Below are positions 1-64,000 of a stretch of DNA of 64,000 bases, one piece after another. Each line of letters begins with the position of its first letter. Positions within the stretch are counted from its first letter, which is position 1. The notes beneath the pieces were generated by a model. The model was given only the letters and a program-made list of their open reading frames with translations. It had not been told where the DNA came from and searched no databases. The stretch is from assembly GCA_012813795.1 (NCBI GenBank), contig GCA_012813795.1_4087.1; one strand, 5' to 3'. This stretch comes from a phage. The position numbers and the translations under genes were made by a program.

Positions 1-23
1 GACCTATTTACCAAATAACCACA

Positions 24-434
24 TTAATTGTAGTATGTTCTACCAACAGTAATGTGATATTTGAAATATTTGGACGGTAAGCCAAGTTCACTACGAATTT
101 GTGTAATGAAGTCATCTTCAAACTCAATGATAAAGAATGACCCTGGCTTCTTATTGTCTTTTACTTCTTCGATGAAAGGATTGAACTTAATCTTCACTTT
201 CATACCATCGTACTTTTTCCAGTACTCTGGATTTGGTGGCACTTCACCTCGAACAATACTGACGTGTGCTCCCCATTGTGGGTCTTTAACATCAATGTGT
301 AGATCAGTTCTGATGAAGTACTGGTAGTATCTAACCAACTGTAATGGAAGTTGCAGTACTAACCAGAAATCCTTCTTCTTTTTCATAGTCCCACGGTCTG
401 GATCATACACCAGAGTTCCTTCCATTTCAATCAT
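24..434 (-). CDS. 2H phosphoesterase family protein (LigT-like)
   Basis: 136 aa; two H-x-[TS]-x motifs (HVSIV and HITVG) about 70 aa apart, typical of the 2H superfamily; ATG at 432-434. Confidence 0.55.
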   Translation of the reverse strand: MIEMEGTLVYDPDRGTMKKKKDFWLVLQLPLQLVRYYQYFIRTDLHIDVKDPQWGAHVSIVRGEVPPNPEYWKKYDGMKVKIKFNPFIEEVKDNKKPGSFFIIEFEDDFITQIRSELGLPSKYFKYHITVGRTYYN

Positions 435-441
435 ATTTTAC

Positions 442-645
442 CTATAAATGTACATATATGTTTTTATTTTCAATACGAACATATGTTTCCAAAACATCTT
501 TTGGAATTTTATTACTTGTTTTGTACCATGTAGTATTATCTACTAAAACAAAAGTTTCACCGTCAGTTTCACCAAATGTACTCAATGCATAAATGAAGTA
601 ATTTGGTGCTGCACTACAATAGATATCAGCATTAATTTCAATCAT
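442..645 (-). CDS. hypothetical protein
   Basis: 67-aa track ORF, packed between minus-strand neighbours. Confidence 0.45.
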   Translation of the reverse strand: MIEINADIYCSAAPNYFIYALSTFGETDGETFVLVDNTTWYKTSNKIPKDVLETYVRIENKNIYVHL

Positions 646-648
646 ATT

Positions 649-783
649 TTACACCATTACAAAGCTTAATACAACTAATGTAATAAACACACCGACAATC
701 GCGGTCATTTCTGGATTTGCATCATAAGTGTAGCGAATACACTTAACAAAATCCGATCCAAATTTCTTTAATCCTTTCATCAT
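649..783 (-). CDS. small hydrophobic protein (44 aa)
   Basis: Below track cutoff; MMKGLKKFGSDFVKCIRYTYDANPEMTAIVGVFITLVVLSFVMV; AAGGA-like RBS about 7 nt upstream; C-terminal TM segment. Confidence 0.35.
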   Translation of the reverse strand: MMKGLKKFGSDFVKCIRYTYDANPEMTAIVGVFITLVVLSFVMV

Positions 784-832
784 TTTTTTCCTTTTTTAAC
801 ATCAAACATAAAGACTTCTACGTATACCACGG

Positions 833-1219
833 TCAATTCCCCAAATCTGTTAAGATATCTAAGATTATATCATGAATTTCGAAATCGGTGTAAGAAAAGT
901 TTCGTGTGAGCTTATCATTAACTTCATCAATGGACAACATTTGATATCCGACTAGTACACCCTGAACACGACTGCGTTTAACTCTTGAGTACAGGTAAGA
1001 AGGTACTGAAATACGAGTCCCAAGAAATGTAGTACCTTCCCCATATAACTCTACTGTATATCGGTTCTTACTTTTGTTTCTTACATTAACATAGCATTGT
1101 GGATAACGTCTAGGTGTAATACTTTCATACAACATAGATGCAAAACTATCTTTAGAATTATAATACTTTTTGACGATCTCTGTAAATCGTTTAGTATGTC
1201 TCTTTTTCCATCTCATCAT
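833..1219 (-). CDS. hypothetical protein
   Basis: 128-aa track ORF; 4-nt overlap with upstream gene. Confidence 0.5.
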   Translation of the reverse strand: MMRWKKRHTKRFTEIVKKYYNSKDSFASMLYESITPRRYPQCYVNVRNKSKNRYTVELYGEGTTFLGTRISVPSYLYSRVKRSRVQGVLVGYQMLSIDEVNDKLTRNFSYTDFEIHDIILDILTDLGN

Positions 1220-1677
1220 TTAGATCCTATAAAAACTAATGGAAAATATATCTCATCATAAGTTGAGAGTGATTTACATTTCTGAATCATCTCATAATGG
1301 ATAATTTCAGATTCAATATTAGGATATGGAACAGGTGTAGGTGTGGATGGTTGTAATGCATAAAATGTATCTAATCTATTATATTCACCCATTGGTGTAT
1401 TACTCACATCTGGATATCTAACTTCGATCATAACCTGACAATTCGTTGTGTCATCCCACACATAAAATAACTCTTGTGCTACGCATTGGACTGAATAATT
1501 ACCATCAAATGCACTAAACATCGCACCGTCATAGTATCGGAATTGCGGATTTGTATACCCAAGAATTTCAGCTAATATATTAGCTTTGTGTTCATAAAAA
1601 TCCATTTTCAATAGATTAGTATCTTTACAAACATCAACCAAACGATACAAGCATTGCAATATTTCACGATTAATCAT
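1216..1677 (-). CDS. hypothetical protein
   Basis: 153-aa track ORF. Confidence 0.5.
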   Translation of the reverse strand: MINREILQCLYRLVDVCKDTNLLKMDFYEHKANILAEILGYTNPQFRYYDGAMFSAFDGNYSVQCVAQELFYVWDDTTNCQVMIEVRYPDVSNTPMGEYNRLDTFYALQPSTPTPVPYPNIESEIIHYEMIQKCKSLSTYDEIYFPLVFIGSK

Positions 1678-1723
1678 AATATTACCTTAAAAATATTCCC
1701 CACATAGTGAGGAATATAAAGTT

Positions 1724-1957
1724 TTAGTCATCTTTATCAAGCAACTCTTGCAATTCTTCACGATATGTGAAGTACGAGATGATGATAAGTAGAACGACAA
1801 TTGCAGTAATTACAATCCATACTGGTACAAAATGTAATACTAATGCGAACATCAATATTACTAAAATGCTCATTGCAGTACTGAATAGTAGTTTCACTGT
1901 ATCAACAAAACCATCCAACAAGCGTACTGCAATATTTTTAAGTAGTTTATCAACCAT
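1724..1957 (-). CDS. small membrane protein
   Basis: 77 aa with a long hydrophobic core (ILVILMFALVLHFVPVWIVITAIVVLLIII); lies just downstream of tk. Confidence 0.5.
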   Translation of the reverse strand: MVDKLLKNIAVRLLDGFVDTVKLLFSTAMSILVILMFALVLHFVPVWIVITAIVVLLIIISYFTYREELQELLDKDD

Positions 1958-2534
1958 TTTTATTCCTCATATAGTTTTTATAACATTTTCTACACAGGCT
2001 CTTATATGATTCATCACCACCAATAAACACTTTATCAGTACTATCTACGATGCGTGCATTCATTATGGCATTTCTTCCGCACTTTTGATTTTCACATACG
2101 TTCTTTAATTCATGGATCTCATCTGCTATTTCAAATAACCTTTGAGAACCTTCAAATGTATTTGATTCAAAATCGGTTTTAATACCATAACAATATACAT
2201 CAACCATATGCTCATCAGCAATATCGGCTAATAAATCAATTTGTTTTCGATTTAAAAACTGACATTCATCAACGTAGATACTATTATAATCATTGTCAAC
2301 CTGTAATAGTTTTATTACGTCATGAATAACGCTTAGGTCATCTTTTGGAATAACTTGAGCTTCAGATTCTATACCGATTCTCGATGTTATTTTACCAGTA
2401 CCATAACGATCATCTAATGCACTCGTTAAGTAGATGACTTTCATCCCGTTCTTCTTGTGGTTATATGCGTTCTGTAAAAGATGTGTACTCTTTCCTGATG
2501 ACATACTCCCACTAAAGAAAATAAGTTTACCCAT
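1950..2534 (-). CDS. tk: thymidine kinase
   Basis: P-loop GSMSSGKST near N-terminus and C-terminal Zn-binding cysteines (CENQKCGRNA...CRKC); track start 2540 is TTG, the ATG with AAGGA RBS is at 2532-2534. Confidence 0.9.
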   Translation of the reverse strand: MGKLIFFSGSMSSGKSTHLLQNAYNHKKNGMKVIYLTSALDDRYGTGKITSRIGIESEAQVIPKDDLSVIHDVIKLLQVDNDYNSIYVDECQFLNRKQIDLLADIADEHMVDVYCYGIKTDFESNTFEGSQRLFEIADEIHELKNVCENQKCGRNAIMNARIVDSTDKVFIGGDESYKSLCRKCYKNYMRNKNG

Positions 2535-2548
2535 AACCAATCCTTAGT

Positions 2549-2719
2549 TTATAAACTTGTTTCTGTTGTACTAATTACACTACCTCCGTATAGTAATTTT
2601 ACAGTAATGCGTTTATGTGGTGAAGTACTACCATCACTATTCCACAGTTCTACATCTTCTGATTCTATTTCTACACTAAGATTATTTCGAATTAGTAATT
2701 CTATATCTGTTTCATCCAT
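2549..2719 (-). CDS. small acidic protein (56 aa)
   Basis: Below track cutoff; MDETDIELLIRNNLSVEIESEDVELWNSDGS...; fills the gap upstream of tk; weak RBS. Confidence 0.3.
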   Translation of the reverse strand: MDETDIELLIRNNLSVEIESEDVELWNSDGSTSPHKRITVKLLYGGSVISTTETSL

Positions 2720-3047
2720 TTTTAATTCTCAAAAAAGTATGTTTACATTTTACTCTTTGTCCGTAATAAGAAACACCTTCATTGAACATTTCAATCTTAC
2801 CTTCTTTAAGAAGACGTAAGATATCAGGGTCATTCTTCGTTTGAACACAATGTTTTCCATTAACCTGTAATTCTGCACCGCTTTTCAGAATTTCATAAAT
2901 CAATTTGCGGCGTTTCCCGCCATAAGGTGCATCACGCACTGTATCAAGTAATACCTTACATTCAGGCTTTAAATCTCGGTGTAGTTTTCCATCTTTCGAA
3001 ACGTATGTTTCAAAAGCATTATAGTTCTTACTACCTCTAAGTGCCAT
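2712..3047 (-). CDS. hypothetical protein
   Basis: 111-aa track ORF, basic. Confidence 0.5.
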   Translation of the reverse strand: MALRGSKNYNAFETYVSKDGKLHRDLKPECKVLLDTVRDAPYGGKRRKLIYEILKSGAELQVNGKHCVQTKNDPDILRLLKEGKIEMFNEGVSYYGQRVKCKHTFLRIKNG

Positions 3048-3534
3048 AATTTTTCACCATATCAGGATACTTTTCCATTAGTTCAGTAAGACGTTTACGT
3101 TCTTGTTCTTCAAGTAAGCTATTAGAATATAGTGTTTTTAACTTTATACCTAATACATTTTCTGCGTTTTTAATTCGTTCACAGAAAGCATGATTTTTTG
3201 TGATTTTCTTACTTTCTGAAAACATTATATCACCAACATTGAAAATGTACTTTTCTTCTTCAGTACTGAATTCTGGTGCTTCAGCAACTATATAGATATC
3301 TTCAGAATATTGTGGGTACGTACTAAAAACTTTACCATTATACAAGGCAGTGATTGCAATATCGGCAAATACATTCGATGGTTCAGAACGTTCACGGTAA
3401 TGTTCAGTTCGTACAATCTCTTTAATGGTATCAATCGCATCTGATGTACTATGTGCGTAATCAAAACTCATTATACCATCAGTTGCACAATCAGATTCAC
3501 CATATGAACTACGCAATAATATAATTGTATACAT
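3037..3534 (-). CDS. hypothetical protein
   Basis: 165-aa track ORF. Confidence 0.5.
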   Translation of the reverse strand: MYTIILLRSSYGESDCATDGIMSFDYAHSTSDAIDTIKEIVRTEHYRERSEPSNVFADIAITALYNGKVFSTYPQYSEDIYIVAEAPEFSTEEEKYIFNVGDIMFSESKKITKNHAFCERIKNAENVLGIKLKTLYSNSLLEEQERKRLTELMEKYPDMVKNYGT

Positions 3535-3541
3535 AAAACCT

Positions 3542-3823
3542 CTACATTGCTGGTACTGTACTCAACATTAGAAGTACTGCATTTTCATCAAGGGACTCTG
3601 CTGAATCCATAATTACAGAGTTAAACAAATCAGAATCATACTCAAATGCTTCGTAGTCTGTGTCATTAGGGATAAGCTGGTACGTATAGACGATATCGAA
3701 TGTATCATCGTCAGTGGTTTTTTTGAAATGCTTTAAATCATTTACATTTTCAAGGATTGCATATTCTTCAAAGCCTTTAGTACCATCATTCATCAACATC
3801 CATGCTACGCCAACAATTTTCAT
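3542..3823 (-). CDS. hypothetical protein
   Basis: 93-aa track ORF, acidic. Confidence 0.5.
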   Translation of the reverse strand: MKIVGVAWMLMNDGTKGFEEYAILENVNDLKHFKKTTDDDTFDIVYTYQLIPNDTDYEAFEYDSDLFNSVIMDSAESLDENAVLLMLSTVPAM

Positions 3824-3838
3824 ATATTTGAATCCTTA

Positions 3839-4408
3839 TTATTTGTTTACAAAGAAATTACGTGCTTCTTCAAAGGTCATTGAAGTATATACTGGATTCC
3901 ACGCATCGTCAACAGAAGTCAGTACTTTAACTTCCATTACATCTTGTGGTGTATAGAATTGCCATGTATTGTGATCTGGCTCATAGTTAGGGTCCAGAAC
4001 AAAAACTGTTCCATCCTGACCATAAACTTGACCATCCTCGAATAGCTCACGGAAGAAGTCTTCTCCAGTAGTTGGGTCTTCGTATGCATTATAAAAACGA
4101 AAAACAACATTCTCAACATCAGTTCGGGTAGTACCATCGTCTTCATCATATTCTACCAAACGGTCCTGATGAAATACTAGGTCAATAGCACCAATGCGAG
4201 GTTTATTATGTGGAGTTTTGATTTCTTGCTGGGAATTGAAATCAATACGTTCAGTACTGATGAATACACCACTCGGAGTAATTTCAATACCAGTGACATT
4301 TTCAGCAGAATAGTAAACCTCACACATATCATCAATGTGCATGTGCTCATGATACACTTCCATTTCAGGATTCTGCATCAACAGTGCTGCTAAGTCTTTT
4401 GCTTTCAA
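3839..4408 (-). CDS. hypothetical protein
   Basis: 189-aa track ORF. Confidence 0.55.
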   Translation of the reverse strand: MKAKDLAALLMQNPEMEVYHEHMHIDDMCEVYYSAENVTGIEITPSGVFISTERIDFNSQQEIKTPHNKPRIGAIDLVFHQDRLVEYDEDDGTTRTDVENVVFRFYNAYEDPTTGEDFFRELFEDGQVYGQDGTVFVLDPNYEPDHNTWQFYTPQDVMEVKVLTSVDDAWNPVYTSMTFEEARNFFVNK

Positions 4409-4797
4409 TCTTCAATCTCCATAGAATTATCATCATCATAATCGTCACTTGTGTACTTAGTTTTTACCTCAATACCATTCTCGTGAAGGTATGTGATAAA
4501 ACCATTACCATAAACGAATTGATTATAGTAAATGTTTTCTTCCACATGAGTGTCATATTCATCTTCATAATATGTGGGCATTGTAACATCATGCCCTGCA
4601 CTTTGCAAGTACTGGAACAACTCTTTCAGTACTACTTCAATATCACCTTCTTCTGTACCATAACAATACGCAGGTTCACCATGTGTGAATTTGAATCCTT
4701 TACAGGAAACTGTAAAAATATCACTCATACACATACCACAATCATCACATTCATGTATAGAACAATGCTGGTGGAATTTAATCTTTTTGATTTGCAT
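4405..4797 (-). CDS. hypothetical Cys-rich protein (possible Zn-binding)
   Basis: 130 aa; N-terminal cluster HQHCSIHECDDCGMCMS...C. Confidence 0.5.
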   Translation of the reverse strand: MQIKKIKFHQHCSIHECDDCGMCMSDIFTVSCKGFKFTHGEPAYCYGTEEGDIEVVLKELFQYLQSAGHDVTMPTYYEDEYDTHVEENIYYNQFVYGNGFITYLHENGIEVKTKYTSDDYDDDNSMEIED

Positions 4798-5131
4798 TTA
4801 GAAAATCCTGTAAAGATGTAGTAGACATTGGACTATCAGCACCATCATACCACAGTGATGTATATGGCTGAACTGAACTAATATCAATACACAACCCTTC
4901 ACGCTCACATTTTCGAGCGAATTCTTCAGTAGTTAGTTTGTTACCAAAAGAAATCTCAAATTCATAACTAGACATATCAATATCAGTACTGTAAATCAAT
5001 GCACCATCATATGTAATATGGAGTTTAGAATCTGCGTCAAAAAGACGATCTGAAATAGTTTCATAATCATCTTCAGGAACTGCTTCAATAAGACGTGCCA
5101 TTAGTCCAGATGTTACGCGGTAATCACTCAT
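4778..5131 (-). CDS. hypothetical protein
   Basis: Track ORF 4778..5161 trimmed to the internal ATG (MSDYRV) that has a GGAGA RBS. Confidence 0.5.
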   Translation of the reverse strand: MSDYRVTSGLMARLIEAVPEDDYETISDRLFDADSKLHITYDGALIYSTDIDMSSYEFEISFGNKLTTEEFARKCEREGLCIDISSVQPYTSLWYDGADSPMSTTSLQDFLNANQKD

Positions 5132-5181
5132 ATATATTCTCCAAAAGAAAAGGAGAGTCAATATGACTCTCCATGTTTATA

Positions 5182-5643
5182 TTATTCAAGATACTTAAGT
5201 TTATATAAAGTACCCTCAATGAAACTCATTATATCTTCAAGGGTATTAGTACTACCATAGTCTTCTGCTTCTTCAAGCATAGCATGAACGTACTTACATT
5301 GTTCACAGTATTCTTCAAGAATAGGAATACACTGTTCAATTGGTGTGAACTTATAACTGTGTCCAGTGCCAATTTGTAAAGCACCACGAGTGTTCATAAT
5401 TCCTTCAATGAACGCATCGACATATTCTGGTAACTCTTTATACAACTCATCTAATTGTAGATGTTTTGTGTAGTGTTTACTTTGTAAATGCCAGCTATGT
5501 GCAATTGCTGGTAGTATAATGCTGTTTTCAATAAATGTCAATAGTACTTCATCATAAGCACTGTCTTCTTCAGTACAGCCAATGAAGTCCATAACATGTC
5601 GCAAGTCGTTAATATTTTCCATAAAATCTCTCCAGGGAGTCAT
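5182..5643 (-). CDS. hypothetical protein
   Basis: 153-aa track ORF. Confidence 0.55.
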   Translation of the reverse strand: MTPWRDFMENINDLRHVMDFIGCTEEDSAYDEVLLTFIENSIILPAIAHSWHLQSKHYTKHLQLDELYKELPEYVDAFIEGIMNTRGALQIGTGHSYKFTPIEQCIPILEEYCEQCKYVHAMLEEAEDYGSTNTLEDIMSFIEGTLYKLKYLE

Positions 5644-5654
5644 TCTATGTCTAT

Positions 5655-6071
5655 TTATTTGATCAGAAATGTAAATTCGGGATTCATATCTCTTATTACT
5701 GAATTACGTCTTCTATCCCATACAACTTTACTAAAATACTCGGAGTCATCACATACTATCAGTATACAATTCCTAAGAGAACTCGTTGTGTAAGTACTTA
5801 AATCATTTTCTGTAATGAAATGAACATTCCAGTTGACTTGTACTGGATAATCTCGTTTAAAAAACAAAACTACTATAGGTCTTTCAGTACTCAATGCATT
5901 AATAAATTCGATTACACTATCATAGATTTCAGTACGGATATTATTGGTTTTTATTGTACTTATGTAATTCTGTTTAATTCCGTGCTCTTCATTGATTTGA
6001 TACTCAAAAAACTTTTTAAACAATTCTTTGGTTAAATCAGATGAATTTTTAATATTCGTTGCGTTACTCAT
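5655..6071 (-). CDS. hypothetical protein
   Basis: 138-aa track ORF. Confidence 0.5.
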   Translation of the reverse strand: MSNATNIKNSSDLTKELFKKFFEYQINEEHGIKQNYISTIKTNNIRTEIYDSVIEFINALSTERPIVVLFFKRDYPVQVNWNVHFITENDLSTYTTSSLRNCILIVCDDSEYFSKVVWDRRRNSVIRDMNPEFTFLIK

Positions 6072-6791
6072 TCACTTCGTTCTCTCGTAACTCAAGAATT
6101 CGTTTCGTTATCTACGATAACTCACTCATTCATATTAATTAATATTGTATTGTACTTTTAAAGATTGACGGGATTTGTTGAGGACATTTTCATCCCCCCG
6201 CAGGGGAATGATATTAAAAAAGAACCAATGAAGGTTCTTGATTTTGACGCTGATGGCATCGGAATTTATCGAATTGCGAATTTCTCCATATTTTGGACGG
6301 TTCAAGGGTGTCCAATTTTTGGAGAACGAAAGCGGGTTGCTCTGTTTCTCTCTATCGCAGTCATATGCAACGGTCGCAGGTATTTTCATCCCCTGCACTA
6401 AAGTACTGGAACTATTCGATCAATTCAGTACTCGTTTTACTCAATTTTTGGGTGCAACTTTCCCGTAGAAAAATTGACCGCTTGTTTTAAGTAAAACTCC
6501 CTTAGCAAATCTGGTAAGGTGCGATCCTTATACATCTATCGAGGAACTCTCTGTATGCTTATCGGAGTTCTTTATTGAGCCGTGTCGCCGTGTGATCCGT
6601 GTCTTATTTCGCGTTTGTATGAATGCACTTGGATGGTACTAACGGGTTTCTTTTGCTCATCGCCTCAGTGGGAAGGCTCATCTATCCTTTACATTTTCAA
6701 GAGAAGTAGGTTCTTCTTGTCCGTTGTTAAAACGTCCACTGACATTTTCCATTACAATATAATTATAGCACAATATAAAGTATTGTCCCAA
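6072..6791 (-). other. non-coding, GC-richer island; candidate structured RNA or regulatory region
   Basis: About 720 bp with no convincing ORF in a genome that is otherwise densely coding; short overlapping ORFs in several frames; minus-strand -10-like TATAAT near 6762-6767; duplicated TTTTCATCCCC, CCGTGT x3, several hairpins; closed by a minus-strand terminator near 6220. Confidence 0.35.
6214..6239 (-). terminator. intrinsic terminator (minus strand)
   Basis: Stem AAGAACC/GGTTCTT with 6-nt loop, followed on the minus strand by a T-run. Confidence 0.5.
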
Positions 6792-7205
6792 TTACATATA
6801 AACTTTTTTCAATTCTTTGCTGCTTCGTTCAAATACTGTTTCAATGAACTCAATATCCTGAAGAAGCTGTAGAGTACTGGCATCTGTCTCATTGCGTGAC
6901 ACATTTCTGTACTTTTGTTCAGGGTGATTGAATACCACCTTGACTACACTATTTAGGTCTACAAAATTTGACGTTTTTTTCGTATAGGAAGCCTGAAGCT
7001 TAATATACTTCCCATTATCTTGTAGATTAGTTTTATGAATTAGTTCTTCAATACCTGTAAGATGTAAATAACTATCTTCTTCTTTGACGAATGTAATAGT
7101 CAACAGTACTGTCTTTTCGTCTCCCATGTCAGAGATATTTTTCACAGCACTAACAATTTCCAAGTTTGAAAAATCTAAATCTTTAAGCATTACACATATT
7201 TCCAC
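6792..7205 (-). CDS. hypothetical protein
   Basis: 137-aa track ORF. Confidence 0.5.
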   Translation of the reverse strand: MEICVMLKDLDFSNLEIVSAVKNISDMGDEKTVLLTITFVKEEDSYLHLTGIEELIHKTNLQDNGKYIKLQASYTKKTSNFVDLNSVVKVVFNHPEQKYRNVSRNETDASTLQLLQDIEFIETVFERSSKELKKVYM

Positions 7206-7546
7206 AAAGTTCTATAAGTGATAATTTCTTCTCTGGTAACAGAAACTTCATTGCACTTAACACCATCCGTTTCATACTCGAATGGTCGTTGTGGTCGATA
7301 TTCTGTTAAACCTCGTTCATACGTACAATGATAATACTTGTTCTCGTTTATGTCAAGAAAAACAAGATCAAATTCTTCAGTAAATCGTCTATGCCCTTTA
7401 CTTTCATTGCAAATGATTTTGTACTGCACATCTGGACCAAAGGTTTCAGTACTGTCATCCCATGCACCATAGTCAGTATACAAATCATCTTCATCTAACT
7501 CTGCAAGATGCCACATTAACTGTGGTAAAAAGATTTTTGATTTCAT
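7190..7546 (-). CDS. hypothetical protein
   Basis: 118-aa track ORF; ATG at 7544-7546. Confidence 0.5.
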   Translation of the reverse strand: MKSKIFLPQLMWHLAELDEDDLYTDYGAWDDSTETFGPDVQYKIICNESKGHRRFTEEFDLVFLDINENKYYHCTYERGLTEYRPQRPFEYETDGVKCNEVSVTREEIITYRTLWKYV

Positions 7547-7560
7547 TTATTTTCTCCATT

Positions 7561-7586
7561 AAAAAAGGACTTGATTTCTCAAGTCC
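7561..7586 (-). terminator. intrinsic terminator (minus strand)
   Basis: Stem GGACTTGA/TCAAGTCC with 4-nt loop, followed on the minus strand by T6. Confidence 0.5.
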
Positions 7587-7599
7587 CTATTATAACATA

Positions 7600-8211
7600 T
7601 TACTCATGTTTATCCAACAGCTTTTGTGCCTTTTTTAATGCTTTCATGTGTCGCCCGTACTCACGAACATGCCACAGATGATCGTTATCCCATAGCTCTT
7701 GACGCAATTTACGTTCTTCGATCATTTCTGGTGTAGGACGTTTACTTTCCTTCTCAATCTTATTGAAATAACGATTCATATGTTCTTCAAGTAGATTTAG
7801 GTTTTTGACTTTCTCAAGGAATTCATCAACCGTTTCAGTTTTATTTGAACGCATTTGGTTGCATCTTGAGCACATTGTATTAAAGTTGGACTCCAAATCA
7901 GCACCACCTTTAGATGCAAGATGATTATGATCTACAGTCATCATAACTTCATAAAGACCACATACTGCATACACATTTAAATGCGGTTTACCATATACCG
8001 GATCACTACAGTTAGAACGTTCGATTCGAACTTCTGTAGCCTCGATGCCACAAGCAATGCACTTACAATTCTTAACGAATGTTAGTACTTTTTGTGGAAA
8101 GTATCTGAAAGTAATACCATTATAAGTATAACGTTTCATTTTGGTACTAGTATGATTGAGTTCATCTAGTAAACTCAATTTGGTTACATAATAAACATGA
8201 TATTTAGACAT
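7600..8211 (-). CDS. HNH endonuclease (free-standing homing-endonuclease-like)
   Basis: 203 aa; HNH signature DHNH...N...CSRCNQ plus upstream Cys pairs. Confidence 0.65.
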   Translation of the reverse strand: MSKYHVYYVTKLSLLDELNHTSTKMKRYTYNGITFRYFPQKVLTFVKNCKCIACGIEATEVRIERSNCSDPVYGKPHLNVYAVCGLYEVMMTVDHNHLASKGGADLESNFNTMCSRCNQMRSNKTETVDEFLEKVKNLNLLEEHMNRYFNKIEKESKRPTPEMIEERKLRQELWDNDHLWHVREYGRHMKALKKAQKLLDKHE

Positions 8212-8212
8212 A

Positions 8213-8527
8213 CTATTCCTTAACTTTTATGTTAACACGAATATTTTGGTCTTGGAGTTTGCGAATTGTATCAATTAGTGCATCATATCTCAGTGCACAT
8301 TCATTGTATATGGAATCCCAACGCGTCAGAACGTTAAGAATTTCATCACCAGCATATCCTCTATTACCATGTGAGTCAACAACAATTTTTTTAGGAATTG
8401 GTGTATCTTCTTCGCATCGTTCTAATAAGATTTCCTGGGTGATTATTGGTGACGCTTGAACTGGAACCTTATTAGAACACCCAGTGATAAACATAAAAGT
8501 AATCAAGAATGTTAATATGTATTTCAT
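8213..8527 (-). CDS. o-spanin-like outer-membrane lipoprotein
   Basis: 104 aa; signal peptide with lipobox FITGC; immediately downstream of the i-spanin-like gene with 4-nt overlap. Confidence 0.6.
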   Translation of the reverse strand: MKYILTFLITFMFITGCSNKVPVQASPIITQEILLERCEEDTPIPKKIVVDSHGNRGYAGDEILNVLTRWDSIYNECALRYDALIDTIRKLQDQNIRVNIKVKE

Positions 8528-8898
8528 TTAAATTTCTCTCTAGCTGCAAGTGAATTTTGTTTTAGATCATTCAAAAGTTTTACCCCTTCTTCATCTAAAC
8601 ATACATTTCTATAAACTTCACGCTCAATAATAACTGGTACTTTAGTTTCTATTACCTTTGCATTATTTTGCATTATATGTTTAGTTTCTACATAGTTTTT
8701 GGTATTTTGGCTTTCAATTTTACTTAAAGCCGCATCTACTTTCTTCTCTATTTTTAATTCAATACTTTCTTTATACCCAGTATAAAAAGTATTAGCCTTC
8801 CAGCCACCAAAAGTACATGATGCCATCAGGAGAACAAACGCAATTGGTTTCCAGAACGGTATCAGTACTTTTGAAACAATAATATCTAGTACACTCAT
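8524..8898 (-). CDS. i-spanin-like protein
   Basis: 124 aa; N-terminal TM anchor followed by a charged helical region; paired with the downstream lipoprotein. Confidence 0.55.
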   Translation of the reverse strand: MSVLDIIVSKVLIPFWKPIAFVLLMASCTFGGWKANTFYTGYKESIELKIEKKVDAALSKIESQNTKNYVETKHIMQNNAKVIETKVPVIIEREVYRNVCLDEEGVKLLNDLKQNSLAAREKFK

Positions 8899-8943
8899 AA
8901 TAATATCTCCTATAGATGATGATATTATTTAGAGTGCTGAAAA

Positions 8944-9369
8944 TTAGCGTTTATCGATCATTGTTTGTACATGTTCTACGAGATGTACGATTCTGGAATC
9001 ACCTGATTCATACTTATCTTCGATCTCAACCTTAAATTCATCTTCAAGTTCCATGATCATTTCTACCCAGTCCAGTGAATCAAATTTGAATTTTTCTTCA
9101 ATTTCTAAGGAGGTTAAATGTAAATTCATCAGTACATCTGCCTCTGATACATCACCATAACGTCCAGAAATGAATTTTGCAATTGCTTTCTCAACGTCAG
9201 TTGGTCCACGTGTACGGTATTCTGGTTCAAGGAACCATTCACCCTTATTGATAGCTTCTAATTCTAGTTTAATTTCATGCATTACTTTATAACGATCAGT
9301 ACTTTTATGGATGCGGCTAACTTCGCGATTCAGTACACGTAGTGCATCAATAATTGTTGAATTCAGCAT
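8944..9369 (-). CDS. acyl-carrier-protein-like domain protein
   Basis: 141 aa; C-terminal ~85 aa resembles ACP, including the phosphopantetheine-site motif DSLDWVEMIMELEDEF (compare DSLDTVELVMALEEEF). Confidence 0.6.
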   Translation of the reverse strand: MLNSTIIDALRVLNREVSRIHKSTDRYKVMHEIKLELEAINKGEWFLEPEYRTRGPTDVEKAIAKFISGRYGDVSEADVLMNLHLTSLEIEEKFKFDSLDWVEMIMELEDEFKVEIEDKYESGDSRIVHLVEHVQTMIDKR

Positions 9370-9378
9370 ATAATCCTC

Positions 9379-10620
9379 TTATTTTTTACCATACCACTGC
9401 ATTTCTCGAATATCGATTAGAACTTTTGCAGCTAGTTGAATGTTTGGTTTCTTTGGTAGAACTGACTTAGGATACACCACATTGCGGATATAGTCAACCT
9501 TTTCATTGAAATAATCCATGACTTCTTCATATTTCCATTTGCCGTTGCGGATATCCATTAGCATATCAGCATCAGGACGTTTAACAAGGATAATACCGCT
9601 TTGTAATGCTTCTTCGGCACTATTTAGCAGCCTGATCGTATGCATAGCATGTTTTAAATCGAAGCCGTGCTGTGATTCCATAAGAGCACGTTTAGCATTA
9701 CGATTCTCTTTCCATTTGTGATAACTTTTACGGTTCTCACTGTTCTCACTGTATTCTTTTTCATTGAATTTGACAATGAGTTCAGGTCGCACTTTCAATT
9801 CTTCAGTACTGCGTTCTTTGTTGAAATAACGTAAAGAACCATCAGCGTTAATTGTACTTTCATTAGGATTGATAATAACACCAAAGATATTTTCACCGTA
9901 ATGAATTAATTCGTACCCATTGTTATAATCCAATAAGTTGAAATCACGGTCTAGTACTTTATCAGTACTGTAATTATGTACTAAACGTACAAAATGATAC
10001 TGTTTCAACGGATGAGTTGAAACTAACTGCAATGAAGTATCACGCATGTATTTTTCAAAATCAATTTTCTTAGCATTAAATGGATGTAGTTTAGAAGTAT
10101 CTAAACGTTCTACCAAATAGTGTGGGAAATTTTCATACATCCATGCTAAAGTTTCATCTACTGGAAAATCTTCTAAGATTTCATTTAGACGTTTTTCAGC
10201 AATACGCTCTTTATCCATCCACCCGTGGTGATTAGACATACGCTTAACCTGATTATATGCATAACCGGTATAAGAGAATGCAATCTTAGAACTAAGTAAT
10301 TGTTGATTGAATGTACGTAGATAATCATAGATTTCAGTACTTTCTACGATGTGTTCAGGATCGACCCATAGTGATTCAAGAATATTTGGGTTAGCCTCTG
10401 TATATAGTCTTAAGTACTGGTTTAGTTCATAGAATTTAGTATCTTCTTCTCTTGAATCAGAAACTTCCTTTACATTATAAAAAGGCGTAAGGATGAATTC
10501 TTTGTTAGCAAGAAAAATACCACGATAATCCGTATCACTTTCAGGTGTACTGGTTCCATACGCTTGTGAACCTGCTAAGTGCTTCACAATTGTTTGTTCA
10601 AGAAATTTGTTATTATTCAT
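9379..10620 (-). CDS. Pol-beta-superfamily nucleotidyltransferase (RlaP-like)
   Basis: 413 aa; N-terminal HLAGSQAYG...SDTDYRGIF matches the GS...[DE]x[DE] nucleotidyltransferase signature. Confidence 0.5.
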   Translation of the reverse strand: MNNNKFLEQTIVKHLAGSQAYGTSTPESDTDYRGIFLANKEFILTPFYNVKEVSDSREEDTKFYELNQYLRLYTEANPNILESLWVDPEHIVESTEIYDYLRTFNQQLLSSKIAFSYTGYAYNQVKRMSNHHGWMDKERIAEKRLNEILEDFPVDETLAWMYENFPHYLVERLDTSKLHPFNAKKIDFEKYMRDTSLQLVSTHPLKQYHFVRLVHNYSTDKVLDRDFNLLDYNNGYELIHYGENIFGVIINPNESTINADGSLRYFNKERSTEELKVRPELIVKFNEKEYSENSENRKSYHKWKENRNAKRALMESQHGFDLKHAMHTIRLLNSAEEALQSGIILVKRPDADMLMDIRNGKWKYEEVMDYFNEKVDYIRNVVYPKSVLPKKPNIQLAAKVLIDIREMQWYGKK

Positions 10621-11018
10621 AGATGTAATGTTAGCTCCTTAAGAAACCCATTATAGTACTTCATGAAATCTTTATGAAGAACTTTGTATTCTGATAAACT
10701 AAAACCTAGATTGATTATAGTATCTTCTTGAAAGAACTTTTCTTCTTCGGATAAATCCAGAGAAATAGATTGTTTGCCACCATTTAATATTTTAGTAAAG
10801 TGTAAACCATCATTATTGATTTCAACGTACATGAAGTTATTTTCACGGTCACGAGGGCAAACAATATTAATGGAACTTTCACCAGTATCATCGTATTCGA
10901 ATGATATTACATCATACTCCCCGATTCCATAAAATTGTTTATCACTCTTGTAACCACTATATACTTTTTTATACGAATCCATCTGTCTTATGGTGCTATA
11001 CACATCATCAAGATCCAT
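10617..11018 (-). CDS. hypothetical protein
   Basis: 133-aa track ORF. Confidence 0.5.
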   Translation of the reverse strand: MDLDDVYSTIRQMDSYKKVYSGYKSDKQFYGIGEYDVISFEYDDTGESSINIVCPRDRENNFMYVEINNDGLHFTKILNGGKQSISLDLSEEEKFFQEDTIINLGFSLSEYKVLHKDFMKYYNGFLKELTLHL

Positions 11019-11021
11019 ATA

Positions 11022-11525
11022 TTAACTCCTGTAATATTGTAAGTATTCGTTCTTTGCATCATCCAATTCTTTTTGTTCCTGAATTTTCTTGTCGATATCT
11101 TTCACGTTAGTAATACTGTTATATAGTGCGTGAAGTACAAGAAAATCAGATACAGAAGTTGAAAAATCCTTCCACCCACCCGACATTTTAATACGCACAC
11201 GTATATCACGTCTGTCCATCCAGAACATGAACCCTCGATTCCCACGTAAATCATTAATCATATACACTTTAAAACAAGAATCTCGTGTGCTGCTTTCTCG
11301 TCTTTCAAAATCTACATGAATACTGAACAAGTTTTTTGAACAGTACTTACAAAATGCATAGATAACAGGATCACATTTTGAAAGAAGATATTTGTTTTGA
11401 ATAATTTCTCTGCGATCTTTGTCTGATTTAATATTAGGTACTAATAAAGTACTTTTGTTTAAAATCAACGCAACTAAGTACTGAAGAATATCATTATCTT
11501 TTACTTTATGTTTACCGAAGATCAT
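11022..11525 (-). CDS. hypothetical protein, tandem paralog 3 of 3
   Basis: 167 aa; shares the L...S.L......D.DR..I..K..LS motif block with the two upstream genes. Confidence 0.55.
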   Translation of the reverse strand: MIFGKHKVKDNDILQYLVALILNKSTLLVPNIKSDKDRREIIQNKYLLSKCDPVIYAFCKYCSKNLFSIHVDFERRESSTRDSCFKVYMINDLRGNRGFMFWMDRRDIRVRIKMSGGWKDFSTSVSDFLVLHALYNSITNVKDIDKKIQEQKELDDAKNEYLQYYRS

Positions 11526-12025
11526 TAGTATAATCCTTTTAGTTTATTAAATTCATTAAGTTTATGCTGCTCGTATTCTAACTTCTTGTACTTTGTTTCA
11601 AGCTCACGAAGTGCAACGAGTAAATGAAACAAAAACATTTGTTCATGTTTAGGTAGAATATTCGCATCTCCGTTAATATAAACAAATGTATGTTTTTCAT
11701 CATAATCTTTAGATGAATATGTTACTGCATTAAAATCAACCTTAGTTTCGGTATCAAACAATTTTACACGGTTGATATGATTACCATATATGAATACTGG
11801 TTCATATAACCAACGTTCACCGTATGGTTCTTTAACTAGGTCAGTGATTAGTTTCATTAGAGAATGAGAACTTAACATTTCTTTAATTTTAAGTATAGTT
11901 CTACGATCTTCATCAGTACTGATAATTTCTTTTAAAGAATAGCTTTTCATCAGTACTGGAAGAATTAATGTACACCACTCTACATTTTCTCTTTTGTGAT
12001 CATTATTTTTCTTTTTGAAAAACAT
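11525..12025 (-). CDS. hypothetical protein, tandem paralog 2 of 3
   Basis: 166 aa; paralogous to 12035..12595 and 11022..11525. Confidence 0.55.
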   Translation of the reverse strand: MFFKKKNNDHKRENVEWCTLILPVLMKSYSLKEIISTDEDRRTILKIKEMLSSHSLMKLITDLVKEPYGERWLYEPVFIYGNHINRVKLFDTETKVDFNAVTYSSKDYDEKHTFVYINGDANILPKHEQMFLFHLLVALRELETKYKKLEYEQHKLNEFNKLKGLY

Positions 12026-12034
12026 AGTAACCTC

Positions 12035-12595
12035 TTAATATAAATCAGTTATTCTCTTTTGGATTTTGAATTTACGCTGTTCTTCTTCAATTTGTGATAA
12101 CTTTTCTTTAATATCTTCAGCACCAATAATCACATGGAACAGGATCATTAACTCATCATCATCAAGCATATCATAATGAACACCGAAGTTTGAAGAAACA
12201 ACACATGACAAATCTCTTGATTGAATGATAGTTTCTTCGGTTCTGTGTTCAATCCCTGCTGGTGTATACTCAACCTTAAACATGATTGCATTTTTTAAAT
12301 CGCGTAGTATGAATTCTTCATCACCACCCCACAGTTTTTTTTGAACCATAGACCAACGATCACTGAATGGATTTTGGGTGTATTCTGCCAGTAATCCATA
12401 TAGTTTATGCTTACTTAACTTGTACTTAAGTTCGATAAGTGATTTACGATCATTATCGGTTTTCACAAAATCTTTAAGAGTTACACTTTTGCATAGCAAA
12501 CGAACTACTAGTGTATTCTGAAAGTGCTGCTCTTTTTCTTTTAAACGTTGTAACTGTGCGGGTGACAGTGGTGGTCTAAAACGTGATTGTACCAT
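12035..12595 (-). CDS. hypothetical protein, tandem paralog 1 of 3
   Basis: 186 aa; paralogous block around KSVTLKDFVKTDNDRKSLIELKYKLSKHKL. Confidence 0.55.
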   Translation of the reverse strand: MVQSRFRPPLSPAQLQRLKEKEQHFQNTLVVRLLCKSVTLKDFVKTDNDRKSLIELKYKLSKHKLYGLLAEYTQNPFSDRWSMVQKKLWGGDEEFILRDLKNAIMFKVEYTPAGIEHRTEETIIQSRDLSCVVSSNFGVHYDMLDDDELMILFHVIIGAEDIKEKLSQIEEEQRKFKIQKRITDLY

Positions 12596-12635
12596 AGATT
12601 CCTCCTAGTTTTTTAGCATTATACAGATAAAAGAA

Positions 12636-12657
12636 AAGCCTGTCAATAGACAGGCTT
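12636..12657 (-). terminator. intrinsic terminator (bidirectional hairpin) after the fiber locus
   Basis: Stem AAGCCTGTC/GACAGGCTT with 4-nt loop, T-rich on both sides; immediately after the stop of 12664..15405. Confidence 0.5.
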
Positions 12658-12663
12658 AATTTT

Positions 12664-15405
12664 TTAACTCCAACGAGTACCAGATTGTGATGGTAACCCA
12701 GAACTAGCTGGGATAGCAGAACCACGATTGTAGGTACTTGGGCGGTATAGCAAGAATCTGGACACTTTTTCAGACTCGATTGATGCAATACCATTAGCAT
12801 CAGTTACTATCTTACCAATGTAGGTTGATGTCATAGTTTCTGATAATTGATATAGTGATATCTGATACGAAGCTGTAGATGTACCTCTATCCATAACCGC
12901 ATATATGTAGAATGTTGAATTATCTGGTGTAGTACTTATGGTAGATAAGTCTATCATAGTCGGTGGTATCTTTGCAAACTTTCCACCCAAGAAAACTGGT
13001 ACTTCTTGTGAAAAGTACACGTTGAACCCTTGTGCCACATCCTGTGAAGCAACAACTAAGTACTGTGATATCGTTTCATTACCAGATATTAGTTTATCCA
13101 TATCTGCTTCAGTAGTACCACATACAGCAAAAACTGATTTAGTTTGATAATCGTTTTTGTTCATTTGGTAATATCCAAACCCAATCCCTGGAATTGTACC
13201 TATATCAAATTGTGCGTTTGAAATATAAGTTGTTTCCATATATCGTTGACTTGAAATAATACCATTTTTCACTTTAGCAATCATGTTAGGATAACGAGTC
13301 CATCCTGGGGTATCAATGCCATATAAAATGTTCACACCTAAGTAGTTAAAACCACTAAACTTAGCAACCGTCATACCAGCCCAACGTTTGATCATTTCAT
13401 TTGGTGAAATTTGGAATGTATTCGTGATTGATGTATATCTTGCTGTATCAACACTAATACCACGTAAAATTATAGTACCACTTGTACCCAGTGCACTACA
13501 TGATATTTCGGAAAAAATAATATAACACACGTTGGTAGTACCGTTTAGTGCAGAAGTGACTGCAATAGATTTAGAATATGTAGTATCAGGTACATAATAA
13601 AAAACAGTTTTATGTTCAGTTATTCCAGTCAATCCAGCTTTAGCAACGGCATTATAACCTATACCTGATAATGTAGTTCCTGAAATTTCATATCTATCAC
13701 TGTTAAAGTCCATTGTAACAGGGTCGAATTTTCCATAAGCTGGTTTATCGATACCTTCTATTAAAGAAGATCCATAAGTGCTGACATTTCCATTGGCATC
13801 AACCAATGTTACCATACCTGCATATTTGTAATCAGTACTTAAATAGTGTCTATTACCTGATGGTGCAAAACCATTCATTGTGGTATTTTGTTCCAAGTTT
13901 TTATAACTATAAGTTGGATTCTCACCTATTTCAGTAAAAACTGTACTATCATAACCATAAGAAATTCCATCAGCAGTACCAGAACATGCAACAAGTATCT
14001 TACGTTTATCAACGAAACGAACACCTATTAAGTTTTCACCTACAGGTGAACCATAAACGGGCATTACTTCTACGCGTTTTAAATTACTACCAGTACGTGT
14101 TTTAGCAACCCAACTATCATAAGGTGTACCAGAAACTTTGTATGTTTGTACTGCATAGGTCGGCATGGATGACCATCTTGCTTTGGTAGTGAAAACAAAA
14201 CCATCAGAAGTTTGACAGATTGAACCATAGTTACCAAGTGCACCATCATAAAACCCTGTAAAGTTTTCCATATTGATTGAAAACGGGTTTCTCACTGTTA
14301 TACTGCCAGTTGATGCATTAGCTGATACTCTGATTGGACCACGTTCAGAACCGTCAAGTGTCATTGTTTTAGTACTGATATCATATGTAAAGCTAATGCC
14401 AAGTGAATATACACTAGATGTTTTTGTTTCAGTAAAGACACGAAACCCTGGATATATCGCTACTCTTATTTTTGTACCATCAGGGCTAAGAACTGCTTGG
14501 GTATTAAACGTGTAATGTTGCCAGTCATCGATTTTGGAAACCCCATTATCATATGCTATTAGTGCATCACCACCTGAACCCAATACTGAATAGCTATCAT
14601 AAACGCGAATATTATTTGAAGCTGAATATGTTACATCTCGTATAGTTCTTCCTGAATAACCACTAATTTGTGTTACTGTCGAAACTGAACCAGTATTAAA
14701 TGCAGTTAAAGGTACTGTGTATATGATAAATGCACAACCGCGAACACTATTAAGAACACTTGAATCCCTACACCATATATAAACTGAATCATTTACGATG
14801 TGTGCATAGATTGGTTTATTTGTTATTGCTGTTTTTGGAATTCTACAGTGTTTATGAGCAGATTCATTTAATGTTTCATTTGTTAATGTAAGGTAGTATG
14901 ATGCTCTATCAGTTGATTCCCAAAATAGTAATTCATATGCATTTGACCCATAAAATTCATAAATGTAATCAGTGCTTGGTAGCACAGAAGGTCTATACAT
15001 CGTGTTGGTTGTAATTATATTATCTTGAGTTAGTGTTTCTATATCTCTTATATTTTTAATATAAGCATAATAGTAACCATACGAACTTCCATTTGTACCT
15101 GCACGTAAAATTACACCAGTACCATCATTTTCAATGATACAAGGTTGCATTATTTTTGCAAATGAAAAGGAAGAAGCACCTTCAAATGTACCGTTAATAC
15201 TCATCGGTAGGTAATCTTGATCACCTACCCTTGAAACTGGAAGCATATCAAACATCTGATCTACTTCCGCTTTGTCATAATATTGGTAAGTGATTTTACC
15301 AGCAGAATCAGCAGGGAATCCATTAAAGGAACGTAATGCATACTTTCCATTAATTTTCAAATTCCCTAGTATTTCTGCGTTTCCTATAATTCGTCTCGAA
15401 GCCAT
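12664..15405 (-). CDS. tail-fiber-like large structural protein (paralog B)
   Basis: 913 aa from the ATG with AAGGA RBS (track ORF extends to 15432); S/T/G/N/Y-rich; N- and C-terminal similarity to 16017..18716; ends ...SSGLPSQSGTRWS. Confidence 0.6.
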   Translation of the reverse strand: MASRRIIGNAEILGNLKINGKYALRSFNGFPADSAGKITYQYYDKAEVDQMFDMLPVSRVGDQDYLPMSINGTFEGASSFSFAKIMQPCIIENDGTGVILRAGTNGSSYGYYYAYIKNIRDIETLTQDNIITTNTMYRPSVLPSTDYIYEFYGSNAYELLFWESTDRASYYLTLTNETLNESAHKHCRIPKTAITNKPIYAHIVNDSVYIWCRDSSVLNSVRGCAFIIYTVPLTAFNTGSVSTVTQISGYSGRTIRDVTYSASNNIRVYDSYSVLGSGGDALIAYDNGVSKIDDWQHYTFNTQAVLSPDGTKIRVAIYPGFRVFTETKTSSVYSLGISFTYDISTKTMTLDGSERGPIRVSANASTGSITVRNPFSINMENFTGFYDGALGNYGSICQTSDGFVFTTKARWSSMPTYAVQTYKVSGTPYDSWVAKTRTGSNLKRVEVMPVYGSPVGENLIGVRFVDKRKILVACSGTADGISYGYDSTVFTEIGENPTYSYKNLEQNTTMNGFAPSGNRHYLSTDYKYAGMVTLVDANGNVSTYGSSLIEGIDKPAYGKFDPVTMDFNSDRYEISGTTLSGIGYNAVAKAGLTGITEHKTVFYYVPDTTYSKSIAVTSALNGTTNVCYIIFSEISCSALGTSGTIILRGISVDTARYTSITNTFQISPNEMIKRWAGMTVAKFSGFNYLGVNILYGIDTPGWTRYPNMIAKVKNGIISSQRYMETTYISNAQFDIGTIPGIGFGYYQMNKNDYQTKSVFAVCGTTEADMDKLISGNETISQYLVVASQDVAQGFNVYFSQEVPVFLGGKFAKIPPTMIDLSTISTTPDNSTFYIYAVMDRGTSTASYQISLYQLSETMTSTYIGKIVTDANGIASIESEKVSRFLLYRPSTYNRGSAIPASSGLPSQSGTRWS

Positions 15406-15415
15406 ATATATTCCT

Positions 15416-16006
15416 TTACCATTCTGTCCCACTATTCACATCTGGTGTACCAGAACTGATAGGGATAGCTGAACCAATTTTTGTAGCACTTACTCTGAAG
15501 TCGTCAAATCTTGACACTTTATTTATACTGACCCCTGTAATGCCATCTGGGAAAACTGTCATTTGTCCTATGTACATATTAACATTACTTTCAGGGCGTT
15601 GAGTTTTAGAAATGATGTAGTCAGCTACCCCAACATCTAATATAACATATACATAATGTGTTTCAATATTAGTTCCAGTAACGCCTGGGTCCGTTATTGT
15701 TTTAGCAGGGAGGGTATAAACCGCTCCCGCCATGAACAATGGTAATTCTTTACTGAAAGTTAATTTGAACCCAGCAGCAGTAATACCTAATGGTTCAGTA
15801 CTGTAAAGTGAACCAAATTGTGATAACGGAAAGGAACTGGTAATGTAATTCACATCATCTGTACTCATGAGTGGTACATCAACATTCCCATTAGCATCAG
15901 CTTGATACACATTACCAGAACGATCAGTTATCGTGGTCCCAGTATTTTTTCCTTGTGATTTAACGGAAGCATACGCTTCCACATCAGATCTAAATTTATA
16001 AGCCAT
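15416..16006 (-). CDS. short protein carrying the fiber C-terminal domain
   Basis: 196 aa; C-terminal ~120 aa alignable with the C-termini of both large fiber-like proteins; ends ...SSGTPDVNSGTEW. Confidence 0.55.
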   Translation of the reverse strand: MAYKFRSDVEAYASVKSQGKNTGTTITDRSGNVYQADANGNVDVPLMSTDDVNYITSSFPLSQFGSLYSTEPLGITAAGFKLTFSKELPLFMAGAVYTLPAKTITDPGVTGTNIETHYVYVILDVGVADYIISKTQRPESNVNMYIGQMTVFPDGITGVSINKVSRFDDFRVSATKIGSAIPISSGTPDVNSGTEW

Positions 16007-16016
16007 ATTATCTCCA

Positions 16017-18716
16017 TTACCAATTCACATTACCAGAACTTGAAGGGAACCCAGAACTAACTGGGAAGGAACTTCCGGCAGCGTCGAATGATGAACCAAA
16101 CAGGTCTAAACGCGAACGTTTTTCTATATTAATTTCGGTTATTTGTAAATCATCAGTTTTCACTGTACCAATCCAGTATATTGAATGAGTTTCAGCTAAT
16201 TCAGTTGTTGATATGTGATAGTTTGCAATACCCTGTACTAATTTAATATACACATAAAATGTAGTATTGGCAGGATTTGCTTTCACAGTTGTTAAATCTA
16301 TATTTGATATTGGTAATTTATAGTGTTTACCTGATAGCAGTACTGGTGTCTCTTCGGTGAAGTATATAATAAAACCTTGAGCAACATCTTGGGAAACAAG
16401 ACATATAAATGGATTTCCTTTATCAGTCCATGCATTATAATCCGCTAATGTAGTACCATATGTTCTAAAAATTGTTTTGTTTGTATTATCTATACTTTGA
16501 AGAATACCAAACCCAATATTAGGTAAAGCGAATGGTTGACCATCTAATGCATAGATAGGACGTGCACCAGCTATATGGAAATTATTAAATTGGGCTGTCG
16601 CTTTATCCACTGTAGCACGGAAAAATGGAGAGTTTGTATTACCAACTGTATTAAAGAAACCTGGAATACCACCACCAATGAAGTAGAAAGAACCAGCATC
16701 ATATATAGTAATACCAATACTTCCACTATCAAGATGATATGCGGTATCTGTTTTGTAATCCCCAGCTTGAACACTTTCATGTACTAAACGTTTGAACGAC
16801 CATGTTGTAATATCACCAGTTCTTGTATTGACATTCAATTCAACAACTCGTACATATAAACCACGGGCTGTAGTAGATGCTGCAAGAACACCAAAAACAG
16901 GAATATCAGTTTGTTGTGGAACAAATACAGATAATGTTTTTATTGATTCTGGTGATATATTCCATGAACTAGCAACTTTAGCAAATTCGGAATTTCGAAT
17001 AGCATTCATTATATCTTGAGACATACTGATTGTACCATTATTCAGTACATTACCTTTATAATCAAAACTAATAGGAGTTGATGTTCTATTATCTGCCACC
17101 AAAACACCACCATTAGTAGTGACCGTTGAACCAGAAATTGAACTTATAAAAATTCTAGATTCTGGTGTAGTTATAAACGCTCGGTCTGGTGTTGGTTCAT
17201 AACCAGGAACAGTACCATAGTCTAGAGACTTAAATGTAAAGTTCGGTGTAGCTTTATGTACAGCATAGGATGGATAAAAACGACCATCACCAGAACGTCT
17301 TGAATATTGTTTAGTACTGTTATTTGGTAATAACTCTACACCTACTTGGTATGAACCAACTGCTGAACCAAATCTTGGTGATACTACACCATTAATAAAA
17401 TTAGTTGCTGATACACTTCTAACATTCATTAAATTAAACAATGACTGTGGTGGATATTTCGCATATGATAAGTTCAATGCTTCTGCGAGGTTTGGTGAGA
17501 ATGAACAAAATGCATCACCAGTTGATGGTACATAGCAATAATTACTAAAAATATTACGACCACCCGCGTGAAGATAAAATGGATCTTTTGTTATGCATTG
17601 ACCCGTTACATTCATACTTGAACCCGTGTCATTAACAGCAACTGGTGTAGTCGTTAACATATTATCTAATTTACATTGTTTTGTCACAACATCAAAAGTC
17701 ATACTAAAACCATGTTGTGGGCGTGTGTCATATCGTCCATTTGTCATCCACATATCACCACATAATCTAAATCTGAATTCGGATGTACCAGATTTCTGTG
17801 CAACATATAAATCTGGATCTGTCATATAAACACCAAACCCAATAATACCACTTGGAATTAAAACGTATGGATTATCATTGGTATTTGTTGAATTTATTTT
17901 CATAGTTGGAACAATATTGTCATCATATACCATTGCATTATAAAAAGTTCTTGTGGCCCAACCAGTAATTCTAGTAACACTATAAGTACCACCACCTGGG
18001 TTATTACTTGGACTAAAAGTAACTTTAGTAACGGATATTTTAAGAGTATTGCTTGGTGTATCTAAACTGAAAAAGTATAATGAACCATCTTCAGCACGAA
18101 TAACAAATTGTATTGCACCAAAAGGTTGTACGGCTGTATGGTCTGATAGAATAATACCAGTGTGCATTGTATCATTCATAGTACCATTATTGACTGAAAC
18201 AAAAACTCTATCAATATATGTACCATCAGAATTTTCAGTTCTCACCAAACCACAAGTAATATCATCACTGCTTGGATACAAATAAACTGCATACCCAGCA
18301 CCAAAATAATTTGGTTTATATGCACGAGTAGTATTAACCATACGACTTGTATTTGTTGTACCAACCGCCTGGGTCATATAACTATAATAAATCCCCTGTG
18401 TACTTCCATTAGTACCCGGACGTAACATTACTAAAGTGTTATCATCTTCCAAAAATAATTTTGTATTTCTGGAACTAGCATTTTCTGAAGAACCAACTGT
18501 TGTACCATTGACACCAGCAGGTAGATAGTTTTGTGTACCATAACGAGAAATGGGTAACATACCAACCATTTCCAGCATATCATCTTGTGTATATGCATCT
18601 ATTGTGAGATTGCCATTTTCATCAAATACGTTATCATTGATGCTCTGAACACTTCTCTTACCTTTGACTGTTACATTATGTGTAACATCAATGCCACCAT
18701 ATATTTTCTTTGCCAT
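16017..18716 (-). CDS. tail-fiber-like large structural protein (paralog A)
   Basis: 899 aa; N-terminal LPISRYGTQNYLP block and C-terminal SQDVAQGF...SSGFPSSSGNVNW shared with paralog B; ATG with AAGGGA RBS; late-promoter-like box upstream. Confidence 0.6.
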   Translation of the reverse strand: MAKKIYGGIDVTHNVTVKGKRSVQSINDNVFDENGNLTIDAYTQDDMLEMVGMLPISRYGTQNYLPAGVNGTTVGSSENASSRNTKLFLEDDNTLVMLRPGTNGSTQGIYYSYMTQAVGTTNTSRMVNTTRAYKPNYFGAGYAVYLYPSSDDITCGLVRTENSDGTYIDRVFVSVNNGTMNDTMHTGIILSDHTAVQPFGAIQFVIRAEDGSLYFFSLDTPSNTLKISVTKVTFSPSNNPGGGTYSVTRITGWATRTFYNAMVYDDNIVPTMKINSTNTNDNPYVLIPSGIIGFGVYMTDPDLYVAQKSGTSEFRFRLCGDMWMTNGRYDTRPQHGFSMTFDVVTKQCKLDNMLTTTPVAVNDTGSSMNVTGQCITKDPFYLHAGGRNIFSNYCYVPSTGDAFCSFSPNLAEALNLSYAKYPPQSLFNLMNVRSVSATNFINGVVSPRFGSAVGSYQVGVELLPNNSTKQYSRRSGDGRFYPSYAVHKATPNFTFKSLDYGTVPGYEPTPDRAFITTPESRIFISSISGSTVTTNGGVLVADNRTSTPISFDYKGNVLNNGTISMSQDIMNAIRNSEFAKVASSWNISPESIKTLSVFVPQQTDIPVFGVLAASTTARGLYVRVVELNVNTRTGDITTWSFKRLVHESVQAGDYKTDTAYHLDSGSIGITIYDAGSFYFIGGGIPGFFNTVGNTNSPFFRATVDKATAQFNNFHIAGARPIYALDGQPFALPNIGFGILQSIDNTNKTIFRTYGTTLADYNAWTDKGNPFICLVSQDVAQGFIIYFTEETPVLLSGKHYKLPISNIDLTTVKANPANTTFYVYIKLVQGIANYHISTTELAETHSIYWIGTVKTDDLQITEINIEKRSRLDLFGSSFDAAGSSFPVSSGFPSSSGNVNW

Positions 18717-18747
18717 ATATATCCCTTTTATCTAGATATCCATAGTG

Positions 18748-18755
18748 TATTTATA
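18748..18755 (-). promoter_or_regulatory. T4-type late promoter box TATAAATA (minus strand)
   Basis: Exact TATAAATA on the minus strand about 32 nt upstream of the fiber-A ATG, directly after a terminator. Confidence 0.4.
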
Positions 18756-18761
18756 ATAGTA

Positions 18762-18786
18762 TAAAAAAAGCACCCAAAGGGTGCTT
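18762..18786 (-). terminator. intrinsic terminator (minus strand)
   Basis: Stem AAGCACCC/GGGTGCTT with 3-nt loop, followed on the minus strand by T5-6. Confidence 0.55.
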
Positions 18787-18793
18787 CTTCATA

Positions 18794-18952
18794 TTAACCG
18801 CCGTGTTTAGAAAATTCAACTGCTCTTAATTGTTTAAGTGCTTCTTTTCTGGTTGGGTGACGACCGAGAACTTTCTTCCCTGTGTGGTCAGTAACAACCC
18901 ACTCATTTCCACGTTTCTGTATCTTTTCCGAAATAATATCAAGATAACGCAT
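18794..18952 (-). CDS. small basic protein (52 aa)
   Basis: Below track cutoff; MRYLDIISEKIQKRGNEWVVTDHTGKKVLGRHPTRKEALKQLRAVEFSKHGG; overlaps the nrdG 3' end by 14 nt; followed by the terminator. Confidence 0.4.
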   Translation of the reverse strand: MRYLDIISEKIQKRGNEWVVTDHTGKKVLGRHPTRKEALKQLRAVEFSKHGG

Positions 18953-19418
18953 AATCTACTCCTTTACGAAGAATACGTTGATTATTAGAGCCTCTAAATG
19001 GTAATTCTAAATTCTTTTCTTCAAGAATAAATTTACCATCAACTAATACATCAATGTACTCTAGTATTGCGGAGGCATGATTATTTATTATTTCCTCTAA
19101 AGTATAACCACTCCAGCACCAAATATCTTTATTTGGATATTTTTCTTTTACTACTTTACATAACTCAACAACAGTACTGATATTCTTTGGCATCAATGGA
19201 TCACCACCAAGAAGTGACAACCCTTGTACATATGGCTTGTTAAGTTCATTCAGGATGATATCAACTGTTTCAGTACTGAATTCTGAACCACTGCGATAAT
19301 CCCATGCTTTTTCGTTGAAGCATTCTTCACATCCGTGGCTACACCCTGAAACAAAAAGGGAGCATCTAACTCCCTCTCCATTGACTAAATCATCCTTGAT
19401 TATCGTCTGGTAATTCAT
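18939..19418 (-). CDS. nrdG: anaerobic ribonucleotide reductase activating protein (radical SAM)
   Basis: 159 aa; radical-SAM C-x3-C-x2-C cluster (CSHGCEEC) near the N-terminus; adjacent to nrdD. Confidence 0.85.
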   Translation of the reverse strand: MNYQTIIKDDLVNGEGVRCSLFVSGCSHGCEECFNEKAWDYRSGSEFSTETVDIILNELNKPYVQGLSLLGGDPLMPKNISTVVELCKVVKEKYPNKDIWCWSGYTLEEIINNHASAILEYIDVLVDGKFILEEKNLELPFRGSNNQRILRKGVDYALS

Positions 19419-19725
19419 CTAATATTGCACTCACTATTTCAACAAGAACATCTCCGTGACATGATTTGGGCTTACAAAAGCACCCAAGACGCTTCCCAGC
19501 CAATTCAAGTAGTTCTTCGATAGTAACCTCACCATTATCAATTCTTTGGATAAGATACTCTCTGAACTTCTCAATCGACTCTTCTCGTGTCGGAACTATA
19601 AACTCTGCCTTTGTTTGTTTGTCATTAATGTGGGTAAATGGATTTCCCCATTTAGACCCACGACCAATATACACATCATATGGTTCTTTATATTTGTTAA
19701 CTACAATTGGTTTTAAGTCCATCAT
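19390..19725 (-). CDS. conserved small phage protein (DUF4326-like)
   Basis: 111 aa; motifs [12 protein letters not shown] and [13 protein letters not shown]; inserted between nrdG and the GrcA-like gene. Confidence 0.45.
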
Positions 19726-20084
19726 AGACCTTTAGTAAAAGTACGATTGATTACATCATCTTGTTGTTCTTTTGTTAGTGAATTGAAACGAACTGCATAA
19801 CCACTAACACGAATTGTAAGTTGCGGATACTTTTCTGGATTATTTTGTGCATCAATGAGTTGTTCTTTAGATAGAACATTTACATTCAAGTGCTGACCAC
19901 CTTCAATATTCGGTGCGTGTTGAATTTCCACATCACGCAGTACCTCACCATCAAAAGTACTCAAAAGTACTTCATCATCTTCGGAAATGGTCTTTGATAC
20001 AATAATACGTGCAATATCATTTTCTATTAGCATGATAGTTCCACGGTGCTCACCAGACATGACTTGTTTACCTTGAATTGACAT
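19722..20084 (-). CDS. autonomous glycyl-radical cofactor (GrcA/YfiD-like, T4 Y06I-type)
   Basis: 120 aa; C-terminus [11 protein letters not shown]...[20 protein letters not shown]...Q.DVI.RTFT is near-identical to the glycyl-radical domain of GrcA. Confidence 0.85.
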
Positions 20085-20093
20085 AATATCTCC

Positions 20094-21899
20094 TTACATG
20101 TGTTGTATACGTTGAATAACTTCAGCTTGTTTACCTTTATTGAACGGGCGACTATTTGGGGCACTAAGATATCCCGAAACTCTGCGAATAACCGACATTG
20201 TGCGTTCATTGCGGTTGTCACATACCGGACAATGGAAACCATTTTTATCTACACTAAATTCACCCTCAAAATCACATTCAAAACACTTATCGACCTTCTG
20301 ATTAATACCAAAATATGGAATTTTAGTATAAGCAAAATTTATTAATGTTTCAAGTGCTTGTATATTATTAGCTAGATTTGGTGTTTCAACATAGCTAATA
20401 TTACCACCATTGCTTAGATAAGCAAAGTTTTCCTCATAATCCCATTTAGCAAAAGGTGTACTTTCAACCCATACTGGTTGATGGAATGAGTTAGTGATAA
20501 AGTCACGTTTCAGTACTGAAGGATGTTTTGCCTCAATACAACGTGCAAATTTATAACATAGTGATTCTGCTGGTGTACCGTAAAGACTAAATGCAATGTT
20601 ACTCTCTTTTTTGAATTCATCACATTTTGCTTTCATGTAGTTCAAAATACTCATACAGAACTCTTTACTAATAGAACCAGTGAGGATCTCTGAACACTCA
20701 GATAACCCAACATAACCAATACTGATACTAGCATAACCATTATAAAATAAATGGTCAATAGTGTCTTCAGGATCAAGACGTGCAATCGCACCTTCAGCGA
20801 AAAGTATAGGGTTTTGTTTTGCCTTTGTACCTTTTAAACGTTCTACACGGTTCATCTGTGCTCTGTAAGCAATATTCATGTGCTCATCAATCTTATCAAA
20901 GAAATCACCATCAGACTCACTCTCAAGAGCAATTAGTGGTAAGTTGATAGACACAACGCCAAGGTTGAATCTACCATTGTATTTTTCTTCTCCTTGTATA
21001 TTTTCCCATTTCCCTAAGAAACTTCTGCATCCCATAGGAGTAACAGGAATAGTTGTGCTTCCAGTAACTTTTTGATTCAAAGGTACGGATACAAAATCAG
21101 GATAGATGCGTTTAGCTGCACAACGCATAGCTAATTGTTTTAAGTCATAATTACAATCAGTACTGTTCATATTAATTCCATCCTGAAGAAAGAATATTAC
21201 TTTAGGAAATACTGGAGTAATCTTATCTTTACCTAGTCCATTTTCATGTACTTTCAAATATTGTTCAGTGATTAGTTTTTCAAATTTAGATGTACCTAAT
21301 CCTAAACTCAAAGAAATGAACGCAGCCTGGCCATTAGTACTGATCATTGAGTTTGTTTGATATAGAATTGTTTGACAACCGTCATAAACTTCCTTACGCA
21401 ACTCATCTTCGATGAATTCAGTGCTAAGATTGTATTTCTTTTGTTTTTCTAGGAGTTTATCCCATGACTTTTGTACATATGGTGCAAGGCCAGTGTCAAT
21501 GTGAGCCAACGACTGACCACCGTATTGTGAGCTTGCAACAGCCTGAACGATCTGGGTTAGTACTGTACAAGCTACCCCAAAGCTTTTTGGTTCTTCAATC
21601 TTGGCACAACCAATCATGAAGCCATTAGCAAGCATATCAGGATAATTAACTAAACAACAGTTTGTTAATGGGCTAATGTAATAGTCTAAATCATGAATAT
21701 GACCGTAACCTTCATTATGCCACTTCATCAATTCATCAGGAATCACATCTTGGGAATAATGTTTAGAAAGAATACCTGCCAATAAATCACGATGTGTATT
21801 AACACATTTAGCGTCTTTATTTGCATTTTCGTTTGTTAAATCAGCGTTACTCTGGTTGAGGAAGTTAGTTACGTCCGTATATAATTTATCTATTTGCAT
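20094..21899 (-). CDS. nrdD: anaerobic ribonucleoside-triphosphate reductase
   Basis: 601 aa; C-terminal Zn-ribbon (CFECD...CPVCDN) followed by glycyl-radical motif RRVSGYL; ATG at 21897-21899 with AAGGAA RBS. Confidence 0.9.
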   Translation of the reverse strand: MQIDKLYTDVTNFLNQSNADLTNENANKDAKCVNTHRDLLAGILSKHYSQDVIPDELMKWHNEGYGHIHDLDYYISPLTNCCLVNYPDMLANGFMIGCAKIEEPKSFGVACTVLTQIVQAVASSQYGGQSLAHIDTGLAPYVQKSWDKLLEKQKKYNLSTEFIEDELRKEVYDGCQTILYQTNSMISTNGQAAFISLSLGLGTSKFEKLITEQYLKVHENGLGKDKITPVFPKVIFFLQDGINMNSTDCNYDLKQLAMRCAAKRIYPDFVSVPLNQKVTGSTTIPVTPMGCRSFLGKWENIQGEEKYNGRFNLGVVSINLPLIALESESDGDFFDKIDEHMNIAYRAQMNRVERLKGTKAKQNPILFAEGAIARLDPEDTIDHLFYNGYASISIGYVGLSECSEILTGSISKEFCMSILNYMKAKCDEFKKESNIAFSLYGTPAESLCYKFARCIEAKHPSVLKRDFITNSFHQPVWVESTPFAKWDYEENFAYLSNGGNISYVETPNLANNIQALETLINFAYTKIPYFGINQKVDKCFECDFEGEFSVDKNGFHCPVCDNRNERTMSVIRRVSGYLSAPNSRPFNKGKQAEVIQRIQHM

Positions 21900-22036
21900 T
21901 TCACATTCCTTGTATGTTATTCGTTTGGGTGAATTTATTTAACTTCAACAAAGAGCATTATAGCCTCATATTGGCCTTTTTCTCTTGACCTAAATCAAGG
22001 AAAAGTGCAATTGATTAAGTACTGTACAAACACAAA

Positions 22037-22055
22037 AAGCACCACTTGGGTGCTT
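22037..22055 (-). terminator. candidate intrinsic terminator (minus strand)
   Basis: Stem AAGCACC/GGTGCTT followed by a short T-run; stem sequence is the same family as the hairpin at 18768. Confidence 0.4.
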
Positions 22056-22132
22056 TATAGAATAGACAAAATAACAACTGACCAGATTAGCATAACATAT
22101 AAATTGCAATTACACAGCATCCAATGAATAGT

Positions 22133-22318
22133 TTAATTAGTCTCATCTGGACTCCATGTAATAGTTACAGTAAATGTACCTTCCTGGAAGCCATATTCAT
22201 CTTGTGGGATTTGTTCAGCTAATGGGTTAAATCTTGAATCAAAAGCTTCATGCACATCTCTTTGGATATCATATAGACTTTCACCATCATATTCTTTTTT
22301 GAAGATTTCATTCTGCAT
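22133..22318 (-). CDS. hypothetical protein
   Basis: 61-aa track ORF, acidic. Confidence 0.45.
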   Translation of the reverse strand: MQNEIFKKEYDGESLYDIQRDVHEAFDSRFNPLAEQIPQDEYGFQEGTFTVTITWSPDETN

Positions 22319-22718
22319 TTAAACGTAACGACCCTCTGAATGTGTCTGGATAACTGTCTAATAGATCGATTAGTCTATTAAACGCATGAGTACTGATGAA
22401 TGGATGTTTCTTCGCGAGTTCGATGCGTTTCTCAAAATCCATTAATGTAATCTCGGTTCTATTGAAACTACCTTTACGTCTGTACGTTAGTAAACGCTCT
22501 TTGTGTCCATTAAGCTGGAAATCAAAATATGTTGTTGTAGTATAATCACTATCATCACTGATAGGCTTTGAAAAATCCAGATTATACGTAGAACCAAATG
22601 CGAAAAAGAAACCACCATCTTCCAATGGGATATCTTTATCGCTTAGATTGAAATCTGATTCATCGCATAAAATATCAAATATCTTTCTACTTAATTTTAG
22701 AAACTCATCTTCTAACAT
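22308..22718 (-). CDS. hypothetical protein
   Basis: 136-aa track ORF. Confidence 0.5.
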   Translation of the reverse strand: MLEDEFLKLSRKIFDILCDESDFNLSDKDIPLEDGGFFFAFGSTYNLDFSKPISDDSDYTTTTYFDFQLNGHKERLLTYRRKGSFNRTEITLMDFEKRIELAKKHPFISTHAFNRLIDLLDSYPDTFRGSLRLNAE

Positions 22719-22720
22719 AG

Positions 22721-22942
22721 TTATTCCTCGTTTTCATTTGGAATACAATATACAAATACTAAATGCTTAAAGTGATCAGTACTGGAATATAATGCCAATT
22801 CATGTAATGGGAAATTTGTATCTTTAAATTTACCATTTTCGTATATAGTTATTTGTAACGAATGTTTTGGCTCAAAAATATAATAGTACATTATTGATTC
22901 ACCAAAAAGTACAGTATGGTGCTGATATCGTTCAATTTTCAT
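22721..22942 (-). CDS. hypothetical protein
   Basis: Track ORF 22721..22990 trimmed to the ATG (MKIERYQ) that overlaps the upstream TGA stop as ATGA. Confidence 0.5.
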   Translation of the reverse strand: MKIERYQHHTVLFGESIMYYYIFEPKHSLQITIYENGKFKDTNFPLHELALYSSTDHFKHLVFVYCIPNENEE

Positions 22943-23307
22943 GTATGGATAATCTCTTTTACCCCGTACTCCTGAATTGCTAATGTACAAATCTCACAAG
23001 GTTTAGCTGGTACTGGGATACCATCTTTGCTTACACGAGCGATAAGAAGAGTATGTACTTCAGCACGAGCAGCAAGAAGACACGAAATTTCAGCGTGTAA
23101 AAATTCCCCTTGTGGACGACCAGCACGAATTGCAAAGCCTTTCTGCTTAGGGTGAGTCTGTGTGTAAGAGTTGGTACGAGTAGCCAGTACTCGACCTTTC
23201 TTATCCAGTGCACGAGCAATTACTCTATACCGTTTGTAATTGCCAACTTGTTCAATCGGCGGCATCTCACGGAGTTCTTCTACCAGTTTAAGCAATTTCG
23301 GGTTCAT
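22939..23307 (-). CDS. small cytidine/deoxycytidylate-deaminase-fold protein
   Basis: 122 aa; zinc-deaminase motifs HAE (HAEISCL) and PCxxC (PCEIC); distinct from the canonical dCMP deaminase at 43989. Confidence 0.65.
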   Translation of the reverse strand: MNPKLLKLVEELREMPPIEQVGNYKRYRVIARALDKKGRVLATRTNSYTQTHPKQKGFAIRAGRPQGEFLHAEISCLLAARAEVHTLLIARVSKDGIPVPAKPCEICTLAIQEYGVKEIIHT

Positions 23308-23921
23308 ATGTTGTAGTCTATACCTTTTCTAAGTGATTCCTCAAGCACCCATAGTTTACATTCCTCGGATTGTAAATGTTTGTTTGCCTCTTCTTGTTCT
23401 TCTATTGTACAAGTTTTGAGGAATTCTTTCAAGGCTTTTATTGTACCTTTAATGTTTTCAATATCACCTGGAATATAATCAAGTTCAATTTCAGATAATT
23501 TTGAGTTCTCCCATGTGTTACGAAGTTCTTCTGGTTGGAACATTGATGAAGGAAAAACACTTTTCGTCACTACACGCTGATGTACAGAATCATACTTAGC
23601 TTCCGCTTCTTCTTGTGTGTAATCACCGTACTTTTCTAGGATCTTGGTGTATAAATTATCAATTGCTTCTTCATATGTATCACCACCACAATCCAACTCG
23701 TACTCATGTCCACGAACAAACTTCCCTTCGTCTTCATCGAAAAAAGGAGTTAGCATTTCGATCCAGTACTGTGTTTTTGTATTCAGGGCCGGATAATCTT
23801 CAATTCGATTTGTGATGGGACATACATCGTGTGGCTCAACATCAATGCGAGCATCAACGTAGTCTTTATTGATAAATTCAGGGTGTCCCAAAATCCACCA
23901 GTACTTTTGTGATGTAGTCAT
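23304..23921 (-). CDS. hypothetical protein
   Basis: 205-aa track ORF, acidic. Confidence 0.55.
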   Translation of the reverse strand: MTTSQKYWWILGHPEFINKDYVDARIDVEPHDVCPITNRIEDYPALNTKTQYWIEMLTPFFDEDEGKFVRGHEYELDCGGDTYEEAIDNLYTKILEKYGDYTQEEAEAKYDSVHQRVVTKSVFPSSMFQPEELRNTWENSKLSEIELDYIPGDIENIKGTIKALKEFLKTCTIEEQEEANKHLQSEECKLWVLEESLRKGIDYNI

Positions 23922-23965
23922 ATAGTCTCCATAAAAAGTACTGCCACATGGACAGTACTGAACTA

Positions 23966-24769
23966 TTAGTAGTCTTCGTTATATGCAAAAGCGTAATGAG
24001 AAATTAGTTTATCGTTATACGATACTAAGGTGTAATGTCTACCTTCATCTGATTCAAATAAGCGGTATTCGATTTGACCCCATTTTTCTTTTTTAATGCG
24101 TTTTGCTTTTTCAACATCATATTCTTGCTTTAGGAATGCTTTACAATCAGCAGTCGTTTTGATATCAACGGAATCGGGACTATACAATGAACGCCCAATA
24201 ACTTCAGACATAAAGGCATTAATACCTTTATTCTTACTTTCATCAATATCCATATGACTTTCAAAAGTGCCAATTTCAATCAATTCTAAATTAGAAAGCT
24301 TACTCCATTCTATTAATGTAATATTATCAAGAAGGCAGTAATCATCTTCAAGTTCACCGATATTGGTTTTCATACCAAACATTAGATAAGTTCCATCATT
24401 TGCAGTATCCGGTTTACCTAAAACGACAGTTCCATCACAATTGTTTAATGCACATTTTAGGTCATCTGCTTCTTCTTCACAATCAACATCGGCATTTTTA
24501 TAAATCGTATCAAAAACCCATTGTTTGTCATGTAACGGAATAACAAAATCATCAACATTGGTAATCTGTTCTTTCCAATCTAGTAATGGACTTACGGTTT
24601 GATTGATTTCTGGAATAACTAAAACGTTTGGTTCAGAAACTACTTCATCATATACATTAACATCTTCATAAGTGACGAGAAGAGAACGAGAAGGTTTAGG
24701 ACATTTCAATGTATGTGGTTCATGGTAGAATTTAGTTTTTGAACAATGCTTACAGATTGGATTCGACAT
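23966..24769 (-). CDS. hypothetical protein
   Basis: Track ORF 23966..24937 trimmed to the ATG (MSNPICKHCSK) with GAGGA RBS, which removes the long overlap with the upstream gene; N-terminal Cys pairs. Confidence 0.55.
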   Translation of the reverse strand: MSNPICKHCSKTKFYHEPHTLKCPKPSRSLLVTYEDVNVYDEVVSEPNVLVIPEINQTVSPLLDWKEQITNVDDFVIPLHDKQWVFDTIYKNADVDCEEEADDLKCALNNCDGTVVLGKPDTANDGTYLMFGMKTNIGELEDDYCLLDNITLIEWSKLSNLELIEIGTFESHMDIDESKNKGINAFMSEVIGRSLYSPDSVDIKTTADCKAFLKQEYDVEKAKRIKKEKWGQIEYRLFESDEGRHYTLVSYNDKLISHYAFAYNEDY

Positions 24770-24779
24770 GGATTGATCC

Positions 24780-25139
24780 TCAGATATAACGTTTCTTTTT
24801 ATAATCATACCCGATTGCTTTATAAAAGTCAAACAATGAAGCATGGGTAAACGTAGGTAATAGATCATATGGGTGCTGATAGTTTGCAATGCCAACAATT
24901 TTAAGCATTGATACCGCAGTTCTTGCATTATCTTCATCCCATTCGTCTAAACGCCAAAGGGAACAAAGCACTGCTCGTTCATGTTGCTTACCGAGAAAGA
25001 ATTCAGCTTCACGGTCACGGAATGCACCTACGCTGATAGTACTTTTGTACCAGTCTTTCTCACCATAAGCTGGTAGACGAATGATGTGCTTTTCTTCAGC
25101 TTTACCAAAACGATGTAGGAATGCAACATAATCACTCAT
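24780..25139 (-). CDS. hypothetical protein
   Basis: 119-aa track ORF. Confidence 0.5.
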   Translation of the reverse strand: MSDYVAFLHRFGKAEEKHIIRLPAYGEKDWYKSTISVGAFRDREAEFFLGKQHERAVLCSLWRLDEWDEDNARTAVSMLKIVGIANYQHPYDLLPTFTHASLFDFYKAIGYDYKKKRYI

Positions 25140-25161
25140 AGTTTATATCCCATTACGTCTT

Positions 25162-25395
25162 TCATTGAGCATCCCTTGGGACTGTTGTTAAGCGTTTGCG
25201 GTTAACAATTTTGCGACACATAAGATTTAGATCCTGTCCGTGACGCATCTCATGACAGGCATAGAGTGTGCCATTATGATTCAGTTTAGTTAAGTCCTTA
25301 CGGATCATTTCTGCATCCATCTCGTTAACTTTAGGTGCACAGCCGACGAGTAAGGTTGTCCCAGCAACTAAACAAGAAATGATAATCTTTTTCAT
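25162..25395 (-). CDS. small lipoprotein
   Basis: 77 aa; signal peptide with lipobox LLVGC. Confidence 0.5.
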   Translation of the reverse strand: MKKIIISCLVAGTTLLVGCAPKVNEMDAEMIRKDLTKLNHNGTLYACHEMRHGQDLNLMCRKIVNRKRLTTVPRDAQ

Positions 25396-25602
25396 GAATT
25401 AATCCTCTTTGTAAATGTATTGTAATTTTGTTTCACCATTAATGACATACATCTGATTACTTTCTAGTAAACAGTTATCTGGTGCTTCTTCAAACACTGA
25501 ATAGTATTGTGTACTGTATTTAAAGTCCATTAGTGAACAAGATGATATTAACATTAATACTAATACATATGCAAGTCTTTTTATGATTATTTTCCAATGT
25601 TT

Positions 25603-26253
25603 TTAAGTTTTGGTCTTAGCTAATGCAATCTGGATTCGTGTAATGAACTCACGCTCAATTTCATCGGCATTTGTACCTTGGTATTGCGTCTTGAATAGTT
25701 CCATAGCTTTAAGTGCCATTTGTACTGAAATGTCAGCAATGCTCTCAGTACTGGAATTGTCAAATACACATTTGAGGCTTAGTTCACCGTCACTTACATC
25801 ATCTACTAAAATTGGCGTTTTGTTCTGTTCATCAATGTAACGCAACGCTTTGTACTCTGCTTTGGTTAGATTTTCATACCAACGCGGATGGTTGAACAAA
25901 TCATACATTGTAACTTTCGCTGATTCCATGAGAAGCAATAGCTCTTCATTTCTGCGAATATGTTTTTCTTCACCTTTGTGATTTTTGTAAGCATATGCAC
26001 AACGCATAATGGCTAAACGAACTTCACCTGCTTTGGTGATAGTATATGAATGTGTTGCATTATCATAATCACTTTCCCATTGCTGTCCAGCGTATTCATA
26101 CCAAAGATCATTAGTTTCCCATTTCAGGAAATCAAATTCCAATAAATTATCAATCAACTTAGCCATATGACCAACGTATTCTCGGCTAATAATATTGAAA
26201 GAACCGTTATGTTTAGCGTGATACAGAATCTTTTCTTGAGTTACATTTTTCAT
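25603..26253 (-). CDS. hypothetical protein
   Basis: 216-aa track ORF. Confidence 0.55.
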   Translation of the reverse strand: MKNVTQEKILYHAKHNGSFNIISREYVGHMAKLIDNLLEFDFLKWETNDLWYEYAGQQWESDYDNATHSYTITKAGEVRLAIMRCAYAYKNHKGEEKHIRRNEELLLLMESAKVTMYDLFNHPRWYENLTKAEYKALRYIDEQNKTPILVDDVSDGELSLKCVFDNSSTESIADISVQMALKAMELFKTQYQGTNADEIEREFITRIQIALAKTKT

Positions 26254-26582
26254 TACATGTAATCCTTGATATATTTTAGAAGTTTAGATTTCTCTTCAGT
26301 ACTTAATGATTTCTTGTTCATTAAATGTTTCATTTCTTGACGTTCAATTTCTTCGCGACGTTGTGATTCTAACTGCAAACGGATATTGTATTCTTCATCC
26401 GTTTCTTCTCGTGTCCAAATTACATTGTATCCATCGAAACCGCCGTAACCACCGTCTGGTGAAAGACTAATGTGTCCCTTGTACTCTGCACGGTACTTAT
26501 TAAGAGTGTCAATCAATGTATCAATACAACACTGTTCAATTTCAATATAGCCAATAACTACATCAACATCAACTTTGCTCAT
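26253..26582 (-). CDS. hypothetical protein
   Basis: Track ORF 26253..26744 trimmed to the internal ATG (MSKVDVDVV) downstream of the terminator hairpin. Confidence 0.45.
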   Translation of the reverse strand: MSKVDVDVVIGYIEIEQCCIDTLIDTLNKYRAEYKGHISLSPDGGYGGFDGYNVIWTREETDEEYNIRLQLESQRREEIERQEMKHLMNKKSLSTEEKSKLLKYIKDYM

Positions 26583-26603
26583 AACGTTTAACCTATAAAA
26601 ATA

Positions 26604-26619
26604 GGGAGCATTAGCTCCC
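26604..26619 (-). terminator. hairpin terminator (T-rich on both sides)
   Basis: Stem GGGAGC/GCTCCC with 4-nt loop, flanked by T-rich tracts on both strands; overlaps the stop of 26611..27168. Confidence 0.45.
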
Positions 26620-27168
26620 TTTGTATTGTTTTTTACGCTTAGTACTGTATTTCCAGCCAGTACTGTGTCTTGTTCTAAAATCGTCCCAATATGTCGGTAG
26701 TGAACGCATCTTGCGTTTTCCACGAATATCAGGTTCACCATCATCCTTCAGTACTGCACACGCCATACGACGCTCTTGTTGGGTCTTAGGACGTTTGTAG
26801 CGAGAATGGTTATGCTTGTACATGTAAGAGCGTTTGTGTCGCCATTCGGTGTCACGGGCCTTACGTTTATGTTCCCAGTACTCATTATAGAGAACCATGT
26901 ATTCACCCATAAGTAAATCAGGCGATACTAATAAACCTTTTTCAGTACAGAGATAATAACCGACAAACTTTTCAGGATACATTTCGTAATAGAAACGATT
27001 TTTCCAGAATGATTCACGATTCTTCTTGTTGAACTCGGATAAATCAAATTTCATTTTGCTGTGAAATAGATCAACCCCTTCGTGGTCAGCAATATATTGT
27101 AGAAGATTATCAACAATCTCTACTTTTCCAGAATCATGGTACAACGTAAATGTTTGGTCAAAGAACAT
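26611..27168 (-). CDS. hypothetical protein with highly basic C-terminal tail
   Basis: 185 aa; C-terminal ~70 aa rich in K/R/H/Y. Confidence 0.5.
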   Translation of the reverse strand: MFFDQTFTLYHDSGKVEIVDNLLQYIADHEGVDLFHSKMKFDLSEFNKKNRESFWKNRFYYEMYPEKFVGYYLCTEKGLLVSPDLLMGEYMVLYNEYWEHKRKARDTEWRHKRSYMYKHNHSRYKRPKTQQERRMACAVLKDDGEPDIRGKRKMRSLPTYWDDFRTRHSTGWKYSTKRKKQYKGS

Positions 27169-27231
27169 ATTATTTTCTCCATTAAGTTAAAGTTCCTTAA
27201 TGGAAAGTCATGCGACCTCTGAAAGTATCTT

Positions 27232-27978
27232 TCATACATCCTCCTTGGGGTATAATTTTCTAAATTCAGTCATCAGTTTGTTGCGAATCGGTTTCGCATA
27301 ATCAATAACAGCTTGTGCTTTTACATGATAATCACCATATGTTTCATCATATATCTTATAGATGTTGTCGCGAATGTTCAGCATTTCAAGCACATCAAAC
27401 TCTTGTTTCATTGACGCAATATTCATTTCATGTTCAGTATTGGATCTGTACAGATTGTAATAATGCGTAATGATATAGATGAAGTGAATGCTATGCCAGA
27501 TGTTCTTCAGTCCTAACATCTTATCGTAATCTTCCAGTACTGTCAACTTCTTTTTTCCTTTATTAAAGGCTTTATCTGATGCAGTACTGCAAATTTTACG
27601 AATCTCACTGTTACGGCGTGTCATCATAACCGAACCGATATGACCAAGGTACATCAAAAGATGATTTGCACATTTCGGTACAATAGTACCAAAACCGATG
27701 GTATAGTATTTAACATCACCACGCATTAATTCGACACGAAGATGATTGAGAGTCATACATTCAATATTGACAGGTATATCAATACAATCTAATTTTACAG
27801 AGAACTCACCTTCTTCAAACTCTTCTGGTACTATATTAATAACATCAATATCATTTGGTAATTTGTCATCATACTTATACAAACAAAAAGTATTCCACGA
27901 ACCATAGATAAATGGGCATTTATAACCAATTTTGATTAGTTCGGTGATGATTGCTTCGGTTTGTTTTTCAAGATCCAT
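27232..27978 (-). CDS. hypothetical protein (possible minimal nucleotidyltransferase fold)
   Basis: 248 aa; N-terminal YGSWNTF...NDIDV weakly resembles the GS...DxD nucleotidyltransferase motif. Confidence 0.5.
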   Translation of the reverse strand: MDLEKQTEAIITELIKIGYKCPFIYGSWNTFCLYKYDDKLPNDIDVINIVPEEFEEGEFSVKLDCIDIPVNIECMTLNHLRVELMRGDVKYYTIGFGTIVPKCANHLLMYLGHIGSVMMTRRNSEIRKICSTASDKAFNKGKKKLTVLEDYDKMLGLKNIWHSIHFIYIITHYYNLYRSNTEHEMNIASMKQEFDVLEMLNIRDNIYKIYDETYGDYHVKAQAVIDYAKPIRNKLMTEFRKLYPKEDV

Positions 27979-27997
27979 AGTTTACCACCAATAAAAA

Positions 27998-28019
27998 ATC
28001 CCTGCCAATTGACAGGGAT
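27998..28019 (-). terminator. intrinsic terminator (minus strand)
   Basis: Stem ATCCCTG/CAGGGAT with 8-nt loop, followed on the minus strand by T5. Confidence 0.55.
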
Positions 28020-28122
28020 GAAAAACTTACTGAAATAACACATGGAGTTCTTTTTAAATTCATAAAAAGTATTATTATTCTTATGAAAGTATTTATTAAG
28101 AACTCCAAAAAAACGCGTTAAA

Positions 28123-28311
28123 TCAAAAACCTTTTTGTGCAACCAGTTCACGATATTGTGCACGTGTTAGTACACCTTGCTTACGTAGAGACTGAAGCCC
28201 ACTTAAAGTTTCAGCTTTACGTAGCTCATAAGTGCGTTGTTCTTTGGATTGAATAACTTTCACTTTTTTAACTTTAACTTCTGGTTCTTTTTTCTTAGGT
28301 TGTTTAGCCAT
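28123..28311 (-). CDS. small basic protein
   Basis: 62 aa; Lys-rich N-terminus (MAKQPKKKEPEVKVKKVKV). Confidence 0.45.
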   Translation of the reverse strand: MAKQPKKKEPEVKVKKVKVIQSKEQRTYELRKAETLSGLQSLRKQGVLTRAQYRELVAQKGF

Positions 28312-28379
28312 GATTTACTTCCTTCTTCGATAATGGTGTGTTCATTATAGCAATGAACACATTTAATGTCAATAATAGA

Positions 28380-29819
28380 TTACATATTTTCTTCTGCAAA
28401 CTCTGCAAGTGCAGAACGTACAACACCTTCCAATTCAATGATACGACACCCTTCCCAATCTTTGAATTTTTCAGTTACATATGTCAAACCACTATTAACT
28501 GGACTAATAAACTTACTATCAATCTGTGCTAAGTTACCCATAATGATAACCTTACAGTTTTGACCAGCACGGGTAAGAATAGTCTTTGCCTGTGCAGGGG
28601 TGATGTTCTGGAATTCATCTACAATTAGAATTGTATTAGTAAAAGAACGACCACGAATAAAGTTCAATGCTTTAAACTGCATTACGTTACGTTTGAGAAT
28701 CTCTTCAATGCTACCTTGTGGGTTAGCATCATCTTTGTGTAGATACTCTAGAGCATCGATTGCAGCCCCACAGAATGGGATGACCTTTTCAGCTTCAGAA
28801 CCAGGCAAGAAACCAATTTCTTCAAATTGAGAATCTTGTGTTTTGGAGAAGATTATACGATCATATTTACGTTTTTCCAGCACTAATTCAAGGGAAGTAG
28901 CAACGGTAATCAGTGTTTTACCAGTACCTGCTGAACCTAGTAGTACTGTCAAATGTACATCAGGGTCAAGAATACTGTTAATTGCTAGTGCCTGTTGAAT
29001 ATTCTTTGCTTTAATATCCCAAACTTTAGCACGAAGAGCGATACTTTGACCAATATCCTGGAATACCAAAATATCTTCAGGTGTTAGTGAACCGTCTTCT
29101 TCTTCGATAGCAGATTGACCTTCGTATACGAATAGTACATCAGCATTATCATATAGATAATCACCAATACATAGATTATCTGGTAGAACATCTTGAATCA
29201 ATGCGGTTGGAATATAGTGATATAGACGGCGACCTTCTTGTTGGGATTTAATTTCAGCATTGTTAACTTCACTGAATGTTTTCCAGAAATCAATATCAAG
29301 GTGGTGCTGTCCAATATGAATCAACTCACTATCTTCGATTGCAACGTCATGGCGGTAATCTTGTACCTCAACACCGTAGCTCATTGCTTTGATACGCATG
29401 TTAATGTCGCGAGTTACCAGTACTGATTGTGATGCCAAAGCCACTAGAATGATTTTGTCATCTGGTACAGTACTTTTAAGTAGAGTTTCTACTTTATCTT
29501 CACTGCCGCCCATACGAATAAGTGCTTCAGCTTCTTCATTCGTCATAACGAATAGCTTACTGGATGCATCCATATTTTTGTGGATATTGGCAATATTAAC
29601 ACCAGTACTGCTGATTTCTTCATGAGTAGCATCTTTCAGAATTGCATCGATGTTACGGATTGCGAAACGTGCATCACGTGATACGTCAACATTACGGCTC
29701 TTGATTGAATCAAGTTCTTCAAGAACAGTGAATGGTAGAATCACTGCTGCCCCATCAAATGCTACGGTTGCATTTGGATCGGATAGTAGTACGTTTGTGT
29801 CAATTGTGTATTTTTTCAT
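28380..29819 (-). CDS. phoH: PhoH-like ATPase with N-terminal PIN-like domain
   Basis: Walker A GSAGTGKT and Walker B LIVDEFQN in the C-terminal half; N-terminal IDTNVLL...LEELD is PIN-like; start set to the ATG (MKKYTID) with AAGGA RBS. Confidence 0.85.
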   Translation of the reverse strand: MKKYTIDTNVLLSDPNATVAFDGAAVILPFTVLEELDSIKSRNVDVSRDARFAIRNIDAILKDATHEEISSTGVNIANIHKNMDASSKLFVMTNEEAEALIRMGGSEDKVETLLKSTVPDDKIILVALASQSVLVTRDINMRIKAMSYGVEVQDYRHDVAIEDSELIHIGQHHLDIDFWKTFSEVNNAEIKSQQEGRRLYHYIPTALIQDVLPDNLCIGDYLYDNADVLFVYEGQSAIEEEDGSLTPEDILVFQDIGQSIALRAKVWDIKAKNIQQALAINSILDPDVHLTVLLGSAGTGKTLITVATSLELVLEKRKYDRIIFSKTQDSQFEEIGFLPGSEAEKVIPFCGAAIDALEYLHKDDANPQGSIEEILKRNVMQFKALNFIRGRSFTNTILIVDEFQNITPAQAKTILTRAGQNCKVIIMGNLAQIDSKFISPVNSGLTYVTEKFKDWEGCRIIELEGVVRSALAEFAEENM

Positions 29820-29883
29820 AAAACATCCTTGAGTTATGAGCACATCCTTGTGCTCTACGGTAGATTATAGACTCAGACACTTC

Positions 29884-30183
29884 TTATTGTGGCTCATAGT
29901 CAACGTAGCAGCGGTGACCGCGAGCCTTTTCTGTCCAGCATTCATTGTAAACAATTTGCCCAACTGAAACTGGTTTCCTTGATGCTCCATACTTAATAGA
30001 CCCATCTTCAGTCTTATAAGTAAATGAACATGTATTTTCTTCACACTGCCCTATGTCAGTAACAACAGCAGTACGGTAGTATATATCTCTGTGTTTGGTT
30101 TGATCTTGATGATAAAAGAACCAAAACCCAATAAGAAATATAATACTTGTGATTATAAAGCTTTGTATATGATGTTTTGTCAA
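29884..30183 (-). CDS. membrane-anchored hypothetical protein
   Basis: 99 aa; N-terminal TM (FIITSIIFLIGFWFFY) then Cys-containing domain. Confidence 0.5.
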   Translation of the reverse strand: MTKHHIQSFIITSIIFLIGFWFFYHQDQTKHRDIYYRTAVVTDIGQCEENTCSFTYKTEDGSIKYGASRKPVSVGQIVYNECWTEKARGHRCYVDYEPQ

Positions 30184-30512
30184 TTGTCCCCTCTCAAAAA
30201 TCTAAAACCATTCTGTAAGTACGTGTCAATGTTGACCTTCCCTACAGGATTACTGCTATGGATGATATAATCGAATTCAGTACTGATATTGTTTTCGACC
30301 ATATAATCAATTAGAAATTTTGCAAATGAATACCCTGTCTTTTCATCCTCCCCAACATCACCTAAGTCATGATCGAAGCTAATAAATTGTGGTAAACCAT
30401 GTTCATTTACATAAGCACATGCACTTTCATAATCACGACATAAAACCATGTTTTGATTTGGATAATACTTTTCAGGATCACGAATATCATCCAGAAACAT
30501 TGAGTAAGACAT
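30180..30512 (-). CDS. hypothetical protein
   Basis: 110-aa track ORF; ATG verified; 4-nt overlap with downstream gene. Confidence 0.5.
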   Translation of the reverse strand: MSYSMFLDDIRDPEKYYPNQNMVLCRDYESACAYVNEHGLPQFISFDHDLGDVGEDEKTGYSFAKFLIDYMVENNISTEFDYIIHSSNPVGKVNIDTYLQNGFRFLRGDN

Positions 30513-30523
30513 TATAATTCACC

Positions 30524-31072
30524 TTATAAGTAACTAATCAGTAAATTCTCGGATTGAACAAGATGTTCTAATTCCATTTTAGCAGTTCCTATGAAGTTTT
30601 GTGTCATAAGATTATTATATCCTGCTTCTCGGTTTTGTCCCTTTGAATAACGAGAAATGTGACATAAATTAACACCAGCCACTTCTGCACTTGCATGTTT
30701 AGCAGTACTGTATCCATCGCGAATCGCTTTCAATTCTTCGTAAGTAACTTCATAACTATAGCTATGGGTATGTGCTCCTGGATATAGTTCGTAAGTTTTC
30801 AATGGTTTCAATTGTTCGATAAAAATATTATAATTCATCTCTTCCTGAATTTCACGGAATAGTGCATCTTCTAAGGTGGCATCGGTATCTTCGACTGTTC
30901 CACCACAACCACCCAGTAAACCATCCCAACGAAGCTGGAGTAATACCAGATTCACAACAGGGATATCATTTAATTCATAACCTTTATATGGGTTACAATT
31001 TCGAGCAAAGAAGTAACAGAATACAAAGTTTGCTCGTTTACCATACTCACCTAGAGGTACTTCTCGAATCAT
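30524..31072 (-). CDS. Nudix-family hydrolase
   Basis: 182 aa; Nudix-box-like GGTVE...REIQEEMNY with non-canonical spacing; start overlaps the Sir2 stop as ATGA. Confidence 0.55.
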   Translation of the reverse strand: MIREVPLGEYGKRANFVFCYFFARNCNPYKGYELNDIPVVNLVLLQLRWDGLLGGCGGTVEDTDATLEDALFREIQEEMNYNIFIEQLKPLKTYELYPGAHTHSYSYEVTYEELKAIRDGYSTAKHASAEVAGVNLCHISRYSKGQNREAGYNNLMTQNFIGTAKMELEHLVQSENLLISYL

Positions 31073-31821
31073 TTCATTCTATCCTTAATGATAGTTTCCA
31101 GTACTGGAATCGCTTTTGTAGCTGGTTTTATAATTTTTTCATTGAACATGAAATCGTTATCATTTTTTCTGATGTTGATATTAACACTAAAGCATGGTAA
31201 ACAAGCAACCAGATGTGACCATTTCAGTACTGTGTCACTGCTACCAATGACTACAACTGTATCATCTTCTGTTAAGGATTGCAATACTAAATTACGCTCA
31301 TCGTATATTGGGAGTTTTTCACCATCAACATAACGATAATATTCACCAATGAACACTACGTTTGGTTTCGCAAAGACACCTTCTTTCGGAATGTACGGTT
31401 CATAACCACAATCCACAATACTATAATCGTCACCACCAATTGTAAAATTCTCAATAACTTCTTTTAAATTACCATGTAACTTTAATTCATTACCACCAAT
31501 ACGAGTATAGAGATCATCCATATTCGAAGTCATATGTAAAAAGTTATCCCCGTATGTATCTTCTAGAGATTTGATATAATAATGCATATCATTAGGAACA
31601 CAATCTTTCATTTTATCACGTAATGTATTATAGAAAGTGTGTACTAAATGATACTTAGTACTAAGACGTGCAATGTTACATACATCATTTATTTGAAATT
31701 GATCCCATAGACCATCGTCCATGCGAAACGGTTCCATCCCACTTTCAACGGATAGACCTGCACCGGAAATAACCAATACACGTTTATTACCTTTATTTTT
31801 TATAAAAGAGTCAGAAATCAT
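31069..31821 (-). CDS. Sir2-family (sirtuin-like) NAD-dependent enzyme
   Basis: 250 aa; canonical sirtuin motifs GAGLSVESGMEPFR, TSNMDDL, LHGNL, VVFIGE, VVVIGSS; no Zn-ribbon cysteines. Confidence 0.8.
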   Translation of the reverse strand: MISDSFIKNKGNKRVLVISGAGLSVESGMEPFRMDDGLWDQFQINDVCNIARLSTKYHLVHTFYNTLRDKMKDCVPNDMHYYIKSLEDTYGDNFLHMTSNMDDLYTRIGGNELKLHGNLKEVIENFTIGGDDYSIVDCGYEPYIPKEGVFAKPNVVFIGEYYRYVDGEKLPIYDERNLVLQSLTEDDTVVVIGSSDTVLKWSHLVACLPCFSVNINIRKNDNDFMFNEKIIKPATKAIPVLETIIKDRMK

Positions 31822-32030
31822 AGCTTACCTACTGTACCTAATGAACTCAAATCATATACAAATAATATACACACAACAGAGATGATAATATGATATACCA
31901 TCCATCCATTGAATTTCTCTTTGTTTTTGATAATTTTATATATACATTTAATATTATTGTACGCTGCAACTGCTAGAAATACAACAACAAAATAAACAAA
32001 GCATAGTGAAAAGTAATTGATAGTTATCAT
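31818..32030 (-). CDS. small membrane protein
   Basis: 70 aa with two hydrophobic segments. Confidence 0.45.
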   Translation of the reverse strand: MITINYFSLCFVYFVVVFLAVAAYNNIKCIYKIIKNKEKFNGWMVYHIIISVVCILFVYDLSSLGTVGKL

Positions 32031-32063
32031 AGTTATAATACTCTCCTTATTAAATTAATATAG

Positions 32064-32087
32064 GGGATTATAAGAATCCCCTTTTTT
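32064..32087 (+). terminator. orphan plus-strand intrinsic terminator hairpin
   Basis: Stem GGGGATT/AATCCCC with 4-nt loop, followed by T6 on the plus strand, inside a minus-strand gene block. Confidence 0.4.
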
Positions 32088-32090
32088 GTA

Positions 32091-32693
32091 TTACAGCTTA
32101 GGATAGCTTAGTAAATCATACTCAGCACTAACGCTGGTGACATTATCACTTACAATTTTGAAGATAGAATCGGTGCGGTCAACCATCTTAACACCTGTTT
32201 CTTTTTGAACTTCAATATATGCTTGCATAGCTGCAATTGCATGATATGTCCCACTACCTACTGACGTAATTTGAGTCTTCGGCTGGAGTACTGAAAAATC
32301 CCCTTGAACTTCATAAATTGTATGATTGTGGAGAATAATAAACTGTCCACCACCAACGTCTTGAGTTGTATCACGAGCACCCCATTCTTCTTTAAAGAGT
32401 GTGCGAATACGTGGGATTACCTCAAGTACTAAGTACTGTGAGAATGTTTGGTTTGATTGCTGTTCAGGTAAATCAAGTTTATACGTCAGCAATTGTCCCA
32501 TGCGGAAGCTCGACGTGTATCCCATTGCCATAACTTCTTTGGTGCGATTCAATCCACTTTCATCGATTTTGATGAATTCTTTTTCAAACACTTTTGGTTC
32601 AGTTTGAATTGCTTTAGTGAAACCATTACTACCCAGTTTGTCACCAGCGATAAAAGATGTGTTACCATCAGTATAAGCAATAATACAAGTCAT
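32091..32693 (-). CDS. HslV/proteasome-beta-like Ntn hydrolase
   Basis: 200 aa; N-terminal MTCIIAYTDGNTSFIAGD aligns with the HslV Thr1 region (TTIVSVRRNGHVVIAGD); internal SVGSGTYHAIAAMQA aligns with HslV IGSGGPYAQAAARA. Confidence 0.55.
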   Translation of the reverse strand: MTCIIAYTDGNTSFIAGDKLGSNGFTKAIQTEPKVFEKEFIKIDESGLNRTKEVMAMGYTSSFRMGQLLTYKLDLPEQQSNQTFSQYLVLEVIPRIRTLFKEEWGARDTTQDVGGGQFIILHNHTIYEVQGDFSVLQPKTQITSVGSGTYHAIAAMQAYIEVQKETGVKMVDRTDSIFKIVSDNVTSVSAEYDLLSYPKL

Positions 32694-32704
32694 TGATATC
32701 TCCG

Positions 32705-32968
32705 TTATAAAAGGTGTGTTACATCTAAGATTGTGTACATGAAATACAATAGTAAACCCAAAATTATGAGTAAAATTGTATACGAAATTTTAAAGAAATA
32801 ATAAAAGTACTTTTCAGTTTTAGAAGAAAACTCACCATTTTCTTCAAGAAAACCACTCTTAAAATCACTTGCCATAATCACTGATAAAAGAACAATGATT
32901 CCATATGTAACTATAGTAGCATAGAAGATGAACTCTGTCCAGCCTTGAAGATGTGATAATTCTGTCAT
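32705..32968 (-). CDS. small membrane protein
   Basis: 87 aa with two TM segments. Confidence 0.45.
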   Translation of the reverse strand: MTELSHLQGWTEFIFYATIVTYGIIVLLSVIMASDFKSGFLEENGEFSSKTEKYFYYFFKISYTILLIILGLLLYFMYTILDVTHLL

Positions 32969-33094
32969 TTTTTGTTTCCTTGGTTGTTAATGTACAACCA
33001 TTATATCTTAAAATCGGGTGGCAGTACACCACCCTTAACCAAAATCATGAATTAGTATTAGGATTATATCATTGCTTCATAAAAAATACAACTT

Positions 33095-33700
33095 TTATTG
33101 AATAATTCCCCATTTAACTAGATCTGTTCTTCGTAAGACAACGATATCCTCACCATGTTTAGTACTGATATCAATGAGTGTTTCAGCGGGGATACCGTTA
33201 TGTGCGTACAGTGTAAAAAGATACCCAACTTTAGTTGAGACTTGATGTGTAAACTCCATCAACTGTCTAACTGAAACGAATGTAGTATCTGGATCTGCAC
33301 CATTCGTAGATACCAGTGAGATGTTATGTAAACCCATCACTGCGGTATCACTCATATCCCTACGTTCAGTTGATGCAGAGAAAAAAACCAGACTACAAGA
33401 CGAATTACATTGCTTTGGGACATAAACAGTTAACTTTTTAGCAGCCACAAACAATCCCAAATCTAATCCTGCATCAAAATCTCCACCTGGTGATGTAATT
33501 GTTAAAATTTTAAATCTTGTTTCTTTCCACAACTTCTTCACTTCTTGTACAGTTTCATCATTTAGTTCACCATCAATTGACACAACATGTTCATTTAATA
33601 GAAAAACAGATGATTTTTTTGAAACTTCTGCCGCTGCCGGAAAGTTTAATGCAGCGATTAAAACAACGGTTTGTACAATCTCTTTCAAGATTCGTTTCAT
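33095..33700 (-). CDS. secreted ClpP/S49-like serine peptidase-fold protein
   Basis: 201 aa; N-terminal signal peptide (VVLIAALNFPAAA); ITSPGGDFDAGLDLGLF resembles the ClpP/crotonase-fold active-site region. Confidence 0.5.
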   Translation of the reverse strand: MKRILKEIVQTVVLIAALNFPAAAEVSKKSSVFLLNEHVVSIDGELNDETVQEVKKLWKETRFKILTITSPGGDFDAGLDLGLFVAAKKLTVYVPKQCNSSCSLVFFSASTERRDMSDTAVMGLHNISLVSTNGADPDTTFVSVRQLMEFTHQVSTKVGYLFTLYAHNGIPAETLIDISTKHGEDIVVLRRTDLVKWGIIQ

Positions 33701-33899
33701 TTATTACCTCGGATTTGAGTTAAGGAACATAAATAATAGTATAATAATTGATCAATTATGTCAAGTACAAAACTGAACAATTATGACTGTAGTATCAAGT
33801 GTTTTTGTTAAGTTCATTGATTTACCAATTGACCATTTGAACTATGGTATCATATTGGGAGGCAGTTTGCAATCCCATTTTTTAAGGTAAGGAGATGTT
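33701..33899. promoter_or_regulatory. divergent promoter region
   Basis: 200-bp AT-rich spacer between divergently transcribed genes; contains CATAAATA and TATAAT near 33728-33745, TTGACC near 33829 and an AAGGAGA RBS for the plus-strand gene. Confidence 0.4.
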
Positions 33900-36800
33900 A
33901 TGAAACCAATAGCTGGCTTAGATCAATTTCCATTTGTTATAGGTGGATTGCAGGTTACTGCTGCAAAGATAGAAGGGCAAGTATTTGTTAAAGAATTGTA
34001 TGTTATAAAACAAAGAACATTCGATTCGTATGATTTGATATCTGAAAATTTCAAGATTTACAAAGATATAAAAATCACAGGTAGAAATAAAGATAAATCA
34101 ACATTGACGTATGATGATGACGATGCTGAAATTGCTAAATCTTTAGCAAATAATACATTTTGCATAAAAGAATCTGATGATTTTAACAAAAAATATGGTT
34201 TTGGTATACAATATCAATTGAATAAAATAAAATTACATAATGGTGAAGTGATATTTAGACAATCCTCAATTCGACCATCAGTACTTAATGGTGTTTTCAT
34301 TACACCGAGTTCATTTGAGATTGATGTTGGTCAACAACAAGTATTTGACGCGATATATGATCCACAAAGTTGGATTAATAAAAATGGTACTTGGGATTAT
34401 GATAAATCAGTTTTTGATGTGGTTTCTTTTACACAAACATCAATCACACTTCTCGCTAAACAAGATGCCATTAATACAGAAATAAAATATTCACCTACTG
34501 GACGAGAAATAAATCGCATAGCAGTCAGTATAGGTTCAGTAGTAGATAACACTTCTATAATTAAAAACATTTCAATAACACCTAATGTCATAAATTCCAA
34601 ATTATCTGAAGATTTTACAGTTAATGTAGTTTATGATCCTATCAAATATAAATTCAAATCAGGTAAATGGTCTGTCAGTGATACATCAGTACTACAATTT
34701 GTTTCTGGTGATGGTGAAACTGCGACATTTAAACCTATCAGCGTTGGTTCTTCCACAATAACATTCACATTAGATAAAGATAGTACAAAAACTGCAACTG
34801 CATCAGTTGAAGTATCTTATGCAGATTTAAAATCCGTCACAATATCACCAGAAAATGTAACTGGTACTATAGGTGAAACTGGTAGTATTTCAATAAGTTA
34901 TGTACCAGATAATGCACAAAAAGGTGGTTCATGGGCTATTTCTGATAAATTAATACTAAAAGAATTATCATCGACAATATCAGAATTTGATTATGAATTG
35001 GTTGGTAATGGAACAACATATGCTACATTCGTCCCATTAGCTAATTATGATGGTTCAATGATAACTGCTAAATTTGATGTTAACTATTCAAAACTTGAAA
35101 ACATTGTTCTTACACCTTCATCAGTTAGTAATCTAGTTCCAGGCGACACAGGAAAAATTAGTATTGAATATACACCAAGTACTGTTGAAACTGGTGGTAC
35201 ATGGTCATTCAATCCAACTGGTGTAATAGAACAAGATCTCAGCAAAAGTACGAGTACTGAAATGTATTATAATGTATTAATCCCAGGTACATCAACTGCA
35301 ACATTCCACCCAACTGCGTCATATGATGGAACTCCTAAAACTGTTTCATTTGAAGTTGGGAATTCCGAGTTAACTGGTATTACGCTAACACCTACTACAT
35401 CAACCGTAAAAATTGGTGATGATTTCTATATTGATATTACATATGAACCAAACACTGCTCTACATGAAGGTACATGGAATACATCAGATTTTGAGAAATA
35501 TGTAACACTCGAATCAGATAGTACACCTGATCGTGCACATTTTAAAGCTATAGGTGTGATTGATTCTGTTAATCTGACATATTCAAAAGGAACAATTAGT
35601 GCAACTAACAAATGTGCAGTTAATTATTCTGATTTAAAATCTATCACATTAAGTCCAACTGCAACATATGCTAAACTTGGTGATGATTTCTATGTAGATA
35701 TTGCATATGATCCAGACACAGCACAACACACGGGTTCATGGAATACATCAGATTTTGAGAAATATGTAACACTAGAATCAGATAGTACACCTGACCGTGC
35801 ACACTTCAAAGCAATTGATTTAGTTGATGAAGTTGATTTGGTATATTCGAATGGTAATATAAGTGATACGAATTATTGTGGAGTTAGTCGTCCACCATTA
35901 ATTTCAGTTTCATTGTCACCTTCTTCTGAAAAAGTTAAAGTTGGTGATTCCTTTAATGTGAAGATTACATATAACCCTAATACTGCTCAACATTACGGTG
36001 AATGGAATTTGGATGAAATAAAAGAATATCTTACATATGATTCGGATCTTAGTGTTTATGATGTGGCTGTGTTTGATGTTATTAAACGTTCTGAAACACC
36101 AATAGAATTGAAATTTACAAGTGCAGGTAAAACTGCAACAAACACTTGTGAATTTGAAGAAGCTGTGTTAACCGGAATTTCATTGAAAATACAAGAAAAT
36201 ACGCCAATATACGACAGCCTATATGTTGTACCATATAAAGGTGACATATATATTGATGTTCTACCTATTCCAGCCGACGCAAAATTACCAGACGATATTG
36301 GAACCATCACTGATAATACGGGATTATATGATTTAACGTTTTTTGATTTTTTGAGTTTTAATAAAGAAAAAAGTACAAATCACCGTTTGTATTTTGATTT
36401 TGTTTCATCATTTGATGAGTATATGTATTTTATTGAGGAATCTTCAAAAGGATTAATATTCACATATACACTGTCTAATGGTATGACGGTAGACTCACCG
36501 GCAATGGTAACAAATTTTCCAGAACTGACGAAAGTCACCCTTGTGCCATCATCTGGAAAATGTGATGTTAACTCAATAATAAAATGCGAGGCAACACTTG
36601 ATAATGGTATGTCAACTTATTATATTAATCCGTTGAGTACTTATACAAGTGAACACGAGGATTATTTGGTAATTGAAGATAGAACATCCTTTCAGCCGTT
36701 TGATGAATTCCTTGAACCAATTGAAATTGTAGGTAAACTTCCAACAAATATATATGTACCAGATGGTAATTACGTATATTTCACATATACACTATCAACC

Positions 36801-37187
36801 ACACCTGCCCAACCGTTGATTGATTATAATATTTACATATATGATAGTAATGAATGTATAAAAGGACGTATAAAAAATCCAACAGACGTAGTTAACATAA
36901 AATATATGAATGTCTTTTTCTTTGACATAGAGAATAATCCACCAAATGCTTTATATAGAGGAAAAATGGAAGGTGGTATTCCTGTTACGTTTCAATATGA
37001 CACCCAAAATTCTAGATTAAATTCGTATACTTATATGGTACAGGGGGTAACTGATGGACCAATAACTCTAAAATACACTTCATCTGCTACTGGTGTTATT
37101 AGAACTGCACAAGTTGATGTTACTGGACCAATGACTGATGATAGTAATAAAACTGATGAGGGGGGTGATGGTGATTTACTTAAATGA
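33900..37187 (+). CDS. large Ig-like (Big_2-type) repeat protein 1
   Basis: 1095 aa; about 7 tandem ~90-aa units with the recurring pattern ...TP..(V/K)(L/I).GD.F...I.Y.P.TA.H.G.W...; distinct ~330-aa C-terminal region. Confidence 0.75.
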   Translation: MKPIAGLDQFPFVIGGLQVTAAKIEGQVFVKELYVIKQRTFDSYDLISENFKIYKDIKITGRNKDKSTLTYDDDDAEIAKSLANNTFCIKESDDFNKKYGFGIQYQLNKIKLHNGEVIFRQSSIRPSVLNGVFITPSSFEIDVGQQQVFDAIYDPQSWINKNGTWDYDKSVFDVVSFTQTSITLLAKQDAINTEIKYSPTGREINRIAVSIGSVVDNTSIIKNISITPNVINSKLSEDFTVNVVYDPIKYKFKSGKWSVSDTSVLQFVSGDGETATFKPISVGSSTITFTLDKDSTKTATASVEVSYADLKSVTISPENVTGTIGETGSISISYVPDNAQKGGSWAISDKLILKELSSTISEFDYELVGNGTTYATFVPLANYDGSMITAKFDVNYSKLENIVLTPSSVSNLVPGDTGKISIEYTPSTVETGGTWSFNPTGVIEQDLSKSTSTEMYYNVLIPGTSTATFHPTASYDGTPKTVSFEVGNSELTGITLTPTTSTVKIGDDFYIDITYEPNTALHEGTWNTSDFEKYVTLESDSTPDRAHFKAIGVIDSVNLTYSKGTISATNKCAVNYSDLKSITLSPTATYAKLGDDFYVDIAYDPDTAQHTGSWNTSDFEKYVTLESDSTPDRAHFKAIDLVDEVDLVYSNGNISDTNYCGVSRPPLISVSLSPSSEKVKVGDSFNVKITYNPNTAQHYGEWNLDEIKEYLTYDSDLSVYDVAVFDVIKRSETPIELKFTSAGKTATNTCEFEEAVLTGISLKIQENTPIYDSLYVVPYKGDIYIDVLPIPADAKLPDDIGTITDNTGLYDLTFFDFLSFNKEKSTNHRLYFDFVSSFDEYMYFIEESSKGLIFTYTLSNGMTVDSPAMVTNFPELTKVTLVPSSGKCDVNSIIKCEATLDNGMSTYYINPLSTYTSEHEDYLVIEDRTSFQPFDEFLEPIEIVGKLPTNIYVPDGNYVYFTYTLSTTPAQPLIDYNIYIYDSNECIKGRIKNPTDVVNIKYMNVFFFDIENNPPNALYRGKMEGGIPVTFQYDTQNSRLNSYTYMVQGVTDGPITLKYTSSATGVIRTAQVDVTGPMTDDSNKTDEGGDGDLLK
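35415..35825 (+). repeat. near-identical intragenic tandem duplication (period about 273 bp)
   Basis: Two copies sharing an almost identical ~60-bp core (catggaatacatcagattttgagaaatatgtaacact.gaatcagatagtacacctga), encoding the duplicated peptide SDFEKYVTLESDSTPDRAHFKAI. Confidence 0.8.
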
Positions 37188-37223
37188 TTATAAATTAATT
37201 TTAATGCTAAGGAGAAATATTTT

Positions 37224-39743
37224 ATGGCAGAATTAAAATCAATTAGATTTAACAATAATGGTGTTGTAAACAGCACCATTTATAAAACCAGTACTATAAC
37301 GGTTACATATGACCCAGTTGATTGGTATGATCAAACTGGGAAATGGGTATATGATAGTACGTATATTAAAGTGTTGTATAGGAGTGGTGAGAAACTTATT
37401 TTCAAAACACTCAAAGAAGGAAACACAAATATATCATTTTCACCAACTAATTATGATTCTTTAAAACAAACGTGTACTGTTGATATTCATACCGATACAG
37501 TTCAAAGTATCTCATTGAATCCAACTGAAAACATGTTGAAGTATAGTTCTGAATTTGAAATCGATGTCACTTATAACCCACCAATTGGCACGGATCTTCC
37601 AACATGGACATATGATAAAAATGTTTTAACATATGATGCTGAAAAAAGTACAAGGGATAAAGCTTTCTTTAAAGTAAATTCTAGTGTTTTAAGTCCAGTA
37701 TCAGGTAAGATTACATGTACGTATGGTGTAGATTTATCAGCGGAAAGTTTTTATTACGTGTCCGAAAACCCCGCATCACGTGTAAAATTGTCTCCTGATA
37801 CATCAAACGTACTACTTGGTGATACGTTCTCAGTTAATATTTTATATGATCCACTTGGGTGTGATAAAACTGGTGTATGGAGTTACGATGATACATGTCT
37901 TGAATACAACGAATCACGCTCAACTTCTGATGTTGCATATTTTAAAGCAATTAAAACACCAGAAGGAAATAATGACACGTTAAAATTAACATATAAATGT
38001 GCATCATCCGTGTCCGATTCAACAACGTGTACAATATCATATGATCCATTGCAATCAGTTAAATTGACAACAATCCCAGCTTCATTGAATCCAGATGCAA
38101 TGATAAACGTAAAAGCTGGGGATGGGTTTAGTGTTAAGGTCACATATGTCCCAGACACCGCCAGACATGATGGTGTTTTGAATTTTAACCCACTATATTT
38201 CACCTATGAAAAAGACCAATCTGCACAAGACACTTTTTTAATCACACCAATTCTACCATCTATAGACACTGATGAACCTGTGCAGCCGATATCTTTTACT
38301 TCTAACGGGATTATATCAAATATACTCAATTTCACAATAGATTATTCTGACCTTGTTTCGGTATCTTTTGACCCACCAGAAGTTAATACAACCGCTGGTT
38401 CTGTATTTGGTGTAACTGTGATTTATAATCCAAGCACAGCTAAAAATGACGGTGAATGGAACATTGCTAATGTTCTGGATTATATTAAAAAAGGAACAAC
38501 AGTCGGTGATTCAACTTCATTCCAATCTTTGAAAGCCACAGTTGATAGTGATGGAAACCCATCAAGTATAGATATGGTTTACAAAAGTGGTTATATCAGT
38601 ACACCTATTAAATGTAACATTGATTATAGTGAGTTGAAATCTATTAATGTAAAATGTGATCCGTCATATCCACTGAATACTTCTCTTGGGATAATAGCAA
38701 CATATACACCAGACACCGCAAAACATGATGGTGTATGGACATGTTCATCAGATTTAATTCCAGGTGCATCTACTCCAGATCTTGGGTCATTCCGTACAGG
38801 TAAATTAGTAAATGCAAAAAGTGTAGTTACTGTAACATCTAAATCCAATAAAGATATTGGTGCATCATGTGGATTTACCTCAACTTATTCTAAGTTAAAA
38901 GGTATAACAGTAACACCACTTGGAACAACAACAGTTAAACCTGGTGATTCATTTGGTATACAAATATCGTATAATCCAAACACTGCACAGCATCTTGGTA
39001 TGTATAATTGGGATTTTAACCCTGATTATTTTGAATATAACTATGAGTTGTCAGAGCCAAACAAAGATATACAATATTTTAATGCTTTATTACCCACACC
39101 AGAAGAAGGTTCAGTACTAACATGTCTCCCACCTGAAGGGTCTGGTGCTACATCTGGTAAATGTGTAATAACCGTTAGTTATCCTCCAATCAAATCAGTG
39201 TCTATTGAACCACCTGAATCAACTCATAAATTTGGTGATGTGTTCAACCTTATCGTGAAATATGATCCAGATACAGCAAGAAAAATGGGTACATGGGAAT
39301 ATGATAAAGATCGAATAGCATTAGTTAATCCGGTAACCGACCTTAACGATCAAGCAACATTTTATGTTATCAATAACGGTATAGGTGGAGAAACGGATAT
39401 ATCATATTCATATTATCCAGGCGTAACTGCAACACATAAGTGTACTGTAGAATATGAAAACTTGGATACCCTAAGTTTAGTTCCTCCAAGAATCAAGAAA
39501 AAACCAGGTAATACTTTCTATATAAAAATCATATACACACCAGATGGTGCATTACATGATGGTACATGGACATACAATAAAACTGTATTTGAATATACAC
39601 AGGAAAGTACTAAAGATTTGGGAGTTTTTAAAATTTCCGACACTGCTCCTGAAGGTGCATACCAATTATCATATCAACCAAAAACTGCTGATCCAGATCA
39701 AACATTCCCACCTGTAATTTTACAATGCACTATTACAAAATAA
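37224..39743 (+). CDS. large Ig-like repeat protein 2
   Basis: 839 aa; about 9 repeat units of the same type; GGAGAAA RBS. Confidence 0.75.
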   Translation: MAELKSIRFNNNGVVNSTIYKTSTITVTYDPVDWYDQTGKWVYDSTYIKVLYRSGEKLIFKTLKEGNTNISFSPTNYDSLKQTCTVDIHTDTVQSISLNPTENMLKYSSEFEIDVTYNPPIGTDLPTWTYDKNVLTYDAEKSTRDKAFFKVNSSVLSPVSGKITCTYGVDLSAESFYYVSENPASRVKLSPDTSNVLLGDTFSVNILYDPLGCDKTGVWSYDDTCLEYNESRSTSDVAYFKAIKTPEGNNDTLKLTYKCASSVSDSTTCTISYDPLQSVKLTTIPASLNPDAMINVKAGDGFSVKVTYVPDTARHDGVLNFNPLYFTYEKDQSAQDTFLITPILPSIDTDEPVQPISFTSNGIISNILNFTIDYSDLVSVSFDPPEVNTTAGSVFGVTVIYNPSTAKNDGEWNIANVLDYIKKGTTVGDSTSFQSLKATVDSDGNPSSIDMVYKSGYISTPIKCNIDYSELKSINVKCDPSYPLNTSLGIIATYTPDTAKHDGVWTCSSDLIPGASTPDLGSFRTGKLVNAKSVVTVTSKSNKDIGASCGFTSTYSKLKGITVTPLGTTTVKPGDSFGIQISYNPNTAQHLGMYNWDFNPDYFEYNYELSEPNKDIQYFNALLPTPEEGSVLTCLPPEGSGATSGKCVITVSYPPIKSVSIEPPESTHKFGDVFNLIVKYDPDTARKMGTWEYDKDRIALVNPVTDLNDQATFYVINNGIGGETDISYSYYPGVTATHKCTVEYENLDTLSLVPPRIKKKPGNTFYIKIIYTPDGALHDGTWTYNKTVFEYTQESTKDLGVFKISDTAPEGAYQLSYQPKTADPDQTFPPVILQCTITK

Positions 39744-39770
39744 TAGACTGAAATTACTTTACAAAAAAAA

Positions 39771-39792
39771 TGTGGTTGAATATTCAACCACA
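39771..39792. repeat. perfect 22-bp palindrome
   Basis: TGTGGTTGAATATTCAACCACA preceded by A8, 20 nt upstream of the RBS of 39814. Confidence 0.7.
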
Positions 39793-39813
39793 TAATAAGA
39801 AGGAAACATAATT

Positions 39814-41439
39814 ATGATAGAAGATTCAAAAAATCTTATTTCAGTTAGTTTAAACAAAAGAACTATTAGAACTTCTGTTCGTGATGTTAACACATTATAT
39901 GTTAGTTTTAATCCACCTGACTATATTAATCAGGTTGGAACATGGACATATGATGAACAGTATATTGAAATGATCACACAAGATAATTTGGTTTTTGTTT
40001 TTAAATCTATAAAAAGTGGTGTAACCACCATAACATACACACCACGTGATAATAAAGCATTATCGAAGAATTGTATAGTTAATATTGAAAAAATACCATT
40101 ATCATCAATTAGTCTTAACCCAAATTATATAACTTTATACAAAGGTCAAACTTTTGATATTGATATATCATATATCCCAGATGGAGCAGTTCATTCGGGT
40201 AATTGGAGTAATTTAAACAATGATATATTGTATATAGGTCAACAAAGTACACCTGATAAATCAAGAATGCAAGTACTAACAACTGATGCTAAGATGATAA
40301 CTTTATATTATACCAGTGGCGAAATATCAGTTCCTTTGAATTGTACTATATTGAACAACCCAGCAGATGAAATTATTTTCGATCCACCATCACCAATTAA
40401 TGTAACAGTTGGTGAGAGTTTTTTTGTAAACATAAACTATGCACCAGAAAATGCGGATAAGGTTGGATTCTGGGAATATGATGATTCAGTACTGATGTTA
40501 TTGAATGATAGTGATAAGGCATCCAGTGCACATTTTGTGGCTACCAAAAAAACCACATCAACTGGAACTGAACTTAAATTCCGTTCAGGTGATGTGTACT
40601 CAACGTTACAGTGCTTTATAACTCCTGGTGTTTTAGATTTATTAACATTAACACCTAGTTATGAAACGGTGGTTGTTGGTGACGCGTTTGACATTGGAAT
40701 AACCTATTACCCAGAAGACATAATTCACAAAGGTATATGGGAATATGATTCTACATATTTCAAAAAAATGTTCGATGACTCAAATACTGCAACATTTAGA
40801 TTAATCAAAAAATCCGACATACCATTAAAATTAAGATATATCTCTTATGGGAGAGCATTTAATAATATATGCACTACTGTTGAAAATGGTGATTTAGTTT
40901 CATTACAATTAAACCCTAATTCCGAATCAGTTGAGGTTGGTAAAAGTTTTGATATCGCAATAACATATAAACCTGATAATGCTTTACATAGTGGTATATG
41001 GGATTTCGATTCGGAATATATTAAATTGGAAAAATCAAGTACAGTGGATAAAGCAACATTTACAGTACTGAAATATAATCCAAATCCATTAACATTAACT
41101 TATAAATCAGGTAAAACAACTGCAACAAACAAATGTATTACTGTAAAAAATACACCAGTATTAAGTAGTATTAAAGTATCCCCAGAATCAACTGAAATGA
41201 AAGTTGGTGATACAGTATTATTATCAATTTCATACAACCCTAATACAGTAGAGCATATGGGAATGTGGTATTATGATAAAAAACTATTCAAATTAATAGA
41301 CACAGGTCAAACACATGACTATGGTATATTTGAATGCTTGGCGGTGTCAGACGCAAAATCACCAATAGTATTTTCAAGTGCTGGAAATGCTGATGCTTGT
41401 ATTGTCACAACTAAAGAAAAAACAACTAAAGAGGATTAA
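39814..41439 (+). CDS. large Ig-like repeat protein 3
   Basis: 541 aa; about 6 repeat units; AAGGAAA RBS. Confidence 0.75.
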   Translation: MIEDSKNLISVSLNKRTIRTSVRDVNTLYVSFNPPDYINQVGTWTYDEQYIEMITQDNLVFVFKSIKSGVTTITYTPRDNKALSKNCIVNIEKIPLSSISLNPNYITLYKGQTFDIDISYIPDGAVHSGNWSNLNNDILYIGQQSTPDKSRMQVLTTDAKMITLYYTSGEISVPLNCTILNNPADEIIFDPPSPINVTVGESFFVNINYAPENADKVGFWEYDDSVLMLLNDSDKASSAHFVATKKTTSTGTELKFRSGDVYSTLQCFITPGVLDLLTLTPSYETVVVGDAFDIGITYYPEDIIHKGIWEYDSTYFKKMFDDSNTATFRLIKKSDIPLKLRYISYGRAFNNICTTVENGDLVSLQLNPNSESVEVGKSFDIAITYKPDNALHSGIWDFDSEYIKLEKSSTVDKATFTVLKYNPNPLTLTYKSGKTTATNKCITVKNTPVLSSIKVSPESTEMKVGDTVLLSISYNPNTVEHMGMWYYDKKLFKLIDTGQTHDYGIFECLAVSDAKSPIVFSSAGNADACIVTTKEKTTKED

Positions 41440-41442
41440 ATC

Positions 41443-43644
41443 ATGTCAAAAGATGATCAATTAACATCTGTTACCCTACAACCAGAATCAGTAACACTGA
41501 ATGTGGGTGACAATAAAATTGTATATGCAGTTTATACACCAAATACATATACACCAAAAAAAGGTAAATGGATATATGATGCAAATATTGTATCTGTTAC
41601 ACATGAAGAAGATACCTTTATGCAATTCATTGCAGTAAAACCTTCTGAAACTGAAATAACGTACATTCCATTGGGTGCACCTGAATTTGCTTGTAGTACA
41701 GTTGTTACAATTAAAGGTACTGATCCAACAGATGATTTGGTATTAGATCCAGAAAACGAAACAGTTCAGGTCAATACTGATTTTTATATTAATGTAAAAT
41801 ATAATCAAGCAGATGGTATCCCAACATGGAAATATGACCAATCTGTAGTTAAATATATGCCTGATAGTACACCTAGTAAAGCACACTTTAAAGCACTAAA
41901 AACTACTGCGAATAGTATTCCTTTGGTTTGTGAATGCGGAAATAACACTAAAATGAATTTATGTACAGTTGTTGATACTGCGGCCACCATATCATTGAAT
42001 CCACAACACGTAACTAAACAAGTTGGTGACGACTATTATGTTGATATTTTTTACTCCAAAAAAGTTCAAGATCCAGTAGTTACATGGGACGGTACTGATG
42101 AGTTTTTAGAATTACAACCTGATAGCAACCCATACCGTGCTCATTTCAAAGTTGTAAAATATTCTGAAGATCTTGTTTCAAGAAGAATTACAACTTCAAT
42201 GGGTAAAAGTGCCACACATACCTGTGTTACACGTTATAGTGATTTGAAAAACATTTTCATTGATTATCCAAGTAAAAATTTAATGGTTGGTGACCAATTT
42301 AAATTAACAGCGTTGTATTATCCAGATACGGCAAATCATGATGCTAAATGGTCGTTTGATTCTGGTAATTTTATTATTGATAGTAGTAGAACCACGCCAA
42401 ATGAAGCATACTTCACTGCACTAAAAGCAACATCAGGGGCAGACTTCAAGAGTATTACATTGAGTAGTGGTACATTTAAAGATGAATGTAAATGTATAAT
42501 TAATGAATCCTCATACTCAGAAGAAGATAATGTGCCAGTACTAAATCAACGTGCAAGTGGGGATTTGGATAGTGTTGTAGTAACTCCATTAACAATTGCA
42601 TCCAGAGTTGGGCAGCCTAAAATTATATCTGCGGTTTTCGAACCAAGAGATTATAGTGATAAATCAGGAACTTGGATGTATGATCCACAAACACTTGACG
42701 TATTGTCTGAACAAGATAACTATATAATCATAAAACCGAACCATATTAGTAATACATTTGTTGAATTTGTTTCCAATGATAAACCTTCATTTAGTTCTAA
42801 TTGTTCCATCGTGGTTTCAAGTGATGGTTTTGTAATTTCACCAACACACCAACATGTAAAATTAACTGAAGATTTTTATATTGATGTTTTATTCGATGAA
42901 TCGAAAGGTAAACCAGTATGGAGATACGATACTAATTACATAAAAATGTTGGATGACAGTACTGATACCAAACCACATTTTCAAGCATTTAATATGACAA
43001 GTGAGGATGAATTAATAACCAAATTAGTATGTTCGTATGACAATATGGAACAAATATTCACTTGTTATATTGATAAAAATACTAACCCAATATCATGTCA
43101 CCCATCAAAATCATTACAATTTATGTCATCTGATTTTTGGATAAATGTTGCATATGATAAAGAAAATACAAAATCTTCTTTATTGGATGTCGATTTTATT
43201 ACATGGGATGATGATAATGAATACGTTGAACTACAACCTGACAGTACCTCTTTCGTAGCCCATTTCAAAGTTGTGAAATATAAAAATGGTCAAATTACAA
43301 GAACAGCAACCTCCAAATCTGGACATACCGCCACATTTGCCATATCATTATATTCACCATATACTTACATCGATATGACACCACAATTTGAAACTTATTC
43401 TATGAATAGTATTATAGTTTTGAGCATAAATTACGGAGGTAGTCCATATACACCTGAATACAAAAAATTCAATGACATGTTAAATTATGATTCTAGATTT
43501 CTGCAATTGGAGGATGATAGTACTGGCGATAAACTATACTTCACTCCTTTATCTCCAACAGGAAATAACTTTACAACTGTTATATTTTCCGACGATAACA
43601 CACGTTTGATGTCTGCAAAAAGTTGCATTACAATTAAAAAATAA
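41443..43644 (+). CDS. large Ig-like repeat protein 4
   Basis: 733 aa; about 8 repeat units; starts 3 nt after the stop of protein 3. Confidence 0.75.
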   Translation: MSKDDQLTSVTLQPESVTLNVGDNKIVYAVYTPNTYTPKKGKWIYDANIVSVTHEEDTFMQFIAVKPSETEITYIPLGAPEFACSTVVTIKGTDPTDDLVLDPENETVQVNTDFYINVKYNQADGIPTWKYDQSVVKYMPDSTPSKAHFKALKTTANSIPLVCECGNNTKMNLCTVVDTAATISLNPQHVTKQVGDDYYVDIFYSKKVQDPVVTWDGTDEFLELQPDSNPYRAHFKVVKYSEDLVSRRITTSMGKSATHTCVTRYSDLKNIFIDYPSKNLMVGDQFKLTALYYPDTANHDAKWSFDSGNFIIDSSRTTPNEAYFTALKATSGADFKSITLSSGTFKDECKCIINESSYSEEDNVPVLNQRASGDLDSVVVTPLTIASRVGQPKIISAVFEPRDYSDKSGTWMYDPQTLDVLSEQDNYIIIKPNHISNTFVEFVSNDKPSFSSNCSIVVSSDGFVISPTHQHVKLTEDFYIDVLFDESKGKPVWRYDTNYIKMLDDSTDTKPHFQAFNMTSEDELITKLVCSYDNMEQIFTCYIDKNTNPISCHPSKSLQFMSSDFWINVAYDKENTKSSLLDVDFITWDDDNEYVELQPDSTSFVAHFKVVKYKNGQITRTATSKSGHTATFAISLYSPYTYIDMTPQFETYSMNSIIVLSINYGGSPYTPEYKKFNDMLNYDSRFLQLEDDSTGDKLYFTPLSPTGNNFTTVIFSDDNTRLMSAKSCITIKK

Positions 43645-43664
43645 TTATTATATTAAATAATTTA

Positions 43665-43684
43665 AAGGAGCCATAAGGCTCCTT
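43665..43684 (+). terminator. intrinsic terminator closing the plus-strand cassette
   Basis: Stem AAGGAGCC/GGCTCCTT with 4-nt loop followed by TTTCTTTT; sits between convergent genes. Confidence 0.55.
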
Positions 43685-43689
43685 TTCTT

Positions 43690-43992
43690 TTATAGTTCAA
43701 TATTACCAGATAACACACTGTAATCTTTATTCATAAGTTCACAAACATATGATACAGTTGAAACATCTTTGTAATAAATTGTTAACCCAAAACGACCACG
43801 GATACGTTCTTCTTTTTCTTGATACATGAATGTTCGTACAACGTAGTACTTATTATTCTTTGGTTCATAACGTGCTTCGTACCCTTTAACTTTGTAAGCA
43901 CTAGTAGAAGTACAAATAATCAATGACACAATAACCCACACGATTATAAAGAATGCCATTAGTCCAAGAAAAACAAAAGCTTGAATCATCAT
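43690..43992 (-). CDS. membrane-anchored hypothetical protein
   Basis: 100 aa; N-terminal TM (FVFLGLMAFFIIVWVIVSLII). Confidence 0.5.
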   Translation of the reverse strand: MMIQAFVFLGLMAFFIIVWVIVSLIICTSTSAYKVKGYEARYEPKNNKYYVVRTFMYQEKEERIRGRFGLTIYYKDVSTVSYVCELMNKDYSVLSGNIEL

Positions 43993-44468
43993 TTTAATCC
44001 CATGTCAAATATACAGTTAACTTCAATCCCAGCATCTTCCAGTACTTTAATAGCTTCTAGTGGAGTGCGAGGATACGATTTTTCGTAAATTACACGAGAA
44101 ATACCACTACCAGCGATTAACTTAGAACAAGTATAGCACGGTTGGAGTGTGGTGTAAAGTGTTGCACCCTGACGTTCTTGTGGTGAACTATATAGTAATG
44201 CATTCATTTCCGCATGGATCTCATGAATGTTGCTCCACTCGTGATGTAAGTGTTTTGCATCTTCATCAATCCAATTTTGAAATTGACCATTGTTTACGAG
44301 ATGTTTATTAACATCACAACAGTTAGGTTGCTTTGATGGTGTACCGTTATATCCAGTACTCAATACTCGGTTATTCTTTACAATAACACAACCTACTTTC
44401 TGGGAAAGACACTTACTTTCCTCAGCAACGACACTGGCTATCTTCAACCACGTTGTATGTTTCATCAT
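43989..44468 (-). CDS. cd: dCMP deaminase
   Basis: 159 aa; N-terminus WLKIASVVAEESKC parallels T4 Cd; zinc motifs HAEMNAL and PCYTCSK. Confidence 0.85.
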   Translation of the reverse strand: MMKHTTWLKIASVVAEESKCLSQKVGCVIVKNNRVLSTGYNGTPSKQPNCCDVNKHLVNNGQFQNWIDEDAKHLHHEWSNIHEIHAEMNALLYSSPQERQGATLYTTLQPCYTCSKLIAGSGISRVIYEKSYPRTPLEAIKVLEDAGIEVNCIFDMGLK

Positions 44469-44943
44469 ATGTCCCTAAATTGGTTAATAGTTCTTTACAG
44501 ATCTGATGCGTACGTAAAATACGCATATAGTCTACTATATCTTTCTGGGTAATGTCAAATGGTTTTGAGCTATAAACATTCCAGCAACGAACGATTTCCA
44601 GAATGAAATCCACTTCCTTATTCATAATCTTATCAACTGCCACGATAACATCTTTTTCGTTTTGTTCTAATGTACGACCAGTATCTGAAAAAATCCCACC
44701 TAATGTGAACATCGCCCCACTATACAACCCAATAAAAATATCAGATGGTTTGTACATATTATACATAGTAAGTGCATAAATTTTCATGAAGATATTACGG
44801 TGAAAGTGTTTGTATGTTTTTTCTTTAGCTTCGTCTGATACACGGTCAGCTTCCGAAATACATTGTCGCACAAGTTCCAACGTATTGTTTACGTTCTTTA
44901 GCCAAATATCAGTATCTTCTTGTGATAATTGATTATAGTTCAT
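44422..44943 (-). CDS. hypothetical protein
   Basis: 173-aa track ORF; 3' end overlaps the cd start by 47 nt in another frame. Confidence 0.5.
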   Translation of the reverse strand: MNYNQLSQEDTDIWLKNVNNTLELVRQCISEADRVSDEAKEKTYKHFHRNIFMKIYALTMYNMYKPSDIFIGLYSGAMFTLGGIFSDTGRTLEQNEKDVIVAVDKIMNKEVDFILEIVRCWNVYSSKPFDITQKDIVDYMRILRTHQICKELLTNLGTYDETYNVVEDSQCRC

Positions 44944-44944
44944 A

Positions 44945-45454
44945 TCACTCCTTTAATTTTAAAGATTCAACCATCTCTTCACACATTTTCATGTGATGAT
45001 ATTGTTTTTCATCTAAAGTATATGGGATATTACGACTTTGTAAATCCATACTAATATCATAATTTCTATACATAAATGACGAGTGCTTAATCATAAATGT
45101 TACAGCTTCCCAAACTTTACCCGATTCTTCATATATTTCCTTAGTATTGATTGATGTTAATTTTCTAATTTTTTTAATATCCATACCAACAATTGTTGAA
45201 TTGAAATCAAGTCCAATGTAATTAAAATTCATACAATTATATCTTAATACTAGTCCATCTCCCTCAGTTATAGTAGTAAGAAACCACTGGTAATCATTAA
45301 TTTTATGATACCATTTTCTTGTATTCAAATAATTATCGTACCATTTCTTGGTTATTTCTATTGCTTCAGTACTGATATTTTTTGCGTACTCATTTATTAA
45401 AAACATATTTTTTGAGAACTCAATACTGCTTTCTTTAGTGATTTTAAAGATCAT
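44945..45454 (-). CDS. hypothetical protein
   Basis: 169-aa track ORF. Confidence 0.5.
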   Translation of the reverse strand: MIFKITKESSIEFSKNMFLINEYAKNISTEAIEITKKWYDNYLNTRKWYHKINDYQWFLTTITEGDGLVLRYNCMNFNYIGLDFNSTIVGMDIKKIRKLTSINTKEIYEESGKVWEAVTFMIKHSSFMYRNYDISMDLQSRNIPYTLDEKQYHHMKMCEEMVESLKLKE

Positions 45455-45807
45455 TAAAGTATTACCTCCTTCCTAGTGTTACTTGCGTCGCACCAATAAA
45501 AGACGTGCCAGTCAGGAAACTCCTTCTTTATTTGTACTGCACAAGCTTGACTTAATATATGTGATGCTTGTTGGATCATAAACATCCCAGGTGCTTCCAC
45601 ATTTATCATATCCGATGGTGACAGATATGAACTCCAATTGGATGCCTCCCAAATTTGCTGGTAAACATACAAGCTATGCATTAAACCTGCACTAAAAAGT
45701 TTTTTGTATCCATCAAGATCATCATTAATCCAATAGTCTCCTGTTTTAGAAGTCCATATAGGATCAGATGAATAATCCATATCAACAGAAATGTAAACTT
45801 TACTCAT
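45454..45807 (-). CDS. hypothetical protein
   Basis: 117-aa track ORF. Confidence 0.5.
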   Translation of the reverse strand: MSKVYISVDMDYSSDPIWTSKTGDYWINDDLDGYKKLFSAGLMHSLYVYQQIWEASNWSSYLSPSDMINVEAPGMFMIQQASHILSQACAVQIKKEFPDWHVFYWCDASNTRKEVIL

Positions 45808-45855
45808 ATAATTTACCTATGCGAAAAGGGAGTACAATGACTCCCATTTATTTAA

Positions 45856-46302
45856 TCACTTTTCGGTCGGTGTATAGTTATATTGTTGACAATCTTCAAC
45901 AGTTAATACACCTTCATCGTAGCCGTACTGAAGTACAATATCAAATGCTTCATCTACCATAGTAACAACATCACGATAACGGACAATAGTATGTGCACGT
46001 TTTTCAACAGCTTTCATGATACCCATTAGCAGCCATTTACCTTCGTCGGTATGTAGTTTTGCAAAACGTGGTCGTTTAGTTGCTGCCATAATATCAGTCC
46101 AATCAGCCTTAAACACTTCAGGACGTTTAGGAATATCAAACAATGTAGTTGGGAAGGTTACATTGTTTTTCTTCATTGCGTCAGCTTGTGCAGCACGATA
46201 GCCTTGACGGAAAATTGGATGCTGCATTTTAAGTTGTTCTGGTGACAATACTAGTTTATTTTTAAACGCATCATAACCATCTTTGTATTGTTCATTAGCC
46301 AT
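45856..46302 (-). CDS. hypothetical protein
   Basis: Track ORF 45856..46395 trimmed to the ATG (MANEQYK) with AAGGAA RBS just after the upstream stop. Confidence 0.5.
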   Translation of the reverse strand: MANEQYKDGYDAFKNKLVLSPEQLKMQHPIFRQGYRAAQADAMKKNNVTFPTTLFDIPKRPEVFKADWTDIMAATKRPRFAKLHTDEGKWLLMGIMKAVEKRAHTIVRYRDVVTMVDEAFDIVLQYGYDEGVLTVEDCQQYNYTPTEK

Positions 46303-46306
46303 TGTA

Positions 46307-46600
46307 TTATTCCTTATCTTCTGTGCTGACAGCTTTTTTCTCGTTGAATGAACCGTGTTCGGCTCGCAAATTTGCAGCATATTGCACTGCATCAATTGGT
46401 TTAATATTGTTCTTCATAAGAACTTCTTGCATCAATTCAAGAATTTCAGCCATACCAACCAGTAGGTCTTCTGATTCTTTAATGTCTTTTAGTGCTAACG
46501 CTTGAGTACTGATCTGCTCTAGTGCAGTACTGATGAATTCCGAATCATCAAGAATTTCAACTTCTTCAGTGCTAGAGTTTCGTACAAGTTTCTTTGACAT
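46307..46600 (-). CDS. hypothetical protein
   Basis: 97-aa track ORF, acidic. Confidence 0.5.
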   Translation of the reverse strand: MSKKLVRNSSTEEVEILDDSEFISTALEQISTQALALKDIKESEDLLVGMAEILELMQEVLMKNNIKPIDAVQYAANLRAEHGSFNEKKAVSTEDKE

Positions 46601-46664
46601 TTTAACTCCTTAGAAAATGCCCCACATAGTGAGGCATAATATATTTTAAGTTTTTAGTACTGAA

Positions 46665-47360
46665 TTATACCCACTCTTCCACGCCACCGCGACGTTTAAC
46701 TAGGTATTGACCTTTTTCATTACGTGGACCAAGGATAATACCATCGATAAATCCAAGTTCACCATACTCAAGTGCTTCATCTGCACTCAACCACAAATCG
46801 CGGTCCGCATCTTCTAGTAGTTTTTCATGAGAAACACCTACAGCTTCAGCGATTTCTTTCGTCAGCAATGTGTTCAATGCATCAGAGTGTTTTAGTGCAA
46901 TTTTCTGATCAGTGATCAGACCTTGTGTACCAGAACTTACTTGGTGACACATAAAGTACGAGCGTTTACCACCAAGACGATAACCTTTAGTACCAACTAC
47001 TGATTGTGTGTAGCAACCCATTGATGCTGCATAACCCATCACTACTGTGCGGATTGGTGATACACAAGATTTAGCAATATCAGAAATACCCAAACCTGCA
47101 TGAACACTACCACCCGGCGAGGAAATATAAAGAGTAATTGGTTCAGAACCTTGAGAATCCAACCACACCAATTGTTGCTTGATGATATGTGCCATTTGGT
47201 CGTTGAAATCAGTATCAAGGAAAATGATACGGTCTTGCATCATACGAGATGCTAGATCATAAGTACGTTCGTTGCCATTAACTTTTTCAACTACATATGG
47301 AATTGAAATGTTAGTTGTTTCACCATTCGCATAACCACCAAACATAAATTGTTGAGTCAT
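46665..47360 (-). CDS. clpP: ATP-dependent Clp protease proteolytic subunit ClpP
   Basis: 231 aa; collinear with ClpP: RIIFL, ITLYISSPGGSV, catalytic-Ser context AASMG, His context FMCHQ. Confidence 0.85.
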   Translation of the reverse strand: MTQQFMFGGYANGETTNISIPYVVEKVNGNERTYDLASRMMQDRIIFLDTDFNDQMAHIIKQQLVWLDSQGSEPITLYISSPGGSVHAGLGISDIAKSCVSPIRTVVMGYAASMGCYTQSVVGTKGYRLGGKRSYFMCHQVSSGTQGLITDQKIALKHSDALNTLLTKEIAEAVGVSHEKLLEDADRDLWLSADEALEYGELGFIDGIILGPRNEKGQYLVKRRGGVEEWV

Positions 47361-47420
47361 TGTATATTTTCCTCTATTGTTTCATTGATGTGAGTATTAT
47401 ATCACAGTGTTCTTATTTGT

Positions 47421-47804
47421 CTACAATTTTCTTGTAAAATCTAGTAAACCGTAAATTGTTTCTTTGTTGTACAGAGTTGGGTCTATCTTCAGTAACCTAA
47501 CCATACCTGTATCATACACAGAAGTGTTGGTAATGTCAAACAAAGAATGTGTATAAAATCGGTCAGTACTGACATAAATGAAGAATTCGTTCGATTTATC
47601 TAAATCTTCAAAGAAAACTGCATCATAGTATTCAGCATTGCCATCAATATACACTTCAACTGAATCATCATCAAGCCAGTAGTGAGAGATTTCAGTACTG
47701 TTCTGTTGTAACTTTGTTTCACCTCTCGTGTGGTGTAAGTTTGCATTTAACACGTACTTGATTTCGTTATTATATACGATTGTGTACACAGTAATAAGTT
47801 TCAT
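47421..47804 (-). CDS. hypothetical protein
   Basis: 127-aa track ORF. Confidence 0.5.
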   Translation of the reverse strand: MKLITVYTIVYNNEIKYVLNANLHHTRGETKLQQNSTEISHYWLDDDSVEVYIDGNAEYYDAVFFEDLDKSNEFFIYVSTDRFYTHSLFDITNTSVYDTGMVRLLKIDPTLYNKETIYGLLDFTRKL

Positions 47805-48199
47805 CAGTACTCCCTAATTGATACCAGTGCGTTAAGAAATTCTAAACGAATTCCACATGGTATGGTATCAAAATCAACCTCAATCATTCTTAATGAATCA
47901 GAGAGTTCATTTCTAAAGAACATATTACATGCAAAAGTACTGAAAGGTAACACATCACCTTTACTATCATCACAAACAACAACGTACACTTTACCACTAA
48001 AAGAATCCAAATCATCTGCTCTCTGGATATCACGACTATAGTGATACCTATCTTTCAGTACTGAGTTGATTCCTTTCTTATCATCATAGAATTGAACTTT
48101 ATCACAATATGTCACCAGACGCATACCATATCTTTGGAACATACGAGCACTTCCATTGATTACGATCATTTTGTCTTTTGTATGCAATGTATATATCAT
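47804..48199 (-). CDS. hypothetical protein
   Basis: 131-aa track ORF. Confidence 0.5.
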   Translation of the reverse strand: MIYTLHTKDKMIVINGSARMFQRYGMRLVTYCDKVQFYDDKKGINSVLKDRYHYSRDIQRADDLDSFSGKVYVVVCDDSKGDVLPFSTFACNMFFRNELSDSLRMIEVDFDTIPCGIRLEFLNALVSIREY

Positions 48200-48208
48200 A
48201 GTAATCCC

Positions 48209-49000
48209 TTAGATTTCGAATACCAATTTAGGATTGTAATCGAAATTCTCACAAGCTCCACTATAAGATTCGTAACCTCTTGGATTACAAATGATACGTG
48301 TCTTACCGATGTGGTAATCAAAGCTACTATGAACATGACCATGAATCCAAACATCAGCACCCAAATCTTCAATGTACTGATCCATGTCTGAACAGTAACA
48401 ACCATTCAGTGAATCGTTTTTATATTTTGGTGAAACACTTTGAAAACTCGGTGCGTGATGGGTAATCACGATGACCTTGAAATCATTATCCTGCATTAAG
48501 CGTACTGTGTCAACTGAATTTTTGATAAATTGTTTATCTTTGTAATGCATGAACTCAGTATCTTCTGGTGTCAGTTTCTTACGCCAAGGCTCGGATGTTG
48601 TTCCATGACGGATGTGTTTGTAATCGTTCATCTTCTGACGAGCATCAAACTTCGTCATGGAATTACCTTTGTCAAAGTCTGTCCACAGAGTACTACCAAC
48701 GAGCAAAACACCATCCAGCCATACAAATTTGTTTTGCAAAAAGATGAAATTAGGAAACTCATCTTGCATATCGGACAGTACTTGATGCGTTTTGTAAATG
48801 TTCGAACCGTAGTACTCGTGATTACCAGGAACCAGTACTACATTCTTGAACTGCTTACACAGTGATTCGATACCAGTACGATAACGACTACGTTTAACTT
48901 CATCGAAGTCCCCAGCAATGATCAGTACTGTGTCACTGTAATCACCACTATGGAGGTAATCAGTGCCACCGTGTACATCAGATGTTACGACAAATTTCAT
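48209..49000 (-). CDS. calcineurin-like metallophosphoesterase
   Basis: Motifs SDVHG, GDF, GNHE, HGHVH; start set to the ATG (MKFVVTSDVHG) with GGAGG RBS. Confidence 0.8.
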   Translation of the reverse strand: MKFVVTSDVHGGTDYLHSGDYSDTVLIIAGDFDEVKRSRYRTGIESLCKQFKNVVLVPGNHEYYGSNIYKTHQVLSDMQDEFPNFIFLQNKFVWLDGVLLVGSTLWTDFDKGNSMTKFDARQKMNDYKHIRHGTTSEPWRKKLTPEDTEFMHYKDKQFIKNSVDTVRLMQDNDFKVIVITHHAPSFQSVSPKYKNDSLNGCYCSDMDQYIEDLGADVWIHGHVHSSFDYHIGKTRIICNPRGYESYSGACENFDYNPKLVFEI

Positions 49001-49019
49001 AATTACCTCCAATAAATGT

Positions 49020-50438
49020 TTAGCCAAGTGATTCAATAATACTGTTTGAGAAGACCTCAACTGCACTATCACGAATTTCTAAGATACGAGTATAATCGTC
49101 ACAAGTGTTTTTGTCAAATCTAAATTCAATAAACACTGGTAAAAATAGTGATGGCTCACCAGTACGCTTGTCGAATACAATGTCATTACACTCAACTGTA
49201 ACCACTTTACCAATAAGTTCTTGCATTCTTTCCCAAATGGTTTTAAATGTCCATTCAGCATCTTTTTCGCGGATTCCTGTTCCTACGCTTACTTTTAGTG
49301 TACCACAAGCACTTTCCAGTTGTAAAGAACCAAGCATACCTTTACGCTTACCTTCACCTTCATTGAAACCAACAATACGCAAGTCCAGTTGCATTTTCAA
49401 TTTCATTTTCAACTGCTTAGGAGAAGTATGTGATTTCCAGATACCATCTTCACATTTCAGTACTGAACCTTCTTCACCTGAACTCATGAGTTCAGAGTTG
49501 TAAGCAAAGGCTTCTTTGAGATCCTTCACCTTACGATATCCAACCATACGCACGAATTCACTACCTAATGCATTGATTGCACCTTCAAGAATCTCGCGAC
49601 GTTCCTTACGTTTTACATCCCAGATACCATCACAATATGCATCGTATGGCACTACATCCCAGAGAACGAATACTGTACGCATTGCTTCGTTTTGGGTGAT
49701 AGTATCTTTACCTGCTTTCTGAATGATGCCGTTACCAGTTGTACGTGGAAGAATAGTTTCCCCATCAGTATCCAGTACTAAACCCTCGCCCATAAAGACT
49801 ACACCACTACTGAAACGTTCATCTGTACTTTGGATATGATGAGCAAGGCCAGCCATTTCAGCATCACGACAACCGAGGAAGTCGTAAATCTTACCATTAC
49901 GGGAAGTGGATGTTAATGATGCATTGATAACAACGTGGTTCAAGTACTGACCATCCATCTTAACTTCAGCAACGGCATAACCATAATCTTTGAAGTTGAT
50001 GTTCTTAGCAGTTTTCTTGTCAATCAATGAACAACGCATATAAGGTTCATCTTTAATGAAGCCTTTACCGAATACATCATTACAGTTCTTTTCCTGAATA
50101 CCACAATCAAGGTTCTTCGTGAGCATTTTACGGAGAACTTCCTGGTCATCTTCAGGAACAGCACCCAGTACTGAAGCAATGAAATCACGCCCTGTATTAC
50201 CCGTCACACCACGCTTATAGATGCATTCTAGCTTATCAATAGCTTCATCTAACGTCATATGTTGATACACGTCAGCAGCGTCTGGTAGCTTCTTATAGCC
50301 ACTTACGATAGTAGGGTCTAGCGTATATTTCAGTACTTTTTTGAGTGTTTCATTGTTTTTGTTTTCTTCAAGGATTGCTTTCTTACCAAGTGTACTTGAA
50401 GTCTTTTTGATTTGTTCCAGAATTGCTAAAATGCTCAT
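49020..50438 (-). CDS. 30: ATP-dependent DNA ligase
   Basis: 472 aa; adenylation motif I KxDG in AEVKMDGQY; size comparable to T4 gp30. Confidence 0.85.
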   Translation of the reverse strand: MSILAILEQIKKTSSTLGKKAILEENKNNETLKKVLKYTLDPTIVSGYKKLPDAADVYQHMTLDEAIDKLECIYKRGVTGNTGRDFIASVLGAVPEDDQEVLRKMLTKNLDCGIQEKNCNDVFGKGFIKDEPYMRCSLIDKKTAKNINFKDYGYAVAEVKMDGQYLNHVVINASLTSTSRNGKIYDFLGCRDAEMAGLAHHIQSTDERFSSGVVFMGEGLVLDTDGETILPRTTGNGIIQKAGKDTITQNEAMRTVFVLWDVVPYDAYCDGIWDVKRKERREILEGAINALGSEFVRMVGYRKVKDLKEAFAYNSELMSSGEEGSVLKCEDGIWKSHTSPKQLKMKLKMQLDLRIVGFNEGEGKRKGMLGSLQLESACGTLKVSVGTGIREKDAEWTFKTIWERMQELIGKVVTVECNDIVFDKRTGEPSLFLPVFIEFRFDKNTCDDYTRILEIRDSAVEVFSNSIIESLG

Positions 50439-50447
50439 TATATTCCC

Positions 50448-51647
50448 TTATAGATAATAGGTTCCATAAAAAATAGGACAGTCAGTGCTAATATGAACCA
50501 TAGGTTTTTTATTAGATTCTGATGTATTATTACTGTATCGTTTGGTTGGTGGATAGAAAGGTGAATTATAACCACGCCATGTATTGAAAGATGTATGTTT
50601 ATCGATATCAACATCCATTGACATTACACCATTCGCATCAACTTCTACTGGGTATCCGCAGTATTTTTCAAAATCACCCTTGTACGCTATAGAATAATCA
50701 TGGCGATAATATCCATAGGAATTTCTGCTGTTGTTATCTGAAATACCAAAGAATACACGATATTTTTGACCATTCTGTTCAGTCATGAATAATACGTTTT
50801 CATTGAAACGACCATTAACAAGAACGTCTTTAGTGATTTCAGTGTATTTTACTTTCATATCAGTACTTTTAAATGATTTAGTACTGATCAGTACTGGTCT
50901 ATTGCATTCACCTAATGCGTTCTCAGTTCGCATTCGGTACGTATTGAAATACGCATTTGCTTTAACAATTTCAGCTTCCATTGTTGTTTTAACGTTATGG
51001 AGTGCTCTGGGTGTTAATTCGTATCGGTCAAGGCTTGCACATACACCATATGTACCATCAGCGATACAATACACCATATGATAGAAAGAACTTTTGTTAG
51101 GTAAAGAGAATTCTTTAGTTTTCTTCAAACAAAGAGTATGAACGCGACCACAATAGTAGTACTCTTTTTTGTTATAAAGGAATCCATCACCAACTTTCAA
51201 CTCACCAACAACGCATTTACGTTCTTCAGCTTTCTCTTGCTTCTCTTGCATCTTAGCAAATGTTTTTGTATTACCATTAATGAGTTCAAGATTATTATTA
51301 AAGAACATAGCATCTTGGAATACACCATTAACGATATCATTGTGTGTGATTAAGTCCAGCATATTGTTTGCAGTGATATTGAACTCAAATCCTTCTGGGT
51401 GACGGCAAACGAAATAAGTATCTCGACCACTGTGAATCAATTTCTGAACAATAGCGAAACCTTTTTTCGGTTCATTGTCGAGTGTAAGTGACGGCATATT
51501 ATTGGTTCTTGCCCAGTACTCAACACGTTCTTTCTTATTTTCAAATGCTTTAGTGTGAGTTTTAGTTGCGTCGATAATAAATCCGTCAACCTGATCTCCA
51601 CTAACAAAACGTCTTGCGACGAAAATCTTTTCAGGAAAATTCATCAA
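50448..51647 (-). CDS. hypothetical protein
   Basis: 399-aa track ORF. Confidence 0.55.
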   Translation of the reverse strand: MMNFPEKIFVARRFVSGDQVDGFIIDATKTHTKAFENKKERVEYWARTNNMPSLTLDNEPKKGFAIVQKLIHSGRDTYFVCRHPEGFEFNITANNMLDLITHNDIVNGVFQDAMFFNNNLELINGNTKTFAKMQEKQEKAEERKCVVGELKVGDGFLYNKKEYYYCGRVHTLCLKKTKEFSLPNKSSFYHMVYCIADGTYGVCASLDRYELTPRALHNVKTTMEAEIVKANAYFNTYRMRTENALGECNRPVLISTKSFKSTDMKVKYTEITKDVLVNGRFNENVLFMTEQNGQKYRVFFGISDNNSRNSYGYYRHDYSIAYKGDFEKYCGYPVEVDANGVMSMDVDIDKHTSFNTWRGYNSPFYPPTKRYSNNTSESNKKPMVHISTDCPIFYGTYYL

Positions 51648-52063
51648 ATAGTCCTCATTGTACTCATAGCTTTTAGTGTTTCGTACATATGACCGTATTT
51701 GGAAAATAGCTGTAAATCAGACATTGGGTCGTTAGTACGCATCAGTGCCATGTCATCAATCATTTCTTCAGTGCATAGTACTGCTACACTAGTGAGGGTA
51801 TCGTTCAAACCTGGTTCATTGAATTTAGCAAATGGAACCTTGCCCTGTTTGGATAGATTCTCGTAATGAGTGGTTAATTTATCTTGGTTGCCAGCATTGA
51901 GAATTACAATAGTTTCGTGCTCATTATACCATTCATCGATTAGAGTACTGAATACTGTACCTTCATATTCTTTGACGAGTTTAATACCAGCATGAAATGC
52001 CTGAACGCCAGCCTGAACACCCTGACAGTACATGTTTGTTAAGCAATATAGTTTCACTTCCAT
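51644..52063 (-). CDS. hypothetical protein
   Basis: 139-aa track ORF. Confidence 0.5.
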   Translation of the reverse strand: MEVKLYCLTNMYCQGVQAGVQAFHAGIKLVKEYEGTVFSTLIDEWYNEHETIVILNAGNQDKLTTHYENLSKQGKVPFAKFNEPGLNDTLTSVAVLCTEEMIDDMALMRTNDPMSDLQLFSKYGHMYETLKAMSTMRTI

Positions 52064-52281
52064 ACCTCTTGTTTTTCTACATATCCTTTACCATCACAAT
52101 CTGGACATGCATAATAGCGACGAAATTCTTCATCGGGAACTTGTTGTGATCCGTTACATTTAGGACAAATGCGACGAACACCAGAAATAATACGTTCATG
52201 ATGCTCAGCTTGTTTAGCTGAATCAAAAATGCGACCATCTTCAGTTTGATATTTTTCAACCTGAACATAAATTACTTTCAT
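52054..52281 (-). CDS. small Zn-ribbon protein
   Basis: 75 aa; CPKC...CPDC pairs. Confidence 0.5.
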   Translation of the reverse strand: MKVIYVQVEKYQTEDGRIFDSAKQAEHHERIISGVRRICPKCNGSQQVPDEEFRRYYACPDCDGKGYVEKQEVWK

Positions 52282-52290
52282 TTTATATCC

Positions 52291-52569
52291 TTATAAAAAA
52301 GTTAAATCTTCAGTACTTAATTGTACAAAACATTTGTTAGTTTCATTGTCAACCAGAATTTCAACATACACCTTCACTTCATGAATTGTTACAATTCTAT
52401 GAATCACACCAACAGTAGTTCCATCTATATATGGTAGCTCAACCCAACGACCAACCAATTTATCACTTAAATGGTCTTTCATTTGTTGGTTGGTATCATT
52501 GATTATTGTATCGAGTGATTTTTTAAAAAAGTTAAATTCGGTTAATGAACTATCAATCATGTCATGCAT
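52291..52569 (-). CDS. small protein, K-[YL]-[IV]-G-[KR]-x-V family
   Basis: 92 aa; contains DKLVGRWVEL; member of the small-paralog family described in findings. Confidence 0.5.
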   Translation of the reverse strand: MHDMIDSSLTEFNFFKKSLDTIINDTNQQMKDHLSDKLVGRWVELPYIDGTTVGVIHRIVTIHEVKVYVEILVDNETNKCFVQLSTEDLTFL

Positions 52570-52574
52570 AATAA

Positions 52575-53318
52575 TTACCTCTTGAATCGACTAAATGAAT
52601 ATTCGTCTTTTTCTTTACGCAAATAACACATCTTACCACCTTGAGGGGTAGCAATAGTCAAATCACCAGTAAGAAACTGACTGTCAATCCAGATACGGTT
52701 ACCATAAATGAGGGGATCAAACACGGCAGTATGCCCACTAAGTACATAATCTACGTTGGTAATACGTGATGCATTAAAGACGTTGTTGGCTTTACAGAAA
52801 TCAAATGTCTTTCTGTCCCATAGGCATGACTCAATTGTATCACTGGACATTGATTTTGTCCCAGTAATGAACTTATTCCAGTCAGTGTGCTTAAGGTCTA
52901 CACTTGCATGTACGAGGCCAATCTTGAGTCCTCTGTGATTGATTTGGATAATCATAGGTAGCTGGTTCAAGTACTGACGGAAGAATTCCACTCCTGATAC
53001 ACCAACTTCTTCCAGGAACTTATCGCCCCCATTCTGTGTCCAGCAATGATACCAGTCACGATGAGTTGCAGAATCAACACACATCGATTCATGATTGCCC
53101 ATGATCATATATCGATTCTCAGCGAATAAAAACTCAAACAAAAGGTGAGCACTTTGCTCACCTCTGTCAATTAAATCGCCTAAACTGAATACATAATCTT
53201 CAGGAGTAATACCAAATTCTTTCTTGGTATGTTCCCATAGTTTTGCATTACCGTGAATGTCTCCTACTATATACAAATCTTTTTCATCAGGAACTGTTAC
53301 TTCTAAGAAATGTTTCAT
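52575..53318 (-). CDS. PPP-family Ser/Thr protein phosphatase (lambda-PPase/ApaH-like)
   Basis: 247 aa; motifs GDIHG, GDLIDRG, GNHE in canonical order; ATG verified. Confidence 0.8.
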   Translation of the reverse strand: MKHFLEVTVPDEKDLYIVGDIHGNAKLWEHTKKEFGITPEDYVFSLGDLIDRGEQSAHLLFEFLFAENRYMIMGNHESMCVDSATHRDWYHCWTQNGGDKFLEEVGVSGVEFFRQYLNQLPMIIQINHRGLKIGLVHASVDLKHTDWNKFITGTKSMSSDTIESCLWDRKTFDFCKANNVFNASRITNVDYVLSGHTAVFDPLIYGNRIWIDSQFLTGDLTIATPQGGKMCYLRKEKDEYSFSRFKR

Positions 53319-53569
53319 TGTTCTTTAATCCATATAATTCTATCATAGGTGACAACTTGAGTATTGGCAATTTGGTCATTGACATAGCAATCTACGTAAT
53401 ATCGCACATCACCATGATATGTTCCCATATCTCTTATGCATATTTTTTGCCAACCTCTGGAGTGTTTAAGAAGAATTTCTTGACCAATATATTTGTGCTT
53501 AGCACGTTGGACAAAATCATCATATAACGATTGTAACATCTTTAACTGTTCAATTTCAGTCTTTGTCAT
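53315..53569 (-). CDS. small protein, K-[YL]-[IV]-G-[KR]-x-V family
   Basis: 84 aa; contains HKYIGQEILL. Confidence 0.5.
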   Translation of the reverse strand: MTKTEIEQLKMLQSLYDDFVQRAKHKYIGQEILLKHSRGWQKICIRDMGTYHGDVRYYVDCYVNDQIANTQVVTYDRIIWIKEQ

Positions 53570-53792
53570 GTTTCTTCTTCTTGAATTTTGTTAGTGTATT
53601 GTAAAAATCTTTACAGATTGAAATGAAAAGATACACCAACGACACAGGCCACAGTACTGATAACATAGAGCAGGTACTAATATTAATCATTGTGGTATGG
53701 GTATCTTTAAAAGAACCCCAGTTGATGATAAGAAAAGTACTCAAAAATGTACTCAGTACTCCTACACCATACAAAGCAAAAAATAAAATCAT
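53556..53792 (-). CDS. small membrane protein
   Basis: 78 aa, two TM segments. Confidence 0.45.
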   Translation of the reverse strand: MILFFALYGVGVLSTFLSTFLIINWGSFKDTHTTMINISTCSMLSVLWPVSLVYLFISICKDFYNTLTKFKKKKHDKD

Positions 53793-54137
53793 TTATTCCT
53801 CTTCTATTAGTTCTAAACGATCTAAACGGTAAGTGAATCCGTACCATTCAGAACTTTTTGGATTTTCATATTCCACATCAACATAGATTGATGAATTCTT
53901 TACTCGCAACAAAGTAATAAACATAACTGTATTTTCGTTGATATGAGAAGCTTCATCATCACAATAAATCCAGTCAGAATCTACTTCATCCTCCTTAGCC
54001 TTATTGATGTGGTCAATATACTCTTGAGTGAATTTTACTTTTTTGCCTATTAATTTATTTTTTAAGGTACTAACGAATTCTGATTGAAGATCAAGGAGAG
54101 ATTCGAAGTACCTTAGTTCAGATGATAACGGAACCAT
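53793..54137 (-). CDS. small protein, K-[YL]-[IV]-G-[KR]-x-V family
   Basis: 114 aa; contains NKLIGKKVKF. Confidence 0.5.
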   Translation of the reverse strand: MVPLSSELRYFESLLDLQSEFVSTLKNKLIGKKVKFTQEYIDHINKAKEDEVDSDWIYCDDEASHINENTVMFITLLRVKNSSIYVDVEYENPKSSEWYGFTYRLDRLELIEEE

Positions 54138-54745
54138 TAATCACAGCTTCCTGAACTTGAGCTTGAACTATCACAAGAGCCACTATCATAAGAGGAAGAT
54201 GAGTCGCTATAGGATGAAGTACTGATAATTGCGGCAGTTGTTGCTGCTGTCAGTAGAACAGTGCTTGTACCATCATCAGTACTGGTAGTACTGGAAGATG
54301 CTTCCTTATCAGTTTTAGTGCTTTTGCGAGTTGTACTGGTTTTTTTGGTATTTTTAGTGCTAGTCTTGCGACCTTTTGTTTTCTTAGAAGTTTTTGCTTT
54401 TGTTTTAGTTGTTGGTGCTTTTGGTTGTGGTTCTTCTTTTACTGGAACTTCTTCCTGAACTGATTTAACTTCTTCAGCAGCACCATCAATGTAAACGTCA
54501 TCAACTGTTAAAGTTGGCGTATATCCTTCAAAAACTGGTACATCATGTACTGCTTTATCACGATTATCGTCAATGACTAGTGACATGTCACGGCGACCCA
54601 TAATAATGAGTAAACCTAGTTCTAGTACTGGCGTAAAAATAATACCAAATACTGTGTATACCAGTGCATTACGGTTGTAAGATTTTGCCAAAAACCAACC
54701 AATAACCAGACCAAGTACGTATAGTACGTATAGTGCATAAATCAT
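54137..54745 (-). CDS. membrane-anchored protein with K/T/S-rich low-complexity tail
   Basis: 202 aa; N-terminal TM segments, then a basic low-complexity stretch (TKTKAKTSKKTKGRKTSTKNTKK) and S/C-rich C-terminus. Confidence 0.5.
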   Translation of the reverse strand: MIYALYVLYVLGLVIGWFLAKSYNRNALVYTVFGIIFTPVLELGLLIIMGRRDMSLVIDDNRDKAVHDVPVFEGYTPTLTVDDVYIDGAAEEVKSVQEEVPVKEEPQPKAPTTKTKAKTSKKTKGRKTSTKNTKKTSTTRKSTKTDKEASSSTTSTDDGTSTVLLTAATTAAIISTSSYSDSSSSYDSGSCDSSSSSSGSCD

Positions 54746-55041
54746 AGTATGACTCCTTTAATTACAATTATTTTACCGATATCTTCGATATAATTAGAAA
54801 AGTGATAGTTGTCTTGGTATATCAACCACGCACCAAACCCATCTACTATTTCGATTATATTAATTTCTTCAATTGGATTATTTTTACATTCAGCAACGAA
54901 CGGACAAAAATAATCATTTAAAATTTGAAGATATATTTTACTTACCTCTAACCATTCAGTTCTATTATAGTATTTGTCAAAAATAAAAGTTTCCCACAGA
55001 AGTTTATATGTTTCTTCTGCTTCATATAATGTTTTAATCAT
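54742..55041 (-). CDS. hypothetical protein
   Basis: 99-aa track ORF. Confidence 0.45.
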   Translation of the reverse strand: MIKTLYEAEETYKLLWETFIFDKYYNRTEWLEVSKIYLQILNDYFCPFVAECKNNPIEEINIIEIVDGFGAWLIYQDNYHFSNYIEDIGKIIVIKGVIL

Positions 55042-55340
55042 ATACTAATAATTTCGTTAGTGGATACTACTCTTCCGTACATCAATGGGATTACGTACAC
55101 ATTTGGAATCGAAATCCCCACTGATTTAATTGTATCACATAGCTCATTATTTGTCCTGGCATTTTTGAACTTTATTTCTCTACCTTCAAATGCATCAATA
55201 ACAGATTGTGAATATGAATCCATTAACACCCTGAAGTTAATCATCATAGTTGGGTAGTCTAGTATCCCCTCAATTCGCATATCATGGCACGTTCTGAATA
55301 GCATAATGTATGTTTTATGACAAAGTAATAGTTCATTCAT
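55038..55340 (-). CDS. hypothetical protein
   Basis: 100-aa track ORF. Confidence 0.45.
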   Translation of the reverse strand: MNELLLCHKTYIMLFRTCHDMRIEGILDYPTMMINFRVLMDSYSQSVIDAFEGREIKFKNARTNNELCDTIKSVGISIPNVYVIPLMYGRVVSTNEIISI

Positions 55341-55654
55341 ATGAAAATCTCATCCAGATACAATGTAGTACTGGGTCTGTCTGTATTAACATCAGTACTG
55401 CAATCAATCATCAGACCGTAGTCAGTACCCCATATTTGCTTGATATAAATGTCATAATCACGACTGGTATTTGCTTCATATACTACATTATTATAAAAAA
55501 GATCAGTCAATTCGTAATAGAAATCTTTAACAAGTTTATTCACCTCTTTTCTGTACATATCCATCTCAACGTTATCAATGTACAATAACCATTTCAGACA
55601 ATAATTAAAATGATTCTCGTACATTATTAATTTATTATATTCTTCTTGTGTCAT
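55337..55654 (-). CDS. hypothetical small protein (paralog of 55651..55974)
   Basis: 105 aa; IWGTDYGLMIDC...YLDEIFI parallels HGVFGTSHGIFVDY...YIEEIEL in the neighbour. Confidence 0.5.
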   Translation of the reverse strand: MTQEEYNKLIMYENHFNYCLKWLLYIDNVEMDMYRKEVNKLVKDFYYELTDLFYNNVVYEANTSRDYDIYIKQIWGTDYGLMIDCSTDVNTDRPSTTLYLDEIFI

Positions 55655-55974
55655 AGTTCAATCTCTTCTATGTACATACTATTTTCTGTGTACGGATCAA
55701 ATGGGTGTATTTTATAATCAACAAAGATTCCATGTGATGTACCAAAAACACCATGAATATATACAATTTCATCTTCGCACTTAATAGTTCTGTACTTAAA
55801 TCTCTTTTCCAATGATTCATATATTTCACTAATTATACAGTTAATATAGTTCTTAAACTGACGGTTTGATTTAGTGCATTGTTCTTCAAGAAGTATATTA
55901 TATATAATCAGAAAGTGTCTGTTTATATAATTCAAATAATCTAATTCACTTTTTGTTATTAAAGTGTTGCTCAT
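55651..55974 (-). CDS. hypothetical small protein (paralog of 55337..55654)
   Basis: 107-aa track ORF. Confidence 0.5.
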   Translation of the reverse strand: MSNTLITKSELDYLNYINRHFLIIYNILLEEQCTKSNRQFKNYINCIISEIYESLEKRFKYRTIKCEDEIVYIHGVFGTSHGIFVDYKIHPFDPYTENSMYIEEIEL

Positions 55975-56275
55975 ATATAATCTCTATCTCGTTTGAATCG
56001 TAATATGCTTTATGGGTTCTTGTTTTATTTTGGTATTTTATTTTGGTTTTGATAAAATATATAACCTTTTTCCATTCATAATACACGTACTCAATTTTAC
56101 CATAGTCACCAGTACTAAGTAATACTTTTTTACCTTTGTACAGTTCTTGTAATTGTGTTTTATAATCCTCAAGAAATCTACTTTCAAAAATTTTTACATC
56201 ACTTTCCATCACAAGGTCGATAAGAATAGCAAGATGCCTATCCAATAATAGTAAGTTCTCTTGATCGTATTGCAT
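55946..56275 (-). CDS. small protein, K-[YL]-[IV]-G-[KR]-x-V family (start uncertain)
   Basis: Track ORF 55946..56362 contains LYKGKKVLL; start trimmed to an internal ATG to limit overlap; no clear RBS. Confidence 0.4.
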   Translation of the reverse strand: MQYDQENLLLLDRHLAILIDLVMESDVKIFESRFLEDYKTQLQELYKGKKVLLSTGDYGKIEYVYYEWKKVIYFIKTKIKYQNKTRTHKAYYDSNEIEIIYEQHFNNKK

Positions 56276-56552
56276 AATATCTTTGTCCATTATCAGATTT
56301 TGCCGTATACATGTATGCCCCATAAGAATATGATATGTTGGTAATTTCAACTTCTCTTCCAAGATATATAGCTTTTGTTCCTACGTATTTTTTAAGCAGT
56401 GGTGTAGTTAGTTCAAGGAGATAGGTTTCAAGGAAATCGGAAATATCATAAGATGGATAATAATCATCCATTTGGGTATGAAAGAAACGACGTGTATCTC
56501 TTATTAATTTCACGTGCCTGTCATACAATTCTAATTTCGTCATATGTTGCAT
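56238..56552 (-). CDS. small protein, K-[YL]-[IV]-G-[KR]-x-V family (start uncertain)
   Basis: Track ORF 56238..56615 begins with TTG; contains KKYVGTKAIYL; start set to an internal ATG. Confidence 0.4.
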   Translation of the reverse strand: MQHMTKLELYDRHVKLIRDTRRFFHTQMDDYYPSYDISDFLETYLLELTTPLLKKYVGTKAIYLGREVEITNISYSYGAYMYTAKSDNGQRYYAIRSRELTIIG

Positions 56553-56802
56553 CCCATAAAAAACCTGCTCGTTCGCACCTGTACAAAATATTACCATTCC
56601 ATGTCGCCACTTCAATAATTGTCCAAGTTAAATCAGTATCATCTAGAACATTGACACCAAAAACCGATTTAGACAATTCGTTCTCGTAATTATCCATCAG
56701 TACTGATAATGATGTTAGTAATCTTTCATCGGATTCTGAAAAATATAAACTACGTAAAATACGATAATGATAATAAAAAAACTTCAATGAATCATTATTC
56801 AT
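56521..56802 (-). CDS. hypothetical small protein
   Basis: 93-aa track ORF. Confidence 0.45.
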   Translation of the reverse strand: MNNDSLKFFYYHYRILRSLYFSESDERLLTSLSVLMDNYENELSKSVFGVNVLDDTDLTWTIIEVATWNGNILYRCERAGFLWDATYDEIRIV

Positions 56803-57104
56803 GAAAAAATAAACCTCGAATATATTCTTGAGCGAAATGTTATATCACTTGGGATATATTTGCAACAAAGGTATGGATATCCGTAAGTACTGGATTCGAT
56901 TTCGGTAATAATAACATCACTACCTCGATATTTGCACTGAACATTTGAGTATTTTTTATTCAAAAAGTCAAGATATTCATCATGGAAATAAATGAGTTGT
57001 TCTTCAAACTTGTATTGTTTTTCATTATACATTGCAAGAGATTCTTCTTTAAGAAGATATAATGTTTTCATTAATGCTTGGAATTCATTCGTATTCATAT
57101 CCAT
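56799..57104 (-). CDS. hypothetical small protein
   Basis: 101-aa track ORF. Confidence 0.45.
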   Translation of the reverse strand: MDMNTNEFQALMKTLYLLKEESLAMYNEKQYKFEEQLIYFHDEYLDFLNKKYSNVQCKYRGSDVIITEIESSTYGYPYLCCKYIPSDITFRSRIYSRFIFS

Positions 57105-57351
57105 CCACTGTAGTTATTGTTGCTCGCGTTGTGAATTGGTATCTATGCCCATACATATCAACGCCAGATACAACTATATTATTGTTAGTATCAAGATATA
57201 CTGAATCAATTTTAATAATGCGTTCCCAGTCACTTGTATCATAGACACATTTAACATATGTATCTTTATATTTTTCTGATAGTTGCTTTACTAAATTTTT
57301 CAGTACTTGAATATGTGAATTAACAAATTGGAAATCTATATTAATATTCAT
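57085..57351 (-). CDS. hypothetical small protein
   Basis: 88-aa track ORF. Confidence 0.45.
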   Translation of the reverse strand: MNINIDFQFVNSHIQVLKNLVKQLSEKYKDTYVKCVYDTSDWERIIKIDSVYLDTNNNIVVSGVDMYGHRYQFTTRATITTVDGYEYE

Positions 57352-57353
57352 GT

Positions 57354-57614
57354 TTATTCATCCGATATAGATAATTCAGAGATAATTTTTACCATATGTT
57401 CACCCAAGAAATCGTTAGATCCAGTTAGGAATATTTTAGCTTTTATTTTAATTTCATCACTAAGTGGAGAATAATAAATCTCTACAATTTGCCCACGTCT
57501 TCCAGTTGATAAACATGTAGCAATTTTGCCTATGTACTTGATTCGCAACTCTTCCATTAGGGAGTGTAAAACCAACTGGCATTGTTTGAAATGTACATCA
57601 TAACTATTATCCAT
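57354..57614 (-). CDS. small protein, K-[YL]-[IV]-G-[KR]-x-V family
   Basis: 86 aa; contains IKYIGKIATCL. Confidence 0.5.
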   Translation of the reverse strand: MDNSYDVHFKQCQLVLHSLMEELRIKYIGKIATCLSTGRRGQIVEIYYSPLSDEIKIKAKIFLTGSNDFLGEHMVKIISELSISDE

Positions 57615-57637
57615 TATATCACCTAAATTAAAAGAAA

Positions 57638-57657
57638 AGGGATCAGTACTGATCCCT
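57638..57657 (-). terminator. intrinsic terminator (minus strand) after pseT
   Basis: Perfect palindrome AGGGATCAGTACTGATCCCT (with CAGTACTG at its centre), followed on the minus strand by TTTTCTTTT. Confidence 0.5.
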
Positions 57658-57666
57658 TTGTAATAA

Positions 57667-58599
57667 TCAAAATAGTCCAGGTTCCACCTGAAATACTTTC
57701 AAGCCTAGTAGCTTACGCCACATGAATACAACTTGTGATCTATCATCAAATACTTTCTTAACATCGTAATGATTAACAACGTTATTCATATACAACTCGA
57801 ATTTGACAACATCATCAGGACGTTTATCATCGATAGCTCGCATTAACAATACATCGTAGGGAATGCCCCAATTCTTAAGCCACTGTTCAGTATCAGCACG
57901 ACACCCTTCAGTACGCCCACTCATGACGATTACCTTACGCTTATGGAAAACAGCCTCAGCAATGACAGACAGAATTACTTCTTCATCTGGTGTATCCTGA
58001 AGGACAGTACTTTCATCAAACGGGTTACGTCCCCACTTATGAGCAAGAGTACCGTCGATATCAACAATGATAGCAGCTTCACGTGCATTACCATAGTAAC
58101 CAATGTGCATCGCCTTACTATAATAGTACGTATTTGCCATAGTGTCAATGATTTCATCTTGTACTGAACGCTCACGCTGGAGGTTATATTTCTTACAAAG
58201 TTTTACGAACTCTTTAATCTTAAAGAATTCATGAACATCTGCACCACGGTCTTCATTAGGTACAAAATCATCATAGAAGTTCTTTTCTTTGTAATCATAA
58301 CCATTATCTTTAGCCCACATTTTCCATTGATCACGGAAATGTGGTTTAAGGTTCGTATCGGATACGATGATATTCCAACTATTCTCCGCTGCTGAATTTG
58401 CTGCACTGAACTGTAAATTAGTTACGTACTTCTCATTAGCATCGTTGAATTTGTAAGCATCATGTGACCCAGCCATAGATTCACGAATATCATCACGGTT
58501 GATGTTGATAGTCTTGGATTTGGCTTTTTTAATCTCTTGCACTGCCCATGTAGTTTTACCACACCCTGGCAATCCAACTGTTAGTGTAATAGTTGGCAT
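57667..58599 (-). CDS. pseT: polynucleotide 5'-kinase/3'-phosphatase
   Basis: 310 aa; N-terminal P-loop GLPGCGKTT and C-terminal HAD-type phosphatase motif IVDIDGTLA, the T4 Pnk architecture; ATG verified. Confidence 0.85.
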   Translation of the reverse strand: MPTITLTVGLPGCGKTTWAVQEIKKAKSKTININRDDIRESMAGSHDAYKFNDANEKYVTNLQFSAANSAAENSWNIIVSDTNLKPHFRDQWKMWAKDNGYDYKEKNFYDDFVPNEDRGADVHEFFKIKEFVKLCKKYNLQRERSVQDEIIDTMANTYYYSKAMHIGYYGNAREAAIIVDIDGTLAHKWGRNPFDESTVLQDTPDEEVILSVIAEAVFHKRKVIVMSGRTEGCRADTEQWLKNWGIPYDVLLMRAIDDKRPDDVVKFELYMNNVVNHYDVKKVFDDRSQVVFMWRKLLGLKVFQVEPGLF

Positions 58600-58911
58600 T
58601 TAATCCTCAATAAATTTCACATTCTTTAGATTGTACCACGAAAAACGTTCATGACGTGTGTTGTGTCCTATAGTTACTTCTACATAGCACTCGTCAGTAA
58701 TGTGATGAGTAACTACATGAAATTTGACATTAACATCACTAATGATAGTTTCGAACCATGTTTTAGTGTTGTAATCCCAGCATTCAACTTTCTTACCAAT
58801 GAGTGATTTCTTGTATTGTGTAATCATATCATGAACAATTTCAGAAATAGTATTAGTTAATTCAATTTCTGCATTCATTAAATTATGAAGTTCTTTTAAT
58901 GCTTTATTCAT
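58600..58911 (-). CDS. small protein, K-[YL]-[IV]-G-[KR]-x-V family
   Basis: 103 aa; contains KSLIGKKVECW. Confidence 0.5.
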   Translation of the reverse strand: MNKALKELHNLMNAEIELTNTISEIVHDMITQYKKSLIGKKVECWDYNTKTWFETIISDVNVKFHVVTHHITDECYVEVTIGHNTRHERFSWYNLKNVKFIED

Positions 58912-59183
58912 TAGATTACCTCAATAATATCATCAATTGAGATATCAATACAATTATCGACAATGATATTCAATGTAAAATCATCATCTACATATACATT
59001 AGTGATTTTACCATAAACATTCATCCCATCATAAGATGATTTATAACGTACTCTTTTGTTAATATATTTTGCACGTAGAGTATTACTCTCACGGTACAAT
59101 ATATCCGTCAAACATTCTGATAGTACTTTATAATATAACAAATCACTTGAATGATTGTTTTTCATTGTATTTCCCAACTCCAA
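58911..59183 (-). CDS. small protein, K-[YL]-[IV]-G-[KR]-x-V family
   Basis: 90 aa; contains AKYINKRVRYK. Confidence 0.5.
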   Translation of the reverse strand: MELGNTMKNNHSSDLLYYKVLSECLTDILYRESNTLRAKYINKRVRYKSSYDGMNVYGKITNVYVDDDFTLNIIVDNCIDISIDDIIEVI

Positions 59184-59379
59184 ATCGCTTGGAGATTTTT
59201 ACAAGTACAGCTTCATCACAACGAATACTAGCAGTGTTATTGGATGAACTGTACTTTAAGGGGGTCCACTGTAATTGAGATTCTTCAAGGAACTTGATAC
59301 ATCTGAAGTAATCTTTCAGAGAAAGAAACTTAACCACTGACATATCCTGAACAATACTATGCTGAACTTCAACTTTCAT
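59143..59379 (-). CDS. hypothetical small protein
   Basis: 78-aa track ORF. Confidence 0.45.
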   Translation of the reverse strand: MKVEVQHSIVQDMSVVKFLSLKDYFRCIKFLEESQLQWTPLKYSSSNNTASIRCDEAVLVKISKRFGVGKYNEKQSFK

Positions 59380-59388
59380 ATGAACTCC

Positions 59389-59646
59389 TTATAGTGGATC
59401 GAATTTATTTTCACGTTTCGATGTATAGCGAGTTACATCATGTATTCTCGGCTTAACATCCTTTGGTTTCCTTTTCTTCTTATATTCAGTACTACTACAC
59501 CCAAAAGTATTCTCGATTCGCTTCTTACTAATCTTCACACCTTTCATTGAGCGTTTGTGCTGTAAATCATCGATTTCTTGTTGTATTTTCCTGAACTCAG
59601 TAGGAGAAAGGGAACCATCATTTTTATACTTAGGTTTAGCCATCAC
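59389..59646 (-). CDS. small basic protein
   Basis: 85 aa, K/R-rich. Confidence 0.45.
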   Translation of the reverse strand: MMAKPKYKNDGSLSPTEFRKIQQEIDDLQHKRSMKGVKISKKRIENTFGCSSTEYKKKRKPKDVKPRIHDVTRYTSKRENKFDPL

Positions 59647-59672
59647 TTCTCCTTGTGCTGGGCTAGTTAGTA

Positions 59673-60818
59673 CTAAAAATCCTTTAGTACATCTTTGTAG
59701 TACTTTAGTAAAGTCTCTTTATAATCGACACTTTTGCCATTGTACAACGCAAAGGCCAAGCCTTGTCGGTTCAATACATTAGGTAAATCTTGCTGAACCT
59801 TTTGAGCGAATTCCTTTCGCTCTAAGTGCTTGTATGCATGGACGAAGCTTTCTACCTCATCTTGTAAAGCATTATAGCACGAAAATACCAATTGTTCCAT
59901 TCTTAATATCTTATCCATAGCATATGTATCAGTACTGAACAATTGTTTTAAGTCATCACTTGCACCAGTCAGTACAGCTTCATATAAATGGGAATCAATA
60001 AGAATGGAATCTTTTGTTAAATGCAAAGAGCAATACCAGTCAGTTTTGATTTTGCACATTGTACCATCTTTCATTATACACACAAAACCTTCAATGTCAA
60101 GCATAGAACGTACTTTATCGATTGACTCTTTAAATGTAGGCATAATCGGGAATGTATGATGAATGTCATTACCTGTCATATTAGTACTGTACTGTGAAAG
60201 GCATGGAAACTTATCACGTAGTGCTTTACCGCATAACAACTCACCACTAATACGATGACGAACGTTAAGAACAAATAACTGTTCCACCTGATATGGTAAC
60301 ACAATTCGATACTCTGGGCTTGTGTATTCCAGATTCACAGTATAGCCCAAACGGTCTGCTTCATCAATGTATTGATAGAGATTTTGGTTCTCGTTCAAAA
60401 GTCGAGTACTGTTAATAGCATGGTCAGAAGATAACGAAGTGTGTGATTTACAACGGATTTCACCATCGTTATCACGGAATGTGCTGATGATAGAACCATC
60501 TAGCTTAGGCATTACAACCGCAATATCATCACAGGTAGTATCAGTACTGAACATTGTGTACGGGTTTTCATATGCATTGAAGAACTTTTTCATTGTACGT
60601 GCTGCACAACGAATCATAATTCCGTTGGAATCGATTTCCCACATAGAACCACGAGTTTCTAGTGCATTTTTATTTGTGAAATCGGTATAAGATGCCAGAC
60701 GATAGGTGAATACACGGTATAAACCACCACCAGGGCTTGTATGATCTATATAGAAAAATGCATCATTAGATTCACATAGTTCCATTAAATCATTGTATAT
60801 TTCTCGCAAATTACTCAT
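59673..60818 (-). CDS. rnlA: RNA ligase 1 (T4 Rnl1-like)
   Basis: 381 aa; nucleotidyltransferase motif I KxDG in VMPKLDGSIIS about 100 aa from the N-terminus; size matches T4 Rnl1; ATG verified. Confidence 0.8.
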   Translation of the reverse strand: MSNLREIYNDLMELCESNDAFFYIDHTSPGGGLYRVFTYRLASYTDFTNKNALETRGSMWEIDSNGIMIRCAARTMKKFFNAYENPYTMFSTDTTCDDIAVVMPKLDGSIISTFRDNDGEIRCKSHTSLSSDHAINSTRLLNENQNLYQYIDEADRLGYTVNLEYTSPEYRIVLPYQVEQLFVLNVRHRISGELLCGKALRDKFPCLSQYSTNMTGNDIHHTFPIMPTFKESIDKVRSMLDIEGFVCIMKDGTMCKIKTDWYCSLHLTKDSILIDSHLYEAVLTGASDDLKQLFSTDTYAMDKILRMEQLVFSCYNALQDEVESFVHAYKHLERKEFAQKVQQDLPNVLNRQGLAFALYNGKSVDYKETLLKYYKDVLKDF

Positions 60819-61123
60819 CTAATTACCTCTATATCTACATCTGTGCCATAGTAGGAAACGTAACCATTATCTGACTTACATTGAATTGATAACTCTGATT
60901 CATAGTATGTTACTTTGTTCACTGTTAGAACTTTTTCTTCAATTTCTCCCGTTAAATAATCCATTTCACGAACACGAACGTTGGTTCCTTTTGGGAGTTC
61001 TTGTGCAATTTTATTAACAAGTTCAAAAGCAGCTTCTTCAAGTGTGTGCAACAATTGCAATCTATCTTGGATATTCATATTATTTCCACCAACTGGTATC
61101 TCGACCACCAGACAAAGATTCAT
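60815..61123 (-). CDS. hypothetical small protein
   Basis: 102-aa track ORF. Confidence 0.45.
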   Translation of the reverse strand: MNLCLVVEIPVGGNNMNIQDRLQLLHTLEEAAFELVNKIAQELPKGTNVRVREMDYLTGEIEEKVLTVNKVTYYESELSIQCKSDNGYVSYYGTDVDIEVIR

Positions 61124-61769
61124 TGTACTGATGCCTGAAATTAGTATTTGGATTATTTGTCATTGTACTAATAAAATCAAATTTAGTGTTCTCTTGGATA
61201 TATTCAATAACACTATCTTTAAACTTGATAGTACTGAAATCTAAATCCAAATGTTCATACGATACTGGATGACAAAACTCATGATTACACAATGATCTCA
61301 TCGTATCTTTAATGTATTGTACGGTGTTAATCATTGCTTCATAGTCTGGCATTGCACGCATCATCATAAGCTGGAAGTGTTCTTCCTCTGTCATTGATTC
61401 ATCCAAATCAATAACAACTTCTTCATTCTTAGAGTCATATACTTTAATCTTACTATTCGTAGGGTCAAGCATAGCCCAATCAGGGTACAGGCATGTTTTC
61501 CAGAAAGGATTATTACACTGAAACATACTGACCAGTACTTGATTTTTATCGAAGATTGCAAAACCAAGATCATTACTGGGCTGTACTTCACACACATATA
61601 TATCATATGCAGAGTCTTCAGTGCAGAATGAACCAACTACATTTGATATATGAGTGTATGGAGTTTCTCTTGATTTTAATTCAAAGGCTCTCTCCATGCG
61701 GTTAATCTGTGGTTGTAAAGTAATTACACCCCTTAGTACATATAAAATTCTATCTAAATCTTTAATCAA
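61080..61769 (-). CDS. hypothetical protein
   Basis: 229-aa track ORF. Confidence 0.5.
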   Translation of the reverse strand: MIKDLDRILYVLRGVITLQPQINRMERAFELKSRETPYTHISNVVGSFCTEDSAYDIYVCEVQPSNDLGFAIFDKNQVLVSMFQCNNPFWKTCLYPDWAMLDPTNSKIKVYDSKNEEVVIDLDESMTEEEHFQLMMMRAMPDYEAMINTVQYIKDTMRSLCNHEFCHPVSYEHLDLDFSTIKFKDSVIEYIQENTKFDFISTMTNNPNTNFRHQYNESLSGGRDTSWWK

Positions 61770-62344
61770 AATTCTATCCCCGTGTCGGTTAATTTTGCCC
61801 CGTCCATGTACCTGACAGTTATTTCAATACGACTCTCGGTACTCAATTTCTGAAGTTCACTGTAGTACAATTTAAATTCTTCAAAGAACTCAAACGGTGG
61901 AATATCGAATAGAGTACTCATCTGGAAGTGCTCAGGTAAGCCAAAATCTAATATATTAATCTTAGGAATAAGACCATCTGATGCTGCACCTTCAGGTGTA
62001 CTGCTATCTGCTATATAAAACATAGAATCACCATGACGCTGGATAACGAATATACAATCATCTTCAGTTACATAAATTATATTTCCTAGGTATGGATCAT
62101 TATCACACCACTCATCATGGACGAGTTCTTCAACTTGAAGTAAATCTTTTATAATTCCCTGCCCACTATCATCAACTCGAATATGTAAACTAGAATCATC
62201 TTTACTCAACCAGCGGTATCTGGCATCTGATTCTGATTCCATGAATGGATATTTGGAAAAATCCATATCAGTACCGTTATAATACCAATTGTACCACTCA
62301 TTACGCATAGTAATCAGCTTAGTACTTAATTCTACAATATTCAT
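61766..62344 (-). CDS. hypothetical protein
   Basis: 192-aa track ORF, acidic. Confidence 0.5.
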   Translation of the reverse strand: MNIVELSTKLITMRNEWYNWYYNGTDMDFSKYPFMESESDARYRWLSKDDSSLHIRVDDSGQGIIKDLLQVEELVHDEWCDNDPYLGNIIYVTEDDCIFVIQRHGDSMFYIADSSTPEGAASDGLIPKINILDFGLPEHFQMSTLFDIPPFEFFEEFKLYYSELQKLSTESRIEITVRYMDGAKLTDTGIEF

Positions 62345-62640
62345 TTTAGTTTTAACCTTTTAGCAACATATTCTCTTAATTTTCCATCAGGAAGTTCTAC
62401 TACAAAATATGGATGATATGTTAGTCTCAGTGTAACCCTTTTTATTACACCTCGGTCATATGATATGGGAATTCCATAGGGATCATCAATTTCAACTTCC
62501 TTGCCATATAACATTGCATTGCAGGTATAGGTGTATTGCGTGAGTATACCGTGCATAGCACTGACGGAACCACCACTGCTCCATCTGGCAGCATCTGCGA
62601 GCATTGTTATCGTACTACTAACTAATTGTATTTTGTCCAT
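62341..62640 (-). CDS. hypothetical small protein
   Basis: 99 aa; contains MLYGKEVEI, possibly a distant member of the small-protein family. Confidence 0.45.
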   Translation of the reverse strand: MDKIQLVSSTITMLADAARWSSGGSVSAMHGILTQYTYTCNAMLYGKEVEIDDPYGIPISYDRGVIKRVTLRLTYHPYFVVELPDGKLREYVAKRLKLK

Positions 62641-62683
62641 AATGTACCTACAAAAAAGACCAGCAATCCATGCTGGCCTGTAC

Positions 62684-62962
62684 TTATTTTAATTCTTTAT
62701 ACGTGTATATACCAACAGTATCATTTGAGAAAATAATATAAAAATACACACCATGTGTATCAAAATCAATTTCATCAATGATACCTGATTTATTCATTGA
62801 TTTATGTGTAACTTCTTTATTAGTATAAAGTGGAATAAACTCAGAAGAAAAATCATCTATCAAAGCCCTTATATCGTCTATGTATGGTTTATTTTTAATA
62901 TACATATCACCATAAAGTTCTAAAAGATATTCATATATCCACACATCTCTTTGTAAATTCAT
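62684..62962 (-). CDS. hypothetical small protein
   Basis: 92 aa; contains LYTNKEVTHK. Confidence 0.45.
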   Translation of the reverse strand: MNLQRDVWIYEYLLELYGDMYIKNKPYIDDIRALIDDFSSEFIPLYTNKEVTHKSMNKSGIIDEIDFDTHGVYFYIIFSNDTVGIYTYKELK

Positions 62963-62970
62963 AACTTACC

Positions 62971-63699
62971 TTAGAAGTAAATCATACCAAGTAATTCAGA
63001 ATCATCAGGTCTGTTATAATCTTGCTTCTTAACTTTGAAGTAGAAAGACTCATGTTCTTCTAAATTATATCTCTTTTTAAGGCAACGTGTATAAGTTTGA
63101 CAGTTAGGTGTGACCCATTCATAAATGTGGACACCATTCTCATCATAACCATTTACACTACAACGATTGCCTTCGTGCTTTTTGTAGTTTTTACTCTTTT
63201 CAGTAAATTCACGAGCACATGTGGTATGTGGTTTTTTATAATCAAAAGGTACTTCAGTTATACGGAAATAATAGAAAAATTCGTCTTCATCATATCCCAA
63301 GAGCACTGTGTTAGTTTCACGTACATTGTAATGATTCTTACTTTTTGCTTCATTTTCGTATATATCTTTCAGTACTTCATCAAATACTACATCACTTGCA
63401 GCATTCGGGTTTGACACACCTGATACACGGCGTTCAATAATAAAATCGGTAAACTTACGTTCTTCTTCAATATCACCGTTCATATACAGACTAACAAACT
63501 TATCCTTGTATGTTTTGACTGAATATTGTTTACCTTGCACTTCACTGTATACATCAGCTAGTAAATTCTCTTGTCCGCATTGGACACCACTTACTGAATA
63601 TGCAGTTGCATGTTCTGCCATTACGGATGTTAGCATTTGGAAATTTGCAATGTTTAATTGGTTTGCTAACTCGCTGGCAAATCTGATACGGTCAATCAC
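62971..63699 (-). CDS. hypothetical protein
   Basis: 242-aa track ORF. Confidence 0.5.
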   Translation of the reverse strand: MIDRIRFASELANQLNIANFQMLTSVMAEHATAYSVSGVQCGQENLLADVYSEVQGKQYSVKTYKDKFVSLYMNGDIEEERKFTDFIIERRVSGVSNPNAASDVVFDEVLKDIYENEAKSKNHYNVRETNTVLLGYDEDEFFYYFRITEVPFDYKKPHTTCAREFTEKSKNYKKHEGNRCSVNGYDENGVHIYEWVTPNCQTYTRCLKKRYNLEEHESFYFKVKKQDYNRPDDSELLGMIYF

Positions 63700-63757
63700 T
63701 CTACACGCTCCTTGTGTTAGATATTATTCCATACCAACAATTATATCACTACTTATA

Positions 63758-63997
63758 CTACTGTCCCGCTTTATAACAATAAAGATTCTCTAATTTGAAG
63801 TCCGCAAGGTCACATTCAGAACGTACTCGGTTCTTGTTCCAGTACAAAATACGAATCCTTTCATAATCACGATAAACACTAATAATGCTTTTGTGCTTGG
63901 ATTTATAGTATTCCTGCACAGTCACAAGATACACGGTCCTCAATAAAGACTTAATGGGATAGGGCATATTCTGTGCTGTAGTAATACTATAAATCAT
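63758..63997 (-). CDS. hypothetical small protein
   Basis: 79-aa track ORF starting 3 nt from the window end. Confidence 0.4.
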   Translation of the reverse strand: MIYSITTAQNMPYPIKSLLRTVYLVTVQEYYKSKHKSIISVYRDYERIRILYWNKNRVRSECDLADFKLENLYCYKAGQ

Positions 63998-64000
63998 CTT

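What the first reader, a model, noticed from the sequence alone, without database searches (positions are those of the whole stretch)
46665..47360. Full-length cytoplasmic ClpP encoded among nucleotide-metabolism genes
The protein is collinear with bacterial ClpP including the catalytic Ser and His contexts. It is not the T4-type prohead protease and sits away from structural genes, so it may partner with host Clp ATPases to degrade host or phage proteins.
Basis: partly seen in the sequence, partly recalled or inferred. Interest (0 to 1): 0.4.

Follow-up and report, generated by a model that had tools for sequence, protein, structure and literature searches.

The report
Jumbo-phage ClpP with its own ClpA
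A giant E. coli phage carries a real, full-length ClpP protease gene that is not its capsid protease; the gene is already annotated in public records, and the same phage genome encodes a matching ClpA-type unfolding motor, so it probably does not depend on the host's motors.

Summary
Window 46665..47360 (minus strand) is a 231-aa ORF, 100% identical to A4_455 of Escherichia phage A4 (Asteriusvirus, a Rak2-like jumbo phage). It matches Pfam CLP_protease end to end. Ser113, His139 and Asp188 are invariant in 41 relatives. The AlphaFold model overlays solved cellular ClpPs (TM 0.92-0.96). It is not the capsid protease: a T4 gp21-type Peptidase_S77 gene sits between portal and scaffold about 125 kb away in A4.

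The "partners with host Clp ATPases" idea is probably incomplete. The same genomes encode a 761-aa ClpA-like unfoldase outside the window, whose best PDB match is E. coli ClpA. It keeps a ClpP-docking loop (LGL where E. coli has IGL). The two genes occur in matching record counts per host genus (72 vs 73 phage records). They share one conserved sigma-70 extended -10 promoter type.

Clade-specific features are a constrained, ordered 21-aa C-terminal tail and two changed docking-pocket positions (Phe82 to Ser, Leu114 to Gly). The gene was already annotated and mentioned in reviews, and no experiments were found. Substrates and role remain unknown. Interest is low to moderate.

The parts
46665..47360 (-). 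clpP coding sequence (231 aa plus stop). Residues 1-19 are a variable propeptide-like leader. Residues 20-210 are the ClpP core with Ser113/His139/Asp188. Residues 211-231 are a clade-specific C-terminal tail, GPRNEKGQYLVKRRGGVEEWV.
   Evidence: ORF. Pfam CLP_protease 7.7e-42. PDB sequence hits. Triad and pocket mapping. AlphaFold2 model and Foldseek. dN/dS against Sharanji: 0.09 overall, 0.04 for the tail, 0.36 for residues 1-19.
47396..47423 (-). Sigma-70-type promoter with extended -10 (TAGACA, 16 nt, TG-n-TATAAT), directly upstream of clpP.
   Evidence: Consensus scan, 11 of 12 matches with TG. Conserved in Sharanji and RaK2 where the flanks diverge. The class GACA-N12-15-TGnTAnAAT occurs 6 times in the window, all on the minus strand, against 0.59 expected; 0 of 100 shuffles reach 6. 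The same architecture lies upstream of the clpA-like gene.
47370..47375 (-). Ribosome-binding site AGAGGA, 9 nt before the ATG.
   Evidence: Read from the sequence; conserved in Sharanji.
46611..46637 (-). 9-bp hairpin followed by UUUUCU, just after the clpP stop codon. It looks like a terminator or attenuator.
   Evidence: RNA fold of the intergenic stretch: -16.3 kcal/mol, z = -3.19, 0 of 200 shuffles as stable. The pattern scan missed it because the T-run is short.
46307..46600 (-). Conserved 97-aa ORF always found immediately downstream of clpP. Function unknown; listed as a linked neighbour, not a shown component.
   Evidence: Present in Sharanji, RaK2, CBB, Munch and XaC1 at 35-57% identity. 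It abuts or overlaps the clpP stop in Munch and XaC1. phrog_16159, unknown function. AlphaFold2 gives a three-helix bundle (pLDDT 80) with no significant PDB fold match, and it is not ClpS-like.

Best explanation
The gene encodes the catalytic subunit of a phage-owned ClpAP-type protease.

Shown:
- It is a divergent but complete ClpP with the Ser-His-Asp triad, the N-terminal axial-loop motif and the handle/head fold, under strong purifying selection.
- It has its own conserved sigma-70-type promoter.
- It is separate from the T4-type capsid protease.
- The same genome encodes a ClpA-like double-ring AAA+ unfoldase. Its Walker motifs, pore loops and a hydrophobic-Gly-hydrophobic docking loop are intact.
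- The ClpA-like gene is co-inherited with clpP across the Rak2-like jumbo phages and is driven by the same promoter type.

Inferred:
- ClpP forms a gated tetradecamer after removing an N-terminal propeptide of about 19 residues.
- The phage ClpA hexamer docks on it through its LGL loops, unfolds selected proteins and feeds them in.
- Both genes are expressed by host RNA polymerase before late genes.
- The clade-specific ordered C-terminal tail and the two changed pocket residues tune partner choice towards the phage ClpA and away from host ClpX/ClpA.

Substrates (host proteins, phage early proteins or misfolded proteins in a long, protein-heavy infection) are unknown.
For: ClpP identity:
- Pfam, PDB sequence and fold matches.
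- Triad invariant in 41 of 41 sequences.
- Axial-loop residues P, V, E, E-R, D, S-R invariant.
- dN/dS 0.09.

Not the capsid protease:
- Peptidase_S77 gene A4_8 lies next to portal and scaffold.
- NCBIfam ClpP-related head-maturation model scores 52 bits against a cutoff of 120.

Phage ClpA:
- Pfam AAA + AAA_lid_9 + AAA_2 + ClpB_D2-small.
- Best PDB hit is E. coli ClpA at 602 bits in one collinear stretch, against ClpC 518 and ClpB 513.
- Docking tripeptide: LGL in A4, IGM in Sharanji, IGV in RaK2, LGM in CBB, IGF in Atu_ph07 and PA5oct, against IGL in E. coli. Walker A/B, KYR and GYVG pore loops and GARP are invariant.

Co-inheritance:
- 72 ClpP records against 73 ClpA records, with near-identical per-genus counts.
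- Identities fall in parallel for the two proteins.

Shared regulation:
- TAGACA-16-TGnTATAAT lies upstream of both genes and is conserved across genera.
- The promoter class is enriched about 10-fold in the window.

Interface changes:
- Phe82 position is aromatic in 11 of 12 tail-less ClpPs and non-aromatic in 27 of 29 tail-clade members.
- Leu114 position is Leu in 11 of 12 tail-less ClpPs, and Gly in 23 and Thr in 5 of 29 tail-clade members.
- Both positions belong to the published ADEP/IGF pocket list.
- Atu_ph07, with a canonical IGF loop, keeps a canonical pocket.
- The tail is ordered in the model (pLDDT 91-98) and has dN/dS 0.04.
Against: - No physical or functional data exist for any phage ClpP or ClpA.
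- The two genes are about 90 kb apart, not in an operon. clpA sits antisense inside the structural module, which led others to propose an assembly or translocase role for it.
- The docking tripeptide drifts, and in Munch it is MNM without glycine. This could mean relaxed constraint rather than co-evolution.
- The pocket/loop co-variation rests on a few lineages that share ancestry.
- ClpP peptides were detected weakly in CBB and PA5oct virion preparations.
- The score is below NCBIfam's ClpP equivalog cutoff (156.6 against 308.6).
Confidence: 0.6

Rival explanations
1. One reading: the phage ClpP works mainly with host ClpX and/or ClpA (or forms mixed rings with host ClpP). This would redirect the host degradation machinery towards host or phage proteins.
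For: The axial-loop motif that talks to AAA+ partners is conserved with E. coli. Most pocket positions are conservative: Tyr62 is retained, and Ile90, Met92, Phe112 and Leu189 are similar. The clpA-like gene is far away and was proposed by others to act in assembly. Iyer et al. suggest that phage ClpP targets the host.
Against: A phage ClpA with a docking loop is co-inherited and shares the promoter type. Two pocket residues that contact IGF/IGL loops are changed non-conservatively throughout the clade (Phe82 to Ser/Asn, Leu114 to Gly). An ordered C-terminal tail has been added near that surface. Identity to E. coli ClpP is only 37%, so this is not a recent host capture.
Confidence: 0.2
2. It is a head-maturation or virion-associated protease, as several GenBank and RefSeq records label it.
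For: The best PHROG match is phrog_94, 'head maturation protease' (1.2e-44). One peptide was seen in CBB virions, and there is an ESI-MS/MS flag in PA5oct.
Against: A dedicated T4 gp21-type Peptidase_S77 gene sits in the portal-scaffold-capsid module. The ClpP gene lies in a replication/nucleotide block with a sigma-70-type promoter. It is full length with axial loops and handle, like cellular ClpPs; all top 50 fold hits are cellular ClpPs. The NCBIfam head-maturation model is far below cutoff (52 against 120). The PA5oct virion mass spectrometry also flagged DNA ligase, so carry-over is likely.
Confidence: 0.05
3. The phage ClpP acts without an unfoldase, or not as a protease at all. One version is a self-activated peptidase whose own C-terminal tail (ending in Trp-Val) occupies the docking pocket. 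Another is a decoy that titrates host ClpX/ClpA and so blocks host proteolysis.
For: The tail is ordered, has a fixed length of 21 residues, is strongly constrained and ends in a conserved aromatic-hydrophobic pair. It co-occurs with a pocket enlarged by Phe82 to Ser/Asn and Leu114 to Gly.
Against: The invariant triad and low dN/dS across the catalytic core argue for real peptidase activity. Strict co-inheritance with a docking-loop-bearing ClpA argues for a motor partner. Tail contacts could not be inspected.
Confidence: 0.1

Closest known systems
E. coli ClpAP (ClpP, MEROPS S14, with the class-I AAA+ unfoldase ClpA)
   Same: ClpP: same fold, the Ser-His-Asp triad in the same motifs, the N-terminal axial-loop motif and a propeptide-like leader.

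Partner: two AAA+ rings, KYR and GYVG pore loops, no ClpB-type middle domain, and a hydrophobic-Gly-hydrophobic docking loop at the IGL position.
   Different: - Only 37% (ClpP) and 42% (ClpA) identical to the E. coli proteins.
- Below NCBIfam's ClpP equivalog cutoff.
- Extra ordered 21-aa C-terminal tail and a 3-residue insert.
- Pocket positions Phe82 and Leu114 replaced by Ser and Gly.
- Docking tripeptide LGL/IGM/IGV/LGM/MNM instead of IGL.
- Divergent N-domain in the ClpA-like protein.
- The genes are about 90 kb apart, and no ClpS was examined.
ClpP genes already annotated in Rak2-like and other jumbo phages (RaK2_00489, CBB_104, PBECO4, 121Q, GAP32, Atu_ph07 gp676, PA5oct gp272)
   Same: The window protein is 100% identical to A4_455 and 64-92% identical to the enterobacterial Rak2-like ClpPs. 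It has the same synteny and the same tail.
   Different: Nothing material. This is the same gene family, and it is known only from annotation. Published comments treat ClpP and ClpA separately.
ClpP-fold phage head-maturation proteases (PHROG 94, NCBIfam NF045542)
   Same: Shared ClpP/crotonase fold and a serine nucleophile. This is why automated pipelines give the 'head maturation protease' label.
   Different: - Scores far below the family cutoff (52 against 120).
- Not next to portal, scaffold or capsid genes.
- Full cellular-type N-terminal gate and handle.
- The phage already has a T4 gp21-type protease.
Human mitochondrial CLPP (from memory, not tested here)
   Same: A ClpP with a C-terminal extension of about 28 residues near the ATPase-docking face, reported to modulate ClpX binding.
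   Different: The human extension is not homologous to the phage tail and is largely disordered in crystals. The phage tail is predicted to be ordered.

Membership tests
ClpP (Pfam PF00574, MEROPS S14) | Full-length match to the family profile above the curated cutoff | tested here: met
   143.7 bits against a cutoff of 20.2; residues 29-209 on profile positions 2-179 of 182
ClpP (Pfam PF00574, MEROPS S14) | Ser-His-Asp catalytic triad in the GxAASMG, HQ and RD contexts | tested here: met
   Ser113, His139 and Asp188 align with E. coli Ser97, His122 and Asp171 (mature numbering). Invariant in 41 of 41 sequences
ClpP (Pfam PF00574, MEROPS S14) | ClpP subunit fold, including N-terminal gate hairpin, head and handle | tested here: met
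   AlphaFold2 pLDDT 89.6. Foldseek TM (target) 0.92-0.96 and rmsd 1.2-1.9 A over about 194 columns. All top 50 hits are cellular ClpPs
ClpP (Pfam PF00574, MEROPS S14) | Hydrophobic pocket for IGF/IGL loops of AAA+ partners | tested here: inconclusive
   Most positions are conservative. Phe82 to Ser98 and Leu114 to Gly131 are clade-wide non-conservative changes. Pocket list from bioRxiv 10.1101/2023.03.01.530711
ClpP (Pfam PF00574, MEROPS S14) | Tetradecamer assembly and ATPase-dependent protein degradation | not testable with these tools
   Needs biochemistry or multimer modelling
Bacterial ClpP equivalog (NCBIfam TIGR00493) | Score above the equivalog cutoff | tested here: not met
   156.6 bits against a cutoff of 308.6. 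It is a divergent phage clade, not a host-type orthologue
T4 gp21-type prohead protease (Pfam PF03420, Peptidase_S77) | Match to Peptidase_S77 and a position within the head module | tested here: not met
   No S77 hit for the focal ORF. S77 is matched instead by A4_8 (2.5e-21), which lies between portal and scaffold
ClpP-related head maturation protease (NCBIfam NF045542) | Score above cutoff and adjacency to portal, scaffold and capsid genes | tested here: not met
   52.4 bits against a cutoff of 120. Neighbours are ligase, phosphoesterase and dCMP deaminase
ClpA-type ClpP-docking unfoldase (the proposed partner, A4_579, outside the window) | Two AAA+ rings with intact Walker motifs and pore loops, and no ClpB middle domain | tested here: met
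   Pfam AAA + AAA_lid_9 + AAA_2 + D2-small. One collinear alignment to E. coli ClpA, residues 17-741 against 20-734. Motifs invariant
ClpA-type ClpP-docking unfoldase (the proposed partner, A4_579, outside the window) | (I/L/V)-G-(F/L) ClpP-docking loop in D2 | tested here: met
   LGL in A4 aligned to IGL of E. coli ClpA. Variants: IGM, IGV, LGM, IGF. Munch has MNM, the one exception
ClpA-type ClpP-docking unfoldase (the proposed partner, A4_579, outside the window) | Physical docking on the phage ClpP | not testable with these tools
   Supported only indirectly, by co-occurrence and shared promoter type

The most novel reading that the evidence does not exclude
Rak2-like jumbo phages carry a private ClpAP protease that is insulated from the host's Clp network. 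The ClpP docking pocket is remodelled (Phe82 to Ser/Asn, Leu114 to Gly). An ordered 21-residue C-terminal tail ending in Trp-Val guards or completes that pocket. The phage ClpA loop (LGL/IGM/IGV/LGM) has co-evolved with it. The phage can then degrade chosen host or early phage proteins without competing with, or being regulated by, host ClpX, ClpA or ClpS.
Probability: 0.3. Interest if true: 0.55.

Novelty: already known. Interest (0 to 1): 0.3.

Why it matters
Phages are well known to exploit host ClpXP, ClpAP and Lon, but virus-encoded complete AAA+ proteases have not been studied experimentally.

If the pair really works as a phage-owned ClpAP, it would be a tractable example of a virus bringing its own regulated protein-degradation machine. 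Possible roles are host takeover, counter-defence or proteostasis during a long, protein-heavy infection. The tail and pocket changes would also offer a natural experiment in how ClpP chooses its partner.

There is a practical point too. Several GenBank and RefSeq records label this gene 'head maturation protease', which is almost certainly wrong.

Tried and rejected
- **Head-maturation protease.** Rejected. A separate S77 protease sits in the head module, the NCBIfam head-maturation score is sub-threshold, and the fold is the cellular type.
- **Recent capture of host clpP.** Rejected. Identity to E. coli ClpP is only 37%. The nearest cellular relatives are at 48% or less and are not enterobacterial, and there is a deep phage-only clade.
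- **Downstream 97-aa ORF as a ClpS-like adaptor.** Not supported. It is a three-helix bundle with no significant PDB match by sequence profile or fold. The 'phosphoribosyl-ATP pyrophosphatase' label in one relative corresponds to a non-significant fold hit (E 1.8).
- **PF25145 hit in some relatives as a tail domain.** Rejected. It is NfeD1b_N, an overlapping ClpP-fold family.
- **Tyr60 to Thr as a pocket change.** Dropped. Ordinary bacterial relatives mostly have Ser there.
- **First promoter pattern search.** It returned 0 hits because my spacer was wrong. Corrected.
- **PA5oct supplements for expression timing or virion data.** Not held.
- **Literature searches for 'phage-encoded ClpP' and similar phrases.** They found nothing.

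Full report
**Source and observation.** The window is a piece of an Asteriusvirus, a Rak2-like jumbo coliphage. Positions 45000-49000 are 99.3% identical to Escherichia phage A4 (ON286972.1, 355 kb). The window aligns to A4 over 18406-34247 and 44025-64000. The flagged interval is exactly one ORF, 46665..47360 on the minus strand, of 231 aa. It is 100% identical to A4_455.

**Is it a ClpP?** Yes.
- Pfam CLP_protease matches end to end (7.7e-42).
- The 60 best PDB sequence hits are all cellular ClpPs.
- An AlphaFold2 model built on 41 homologues has mean pLDDT 89.6. It overlays solved ClpPs at TM 0.92-0.96 and rmsd 1.2-1.9 A, and all top 50 hits are cellular ClpPs.
- I aligned it with E. coli ClpP, whose sequence I verified against PDB 3mt6 and the K-12 genome. 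The triad is Ser113, His139 and Asp188, in the GYAASMG, MCHQV and DRDLWLSA contexts.
- The triad is invariant in all 41 sequences compared.
- The N-terminal axial-loop residues (Pro, Val, Glu, Glu-Arg, Asp, Ser-Arg) are also invariant. There is no signal peptide.
- Against the 90%-identical Sharanji gene, dN/dS is 0.09 overall and 0.36 for the first 19 residues, as expected of a propeptide.
- The protein is divergent. It scores 156.6 bits on NCBIfam's ClpP equivalog model against a cutoff of 308.6, and it is 37% identical to E. coli ClpP.
- A search of 5.8 billion proteins shows a distinct clade of about 75 clusters at 49% identity or more. They are 211-259 aa long, many on contigs of 100-370 kb. 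Ordinary 187-204-aa bacterial ClpPs follow at 48% or less. This is an old phage lineage, not a recent host capture.

**Is it the capsid protease?** No, although several public records call it 'head maturation protease', a label that follows the PHROG 94 match.
- Phage A4 has a separate gene, A4_8, that matches Pfam Peptidase_S77, the T4 gp21 family (2.5e-21). It lies between the portal and scaffold genes, about 125 kb from clpP.
- Sharanji has the same arrangement. The literature reports gp21-type proteases in CBB, RaK2 and PA5oct.
- NCBIfam's ClpP-related head-maturation model scores only 52 bits against a cutoff of 120.
- Weak detection of ClpP in virion preparations is best read as carry-over. 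CBB gave one peptide. PA5oct carries a mass-spectrometry flag, but its DNA ligase is flagged too.

**Context.** All genes here are on the minus strand.
- The order is DNA ligase (49020..50438), metallophosphoesterase (48209..49072), two small ORFs, clpP, five small ORFs, then dCMP deaminase (43989..44468).
- Polynucleotide kinase/phosphatase and RNA ligase lie further along.
- The ligase, phosphoesterase, ClpP, dCMP deaminase order is conserved in RaK2, CBB, Munch and XaC1. PA5oct keeps ligase and ClpP together.
- 'Away from structural genes' holds for the head module only. ORF 44422..44943 belongs to a 'virion structural protein' PHROG family.

**The partner.** While locating the capsid protease I found that Sharanji and A4 encode a ClpA-like protein: gp377, and A4_579 of 761 aa. 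It lies outside the window, about 90 kb from clpP.
- It has the class-I Hsp100 layout: AAA, AAA_lid_9, AAA_2 and D2-small.
- Its best PDB match is E. coli ClpA itself, at 602 bits with residues 17-741 aligned to 20-734 in one stretch. ClpC scores 518 and ClpB 513.
- Both Walker A/B pairs, the KYR and GYVG pore loops and the GARP motif are invariant.
- Where E. coli ClpA has the IGL loop that plugs into ClpP, A4 has LGL.
- Relatives have IGM (Sharanji), IGV (RaK2), LGM (CBB), IGF (Atu_ph07, PA5oct) and, as the one exception, MNM (Munch).

**Co-inheritance.**
- By tblastn against 50,697 phage records, ClpP at E 1e-50 or better is found in 72 records and the ClpA-like protein at E 1e-179 or better in 73.
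- Per-genus counts are near-identical: Escherichia 33/33, Klebsiella 10/11, Salmonella 8/8, Erwinia 8/8, Yersinia 4/4, and Pectobacterium, Cronobacter, Xanthomonas and Serratia 2/2 each, Vibrio 1/1. I compared counts and the listed examples, not the two full record lists.
- Identities fall in parallel (ClpP/ClpA): about 90/85% in Asteriusvirus, 71/74% in RaK2, 66/60% in CBB, 64/68% in Munch, 40/40% in Atu_ph07 and 35/41% in PA5oct.

**Regulation.**
- clpP has its own promoter-like site at 47423..47396, TAGACA-16 nt-TATAAT with an extended -10 TG. An AGAGGA ribosome-binding site follows.
- One such hit means little by itself: the scan found 24 sites against 27 expected.
- However, the site is conserved in Sharanji and RaK2 where the flanking sequence has diverged.
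- The class GACA-N12-15-TGnTAnAAT occurs six times in the window, all on the coding strand, against 0.59 expected. None of 100 shuffles reached six.
- The clpA-like gene of A4 has the same architecture (TAGACA...TGTGATATAAT). It is conserved in Sharanji, CBB, Munch and RaK2.
- This holds even though clpA sits antisense between two late structural genes.
- I infer that host sigma-70 RNA polymerase transcribes both genes before late genes. That timing is not shown.
- A stable hairpin plus U-run follows the clpP stop codon (z = -3.2).

**Clade-specific features of the ClpP.**
- Enterobacterial Rak2-like ClpPs and their metagenomic relatives share a fixed-length 21-residue C-terminal tail, G.RNE.GQ..V.RR.G...W(V/I). 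Ordinary ClpPs, Atu_ph07 and PA5oct lack it.
- The tail is predicted to be ordered (pLDDT 91-98, two short strands). It is the most constrained part of the gene, with dN/dS 0.04.
- Two positions of the published ADEP/IGF-loop pocket (bioRxiv 10.1101/2023.03.01.530711) differ systematically:
  - Phe82 is aromatic in 11 of 12 tail-less relatives and non-aromatic in 27 of 29 tail-clade members (Ser98 here).
  - Leu114 is Leu in 11 of 12 tail-less relatives, and Gly in 23 and Thr in 5 of 29 tail-clade members (Gly131 here).
- Atu_ph07, with a canonical IGF loop, keeps a canonical pocket.
- This is suggestive of a co-evolved, possibly host-insulated interface. It rests on few independent lineages, and I could not inspect the tail's contacts.

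**What is known.**
- The gene has been annotated as ClpP since RaK2 and is listed for CBB, GAP32, PBECO4, 121Q and others.
- Iyer et al. 2021 (PMC7824862) mention ClpP as a patchily distributed jumbo-phage peptidase possibly aimed at the host. Separately, they mention ClpA/ClpX as possible translocases or assembly chaperones.
- The Atu_ph07 paper (PMC6102473) lists seven Clp-like genes and notes that ClpA is conserved in Rak2-like phages.
- I found no experimental study of a phage ClpP and no explicit treatment of the two genes as a pair. The library searched is incomplete.

**Verdict.** The feature itself is already known from annotation. The pairing evidence, the shared promoter and the tail/pocket signature are modest additions that make a testable hypothesis. 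The substrates and biological role remain unknown.

Noticed in passing
window 32091..32693 (-): A second compartmentalised-protease subunit: an HslV-family peptidase (phrog_1040, 1.6e-21). It starts MTCII..., so Thr would be N-terminal after Met removal. The only PDB sequence hits are HslV, and they are weak (E 0.16). I did not look for an HslU-like partner.
   Followed up: partly
window 33095..33700 (-): A 201-aa protein annotated in A4 as 'ClpP/crotonase-like domain protein' (phrog_26024, 'protease', 4.2e-60), with an N-terminal signal-peptide-like hydrophobic segment. It has no Pfam or PDB sequence match. It may be a secreted or periplasmic protease.
   Followed up: partly
window about 34250..44025 (+ strand ORFs 33900..37187, 37224..39743, 39814..41439, 41443..43644): A 10-kb block that replaces a different segment of phage A4. 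It has no megablast match in 50,697 phage records beyond its first 260 bases. It encodes four large proteins built of weak Ig-like (HYDIN/ASH/Cep192-type) repeats. It looks like a hypervariable surface or decoration cassette.
   Followed up: partly
window 46307..46600 (-): A 97-aa ORF is always immediately downstream of clpP in the clade and abuts or overlaps the clpP stop in Munch and XaC1. It is predicted to be a three-helix bundle with no significant structural match. Function unknown.
   Followed up: yes
window 6762, 28344, 47396, 52834, 55129, 63740 (all minus strand): A promoter class, GACA-N12-15-TGnTAnAAT (sigma-70 with extended -10), enriched about 10-fold over shuffles and found only on the coding strand. 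These are probably the phage's host-RNA-polymerase-dependent early or middle promoters.
   Followed up: partly
window 52054..52281 (-) and 51644..52063 (-): A 75-aa DnaJ-type CXXCXGXG zinc-finger mini-protein and a weak PTH2-like (peptidyl-tRNA hydrolase) ORF lie about 5 kb from clpP. In Atu_ph07 and PA5oct a DnaJ gene sits directly upstream of clpA. In Atu_ph07 a PTH2 gene lies four genes from clpP. This hints at a dispersed proteostasis gene set.
   Followed up: no
L006 2453..2500 (RaK2_00489): The annotated RaK2 ClpP start is probably 16 codons too far upstream. The conserved promoter lies inside the annotated coding sequence, and the conserved ATG aligns with the window's start.
   Followed up: partly
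Escherichia phage CMSTMSU MH494197.1 52672..53363: The ClpP match comes in two pieces and the record annotates two ClpP fragments. This is a frameshift or a sequencing error in one relative.
   Followed up: no
public records hit (for example NC_041878.1, NC_042013.1, PQ330092.1): [quoted passage not shown] The last label appears to be a pipeline artefact of the phrog_94 match.
   Followed up: yes
phage collection hits: Many short records named 'Listeria phage LM 4-11-1', 'Bacteriophage sp.' or 'Staphylococcus phage SA 1306 Kay' carry ClpP, ClpC or ClpB at about 40% identity. They look like bacterial contigs in the phage collection and inflate raw counts of 'phage ClpP'.
   Followed up: no
window 44422..44943 (-): The ORF just upstream of the dCMP deaminase gene belongs to phrog_19307, 'virion structural protein'. 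Its CBB homologue is annotated as a virion structural protein. So a structural gene sits inside this otherwise replication/nucleotide block.
   Followed up: no

What the first reader, a model, noticed from the sequence alone, without database searches (positions are those of the whole stretch)
48209..53318. Two distinct phosphoesterases flanking DNA ligase
A calcineurin-like metallophosphoesterase (48209-49000) and a PPP-family Ser/Thr phosphatase with GDIHG/GDLIDRG/GNHE (52575-53318) both occur here. A phage protein phosphatase may reverse host kinase signalling, including kinase-based defence.
Basis: partly seen in the sequence, partly recalled or inferred. Interest (0 to 1): 0.35.

Follow-up and report, generated by a model that had tools for sequence, protein, structure and literature searches.

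The report
Two ordinary phage phosphoesterases near DNA ligase
A giant E. coli phage carries two intact but only distantly related metal-dependent phosphoesterase genes near its DNA ligase gene; both are real, but they are already annotated in near-identical published phages and their biological roles remain untested.

Summary
On the minus strand, 48209-49000 encodes a 263-aa calcineurin-type metallophosphoesterase (MPE). 52575-53318 encodes a 247-aa lambda-phosphatase/NinI-like PPP enzyme. Every metal-ligand motif is intact in both.

The window is an Asteriusvirus (Rak2/121Q-like) jumbo phage, 98.7% identical to Escherichia phage A4. GenBank already annotates these genes there as "metallophosphoesterase" and "putative serine/threonine protein phosphatase".

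"Flanking" is loose. The MPE starts 19 nt after the T4-type DNA ligase. The PPP gene lies 2.1 kb upstream, with four genes in between. The whole block is conserved in Cronobacter phage GAP32.

The PPP family occurs in more than 1,300 phage records in unrelated contexts.

The MPE belongs to a very large family of stand-alone proteins, seen here mostly in phage and giant-virus sequences (about 9,800 clusters at E<=1e-30). Its nearest solved fold is M. tuberculosis PptH, and only moderately. It lies near ligase genes more often than a uniform-placement model predicts, but also near ClpP, dCMP deaminase and MazG.

I found no evidence for the counter-kinase-defence idea. Nucleic-acid end healing or nucleotide metabolism are equally plausible. 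Overall this is ordinary and already known, so interest is low.

The parts
48209..49000 (-). Stand-alone binuclear metallophosphoesterase (MPE, 263 aa), family phrog_1649. Motifs: D8-x-H10, G30-D31, G59-N60-H61-E62, H181-H182, G221-H222-x-H224.
   Evidence: Pfam and PHROG hits. Motif residues are invariant or nearly so (at least 90%) across 59 homologues. AlphaFold2 model has pLDDT 95.8. Foldseek top PDB match is PptH 6UNC at TM 0.61-0.66. 99.2% identical to A4_452 'metallophosphoesterase'. Shine-Dalgarno sequence GGAGG upstream of the ATG.
49020..50438 (-). T4-type ATP-dependent DNA ligase (472 aa)
   Evidence: Pfam DNA_ligase_A_M at 9.6e-13 and phrog_114 at 4e-117. PDB 6DT1 DNA ligase (T4 DNA ligase by my recollection; the tool row says only 'DNA ligase') at E=4.7e-43. 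Annotated as A4_451.
50448..51647 (-). Conserved 399-aa protein of unknown function (phrog_14061), between the PTH2-like gene and the ligase
   Evidence: phrog_14061 at 1e-147; no Pfam, NCBIfam or PADLOC hit. No PDB sequence hit. AlphaFold2 pLDDT 81.7. No significant PDB fold match: best E=0.03, TM<=0.12.
51644..52063 (-). 139-aa 'hydrolase' with weak, sub-threshold similarity to peptidyl-tRNA hydrolase PTH2
   Evidence: Pfam PTH2 at E=2e-4 (21.9 bits; cutoff 23). phrog_3668 at 2e-41. NCBIfam Pth2 at 7e-4.
52054..52281 (-). 75-aa CxxCxGxG-type zinc-finger protein (DnaJ central-domain / anti-TRAP-like)
   Evidence: Pfam Anti-TRAP at 1.7e-6 and DnaJ_CXXCXGXG at 4.5e-5, both below the gathering score. 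phrog_12574 at 1e-34.
52291..52569 (-). 92-aa protein of unknown function
   Evidence: phrog_38615 at 2e-17; no Pfam hit.
52575..53318 (-). PPP-family (lambda phosphatase / NinI-like) binuclear metallophosphatase, 247 aa. Ligands D20, H22, D48, N75, H137, H196; catalytic H76; phosphate-binding R52 and R169.
   Evidence: phrog_246 at 1.4e-64. PDB 1G5B at 6e-16, full length. NCBIfam PrpA/PrpB-type models at 4e-18 and 8e-16, far below the equivalog cutoffs. Alignment with lambda NinI, the GAP32 homologue and ApaH. 97.6% identical to A4_446. Its start codon overlaps the upstream stop codon as ATGA.
46665..47360 (-). ClpP-family protease (context; the most frequent neighbour of the MPE family)
   Evidence: Pfam CLP_protease at 7.7e-42. 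Present in 25 of 80 MPE loci.
57667..58599 (-). T4-type polynucleotide kinase / 3'-phosphatase (context)
   Evidence: ORF. Corresponds to A4_432, annotated '3'-phosphatase, 5'-polynucleotide kinase'.
59673..60818 (-). RNA ligase (context)
   Evidence: ORF. Corresponds to A4_427, annotated 'RNA ligase'.

Best explanation
The locus holds two independently acquired, catalytically competent binuclear metallophosphoesterases. Both sit in one long co-directional block of non-structural genes of an Asteriusvirus jumbo phage. The block also carries an RNA ligase, a T4-type Pnkp, a DNA ligase, ClpP and dCMP deaminase. I infer that the block is expressed early or in the middle of infection; I did not test this.

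(1) The 247-aa protein is a lambda-phosphatase/NinI-type PPP enzyme. Shown: it has the full PPP active site. Inferred: it is a Mn2+-type, broad-specificity phosphomonoesterase. Like its lambda and P1 relatives, it is probably a dispensable accessory factor that dephosphorylates host or phage phosphoproteins. A secondary 2',3'-cyclic phosphodiesterase activity is possible.

(2) The 263-aa protein belongs to a very large family of stand-alone viral MPEs (phrog_1649). Shown: it has all five MPE motifs, a confident MPE fold, and probably shares a transcript with the ligase gene 19 nt upstream. Inferred: it is a phosphodiesterase. Its nearest solved folds, PptH, MPPED2 and Dbr1, are diesterases. 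It probably acts in phage nucleic-acid or nucleotide metabolism, for example by cleaning blocked ends for the ligase or by processing nucleotide breakdown products.

Nothing indicates that the two enzymes work together.
For: Identity and active sites.

Genome identity and existing annotation: 98.7% nucleotide identity to Escherichia phage A4, with both genes annotated there.

Conserved block: the order PPP - x - PTH2-like - 399-aa - ligase - x - MPE - x - ClpP ... dCMP deaminase is retained in Cronobacter phage GAP32, where protein identity is only 43-52%.

PPP family:
- Found in 1,317 phage records, in unrelated contexts: lambdoid nin regions, T5-like phages and others.
- ninI and P1 ppp are non-essential (PMC10695390).

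MPE structure:
- AlphaFold2 pLDDT 95.8.
- Best PDB matches are PptH at TM 0.61-0.66, MPPED2 at about 0.53 and Dbr1 at about 0.55.
- Much closer matches (TM 0.75-0.86) are uncharacterised MPEs of phages and giant eukaryotic viruses.
- PptH hydrolyses bis-pNPP but not pNPP (PMC8557913).

MPE synteny across 80 viral loci:
- ClpP in 25, ATP-dependent DNA ligase in 23, dCMP deaminase in 17, MazG in 10.
- A NAD-dependent ligase lies 3.4 kb away in another jumbo-phage contig.
- An RNA ligase lies 0.2 kb away in Caulobacter phage Cr30, and gp30 ligase 2.2 kb away in KVP40.
- On contigs of at least 100 kb, 9 of 17 loci have a ligase within 8 kb, against 1.56 expected under uniform placement.

A bacterial MPE-ligase repair cluster is a precedent (PMC7826289).
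Against: No substrate is known for either family in any phage.

The ligase linkage is loose. Distance, order and intervening genes all vary, and about 60% of loci with full flanks have no ligase. It is confounded by shared ancestry: the nine positive long contigs represent about three lineages. ClpP and dCMP deaminase co-occur as often as the ligase, so the signal may only reflect a conserved non-structural gene module.

The MPE resembles PptH only moderately. Identity is 18-22%, and the sequence profile matches only the N-terminal 68 residues.

The PPP gene's neighbourhood of Pnkp, Rnl and ligase fits a nucleic-acid role as well as a protein-phosphatase role.

The promoter scan was no better than chance, so expression timing and operon structure are inferred from gene arrangement only.
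Confidence: 0.55

Rival explanations
1. The PPP enzyme is a counter-defence or host-takeover protein phosphatase that reverses Ser/Thr/Tyr/His phosphorylation by host kinases, including kinase-based defence systems or stress signalling.
For: The full PPP active site is conserved. Its closest cellular models are the E. coli protein phosphatases PrpA/PrpB (NCBIfam PRK11439 and PRK09968). The family is widely and patchily distributed across unrelated phages, as expected for an accessory host-interaction gene. Phosphorylation-based phage-host conflict exists, for example the T7 kinase paper PMC13645617 (listed).
Against: Full-text literature searches found no documented target or defence system. 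There is no PADLOC hit. Lambda ninI and P1 ppp are dispensable with no known phenotype. I found no link to a kinase, though neither the window nor the rest of the phage genome was searched for a kinase gene.
Confidence: 0.15
2. Both enzymes are polynucleotide end-healing enzymes. They would remove 3'-phosphate or 2',3'-cyclic phosphate, or other blocking groups. This would feed the neighbouring DNA ligase, RNA ligase and Pnkp, and so repair damage from host nucleases such as anticodon nucleases.
For: Lambda phosphatase has 2',3'-cyclic phosphodiesterase activity, and the CthPnkp healing domain is lambda-phosphatase-like (PMC2190708). The PPP protein hits the phosphatase region of a phage 'RNA ligase' fusion family, phrog_8238, at 1.5e-7. 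Pnkp, Rnl and DNA ligase lie on the same strand within about 8 kb of the two genes. The MPE is linked to three different ligase families. A bacterial MPE-ligase repair cluster exists (PMC7826289).
Against: The phage already has a T4-type Pnkp, which supplies 3'-phosphatase activity. Most PPP homologues sit in lambdoid phages, in nin-region contexts unrelated to this block (I did not check those loci for ligases). The MPE shows no specific similarity to the P. putida MPE clade: it is absent from the profile search and from the top 50 fold matches. It is also not SbcD/Mre11-like, with TM only 0.45-0.50. The ligase linkage is loose.
Confidence: 0.2
3. The MPE is a small-molecule or cofactor phosphodiesterase aimed at the host. 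It might degrade nucleotide immune signals or cyclic nucleotides (Icc/MPPED2-like). Alternatively, it might strip 4'-phosphopantetheine from holo-ACP (PptH-like). The PPP enzyme would be unrelated.
For: The top solved folds are PptH and MPPED2. JGI annotators call relatives 'Icc-related phosphoesterase'. The N-terminal half matches the PADLOC defence-candidate model PDC-S10 at 2e-12. The family is huge and appears largely virus-associated, like other anti-signalling enzymes.
Against: No ACP-like gene recurs near the MPE in the 80 loci or in the window. TM to PptH is only 0.61-0.66. The literature search found no calcineurin-type MPE among known anti-signalling enzymes. Frequent neighbours are nucleic-acid and nucleotide metabolism genes, not counter-defence genes.
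Confidence: 0.1
4. The MPE is a host-genome-degrading nuclease, like mycobacteriophage A10ZJ24 Gp48. It would shut off host gene expression and supply nucleotides.
For: A phage MPE with this role has been demonstrated (PMC12287305). The neighbours dCMP deaminase and MazG suit nucleotide recycling.
Against: hhalign of the family profile against the cluster A homologue Bxb1 gp47 gives 0.8% probability, so this is a different subfamily. There is no capping domain or DNA-binding domain.
Confidence: 0.1

Closest known systems
Bacteriophage lambda Ser/Thr phosphatase (NinI, lambda-PP; PDB 1G5B)
   Same: Full-length homology (E=6e-16; residues 4-228 against 4-219). Same size class. GDxHG, GDxxDRG and GNHE motifs, both downstream His ligands and both phosphate-binding Arg residues are conserved.
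   Different: Only 26-27% identity. It has a C-terminal extension of about 20 aa, and the region around residues 140-165 differs. The genomic context is a jumbo-phage non-structural gene block, not the nin region.
E. coli PrpA/PrpB protein phosphatases, and ApaH
   Same: The PrpA/PrpB-type NCBIfam models match over the whole length (4e-18 and 8e-16). ApaH matches the N-terminal catalytic half at 2.5e-8.
   Different: Scores of 66, 58 and 34 bits fall far below the equivalog cutoffs of 326, 332 and 176. The ApaH-specific insertion of about 50 aa is absent.
Clostridium thermocellum Pnkp 2',3'-phosphatase domain (RNA end healing)
   Same: It is a lambda-phosphatase-like binuclear centre (PMC2190708). 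The PPP protein matches the phosphatase region of the phage fusion family phrog_8238 'RNA ligase' at 1.5e-7. Ligase and kinase genes are nearby here.
   Different: Here the phosphatase stands alone and is not fused to kinase or ligase modules. The phage has a separate T4-type, DxDxT-family Pnkp. Activity on RNA ends is untested.
M. tuberculosis phosphopantetheinyl hydrolase PptH (PDB 6UNC)
   Same: It is the best solved-structure match for the MPE (Foldseek E about 4e-10, TM 0.61-0.66). It is also the best sequence-profile hit (E=2.6e-8). Both share GNHE-type motif III.
   Different: Identity is 18-22%. The profile match covers only the first 68 or so residues. No carrier-protein gene recurs nearby. 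PptH is described as unique to mycobacteria (PMC8557913).
[quoted passage not shown]
   Same: It is a stand-alone small MPE genetically linked to an ATP-dependent DNA ligase, which is a functional analogy (PMC7826289).
   Different: There is no specific sequence or fold similarity. It is absent at E<=0.1 from the profile search and from the top 50 Foldseek matches. No Lhr helicase or Exo partner is present here.
Mycobacteriophage cluster A MPE (A10ZJ24 Gp48; Bxb1 gp47)
   Same: It is a phage-encoded stand-alone MPE of about 255 aa with five motifs, expressed early, with a demonstrated counter-defence phenotype (PMC12287305).
   Different: It is a different subfamily: hhalign probability is 0.8%.

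Membership tests
PPP-family / lambda-phosphatase-like metallophosphatase (for 52575-53318) | Signature motifs GDxHG, GDxxDRG and GNHE | tested here: met
   GDIHG at 19-23, GDLIDRG at 47-53, GNHE at 74-77. These columns are invariant in the alignment with lambda NinI, the GAP32 homologue and ApaH.
PPP-family / lambda-phosphatase-like metallophosphatase (for 52575-53318) | Downstream metal-ligand histidines and phosphate-binding arginines (lambda H139, H186, R53, R162) | tested here: met
   H137, H196, R52 and R169 align with the lambda residues.
PPP-family / lambda-phosphatase-like metallophosphatase (for 52575-53318) | Full-length homology to a solved PPP catalytic domain | tested here: met
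   1G5B at E=6e-16 over residues 4-228. PP1 catalytic subunits at about 2e-5 over the N-terminal motifs.
PPP-family / lambda-phosphatase-like metallophosphatase (for 52575-53318) | Mn2+-dependent phosphoprotein phosphatase activity | not testable with these tools
   Needs pNPP and phosphopeptide assays.
ApaH (symmetrical Ap4A hydrolase) | Equivalog-level score and the ApaH-specific insertion/cap region | tested here: not met
   33.6 bits against a cutoff of 176, covering the N-terminal half only. The insertion is absent in alignment A2.
Calcineurin-like binuclear metallophosphoesterase superfamily (for 48209-49000) | Five motifs: DxH, GD, GNH[E/D], H, GHxH | tested here: met
   D8/H10, G30-D31, G59-N60-H61-E62, H181(H182) and G221-H222-x-H224 are invariant or nearly so (at least 90%) in 59 homologues.
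Calcineurin-like binuclear metallophosphoesterase superfamily (for 48209-49000) | MPE beta-sandwich fold | tested here: met
   AlphaFold2 pLDDT 95.8 and pTM 0.93. 53 PDB matches have E<=1e-3, and all 50 listed are MPE-superfamily proteins.
PptH-type phosphopantetheinyl hydrolase | Close structural and sequence similarity to PptH, and association with carrier proteins | tested here: inconclusive
   It is the top fold hit, but TM is only 0.61-0.66 at 18-22% identity. The profile hit is limited to residues 5-72. No ACP-like gene recurs nearby.
SbcD/Mre11 nuclease | Capping domain and an adjacent SbcC/Rad50 ATPase partner | tested here: not met
   The protein is 263 aa with no extra domain. TM is 0.45-0.50. 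The flanking genes are the ligase and two small unknowns.
Mycobacteriophage cluster A MPE (Bxb1 gp47 / A10ZJ24 Gp48) | Profile-level homology | tested here: not met
   hhalign probability 0.8%, E=0.069.

The most novel reading that the evidence does not exclude
The phrog_1649 MPE is a virus-specific phosphodiesterase. It is shared by T4-like and jumbo phages and by giant eukaryotic viruses. It would partner with whichever polynucleotide ligase the virus carries (ATP-dependent DNA ligase, NAD-dependent DNA ligase or RNA ligase). Its job would be to heal blocked ends made by host nucleases. That would make it an undescribed, widely conserved viral repair and counter-defence step.
Probability: 0.12. 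Interest if true: 0.55.

Novelty: already known. Interest (0 to 1): 0.17.

Why it matters
As it stands, it matters little. Both genes are routine annotations in Rak2/121Q-like jumbo phages.

The useful residue is that neither family has a known biological substrate in any phage. The MPE family is enormous (about 9,800 clusters at 50% identity with E<=1e-30) and spans phages and giant viruses. One biochemical characterisation would therefore annotate thousands of viral genes.

If the MPE proved to be a ligase-coupled end-healing enzyme, or the PPP enzyme a counter-defence phosphatase, that would add a new element to phage-host conflict. Nothing here makes either more than a hypothesis.

Tried and rejected
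- **Bacterial genome scan.** The genome-contig scan for cellular relatives of the MPE failed because the alignment had no stretch conserved enough. Cellular contexts were therefore not examined.
- **Domain fusions.** I searched the 1.84-billion-protein library for MPE fusions. All 150 top hits are stand-alone proteins of 248-295 aa, so there is no fusion clue.
- **PptH idea.** Neither a KVP40 PP-binding-like neighbour nor E. coli AcpP has a relative in the 80 MPE loci or in the window.
- **Neighbour annotation.** Pfam annotation of recurrent neighbour families gave only a ferredoxin/DUF3470 protein, WYL_2 and radical SAM. None is informative about substrate.
- **The 399-aa protein between the two genes.** It has only 10 homologues, a moderate model (pLDDT 81.7) and no PDB fold match. 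It sheds no light on the phosphoesterases.
- **Possible tandem paralogues.** The roughly 100-aa ORFs around the PPP gene show only weak pairwise BLAST hits (best 5.6e-4), and an HMM iteration recruited nothing.
- **Promoters and terminators.** Promoter counts were no better than in shuffled sequence (80 against 85.8). Two terminator-like sites on the minus strand, at 57659-57636 and 43685-43664, lie just outside the ends of the block and may bound it; others fall inside coding sequence.
- **Literature.** Searches for a phage PPP or MPE role in defence, or for work on Asteriusvirus phosphatases, found nothing specific.

Full report
**What the window is.** An 8-kb stretch around the finding is 98.7% identical over its full length to Escherichia phage A4 (ON286972.1). 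A4 is a 355-kb Asteriusvirus jumbo phage. More distant matches (78-88%) are to 121Q and other Rak2-like phages. In A4 the two genes are already annotated: A4_452 is 'metallophosphoesterase' and A4_446 is 'putative serine/threonine protein phosphatase'. The window proteins are 99.2% and 97.6% identical to them.

**Check of the observation.** All genes in the region run on the minus strand.

The ORF at 48209-49000 encodes 263 aa.
- It matches Pfam Metallophos (9.2e-13) and phrog_1649 (9e-72).
- A GGAGG Shine-Dalgarno sequence lies 7 nt upstream of the ATG at 49000, which is 19 nt after the ligase stop codon. Homologues are also about 263 aa.

The ORF at 52575-53318 encodes 247 aa.
- It matches Metallophos (2.2e-14), phrog_246 'NinI-like serine-threonine phosphatase' (1.4e-64) and lambda phosphatase 1G5B over its full length (6e-16).
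- I aligned it with lambda NinI, the GAP32 homologue and E. coli ApaH. D20/H22 (GDIHG), D48/R52 (GDLIDRG), N75/H76 (GNHE), H137 and H196 (GHT) are invariant across all four. R169 (WDR) is invariant among the three phage proteins.
- The ApaH-specific insertion is missing. ApaH and PrpA/PrpB equivalog scores are far below their cutoffs. The protein is therefore a lambda-PP-type PPP enzyme, not an orthologue of any named E. coli enzyme.

The two proteins are distinct. BLASTP finds nothing significant. Profile-profile comparison gives only 50% probability, through the shared superfamily motifs.

'Flanking' is loose. The MPE abuts the ligase. The PPP gene lies 2.1 kb upstream, and four genes separate it from the ligase:
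- a 92-aa unknown;
- a DnaJ-CR-like zinc finger;
- a weak PTH2-like hydrolase;
- a 399-aa unknown.

**Context.** The block is part of a long run of co-directional non-structural genes. In transcription order it reads:
1. RNA ligase (59673-60818)
2. T4-type Pnkp (57667-58599)
3. about a dozen small ORFs
4. the PPP gene
5. the four genes listed above
6. DNA ligase, which matches PDB 6DT1 at 4.7e-43 (I recall this entry as T4 DNA ligase)
7. the MPE
8. two small unknowns
9. ClpP
10. dCMP deaminase

Terminator-like hairpins on the minus strand, at 57659-57636 and 43685-43664, lie just outside the block and may bound it. The promoter scan was uninformative. The same order (PPP, x, hydrolase, 399-aa homologue, ligase, x, MPE, x, ClpP ... 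dCMP deaminase) is kept in Cronobacter phage GAP32. Protein identity there is only 43-52%, so the arrangement is old within Rak2-like phages.

**The PPP enzyme.** tblastn finds homologues in 1,317 phage records. They include lambdoid phages (NinI), T5-like phages and several groups of large Klebsiella, Escherichia and Vibrio phages. A pattern scan of IMG/VR returned mostly prophage-sized contigs of 35-55 kb about 27% identical to the query. I read these as lambdoid, partly because lambda NinI was in the query alignment; in lambda the gene lies in the nin region between ninH and Q. The family thus moves between unrelated contexts, which is typical of an accessory gene.

Lambda ninI and P1 ppp are non-essential (PMC10695390). 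Lambda phosphatase also has phosphodiesterase and 2',3'-cyclic phosphodiesterase activity, and it is the archetype of the CthPnkp RNA end-healing domain (PMC2190708). The PPP protein also matches the phosphatase region of a phage 'RNA ligase' fusion family (phrog_8238, 1.5e-7).

Sequence therefore cannot separate a protein-phosphatase role from an end-healing role. Literature searches found no paper tying a phage PPP enzyme to any defence system, and PADLOC has no match.

**The MPE.**
- In 59 homologues spanning 35-85% identity, the five MPE motifs are invariant or nearly so. So are family-specific residues T104, W106, D126, P184, S188, Y229, G242 and Y243.
- The AlphaFold2 model is confident (pLDDT 95.8).
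- Against the PDB, the best match is M. tuberculosis PptH (6UNC; TM 0.61-0.66; 18-22% identity). Next come MPPED2, aq_1956/TT1561, SbcD/Mre11, Dbr1, GpdQ and Rv0805, at TM 0.45-0.55. The sequence-profile search also ranks 6UNC first, but only over the N-terminal 68 or so residues.
- Against predicted viral structures the matches are much better (TM 0.75-0.86). They include MPEs of giant eukaryotic viruses such as Terrestrivirus, Pandoravirus, Pithovirus, Marseillevirus and Clandestinovirus.
- An exhaustive profile search finds 25,606 cluster representatives at E<=1e-3 and 9,776 at E<=1e-30. The top 150 are all stand-alone proteins of 248-295 aa.
- The family is not related to the characterised mycobacteriophage MPE. 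hhalign gives 0.8% probability against Bxb1 gp47, which belongs to the same cluster A family as A10ZJ24 Gp48.
- It shows no specific similarity to the P. putida ssDNA endonuclease MPE.
- The N-terminal half hits the PADLOC candidate model PDC-S10 at 2e-12. This shows only that related MPEs occur in bacterial defence-island candidates.

**Is the ligase linkage meaningful?** I clustered all ORFs in 80 IMG/VR loci carrying the MPE, each with 8 kb of flank.

| Co-directional neighbour | Loci (of 80) |
|---|---|
| ClpP | 25 |
| ATP-dependent DNA ligase | 23 |
| ferredoxin/DUF3470 protein | 20 |
| WYL_2 protein | 20 |
| dCMP deaminase | 17 |
| IF-1-like (named from its sequence, not scanned) | 14 |
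| Hsp20-like (named from its sequence, not scanned) | 12 |
| MazG | 10 |
| RNase H | 10 |

Other ligase types also occur near the MPE:
- a NAD-dependent LigA 3.4 kb away in L089/L090, and in L019;
- an RNA ligase 0.2-0.3 kb away in Cr30 and in L016;
- gp30 ligase 2.2 kb away in KVP40.

On contigs of at least 100 kb, 9 of 17 loci have a ligase within the flanks. Uniform placement of one ligase per genome predicts 1.56 (Poisson tail 3.7e-5).

This overstates the case. The nine loci represent about three lineages. Distance and order vary from -5.6 to +7.7 kb. About 60% of loci with full flanks have no ligase. dCMP deaminase or MazG is the immediate neighbour in several lineages.

My reading is that the MPE is a stable member of a nucleic-acid and nucleotide-metabolism module of large myoviruses. 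Its linkage to ligase is suggestive but not compelling. A test of the PptH idea was negative: no ACP-like gene recurs near the MPE.

**Most likely mechanism.**
- *Shown:* both active sites are intact, both folds are assigned, and the gene order is conserved.
- *Inferred:* the PPP enzyme is a broad-specificity Mn2+ phosphomonoesterase with an accessory role. The MPE is a phosphodiesterase acting on a nucleic-acid end or a nucleotide-derived substrate, co-expressed with the ligase.
- No evidence suggests that the two cooperate.

Rivals are ranked in the structured fields: counter-kinase defence, joint end-healing, host-directed small-molecule or ACP diesterase, and host-DNA nuclease.

**Verdict.** The family assignments are correct. 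The functional speculation is unsupported but not refuted. Both genes are already annotated in public genomes and belong to very common phage families. This is an ordinary finding of low interest. The only open point is that neither family has a known physiological substrate.

Noticed in passing
window 50448-51647 (-): A conserved 399-aa protein (phrog_14061) lies directly upstream of the DNA ligase, with a 9-nt gap. It has no Pfam, NCBIfam, PADLOC or PDB sequence hit. Its AlphaFold2 model (pLDDT 81.7) has no significant PDB fold match: best E=0.03 and TM<=0.12, with only faint hits to OB-like/beta-barrel nucleic-acid-binding domains. Only 10 homologues were found. It may be a new fold.
   Followed up: partly
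window 51644-52063 (-): A 139-aa 'hydrolase' (phrog_3668) shows sub-threshold similarity to peptidyl-tRNA hydrolase PTH2 (Pfam 2e-4, NCBIfam 7e-4). It is conserved in GAP32 in the same position. A phage PTH2-like enzyme near Pnkp and RNA ligase might relate to tRNA or translation rescue.
   Followed up: no
window 57667-58599 and 59673-60818 (-): A T4-type polynucleotide kinase/3'-phosphatase and an RNA ligase lie 1 kb apart. In T4, this classic pair repairs tRNA and counters anticodon nucleases.
   Followed up: no
window 52291-57104 (-): A run of about a dozen 75-140-aa ORFs of unknown function surrounds the PPP gene, many with overlapping stop and start codons. A few pairs show weak similarity (55337-55654 against 55651-55974 at E=5.6e-4; 53315-53569 against 55038-55340 at E=0.007). 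An HMM iteration recruited no more members, so a tandem paralogue family is not established.
   Followed up: partly
window 46665-47360 (-); A4 record 95219-96829 (about window 38685-40295): The ClpP-family protease is the most frequent neighbour of the MPE family (25 of 80 viral loci). The A4 annotation shows two further ClpP/crotonase-like or protease genes, plus Sir2-like and PhoH-like genes, a few kb away in the same window.
   Followed up: no
window 54137-54745 (-): A 202-aa protein has an N-terminal hydrophobic segment and a very low-complexity Ser/Thr/Lys-rich C-terminal half (…KTKAKTSKKTKGRKTSTKNTKKTSTTRKSTK…SSSSSSGSCD).
   Followed up: no
L172 (Mycobacterium phage Bxb1, NC_002656) 7876-8788: The RefSeq record labels gp46 as the recombination directionality factor and gp47 as metallo-phosphoesterase. 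From my recollection of the literature, gp47 (the MPE-like protein) is the Bxb1 RDF. The annotation may be shifted by one gene.
   Followed up: no

What the first reader, a model, noticed from the sequence alone, without database searches (positions are those of the whole stretch)
52291..62962. Expanded family of about 10 small paralogs with a K-[YL]-[IV]-G-[KR]-x-V core
Many 85-115-aa proteins in this 10-kb stretch share the same layout: an N-terminal helix of about 25 aa, the motif (KYIGQEIL, KLIGKKVKF, SLIGKKVECW, KYIGKIATCL, KYINKRVRYK, KLVGRWVEL, LYKGKKVLL, KKYVGTKAIYL), then a beta-rich C-terminal half. They are interleaved with pnk, rnlA and the protein phosphatase. Diversified multi-copy small-protein families in phage hyperplastic regions are candidates for host-factor inhibitors or anti-defence proteins.
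Basis: seen in the sequence. Interest (0 to 1): 0.55.

Follow-up and report, generated by a model that had tools for sequence, protein, structure and literature searches.

The report
Expanded small SH3-barrel protein family
A giant E. coli phage carries at least 16 (about 25 genome-wide) fast-evolving copies of one small, previously unrecognised protein built from a helix plus a tiny SH3/Tudor-like barrel; the family is real, but what the proteins bind is still unknown.

Summary
The window is an Asteriusvirus jumbo coliphage, 97.8% identical in DNA to phage A4. Between 52291 and 62962, 18 small minus-strand genes share the described layout. Leave-one-subfamily-out HMM and profile-profile tests support 16 clearly and one marginally (55038). 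One (54742) is not supported.

Seven more copies lie just past the window end in A4. Relatives carry 16 (121Q), 13 (SD-15, Turkey5) and 8 (RaK2); GAP32 has none.

AlphaFold models of two members (pLDDT 87) show one N-terminal helix or a helical hairpin, followed by a five-stranded SH3/Tudor/KOW-like barrel. Only core hydrophobic residues and two glycines are conserved, so these proteins are not enzymes.

Positional orthologues in 121Q are 32-44% identical or absent, while most flanking enzyme genes are 75-96% identical. dN/dS is 0.26-0.38 against 0.11-0.17 for neighbouring genes.

No Pfam, NCBIfam, PDB-sequence or literature record describes the family, and PHROGs splits it into more than 12 families of unknown function.

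The most likely role is a set of diversified stoichiometric binders of host proteins. That role is inferred, not shown.

The parts
52291..52569 (-). Family member, 92 aa, motif KLVGRWV (short type: one N-terminal helix plus barrel)
   Evidence: Leave-one-out HMM 14.5 bits with 0/200 shuffles reaching it. In the leave-subfamily-out HMM, the best member of its subfamily scores 23.4 bits. hhalign P=1.3e-6. Hits phrog_38615.
53315..53569 (-). Family member, 84 aa, motif KYIGQEI; this is the member modelled with AlphaFold
53793..54137 (-). Family member, 114 aa, motif KLIGKKV, with a long acidic insert after strand 1
   Evidence: hhalign P=6.4e-6. Leave-one-out HMM 16.7 bits. Weak cross-hit to phrog_31355, the PHROG family of the 58600 member.
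54742..55041 (-). Look-alike small ORF, 99 aa; membership NOT supported
   Evidence: Leave-one-out HMM 1.1 bits. Leave-subfamily-out HMM -0.4 to 2.6 bits. hhalign P=0.096, which is within the range of the negative controls. It lacks the K-Y-I-G-K-x-V strand-1 motif.
55038..55340 (-). Marginal member, 100 aa (FEGREIKF)
   Evidence: hhalign P=0.0056, better than all 36 controls but weak. Leave-subfamily-out HMM only 5-8.6 bits. No counterpart in 121Q, SD-15 or Turkey5.
55337..55654 (-). Family member, 105 aa (long type); adjacent paralogue of the 55651 member
   Evidence: hhalign P=5.5e-4. It shares phrog_34190 with 55651-55974. BLASTP against 55651 gives E=0.003 over 94 aa.
55651..55974 (-). 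Family member, 107 aa (long type)
   Evidence: hhalign P=6.2e-4. Leave-subfamily-out HMM 13-15 bits. Hits phrog_34190. Shows the highest dN/dS against A4 in the array, with 12 non-synonymous and 3 synonymous differences.
55946..56275 (-). Family member, 109 aa (or 114 aa if it starts at the ATG at 56290), motif LYKGKKV
   Evidence: Leave-one-out HMM 24.6 bits with 0/200 shuffles reaching it. hhalign P=5.1e-4. Orthologues P0009, P0010 and P0012 are 86-95% identical.
56238..56552 (-). Family member, 104 aa, motif KYVGTKA; it overlaps both neighbouring genes by about 30-38 nt and is not annotated in phage A4
   Evidence: hhalign P=8.7e-4. Leave-one-out HMM 12.3 bits. The ORF is intact in A4 at 92% aa identity with an in-frame 2-codon deletion. 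It is called as a protein elsewhere (P0025).
56521..56802 (-). Family member, 93 aa (long type)
   Evidence: hhalign P=1.6e-5. Leave-subfamily-out HMM 24-26 bits.
56799..57104 (-). Family member, 101 aa (long type)
   Evidence: hhalign P=7.3e-5. In the leave-subfamily-out HMM, the A4 orthologue scores 22.9-24.8 bits and the weaker member of the pair 20.7.
57085..57351 (-). Family member, 88 aa (short type)
   Evidence: hhalign P=1.4e-5. Leave-one-out HMM 18.7 bits. Hits three different PHROG families: phrog_33398, phrog_11429 and phrog_22385.
57354..57614 (-). Family member, 86 aa, motif KYIGKIA; weaker statistical support
   Evidence: hhalign P=2.0e-3. Leave-subfamily-out HMM 14.6-17.9 bits. 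Single-sequence leave-one-out HMM only 2.1 bits.
58600..58911 (-). Family member, 103 aa, motif SLIGKKV, immediately downstream of pnk
   Evidence: Leave-one-out HMM 21.2 bits. hhalign P=3.1e-5. Hits phrog_31355. 38-39% identical to its positional orthologues in 121Q and Turkey5.
58911..59165 (-). Family member, 84 aa, motif KYINKRV (Asn replaces the Gly)
   Evidence: hhalign P=9.6e-6. Leave-one-out HMM 16.2 bits.
60815..61078 (-). Divergent member, 87 aa (LPKGTNVRV), immediately downstream of rnlA; unusually well conserved
   Evidence: hhalign P=1.8e-3. Leave-subfamily-out HMM 12-15 bits. 80% identical to its 121Q counterpart, unlike the other members.
62341..62640 (-). Family member, 99 aa (LYGKEVEI); the only basic member (pI 9.0)
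   Evidence: hhalign P=1.2e-4. Leave-subfamily-out HMM 14-16 bits, against reversed-sequence decoys of up to 14 bits, so borderline on that test. pI.
62684..62962 (-). Family member, 92 aa (long type); this is the second member modelled with AlphaFold
52575..53318 (-). Context, not a member: Ser/Thr protein phosphatase
   Evidence: Annotated as such in A4, 121Q and RaK2. 75% identical to the 121Q protein.
57667..58599 (-). Context, not a member: polynucleotide kinase/phosphatase (PseT-like)
   Evidence: tblastn gives about 90% identity to the 121Q protein and 33% to T4 pseT.
59673..60818 (-). Context, not a member: RNA ligase 1 (RnlA)
   Evidence: Annotated in A4, 121Q and RaK2. 84% identical to the 121Q protein.

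Best explanation
SHOWN. The interval holds a tandemly dispersed, lineage-specific multigene family. There are 16-17 supported copies in the interval and about 25 per genome. It is confined to a stretch of about 14 kb and shared by Asteriusvirus and the RaK2-like Alcyoneusvirus.

PREDICTED WITH GOOD CONFIDENCE. Each protein is a soluble module of about 85-115 aa. It has one amphipathic helix (short type) or a helical hairpin (long type), followed by a five-stranded SH3/Tudor/KOW-like beta-barrel. The K-[YL]-[IV]-G-[KR]-x-V motif is the end of the helix, a glycine turn and strand 1.

SHOWN. Only core hydrophobic positions and two turn glycines are conserved, so the proteins are non-enzymatic scaffolds with free surfaces. 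The genes are under purifying selection, but it is 2-3 fold weaker than on neighbouring genes. Copies are gained, lost and replaced between close relatives.

INFERRED. Each paralogue acts by stoichiometric binding to a different partner. The partners are most likely host proteins, either housekeeping or defence factors, that the phage blocks or re-routes during infection. The diversification would then reflect host-phage conflict.
For: The family is real:
- Leave-one-out and leave-subfamily-out HMMs separate members from other proteins.
- hhalign against 36 control proteins does the same.
- An iterative search converges on 92 proteins in 33 subfamilies, with no reversed-sequence decoy below E=1e-3.
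- An HMM built from window sequences alone finds RaK2 ORFs at up to 29.8 bits.
- There are no members in 49 kb of adjacent A4 genome or in window positions 1-52 kb.

Non-enzymatic scaffold: the conserved columns are aliphatic or aromatic core positions plus two Gly. There are no Pfam, NCBIfam or PDB-sequence hits.

Protein binding rather than nucleic-acid binding: median pI is 5.2, and 14 of 18 window members have pI <= 6.1.

Fast turnover:
- Members are 32-44% identical to 121Q counterparts or absent, against 75-96% for the flanking enzymes.
- dN/dS is 0.26-0.38 against 0.11-0.17 in five genome pairs, with Fisher P=1.6e-5 for the window/A4 pair.
- Copy number is 25, 16, 13, 13, 8 and 0 across six phages.

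Real genes: pN/pS below 1 (binomial P=8e-5).
Against: No partner, phenotype or expression timing is known. The SH3-like barrel is a generic fold that is also used for RNA/DNA binding and for adaptor functions. dN/dS stays well below 1, so positive selection is not demonstrated, and relaxed constraint alone could explain the divergence. Sigma-70-like promoters are not enriched in the region, so early expression is unproven. Both structures are predictions made from overlapping family alignments. There is no similarity to any PADLOC model, and no anti-defence library was available for testing.
Confidence: 0.45

Rival explanations
1. The members are nucleic-acid- or RNA-polymerase-directed regulators. 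They would be small KOW/Tudor-like proteins that bind RNA, DNA or the transcription machinery and work with the neighbouring RNA-repair enzymes (pnk, rnlA) or in the transcriptional takeover of the host.
Confidence: 0.15
2. The members are adaptors or regulatory subunits for the phage's own enzymes. One example would be specificity factors for the phage-encoded ClpP/HslV-like proteases, in the manner of the SH3-like Lon enhancer HspQ.
Against: HspQ ranks no higher than dozens of other SH3-like barrels. There is no sequence similarity. Partners encoded by the phage itself would be expected to constrain the family rather than let it diverge 5-10 times faster than the flanking genes.
Confidence: 0.1
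3. The members are largely dispensable duplicates. A stable mini-fold would have been copied by tandem duplication as the jumbo genome expanded, and would now drift under weak constraint without distinct functions for each copy.
For: Presence/absence varies and copy number ranges from 0 to 25. Sequence divergence is very high. dN/dS is raised but below 1. Genome growth by tandem duplication has been proposed for 121Q (PMC5646251).
Against: All copies keep intact ORFs, and pN/pS is significantly below 1. The same interleaved arrangement is kept in a different genus, RaK2. The genes are tightly packed with overlapping start and stop codons, and there are no pseudogenes among the 18. An unannotated copy retains its reading frame through an in-frame indel.
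Confidence: 0.2
4. This is not a true family. The shared layout would be convergence or a composition effect among AT-rich small ORFs.
For: Pairwise BLAST between members is near noise, with a best E of 0.003 in a tiny database. PHROGs places the members in separate families.
Against: Leave-out HMM and profile-profile tests separate members from 36 small control proteins of the same genome, from reversed sequences, and from 124 further ORFs of A4. The two AF2 models show the same fold in the same alignment register.
Confidence: 0.03

Closest known systems
Tudor / chromo / PWWP ('Royal family') SH3-like barrels, e.g. RBBP1 chromodomain 6bph and 53BP1 tandem Tudor 3lgf
   Different: There is no sequence similarity (8-24% identity). 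No conserved aromatic cage is visible in the family profile. The N-terminal helix or helical hairpin is not part of those domains. The Royal-family proteins are eukaryotic readers of chromatin marks.
KOW domains of NusG/Spt5 and bacterial RNA-polymerase-binding Tudor-like domains (PcrA C-terminal domain 5dma; CarD/Mfd RID from general knowledge)
   Different: The Pfam KOW model does not hit any member at E<=1. The family is mostly acidic. The members are stand-alone proteins with a helical N-terminus, not domains of larger factors.
PHROG families of unknown function (phrog_38615, 37322, 29135, 31862, 34190, 33398, 31355, 28139, 32132, 32812)
   Same: Individual members, or their orthologues in 121Q/PBECO4, are the founding sequences of these PHROG families.
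   Different: PHROGs treats them as unrelated families. Only three weak cross-links exist in PHROGs. The unification into one family with one fold is new here.
[quoted passage not shown]
   Same: The phenomenon is the same: one small domain multiplied tens of times within one jumbo-phage lineage, with unknown function.
   Different: The fold is different. The copies here are so diverged (about 18-20% identity) that BLAST does not link them. They are interspersed among conserved enzyme genes rather than forming one uniform tandem block. The 121Q array reported in that paper consists of 'very similar' genes and is probably the ~190-aa family seen at L002 35-44 kb.
HspQ (YccV), the SH3-like specificity enhancer of Lon protease (5ycq)
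   Different: There is no sequence relationship. It is not ranked above generic barrels. It lacks the N-terminal helix architecture.

Membership tests
One paralogous family (the finding's own claim) | A profile built without a member, and without its orthologues, still recognises that member above unrelated small proteins of the same genome | tested here: met
   hhalign with the member's own subfamily left out gives P from 1.5e-9 to 5.6e-3 for 17 of 18 candidates, against P >= 0.045 for 36 controls. Leave-subfamily-out HMMs give 15-33 bits for 13-14 subfamilies, against 7-14 bits for the best reversed decoys. 54742-55041 fails both tests.
SH3-like small beta-barrel fold | Five-stranded, strongly bent antiparallel barrel with a 3-10 turn between strands 4 and 5 | tested here: met
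Tudor/chromo 'Royal family' methyl-lysine readers | A conserved aromatic cage of 3-4 aromatic residues on strands 1-4 | tested here: not met
   The conserved columns of the family profile are aliphatic core positions (I/V/L), two Gly and one Y/L/F at the end of the helix. No set of conserved surface aromatic residues exists.
KOW domain (Pfam PF00467) | A match to the KOW sequence profile | tested here: not met
   hmmscan of 20 small proteins of the interval (all 18 candidates plus two neighbours) against Pfam-A at E<=1 gives no KOW hit. There are only scattered sub-threshold hits, for example YajC at E=0.013.
Sm/LSm/Hfq | N-terminal helix plus five-stranded barrel carrying the Sm1/Sm2 motifs and forming rings | tested here: not met
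Known anti-defence protein families (Acr, Ocr, Tad, Gad, Dmd and others) | Sequence or structural match to a characterised anti-defence protein | not testable with these tools
Virion structural proteins | Detection in the virion proteome | not tested
   None of the 121Q or RaK2 counterparts carries the 'virion structural protein' label that those records give to proteins found by mass spectrometry. The proteome tables themselves were not examined.

The most novel reading that the evidence does not exclude
The array is a phage-encoded repertoire of about 25 diversified Tudor/SH3-like 'mini-binders'. Each would neutralise or re-route a different host protein, whether a defence-system component, an RNA-polymerase or nucleoid factor, or a protease substrate. 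On this reading the locus is a previously unrecognised anti-defence / host-takeover island built from one scaffold, with new specificities generated by duplication, divergence and cassette exchange between phages.
Probability: 0.25. Interest if true: 0.75.

Novelty: new member of a known kind. Interest (0 to 1): 0.42.

Why it matters
More than 80% of the genes in Asteriusvirus and RaK2-like jumbo phages have no assigned function. Collapsing about 25 'hypothetical proteins' per genome, and more than 12 PHROG families, into a single family with a confident predicted fold reduces that unknown fraction. It also provides a defined set of fast-evolving candidates for interaction and anti-defence screens.

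If the copies prove to bind different host targets, the locus would be a natural library of small binders built on one scaffold. That would be useful for finding new host vulnerabilities or defence systems, and possibly as a scaffold for protein engineering.

If they prove dispensable, the locus would document how jumbo genomes grow by duplicating stable mini-domains.

Tried and rejected
- **Pairwise BLASTP among the candidates** gave only near-noise hits and cannot establish the family.
- **Pfam, NCBIfam, PADLOC and the PDB sequence profile search** gave nothing usable.
- **The search for related loci** failed in two ways.
- **All three homologous-protein searches were spent.** The family profile returned only Asteriusvirus-type orthologues. 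Repeating it at E<=10 added one protein and was wasted. The single member 53315 returned one near-identical protein because of the word-index limit.
- **The exhaustive HMMER search of 1.84 billion representatives** found 19 hits. All were orthologues, apart from three long proteins (836-2,555 aa) matched only over short stretches of the helical part of the profile, taken to be false positives. No wider distribution is therefore detectable.
- **The afdb50 fold library** was unavailable.
- **The BFVD Foldseek search** gave only weak E-values of 0.003 or worse.
- **Promoter scans were uninformative.** Sigma-70-like promoters are not enriched, and the CBB/GAP32-type 'TGAAACG...TATAAT' motif is absent, so expression timing could not be inferred.
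- **The literature** on jumbo phages, RaK2, CBB, phAPEC6, fEgEco12 and 121Q does not describe this family. One paper search with min_terms=1 was wasted.


Full report
**Source and setting.** The window is a 64-kb piece of an Asteriusvirus jumbo coliphage. The finding's interval is 97.8% identical in DNA to Escherichia phage A4 over its whole length. Thirty-five other records, all 121Q/PBECO4-type Escherichia and Salmonella phages, match only its right-hand part (window 57628-62363) at about 86%. All genes from 44 to 64 kb lie on the minus strand and are tightly packed. The annotations of A4, 121Q and RaK2 show the same gene order: DNA ligase, a DnaJ-like zinc-finger protein, Ser/Thr phosphatase, small ORFs, pnk (pseT), small ORFs, rnlA, small ORFs.

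**Checking the observation.** Eighteen minus-strand ORFs of 84-114 aa between 52291 and 62962 have the described layout. A regular expression derived from them hits 8 times in 1,778 aa of these ORFs and once in 18,387 aa of the other window proteins.

Pairwise BLASTP is near noise. Pfam finds nothing. PHROGs puts 12 of the candidates into 10 different families of unknown function and finds none for the other six. It shows only three cross-links: 55337 and 55651 share phrog_34190, 53793 weakly hits the 58600 family, and 57085 hits three PHROG families. Paralogy therefore had to be tested with profiles.

**Profile tests.**
- *Leave-one-out HMMs built only from the other 17 window candidates.* These score 11 of 18 at 12-25 bits, with 0-1 of 200 composition-matched shuffles reaching that score. 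The other window gene products score at most 10.5 bits against the full model.
- *Iterative search.* I fetched the syntenic loci of A4, 121Q, Salmonella phage SD-15_S21, Turkey5, RaK2 and GAP32. An iterative HMM search over all 477 called proteins plus their reversed copies converged on 92 proteins in 33 BLAST subfamilies. No reversed decoy fell below E=1e-3, and there is a score gap between 23 and 15 bits.
- *Leave-one-subfamily-out HMMs.* These give 15-33 bits to 13-14 of the window's subfamilies, against 7-14 bits for the best reversed decoys. The best-scoring 'non-members' are further small ORFs in the same arrays of 121Q, SD-15 and RaK2, so they are probably additional members.
- *Profile-profile comparison (hhalign).* Each window candidate, together with its orthologues, was compared with the rest of the family. 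This gives P from 1.5e-9 to 5.6e-3 for 17 of 18. All 36 control small proteins of the window give P >= 0.045.
- *Cross-genus check.* An HMM made from window sequences alone finds RaK2 ORFs, from a different genus, at up to 29.8 bits.

54742-55041 fails every test and 55038-55340 is marginal. The remaining 16 are supported, with 57354, 60815 and 62341 the weakest of them.

**Extent of the family.** The family stops at 52291 on one side, with no member in window positions 1-52 kb. On the other side it continues past the window end. In A4, seven more copies (A4_411-418, motif 'H-[YF]-I-G-x-x-I') lie about 1-3 kb beyond the window end. A further 49 kb of A4, containing 124 ORFs, holds none.

Counts in the loci examined are about 25 in the window-type phage and A4, 16 in 121Q, 13 in SD-15, 13 in Turkey5, 8 in RaK2 (plus about 5 borderline) and 0 in GAP32.

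In 1.84 billion representative proteins the family profile finds 19 hits at E<=1e-3. All are small orthologues, apart from three long proteins (836-2,555 aa) matched only over short stretches of the helical part of the profile, which I take to be false positives. The word-indexed search of 5.8 billion proteins likewise returned only Asteriusvirus-type sequences. The family is therefore narrow in distribution and specific to this lineage.

**Structure.** AlphaFold2 with the family alignment gave confident models for a short-type and a long-type member.
- 53315-53569 (short type): pLDDT 87.4, with helix 3-27 and strands 31-36, 39-51, 54-63, 66-74 and 78-80.
- 62684-62962 (long type): pLDDT 87.3, pTM 0.75, with helices 3-23 and 25-46 followed by the same strands and a 3-10 turn before the last strand.

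Foldseek against viral models gives only weak matches. Uncharacterised proteins of 121Q, PBECO4 and RaK2 are among the top hits.

The other conserved columns are I/V in strand 2, a Gly in the 2-3 turn, alternating hydrophobic residues in strand 3, an acidic pair, and I/L in the last strand. No polar residue typical of a catalytic site is conserved.

The two models rest on overlapping alignments and are predictions, so they are not fully independent evidence.

**Evolutionary behaviour.** Against 121Q, whose pnk, DNA ligase, RnlA and phosphatase are 75-95% identical, the positional counterparts of family members are 32-44% identical. The exception is 60815 at 80%. Eight members of the 55038-57614 block have no counterpart at all.

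NG86 estimates give the family a dN/dS of 0.38 against 0.12 for neighbouring genes in the window/A4 pair (46 non-synonymous and 29 synonymous changes). In four further genome pairs the values are 0.26-0.38 against 0.11-0.17. The family/neighbour difference is significant (Fisher P=1.6e-5), and the family's ratio is significantly below neutrality (binomial P=8e-5).

These are therefore real, constrained genes that evolve 2-3 times faster at the protein level than their neighbours. Positive selection is not demonstrated.

Synonymous divergence of family genes against 121Q is at or near saturation (pS 0.60-0.84; 0.43 for 60815), while neighbours that are at least 80% identical show pS 0.20-0.59. 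Fourfold-degenerate sites differ at 0.53 against 0.41. This hints at cassette exchange or older alleles, but the numbers are small.

Recent duplication is visible in two places. The adjacent pair 55337/55651 is detectably related. One BLAST-linked subfamily has five adjacent copies in A4 and three in each of 121Q, SD-15 and Turkey5.

**Physical properties.** There are no transmembrane or signal features in the sequences. Median pI is 5.2, and 14 of 18 window members have pI <= 6.1; only 62341 is clearly basic. This argues against general nucleic-acid binding and favours protein-protein interaction.

**Interpretation.** Three things are shown or well predicted: a single family, an SH3/Tudor-like fold with a helical N-terminus, and a conserved core with a free surface together with rapid turnover.

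What follows is inferred. The proteins most probably act as stoichiometric binders, and the most economical partners for a fast-evolving, copy-number-variable family in a lytic jumbo phage are host proteins. I put this at about 0.45.

The rival explanations are:
- regulators that bind nucleic acids or RNA polymerase (0.15);
- adaptors for the phage's own enzymes or proteases (0.10);
- largely dispensable duplicates drifting under weak constraint (0.20);
- not a real family (0.03).

Expression timing could not be inferred. Sigma-70-like sites are not enriched. A single good extended -10 promoter-like site lies upstream of 62971-63699, at the head of the right-hand gene string.

**Comparison with what is known.** At the fold level the proteins belong to the SH3-like small-barrel class. 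They fail the sequence or motif criteria of KOW, Tudor aromatic-cage readers and Sm/Hfq. Whether they resemble known anti-defence proteins could not be tested.

The phenomenon of a small domain expanded tens of times in one jumbo-phage lineage is known. [quoted passage not shown] None of the papers examined describes this family, its fold or its hypervariability.

**Verdict.** I classify this as a new member of a known kind. It is a solid, moderately interesting finding, and its value depends on identifying what the proteins bind.

Noticed in passing
window 56238-56552 (-): A 104-aa family member overlaps both neighbouring genes by about 30-38 nt and is missing from the A4 annotation, which leaves a gap at L001 9983-10221. 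The ORF is intact in A4 at 92% aa identity with an in-frame 2-codon deletion, and it is called as a protein in other assemblies (P0025).
   Followed up: yes
window 57636-57659 (-) and 62657-62679 (-): Two of the array's few intergenic gaps each hold a GC-rich hairpin followed by a T-run, which looks like an intrinsic terminator. One lies just after pnk and one just after the 62684 member. They probably divide the array into transcription units or are RNA-processing sites.
   Followed up: partly
window 63740-63767 (-): An extended -10 promoter-like site (GGGACA, 16-nt spacer, TG-n-TATAAT) lies about 40 nt upstream of an AAGGAG ribosome-binding site and the GTG start of the 242-aa gene 62971-63699. 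It could drive host-polymerase transcription of the right-hand part of the array.
   Followed up: partly
window 57667-58599 (-): pnk differs from its A4 copy far more than its neighbours do (dS 0.21 against 0-0.09; 95% aa identity against 98-100%). This indicates a recombination mosaic inside an otherwise near-identical pair of phages.
   Followed up: partly
window 54137-54745 (-): A 202-aa protein sits in the middle of the array. It has a hydrophobic N-terminus that looks membrane-spanning and a long low-complexity tail rich in Lys, Thr and Ser, ending in Ser/Cys/Asp runs (…SSSSSSGSCD). It is only 33-41% identical to its relatives, and only over part of its length.
   Followed up: no
window 53556-53792 (-): A 78-aa hydrophobic protein, probably with two membrane helices, is embedded between family members. 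It is also fast-evolving (46% identical to the 121Q protein).
   Followed up: no
L002 (121Q) 35.7-44.7 kb; L008 (A4) about 25-40 kb: There is a second, separate array of about 15 or more adjacent genes of roughly 150-200 aa (121Q_392-409; A4_367-392). [quoted passage not shown] 2017. It is unrelated to the family studied here.
   Followed up: no
L003 (SD-15_S21) 25981-26454: A 157-aa ORF in the Salmonella phage occupies the place of two adjacent family members of 121Q and A4. It could be a fusion or a frameshift/annotation artefact of two paralogues.
   Followed up: no
window 58911-59183 / 59143-59379 (-): The mechanical ORF for the 58911 member starts at a TTG that overlaps the conserved upstream gene 59143-59379 by 41 nt. 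The ATG at 59165, which gives 84 aa and is the start annotated in A4, is the likely true start.
   Followed up: partly
proteins P0005, P0009: Some orthologues are deposited as 'hypothetical protein [Escherichia coli]', one of them on a contig of 358,987 bp. Whole Asteriusvirus genomes are therefore present in assemblies labelled as E. coli.
   Followed up: no
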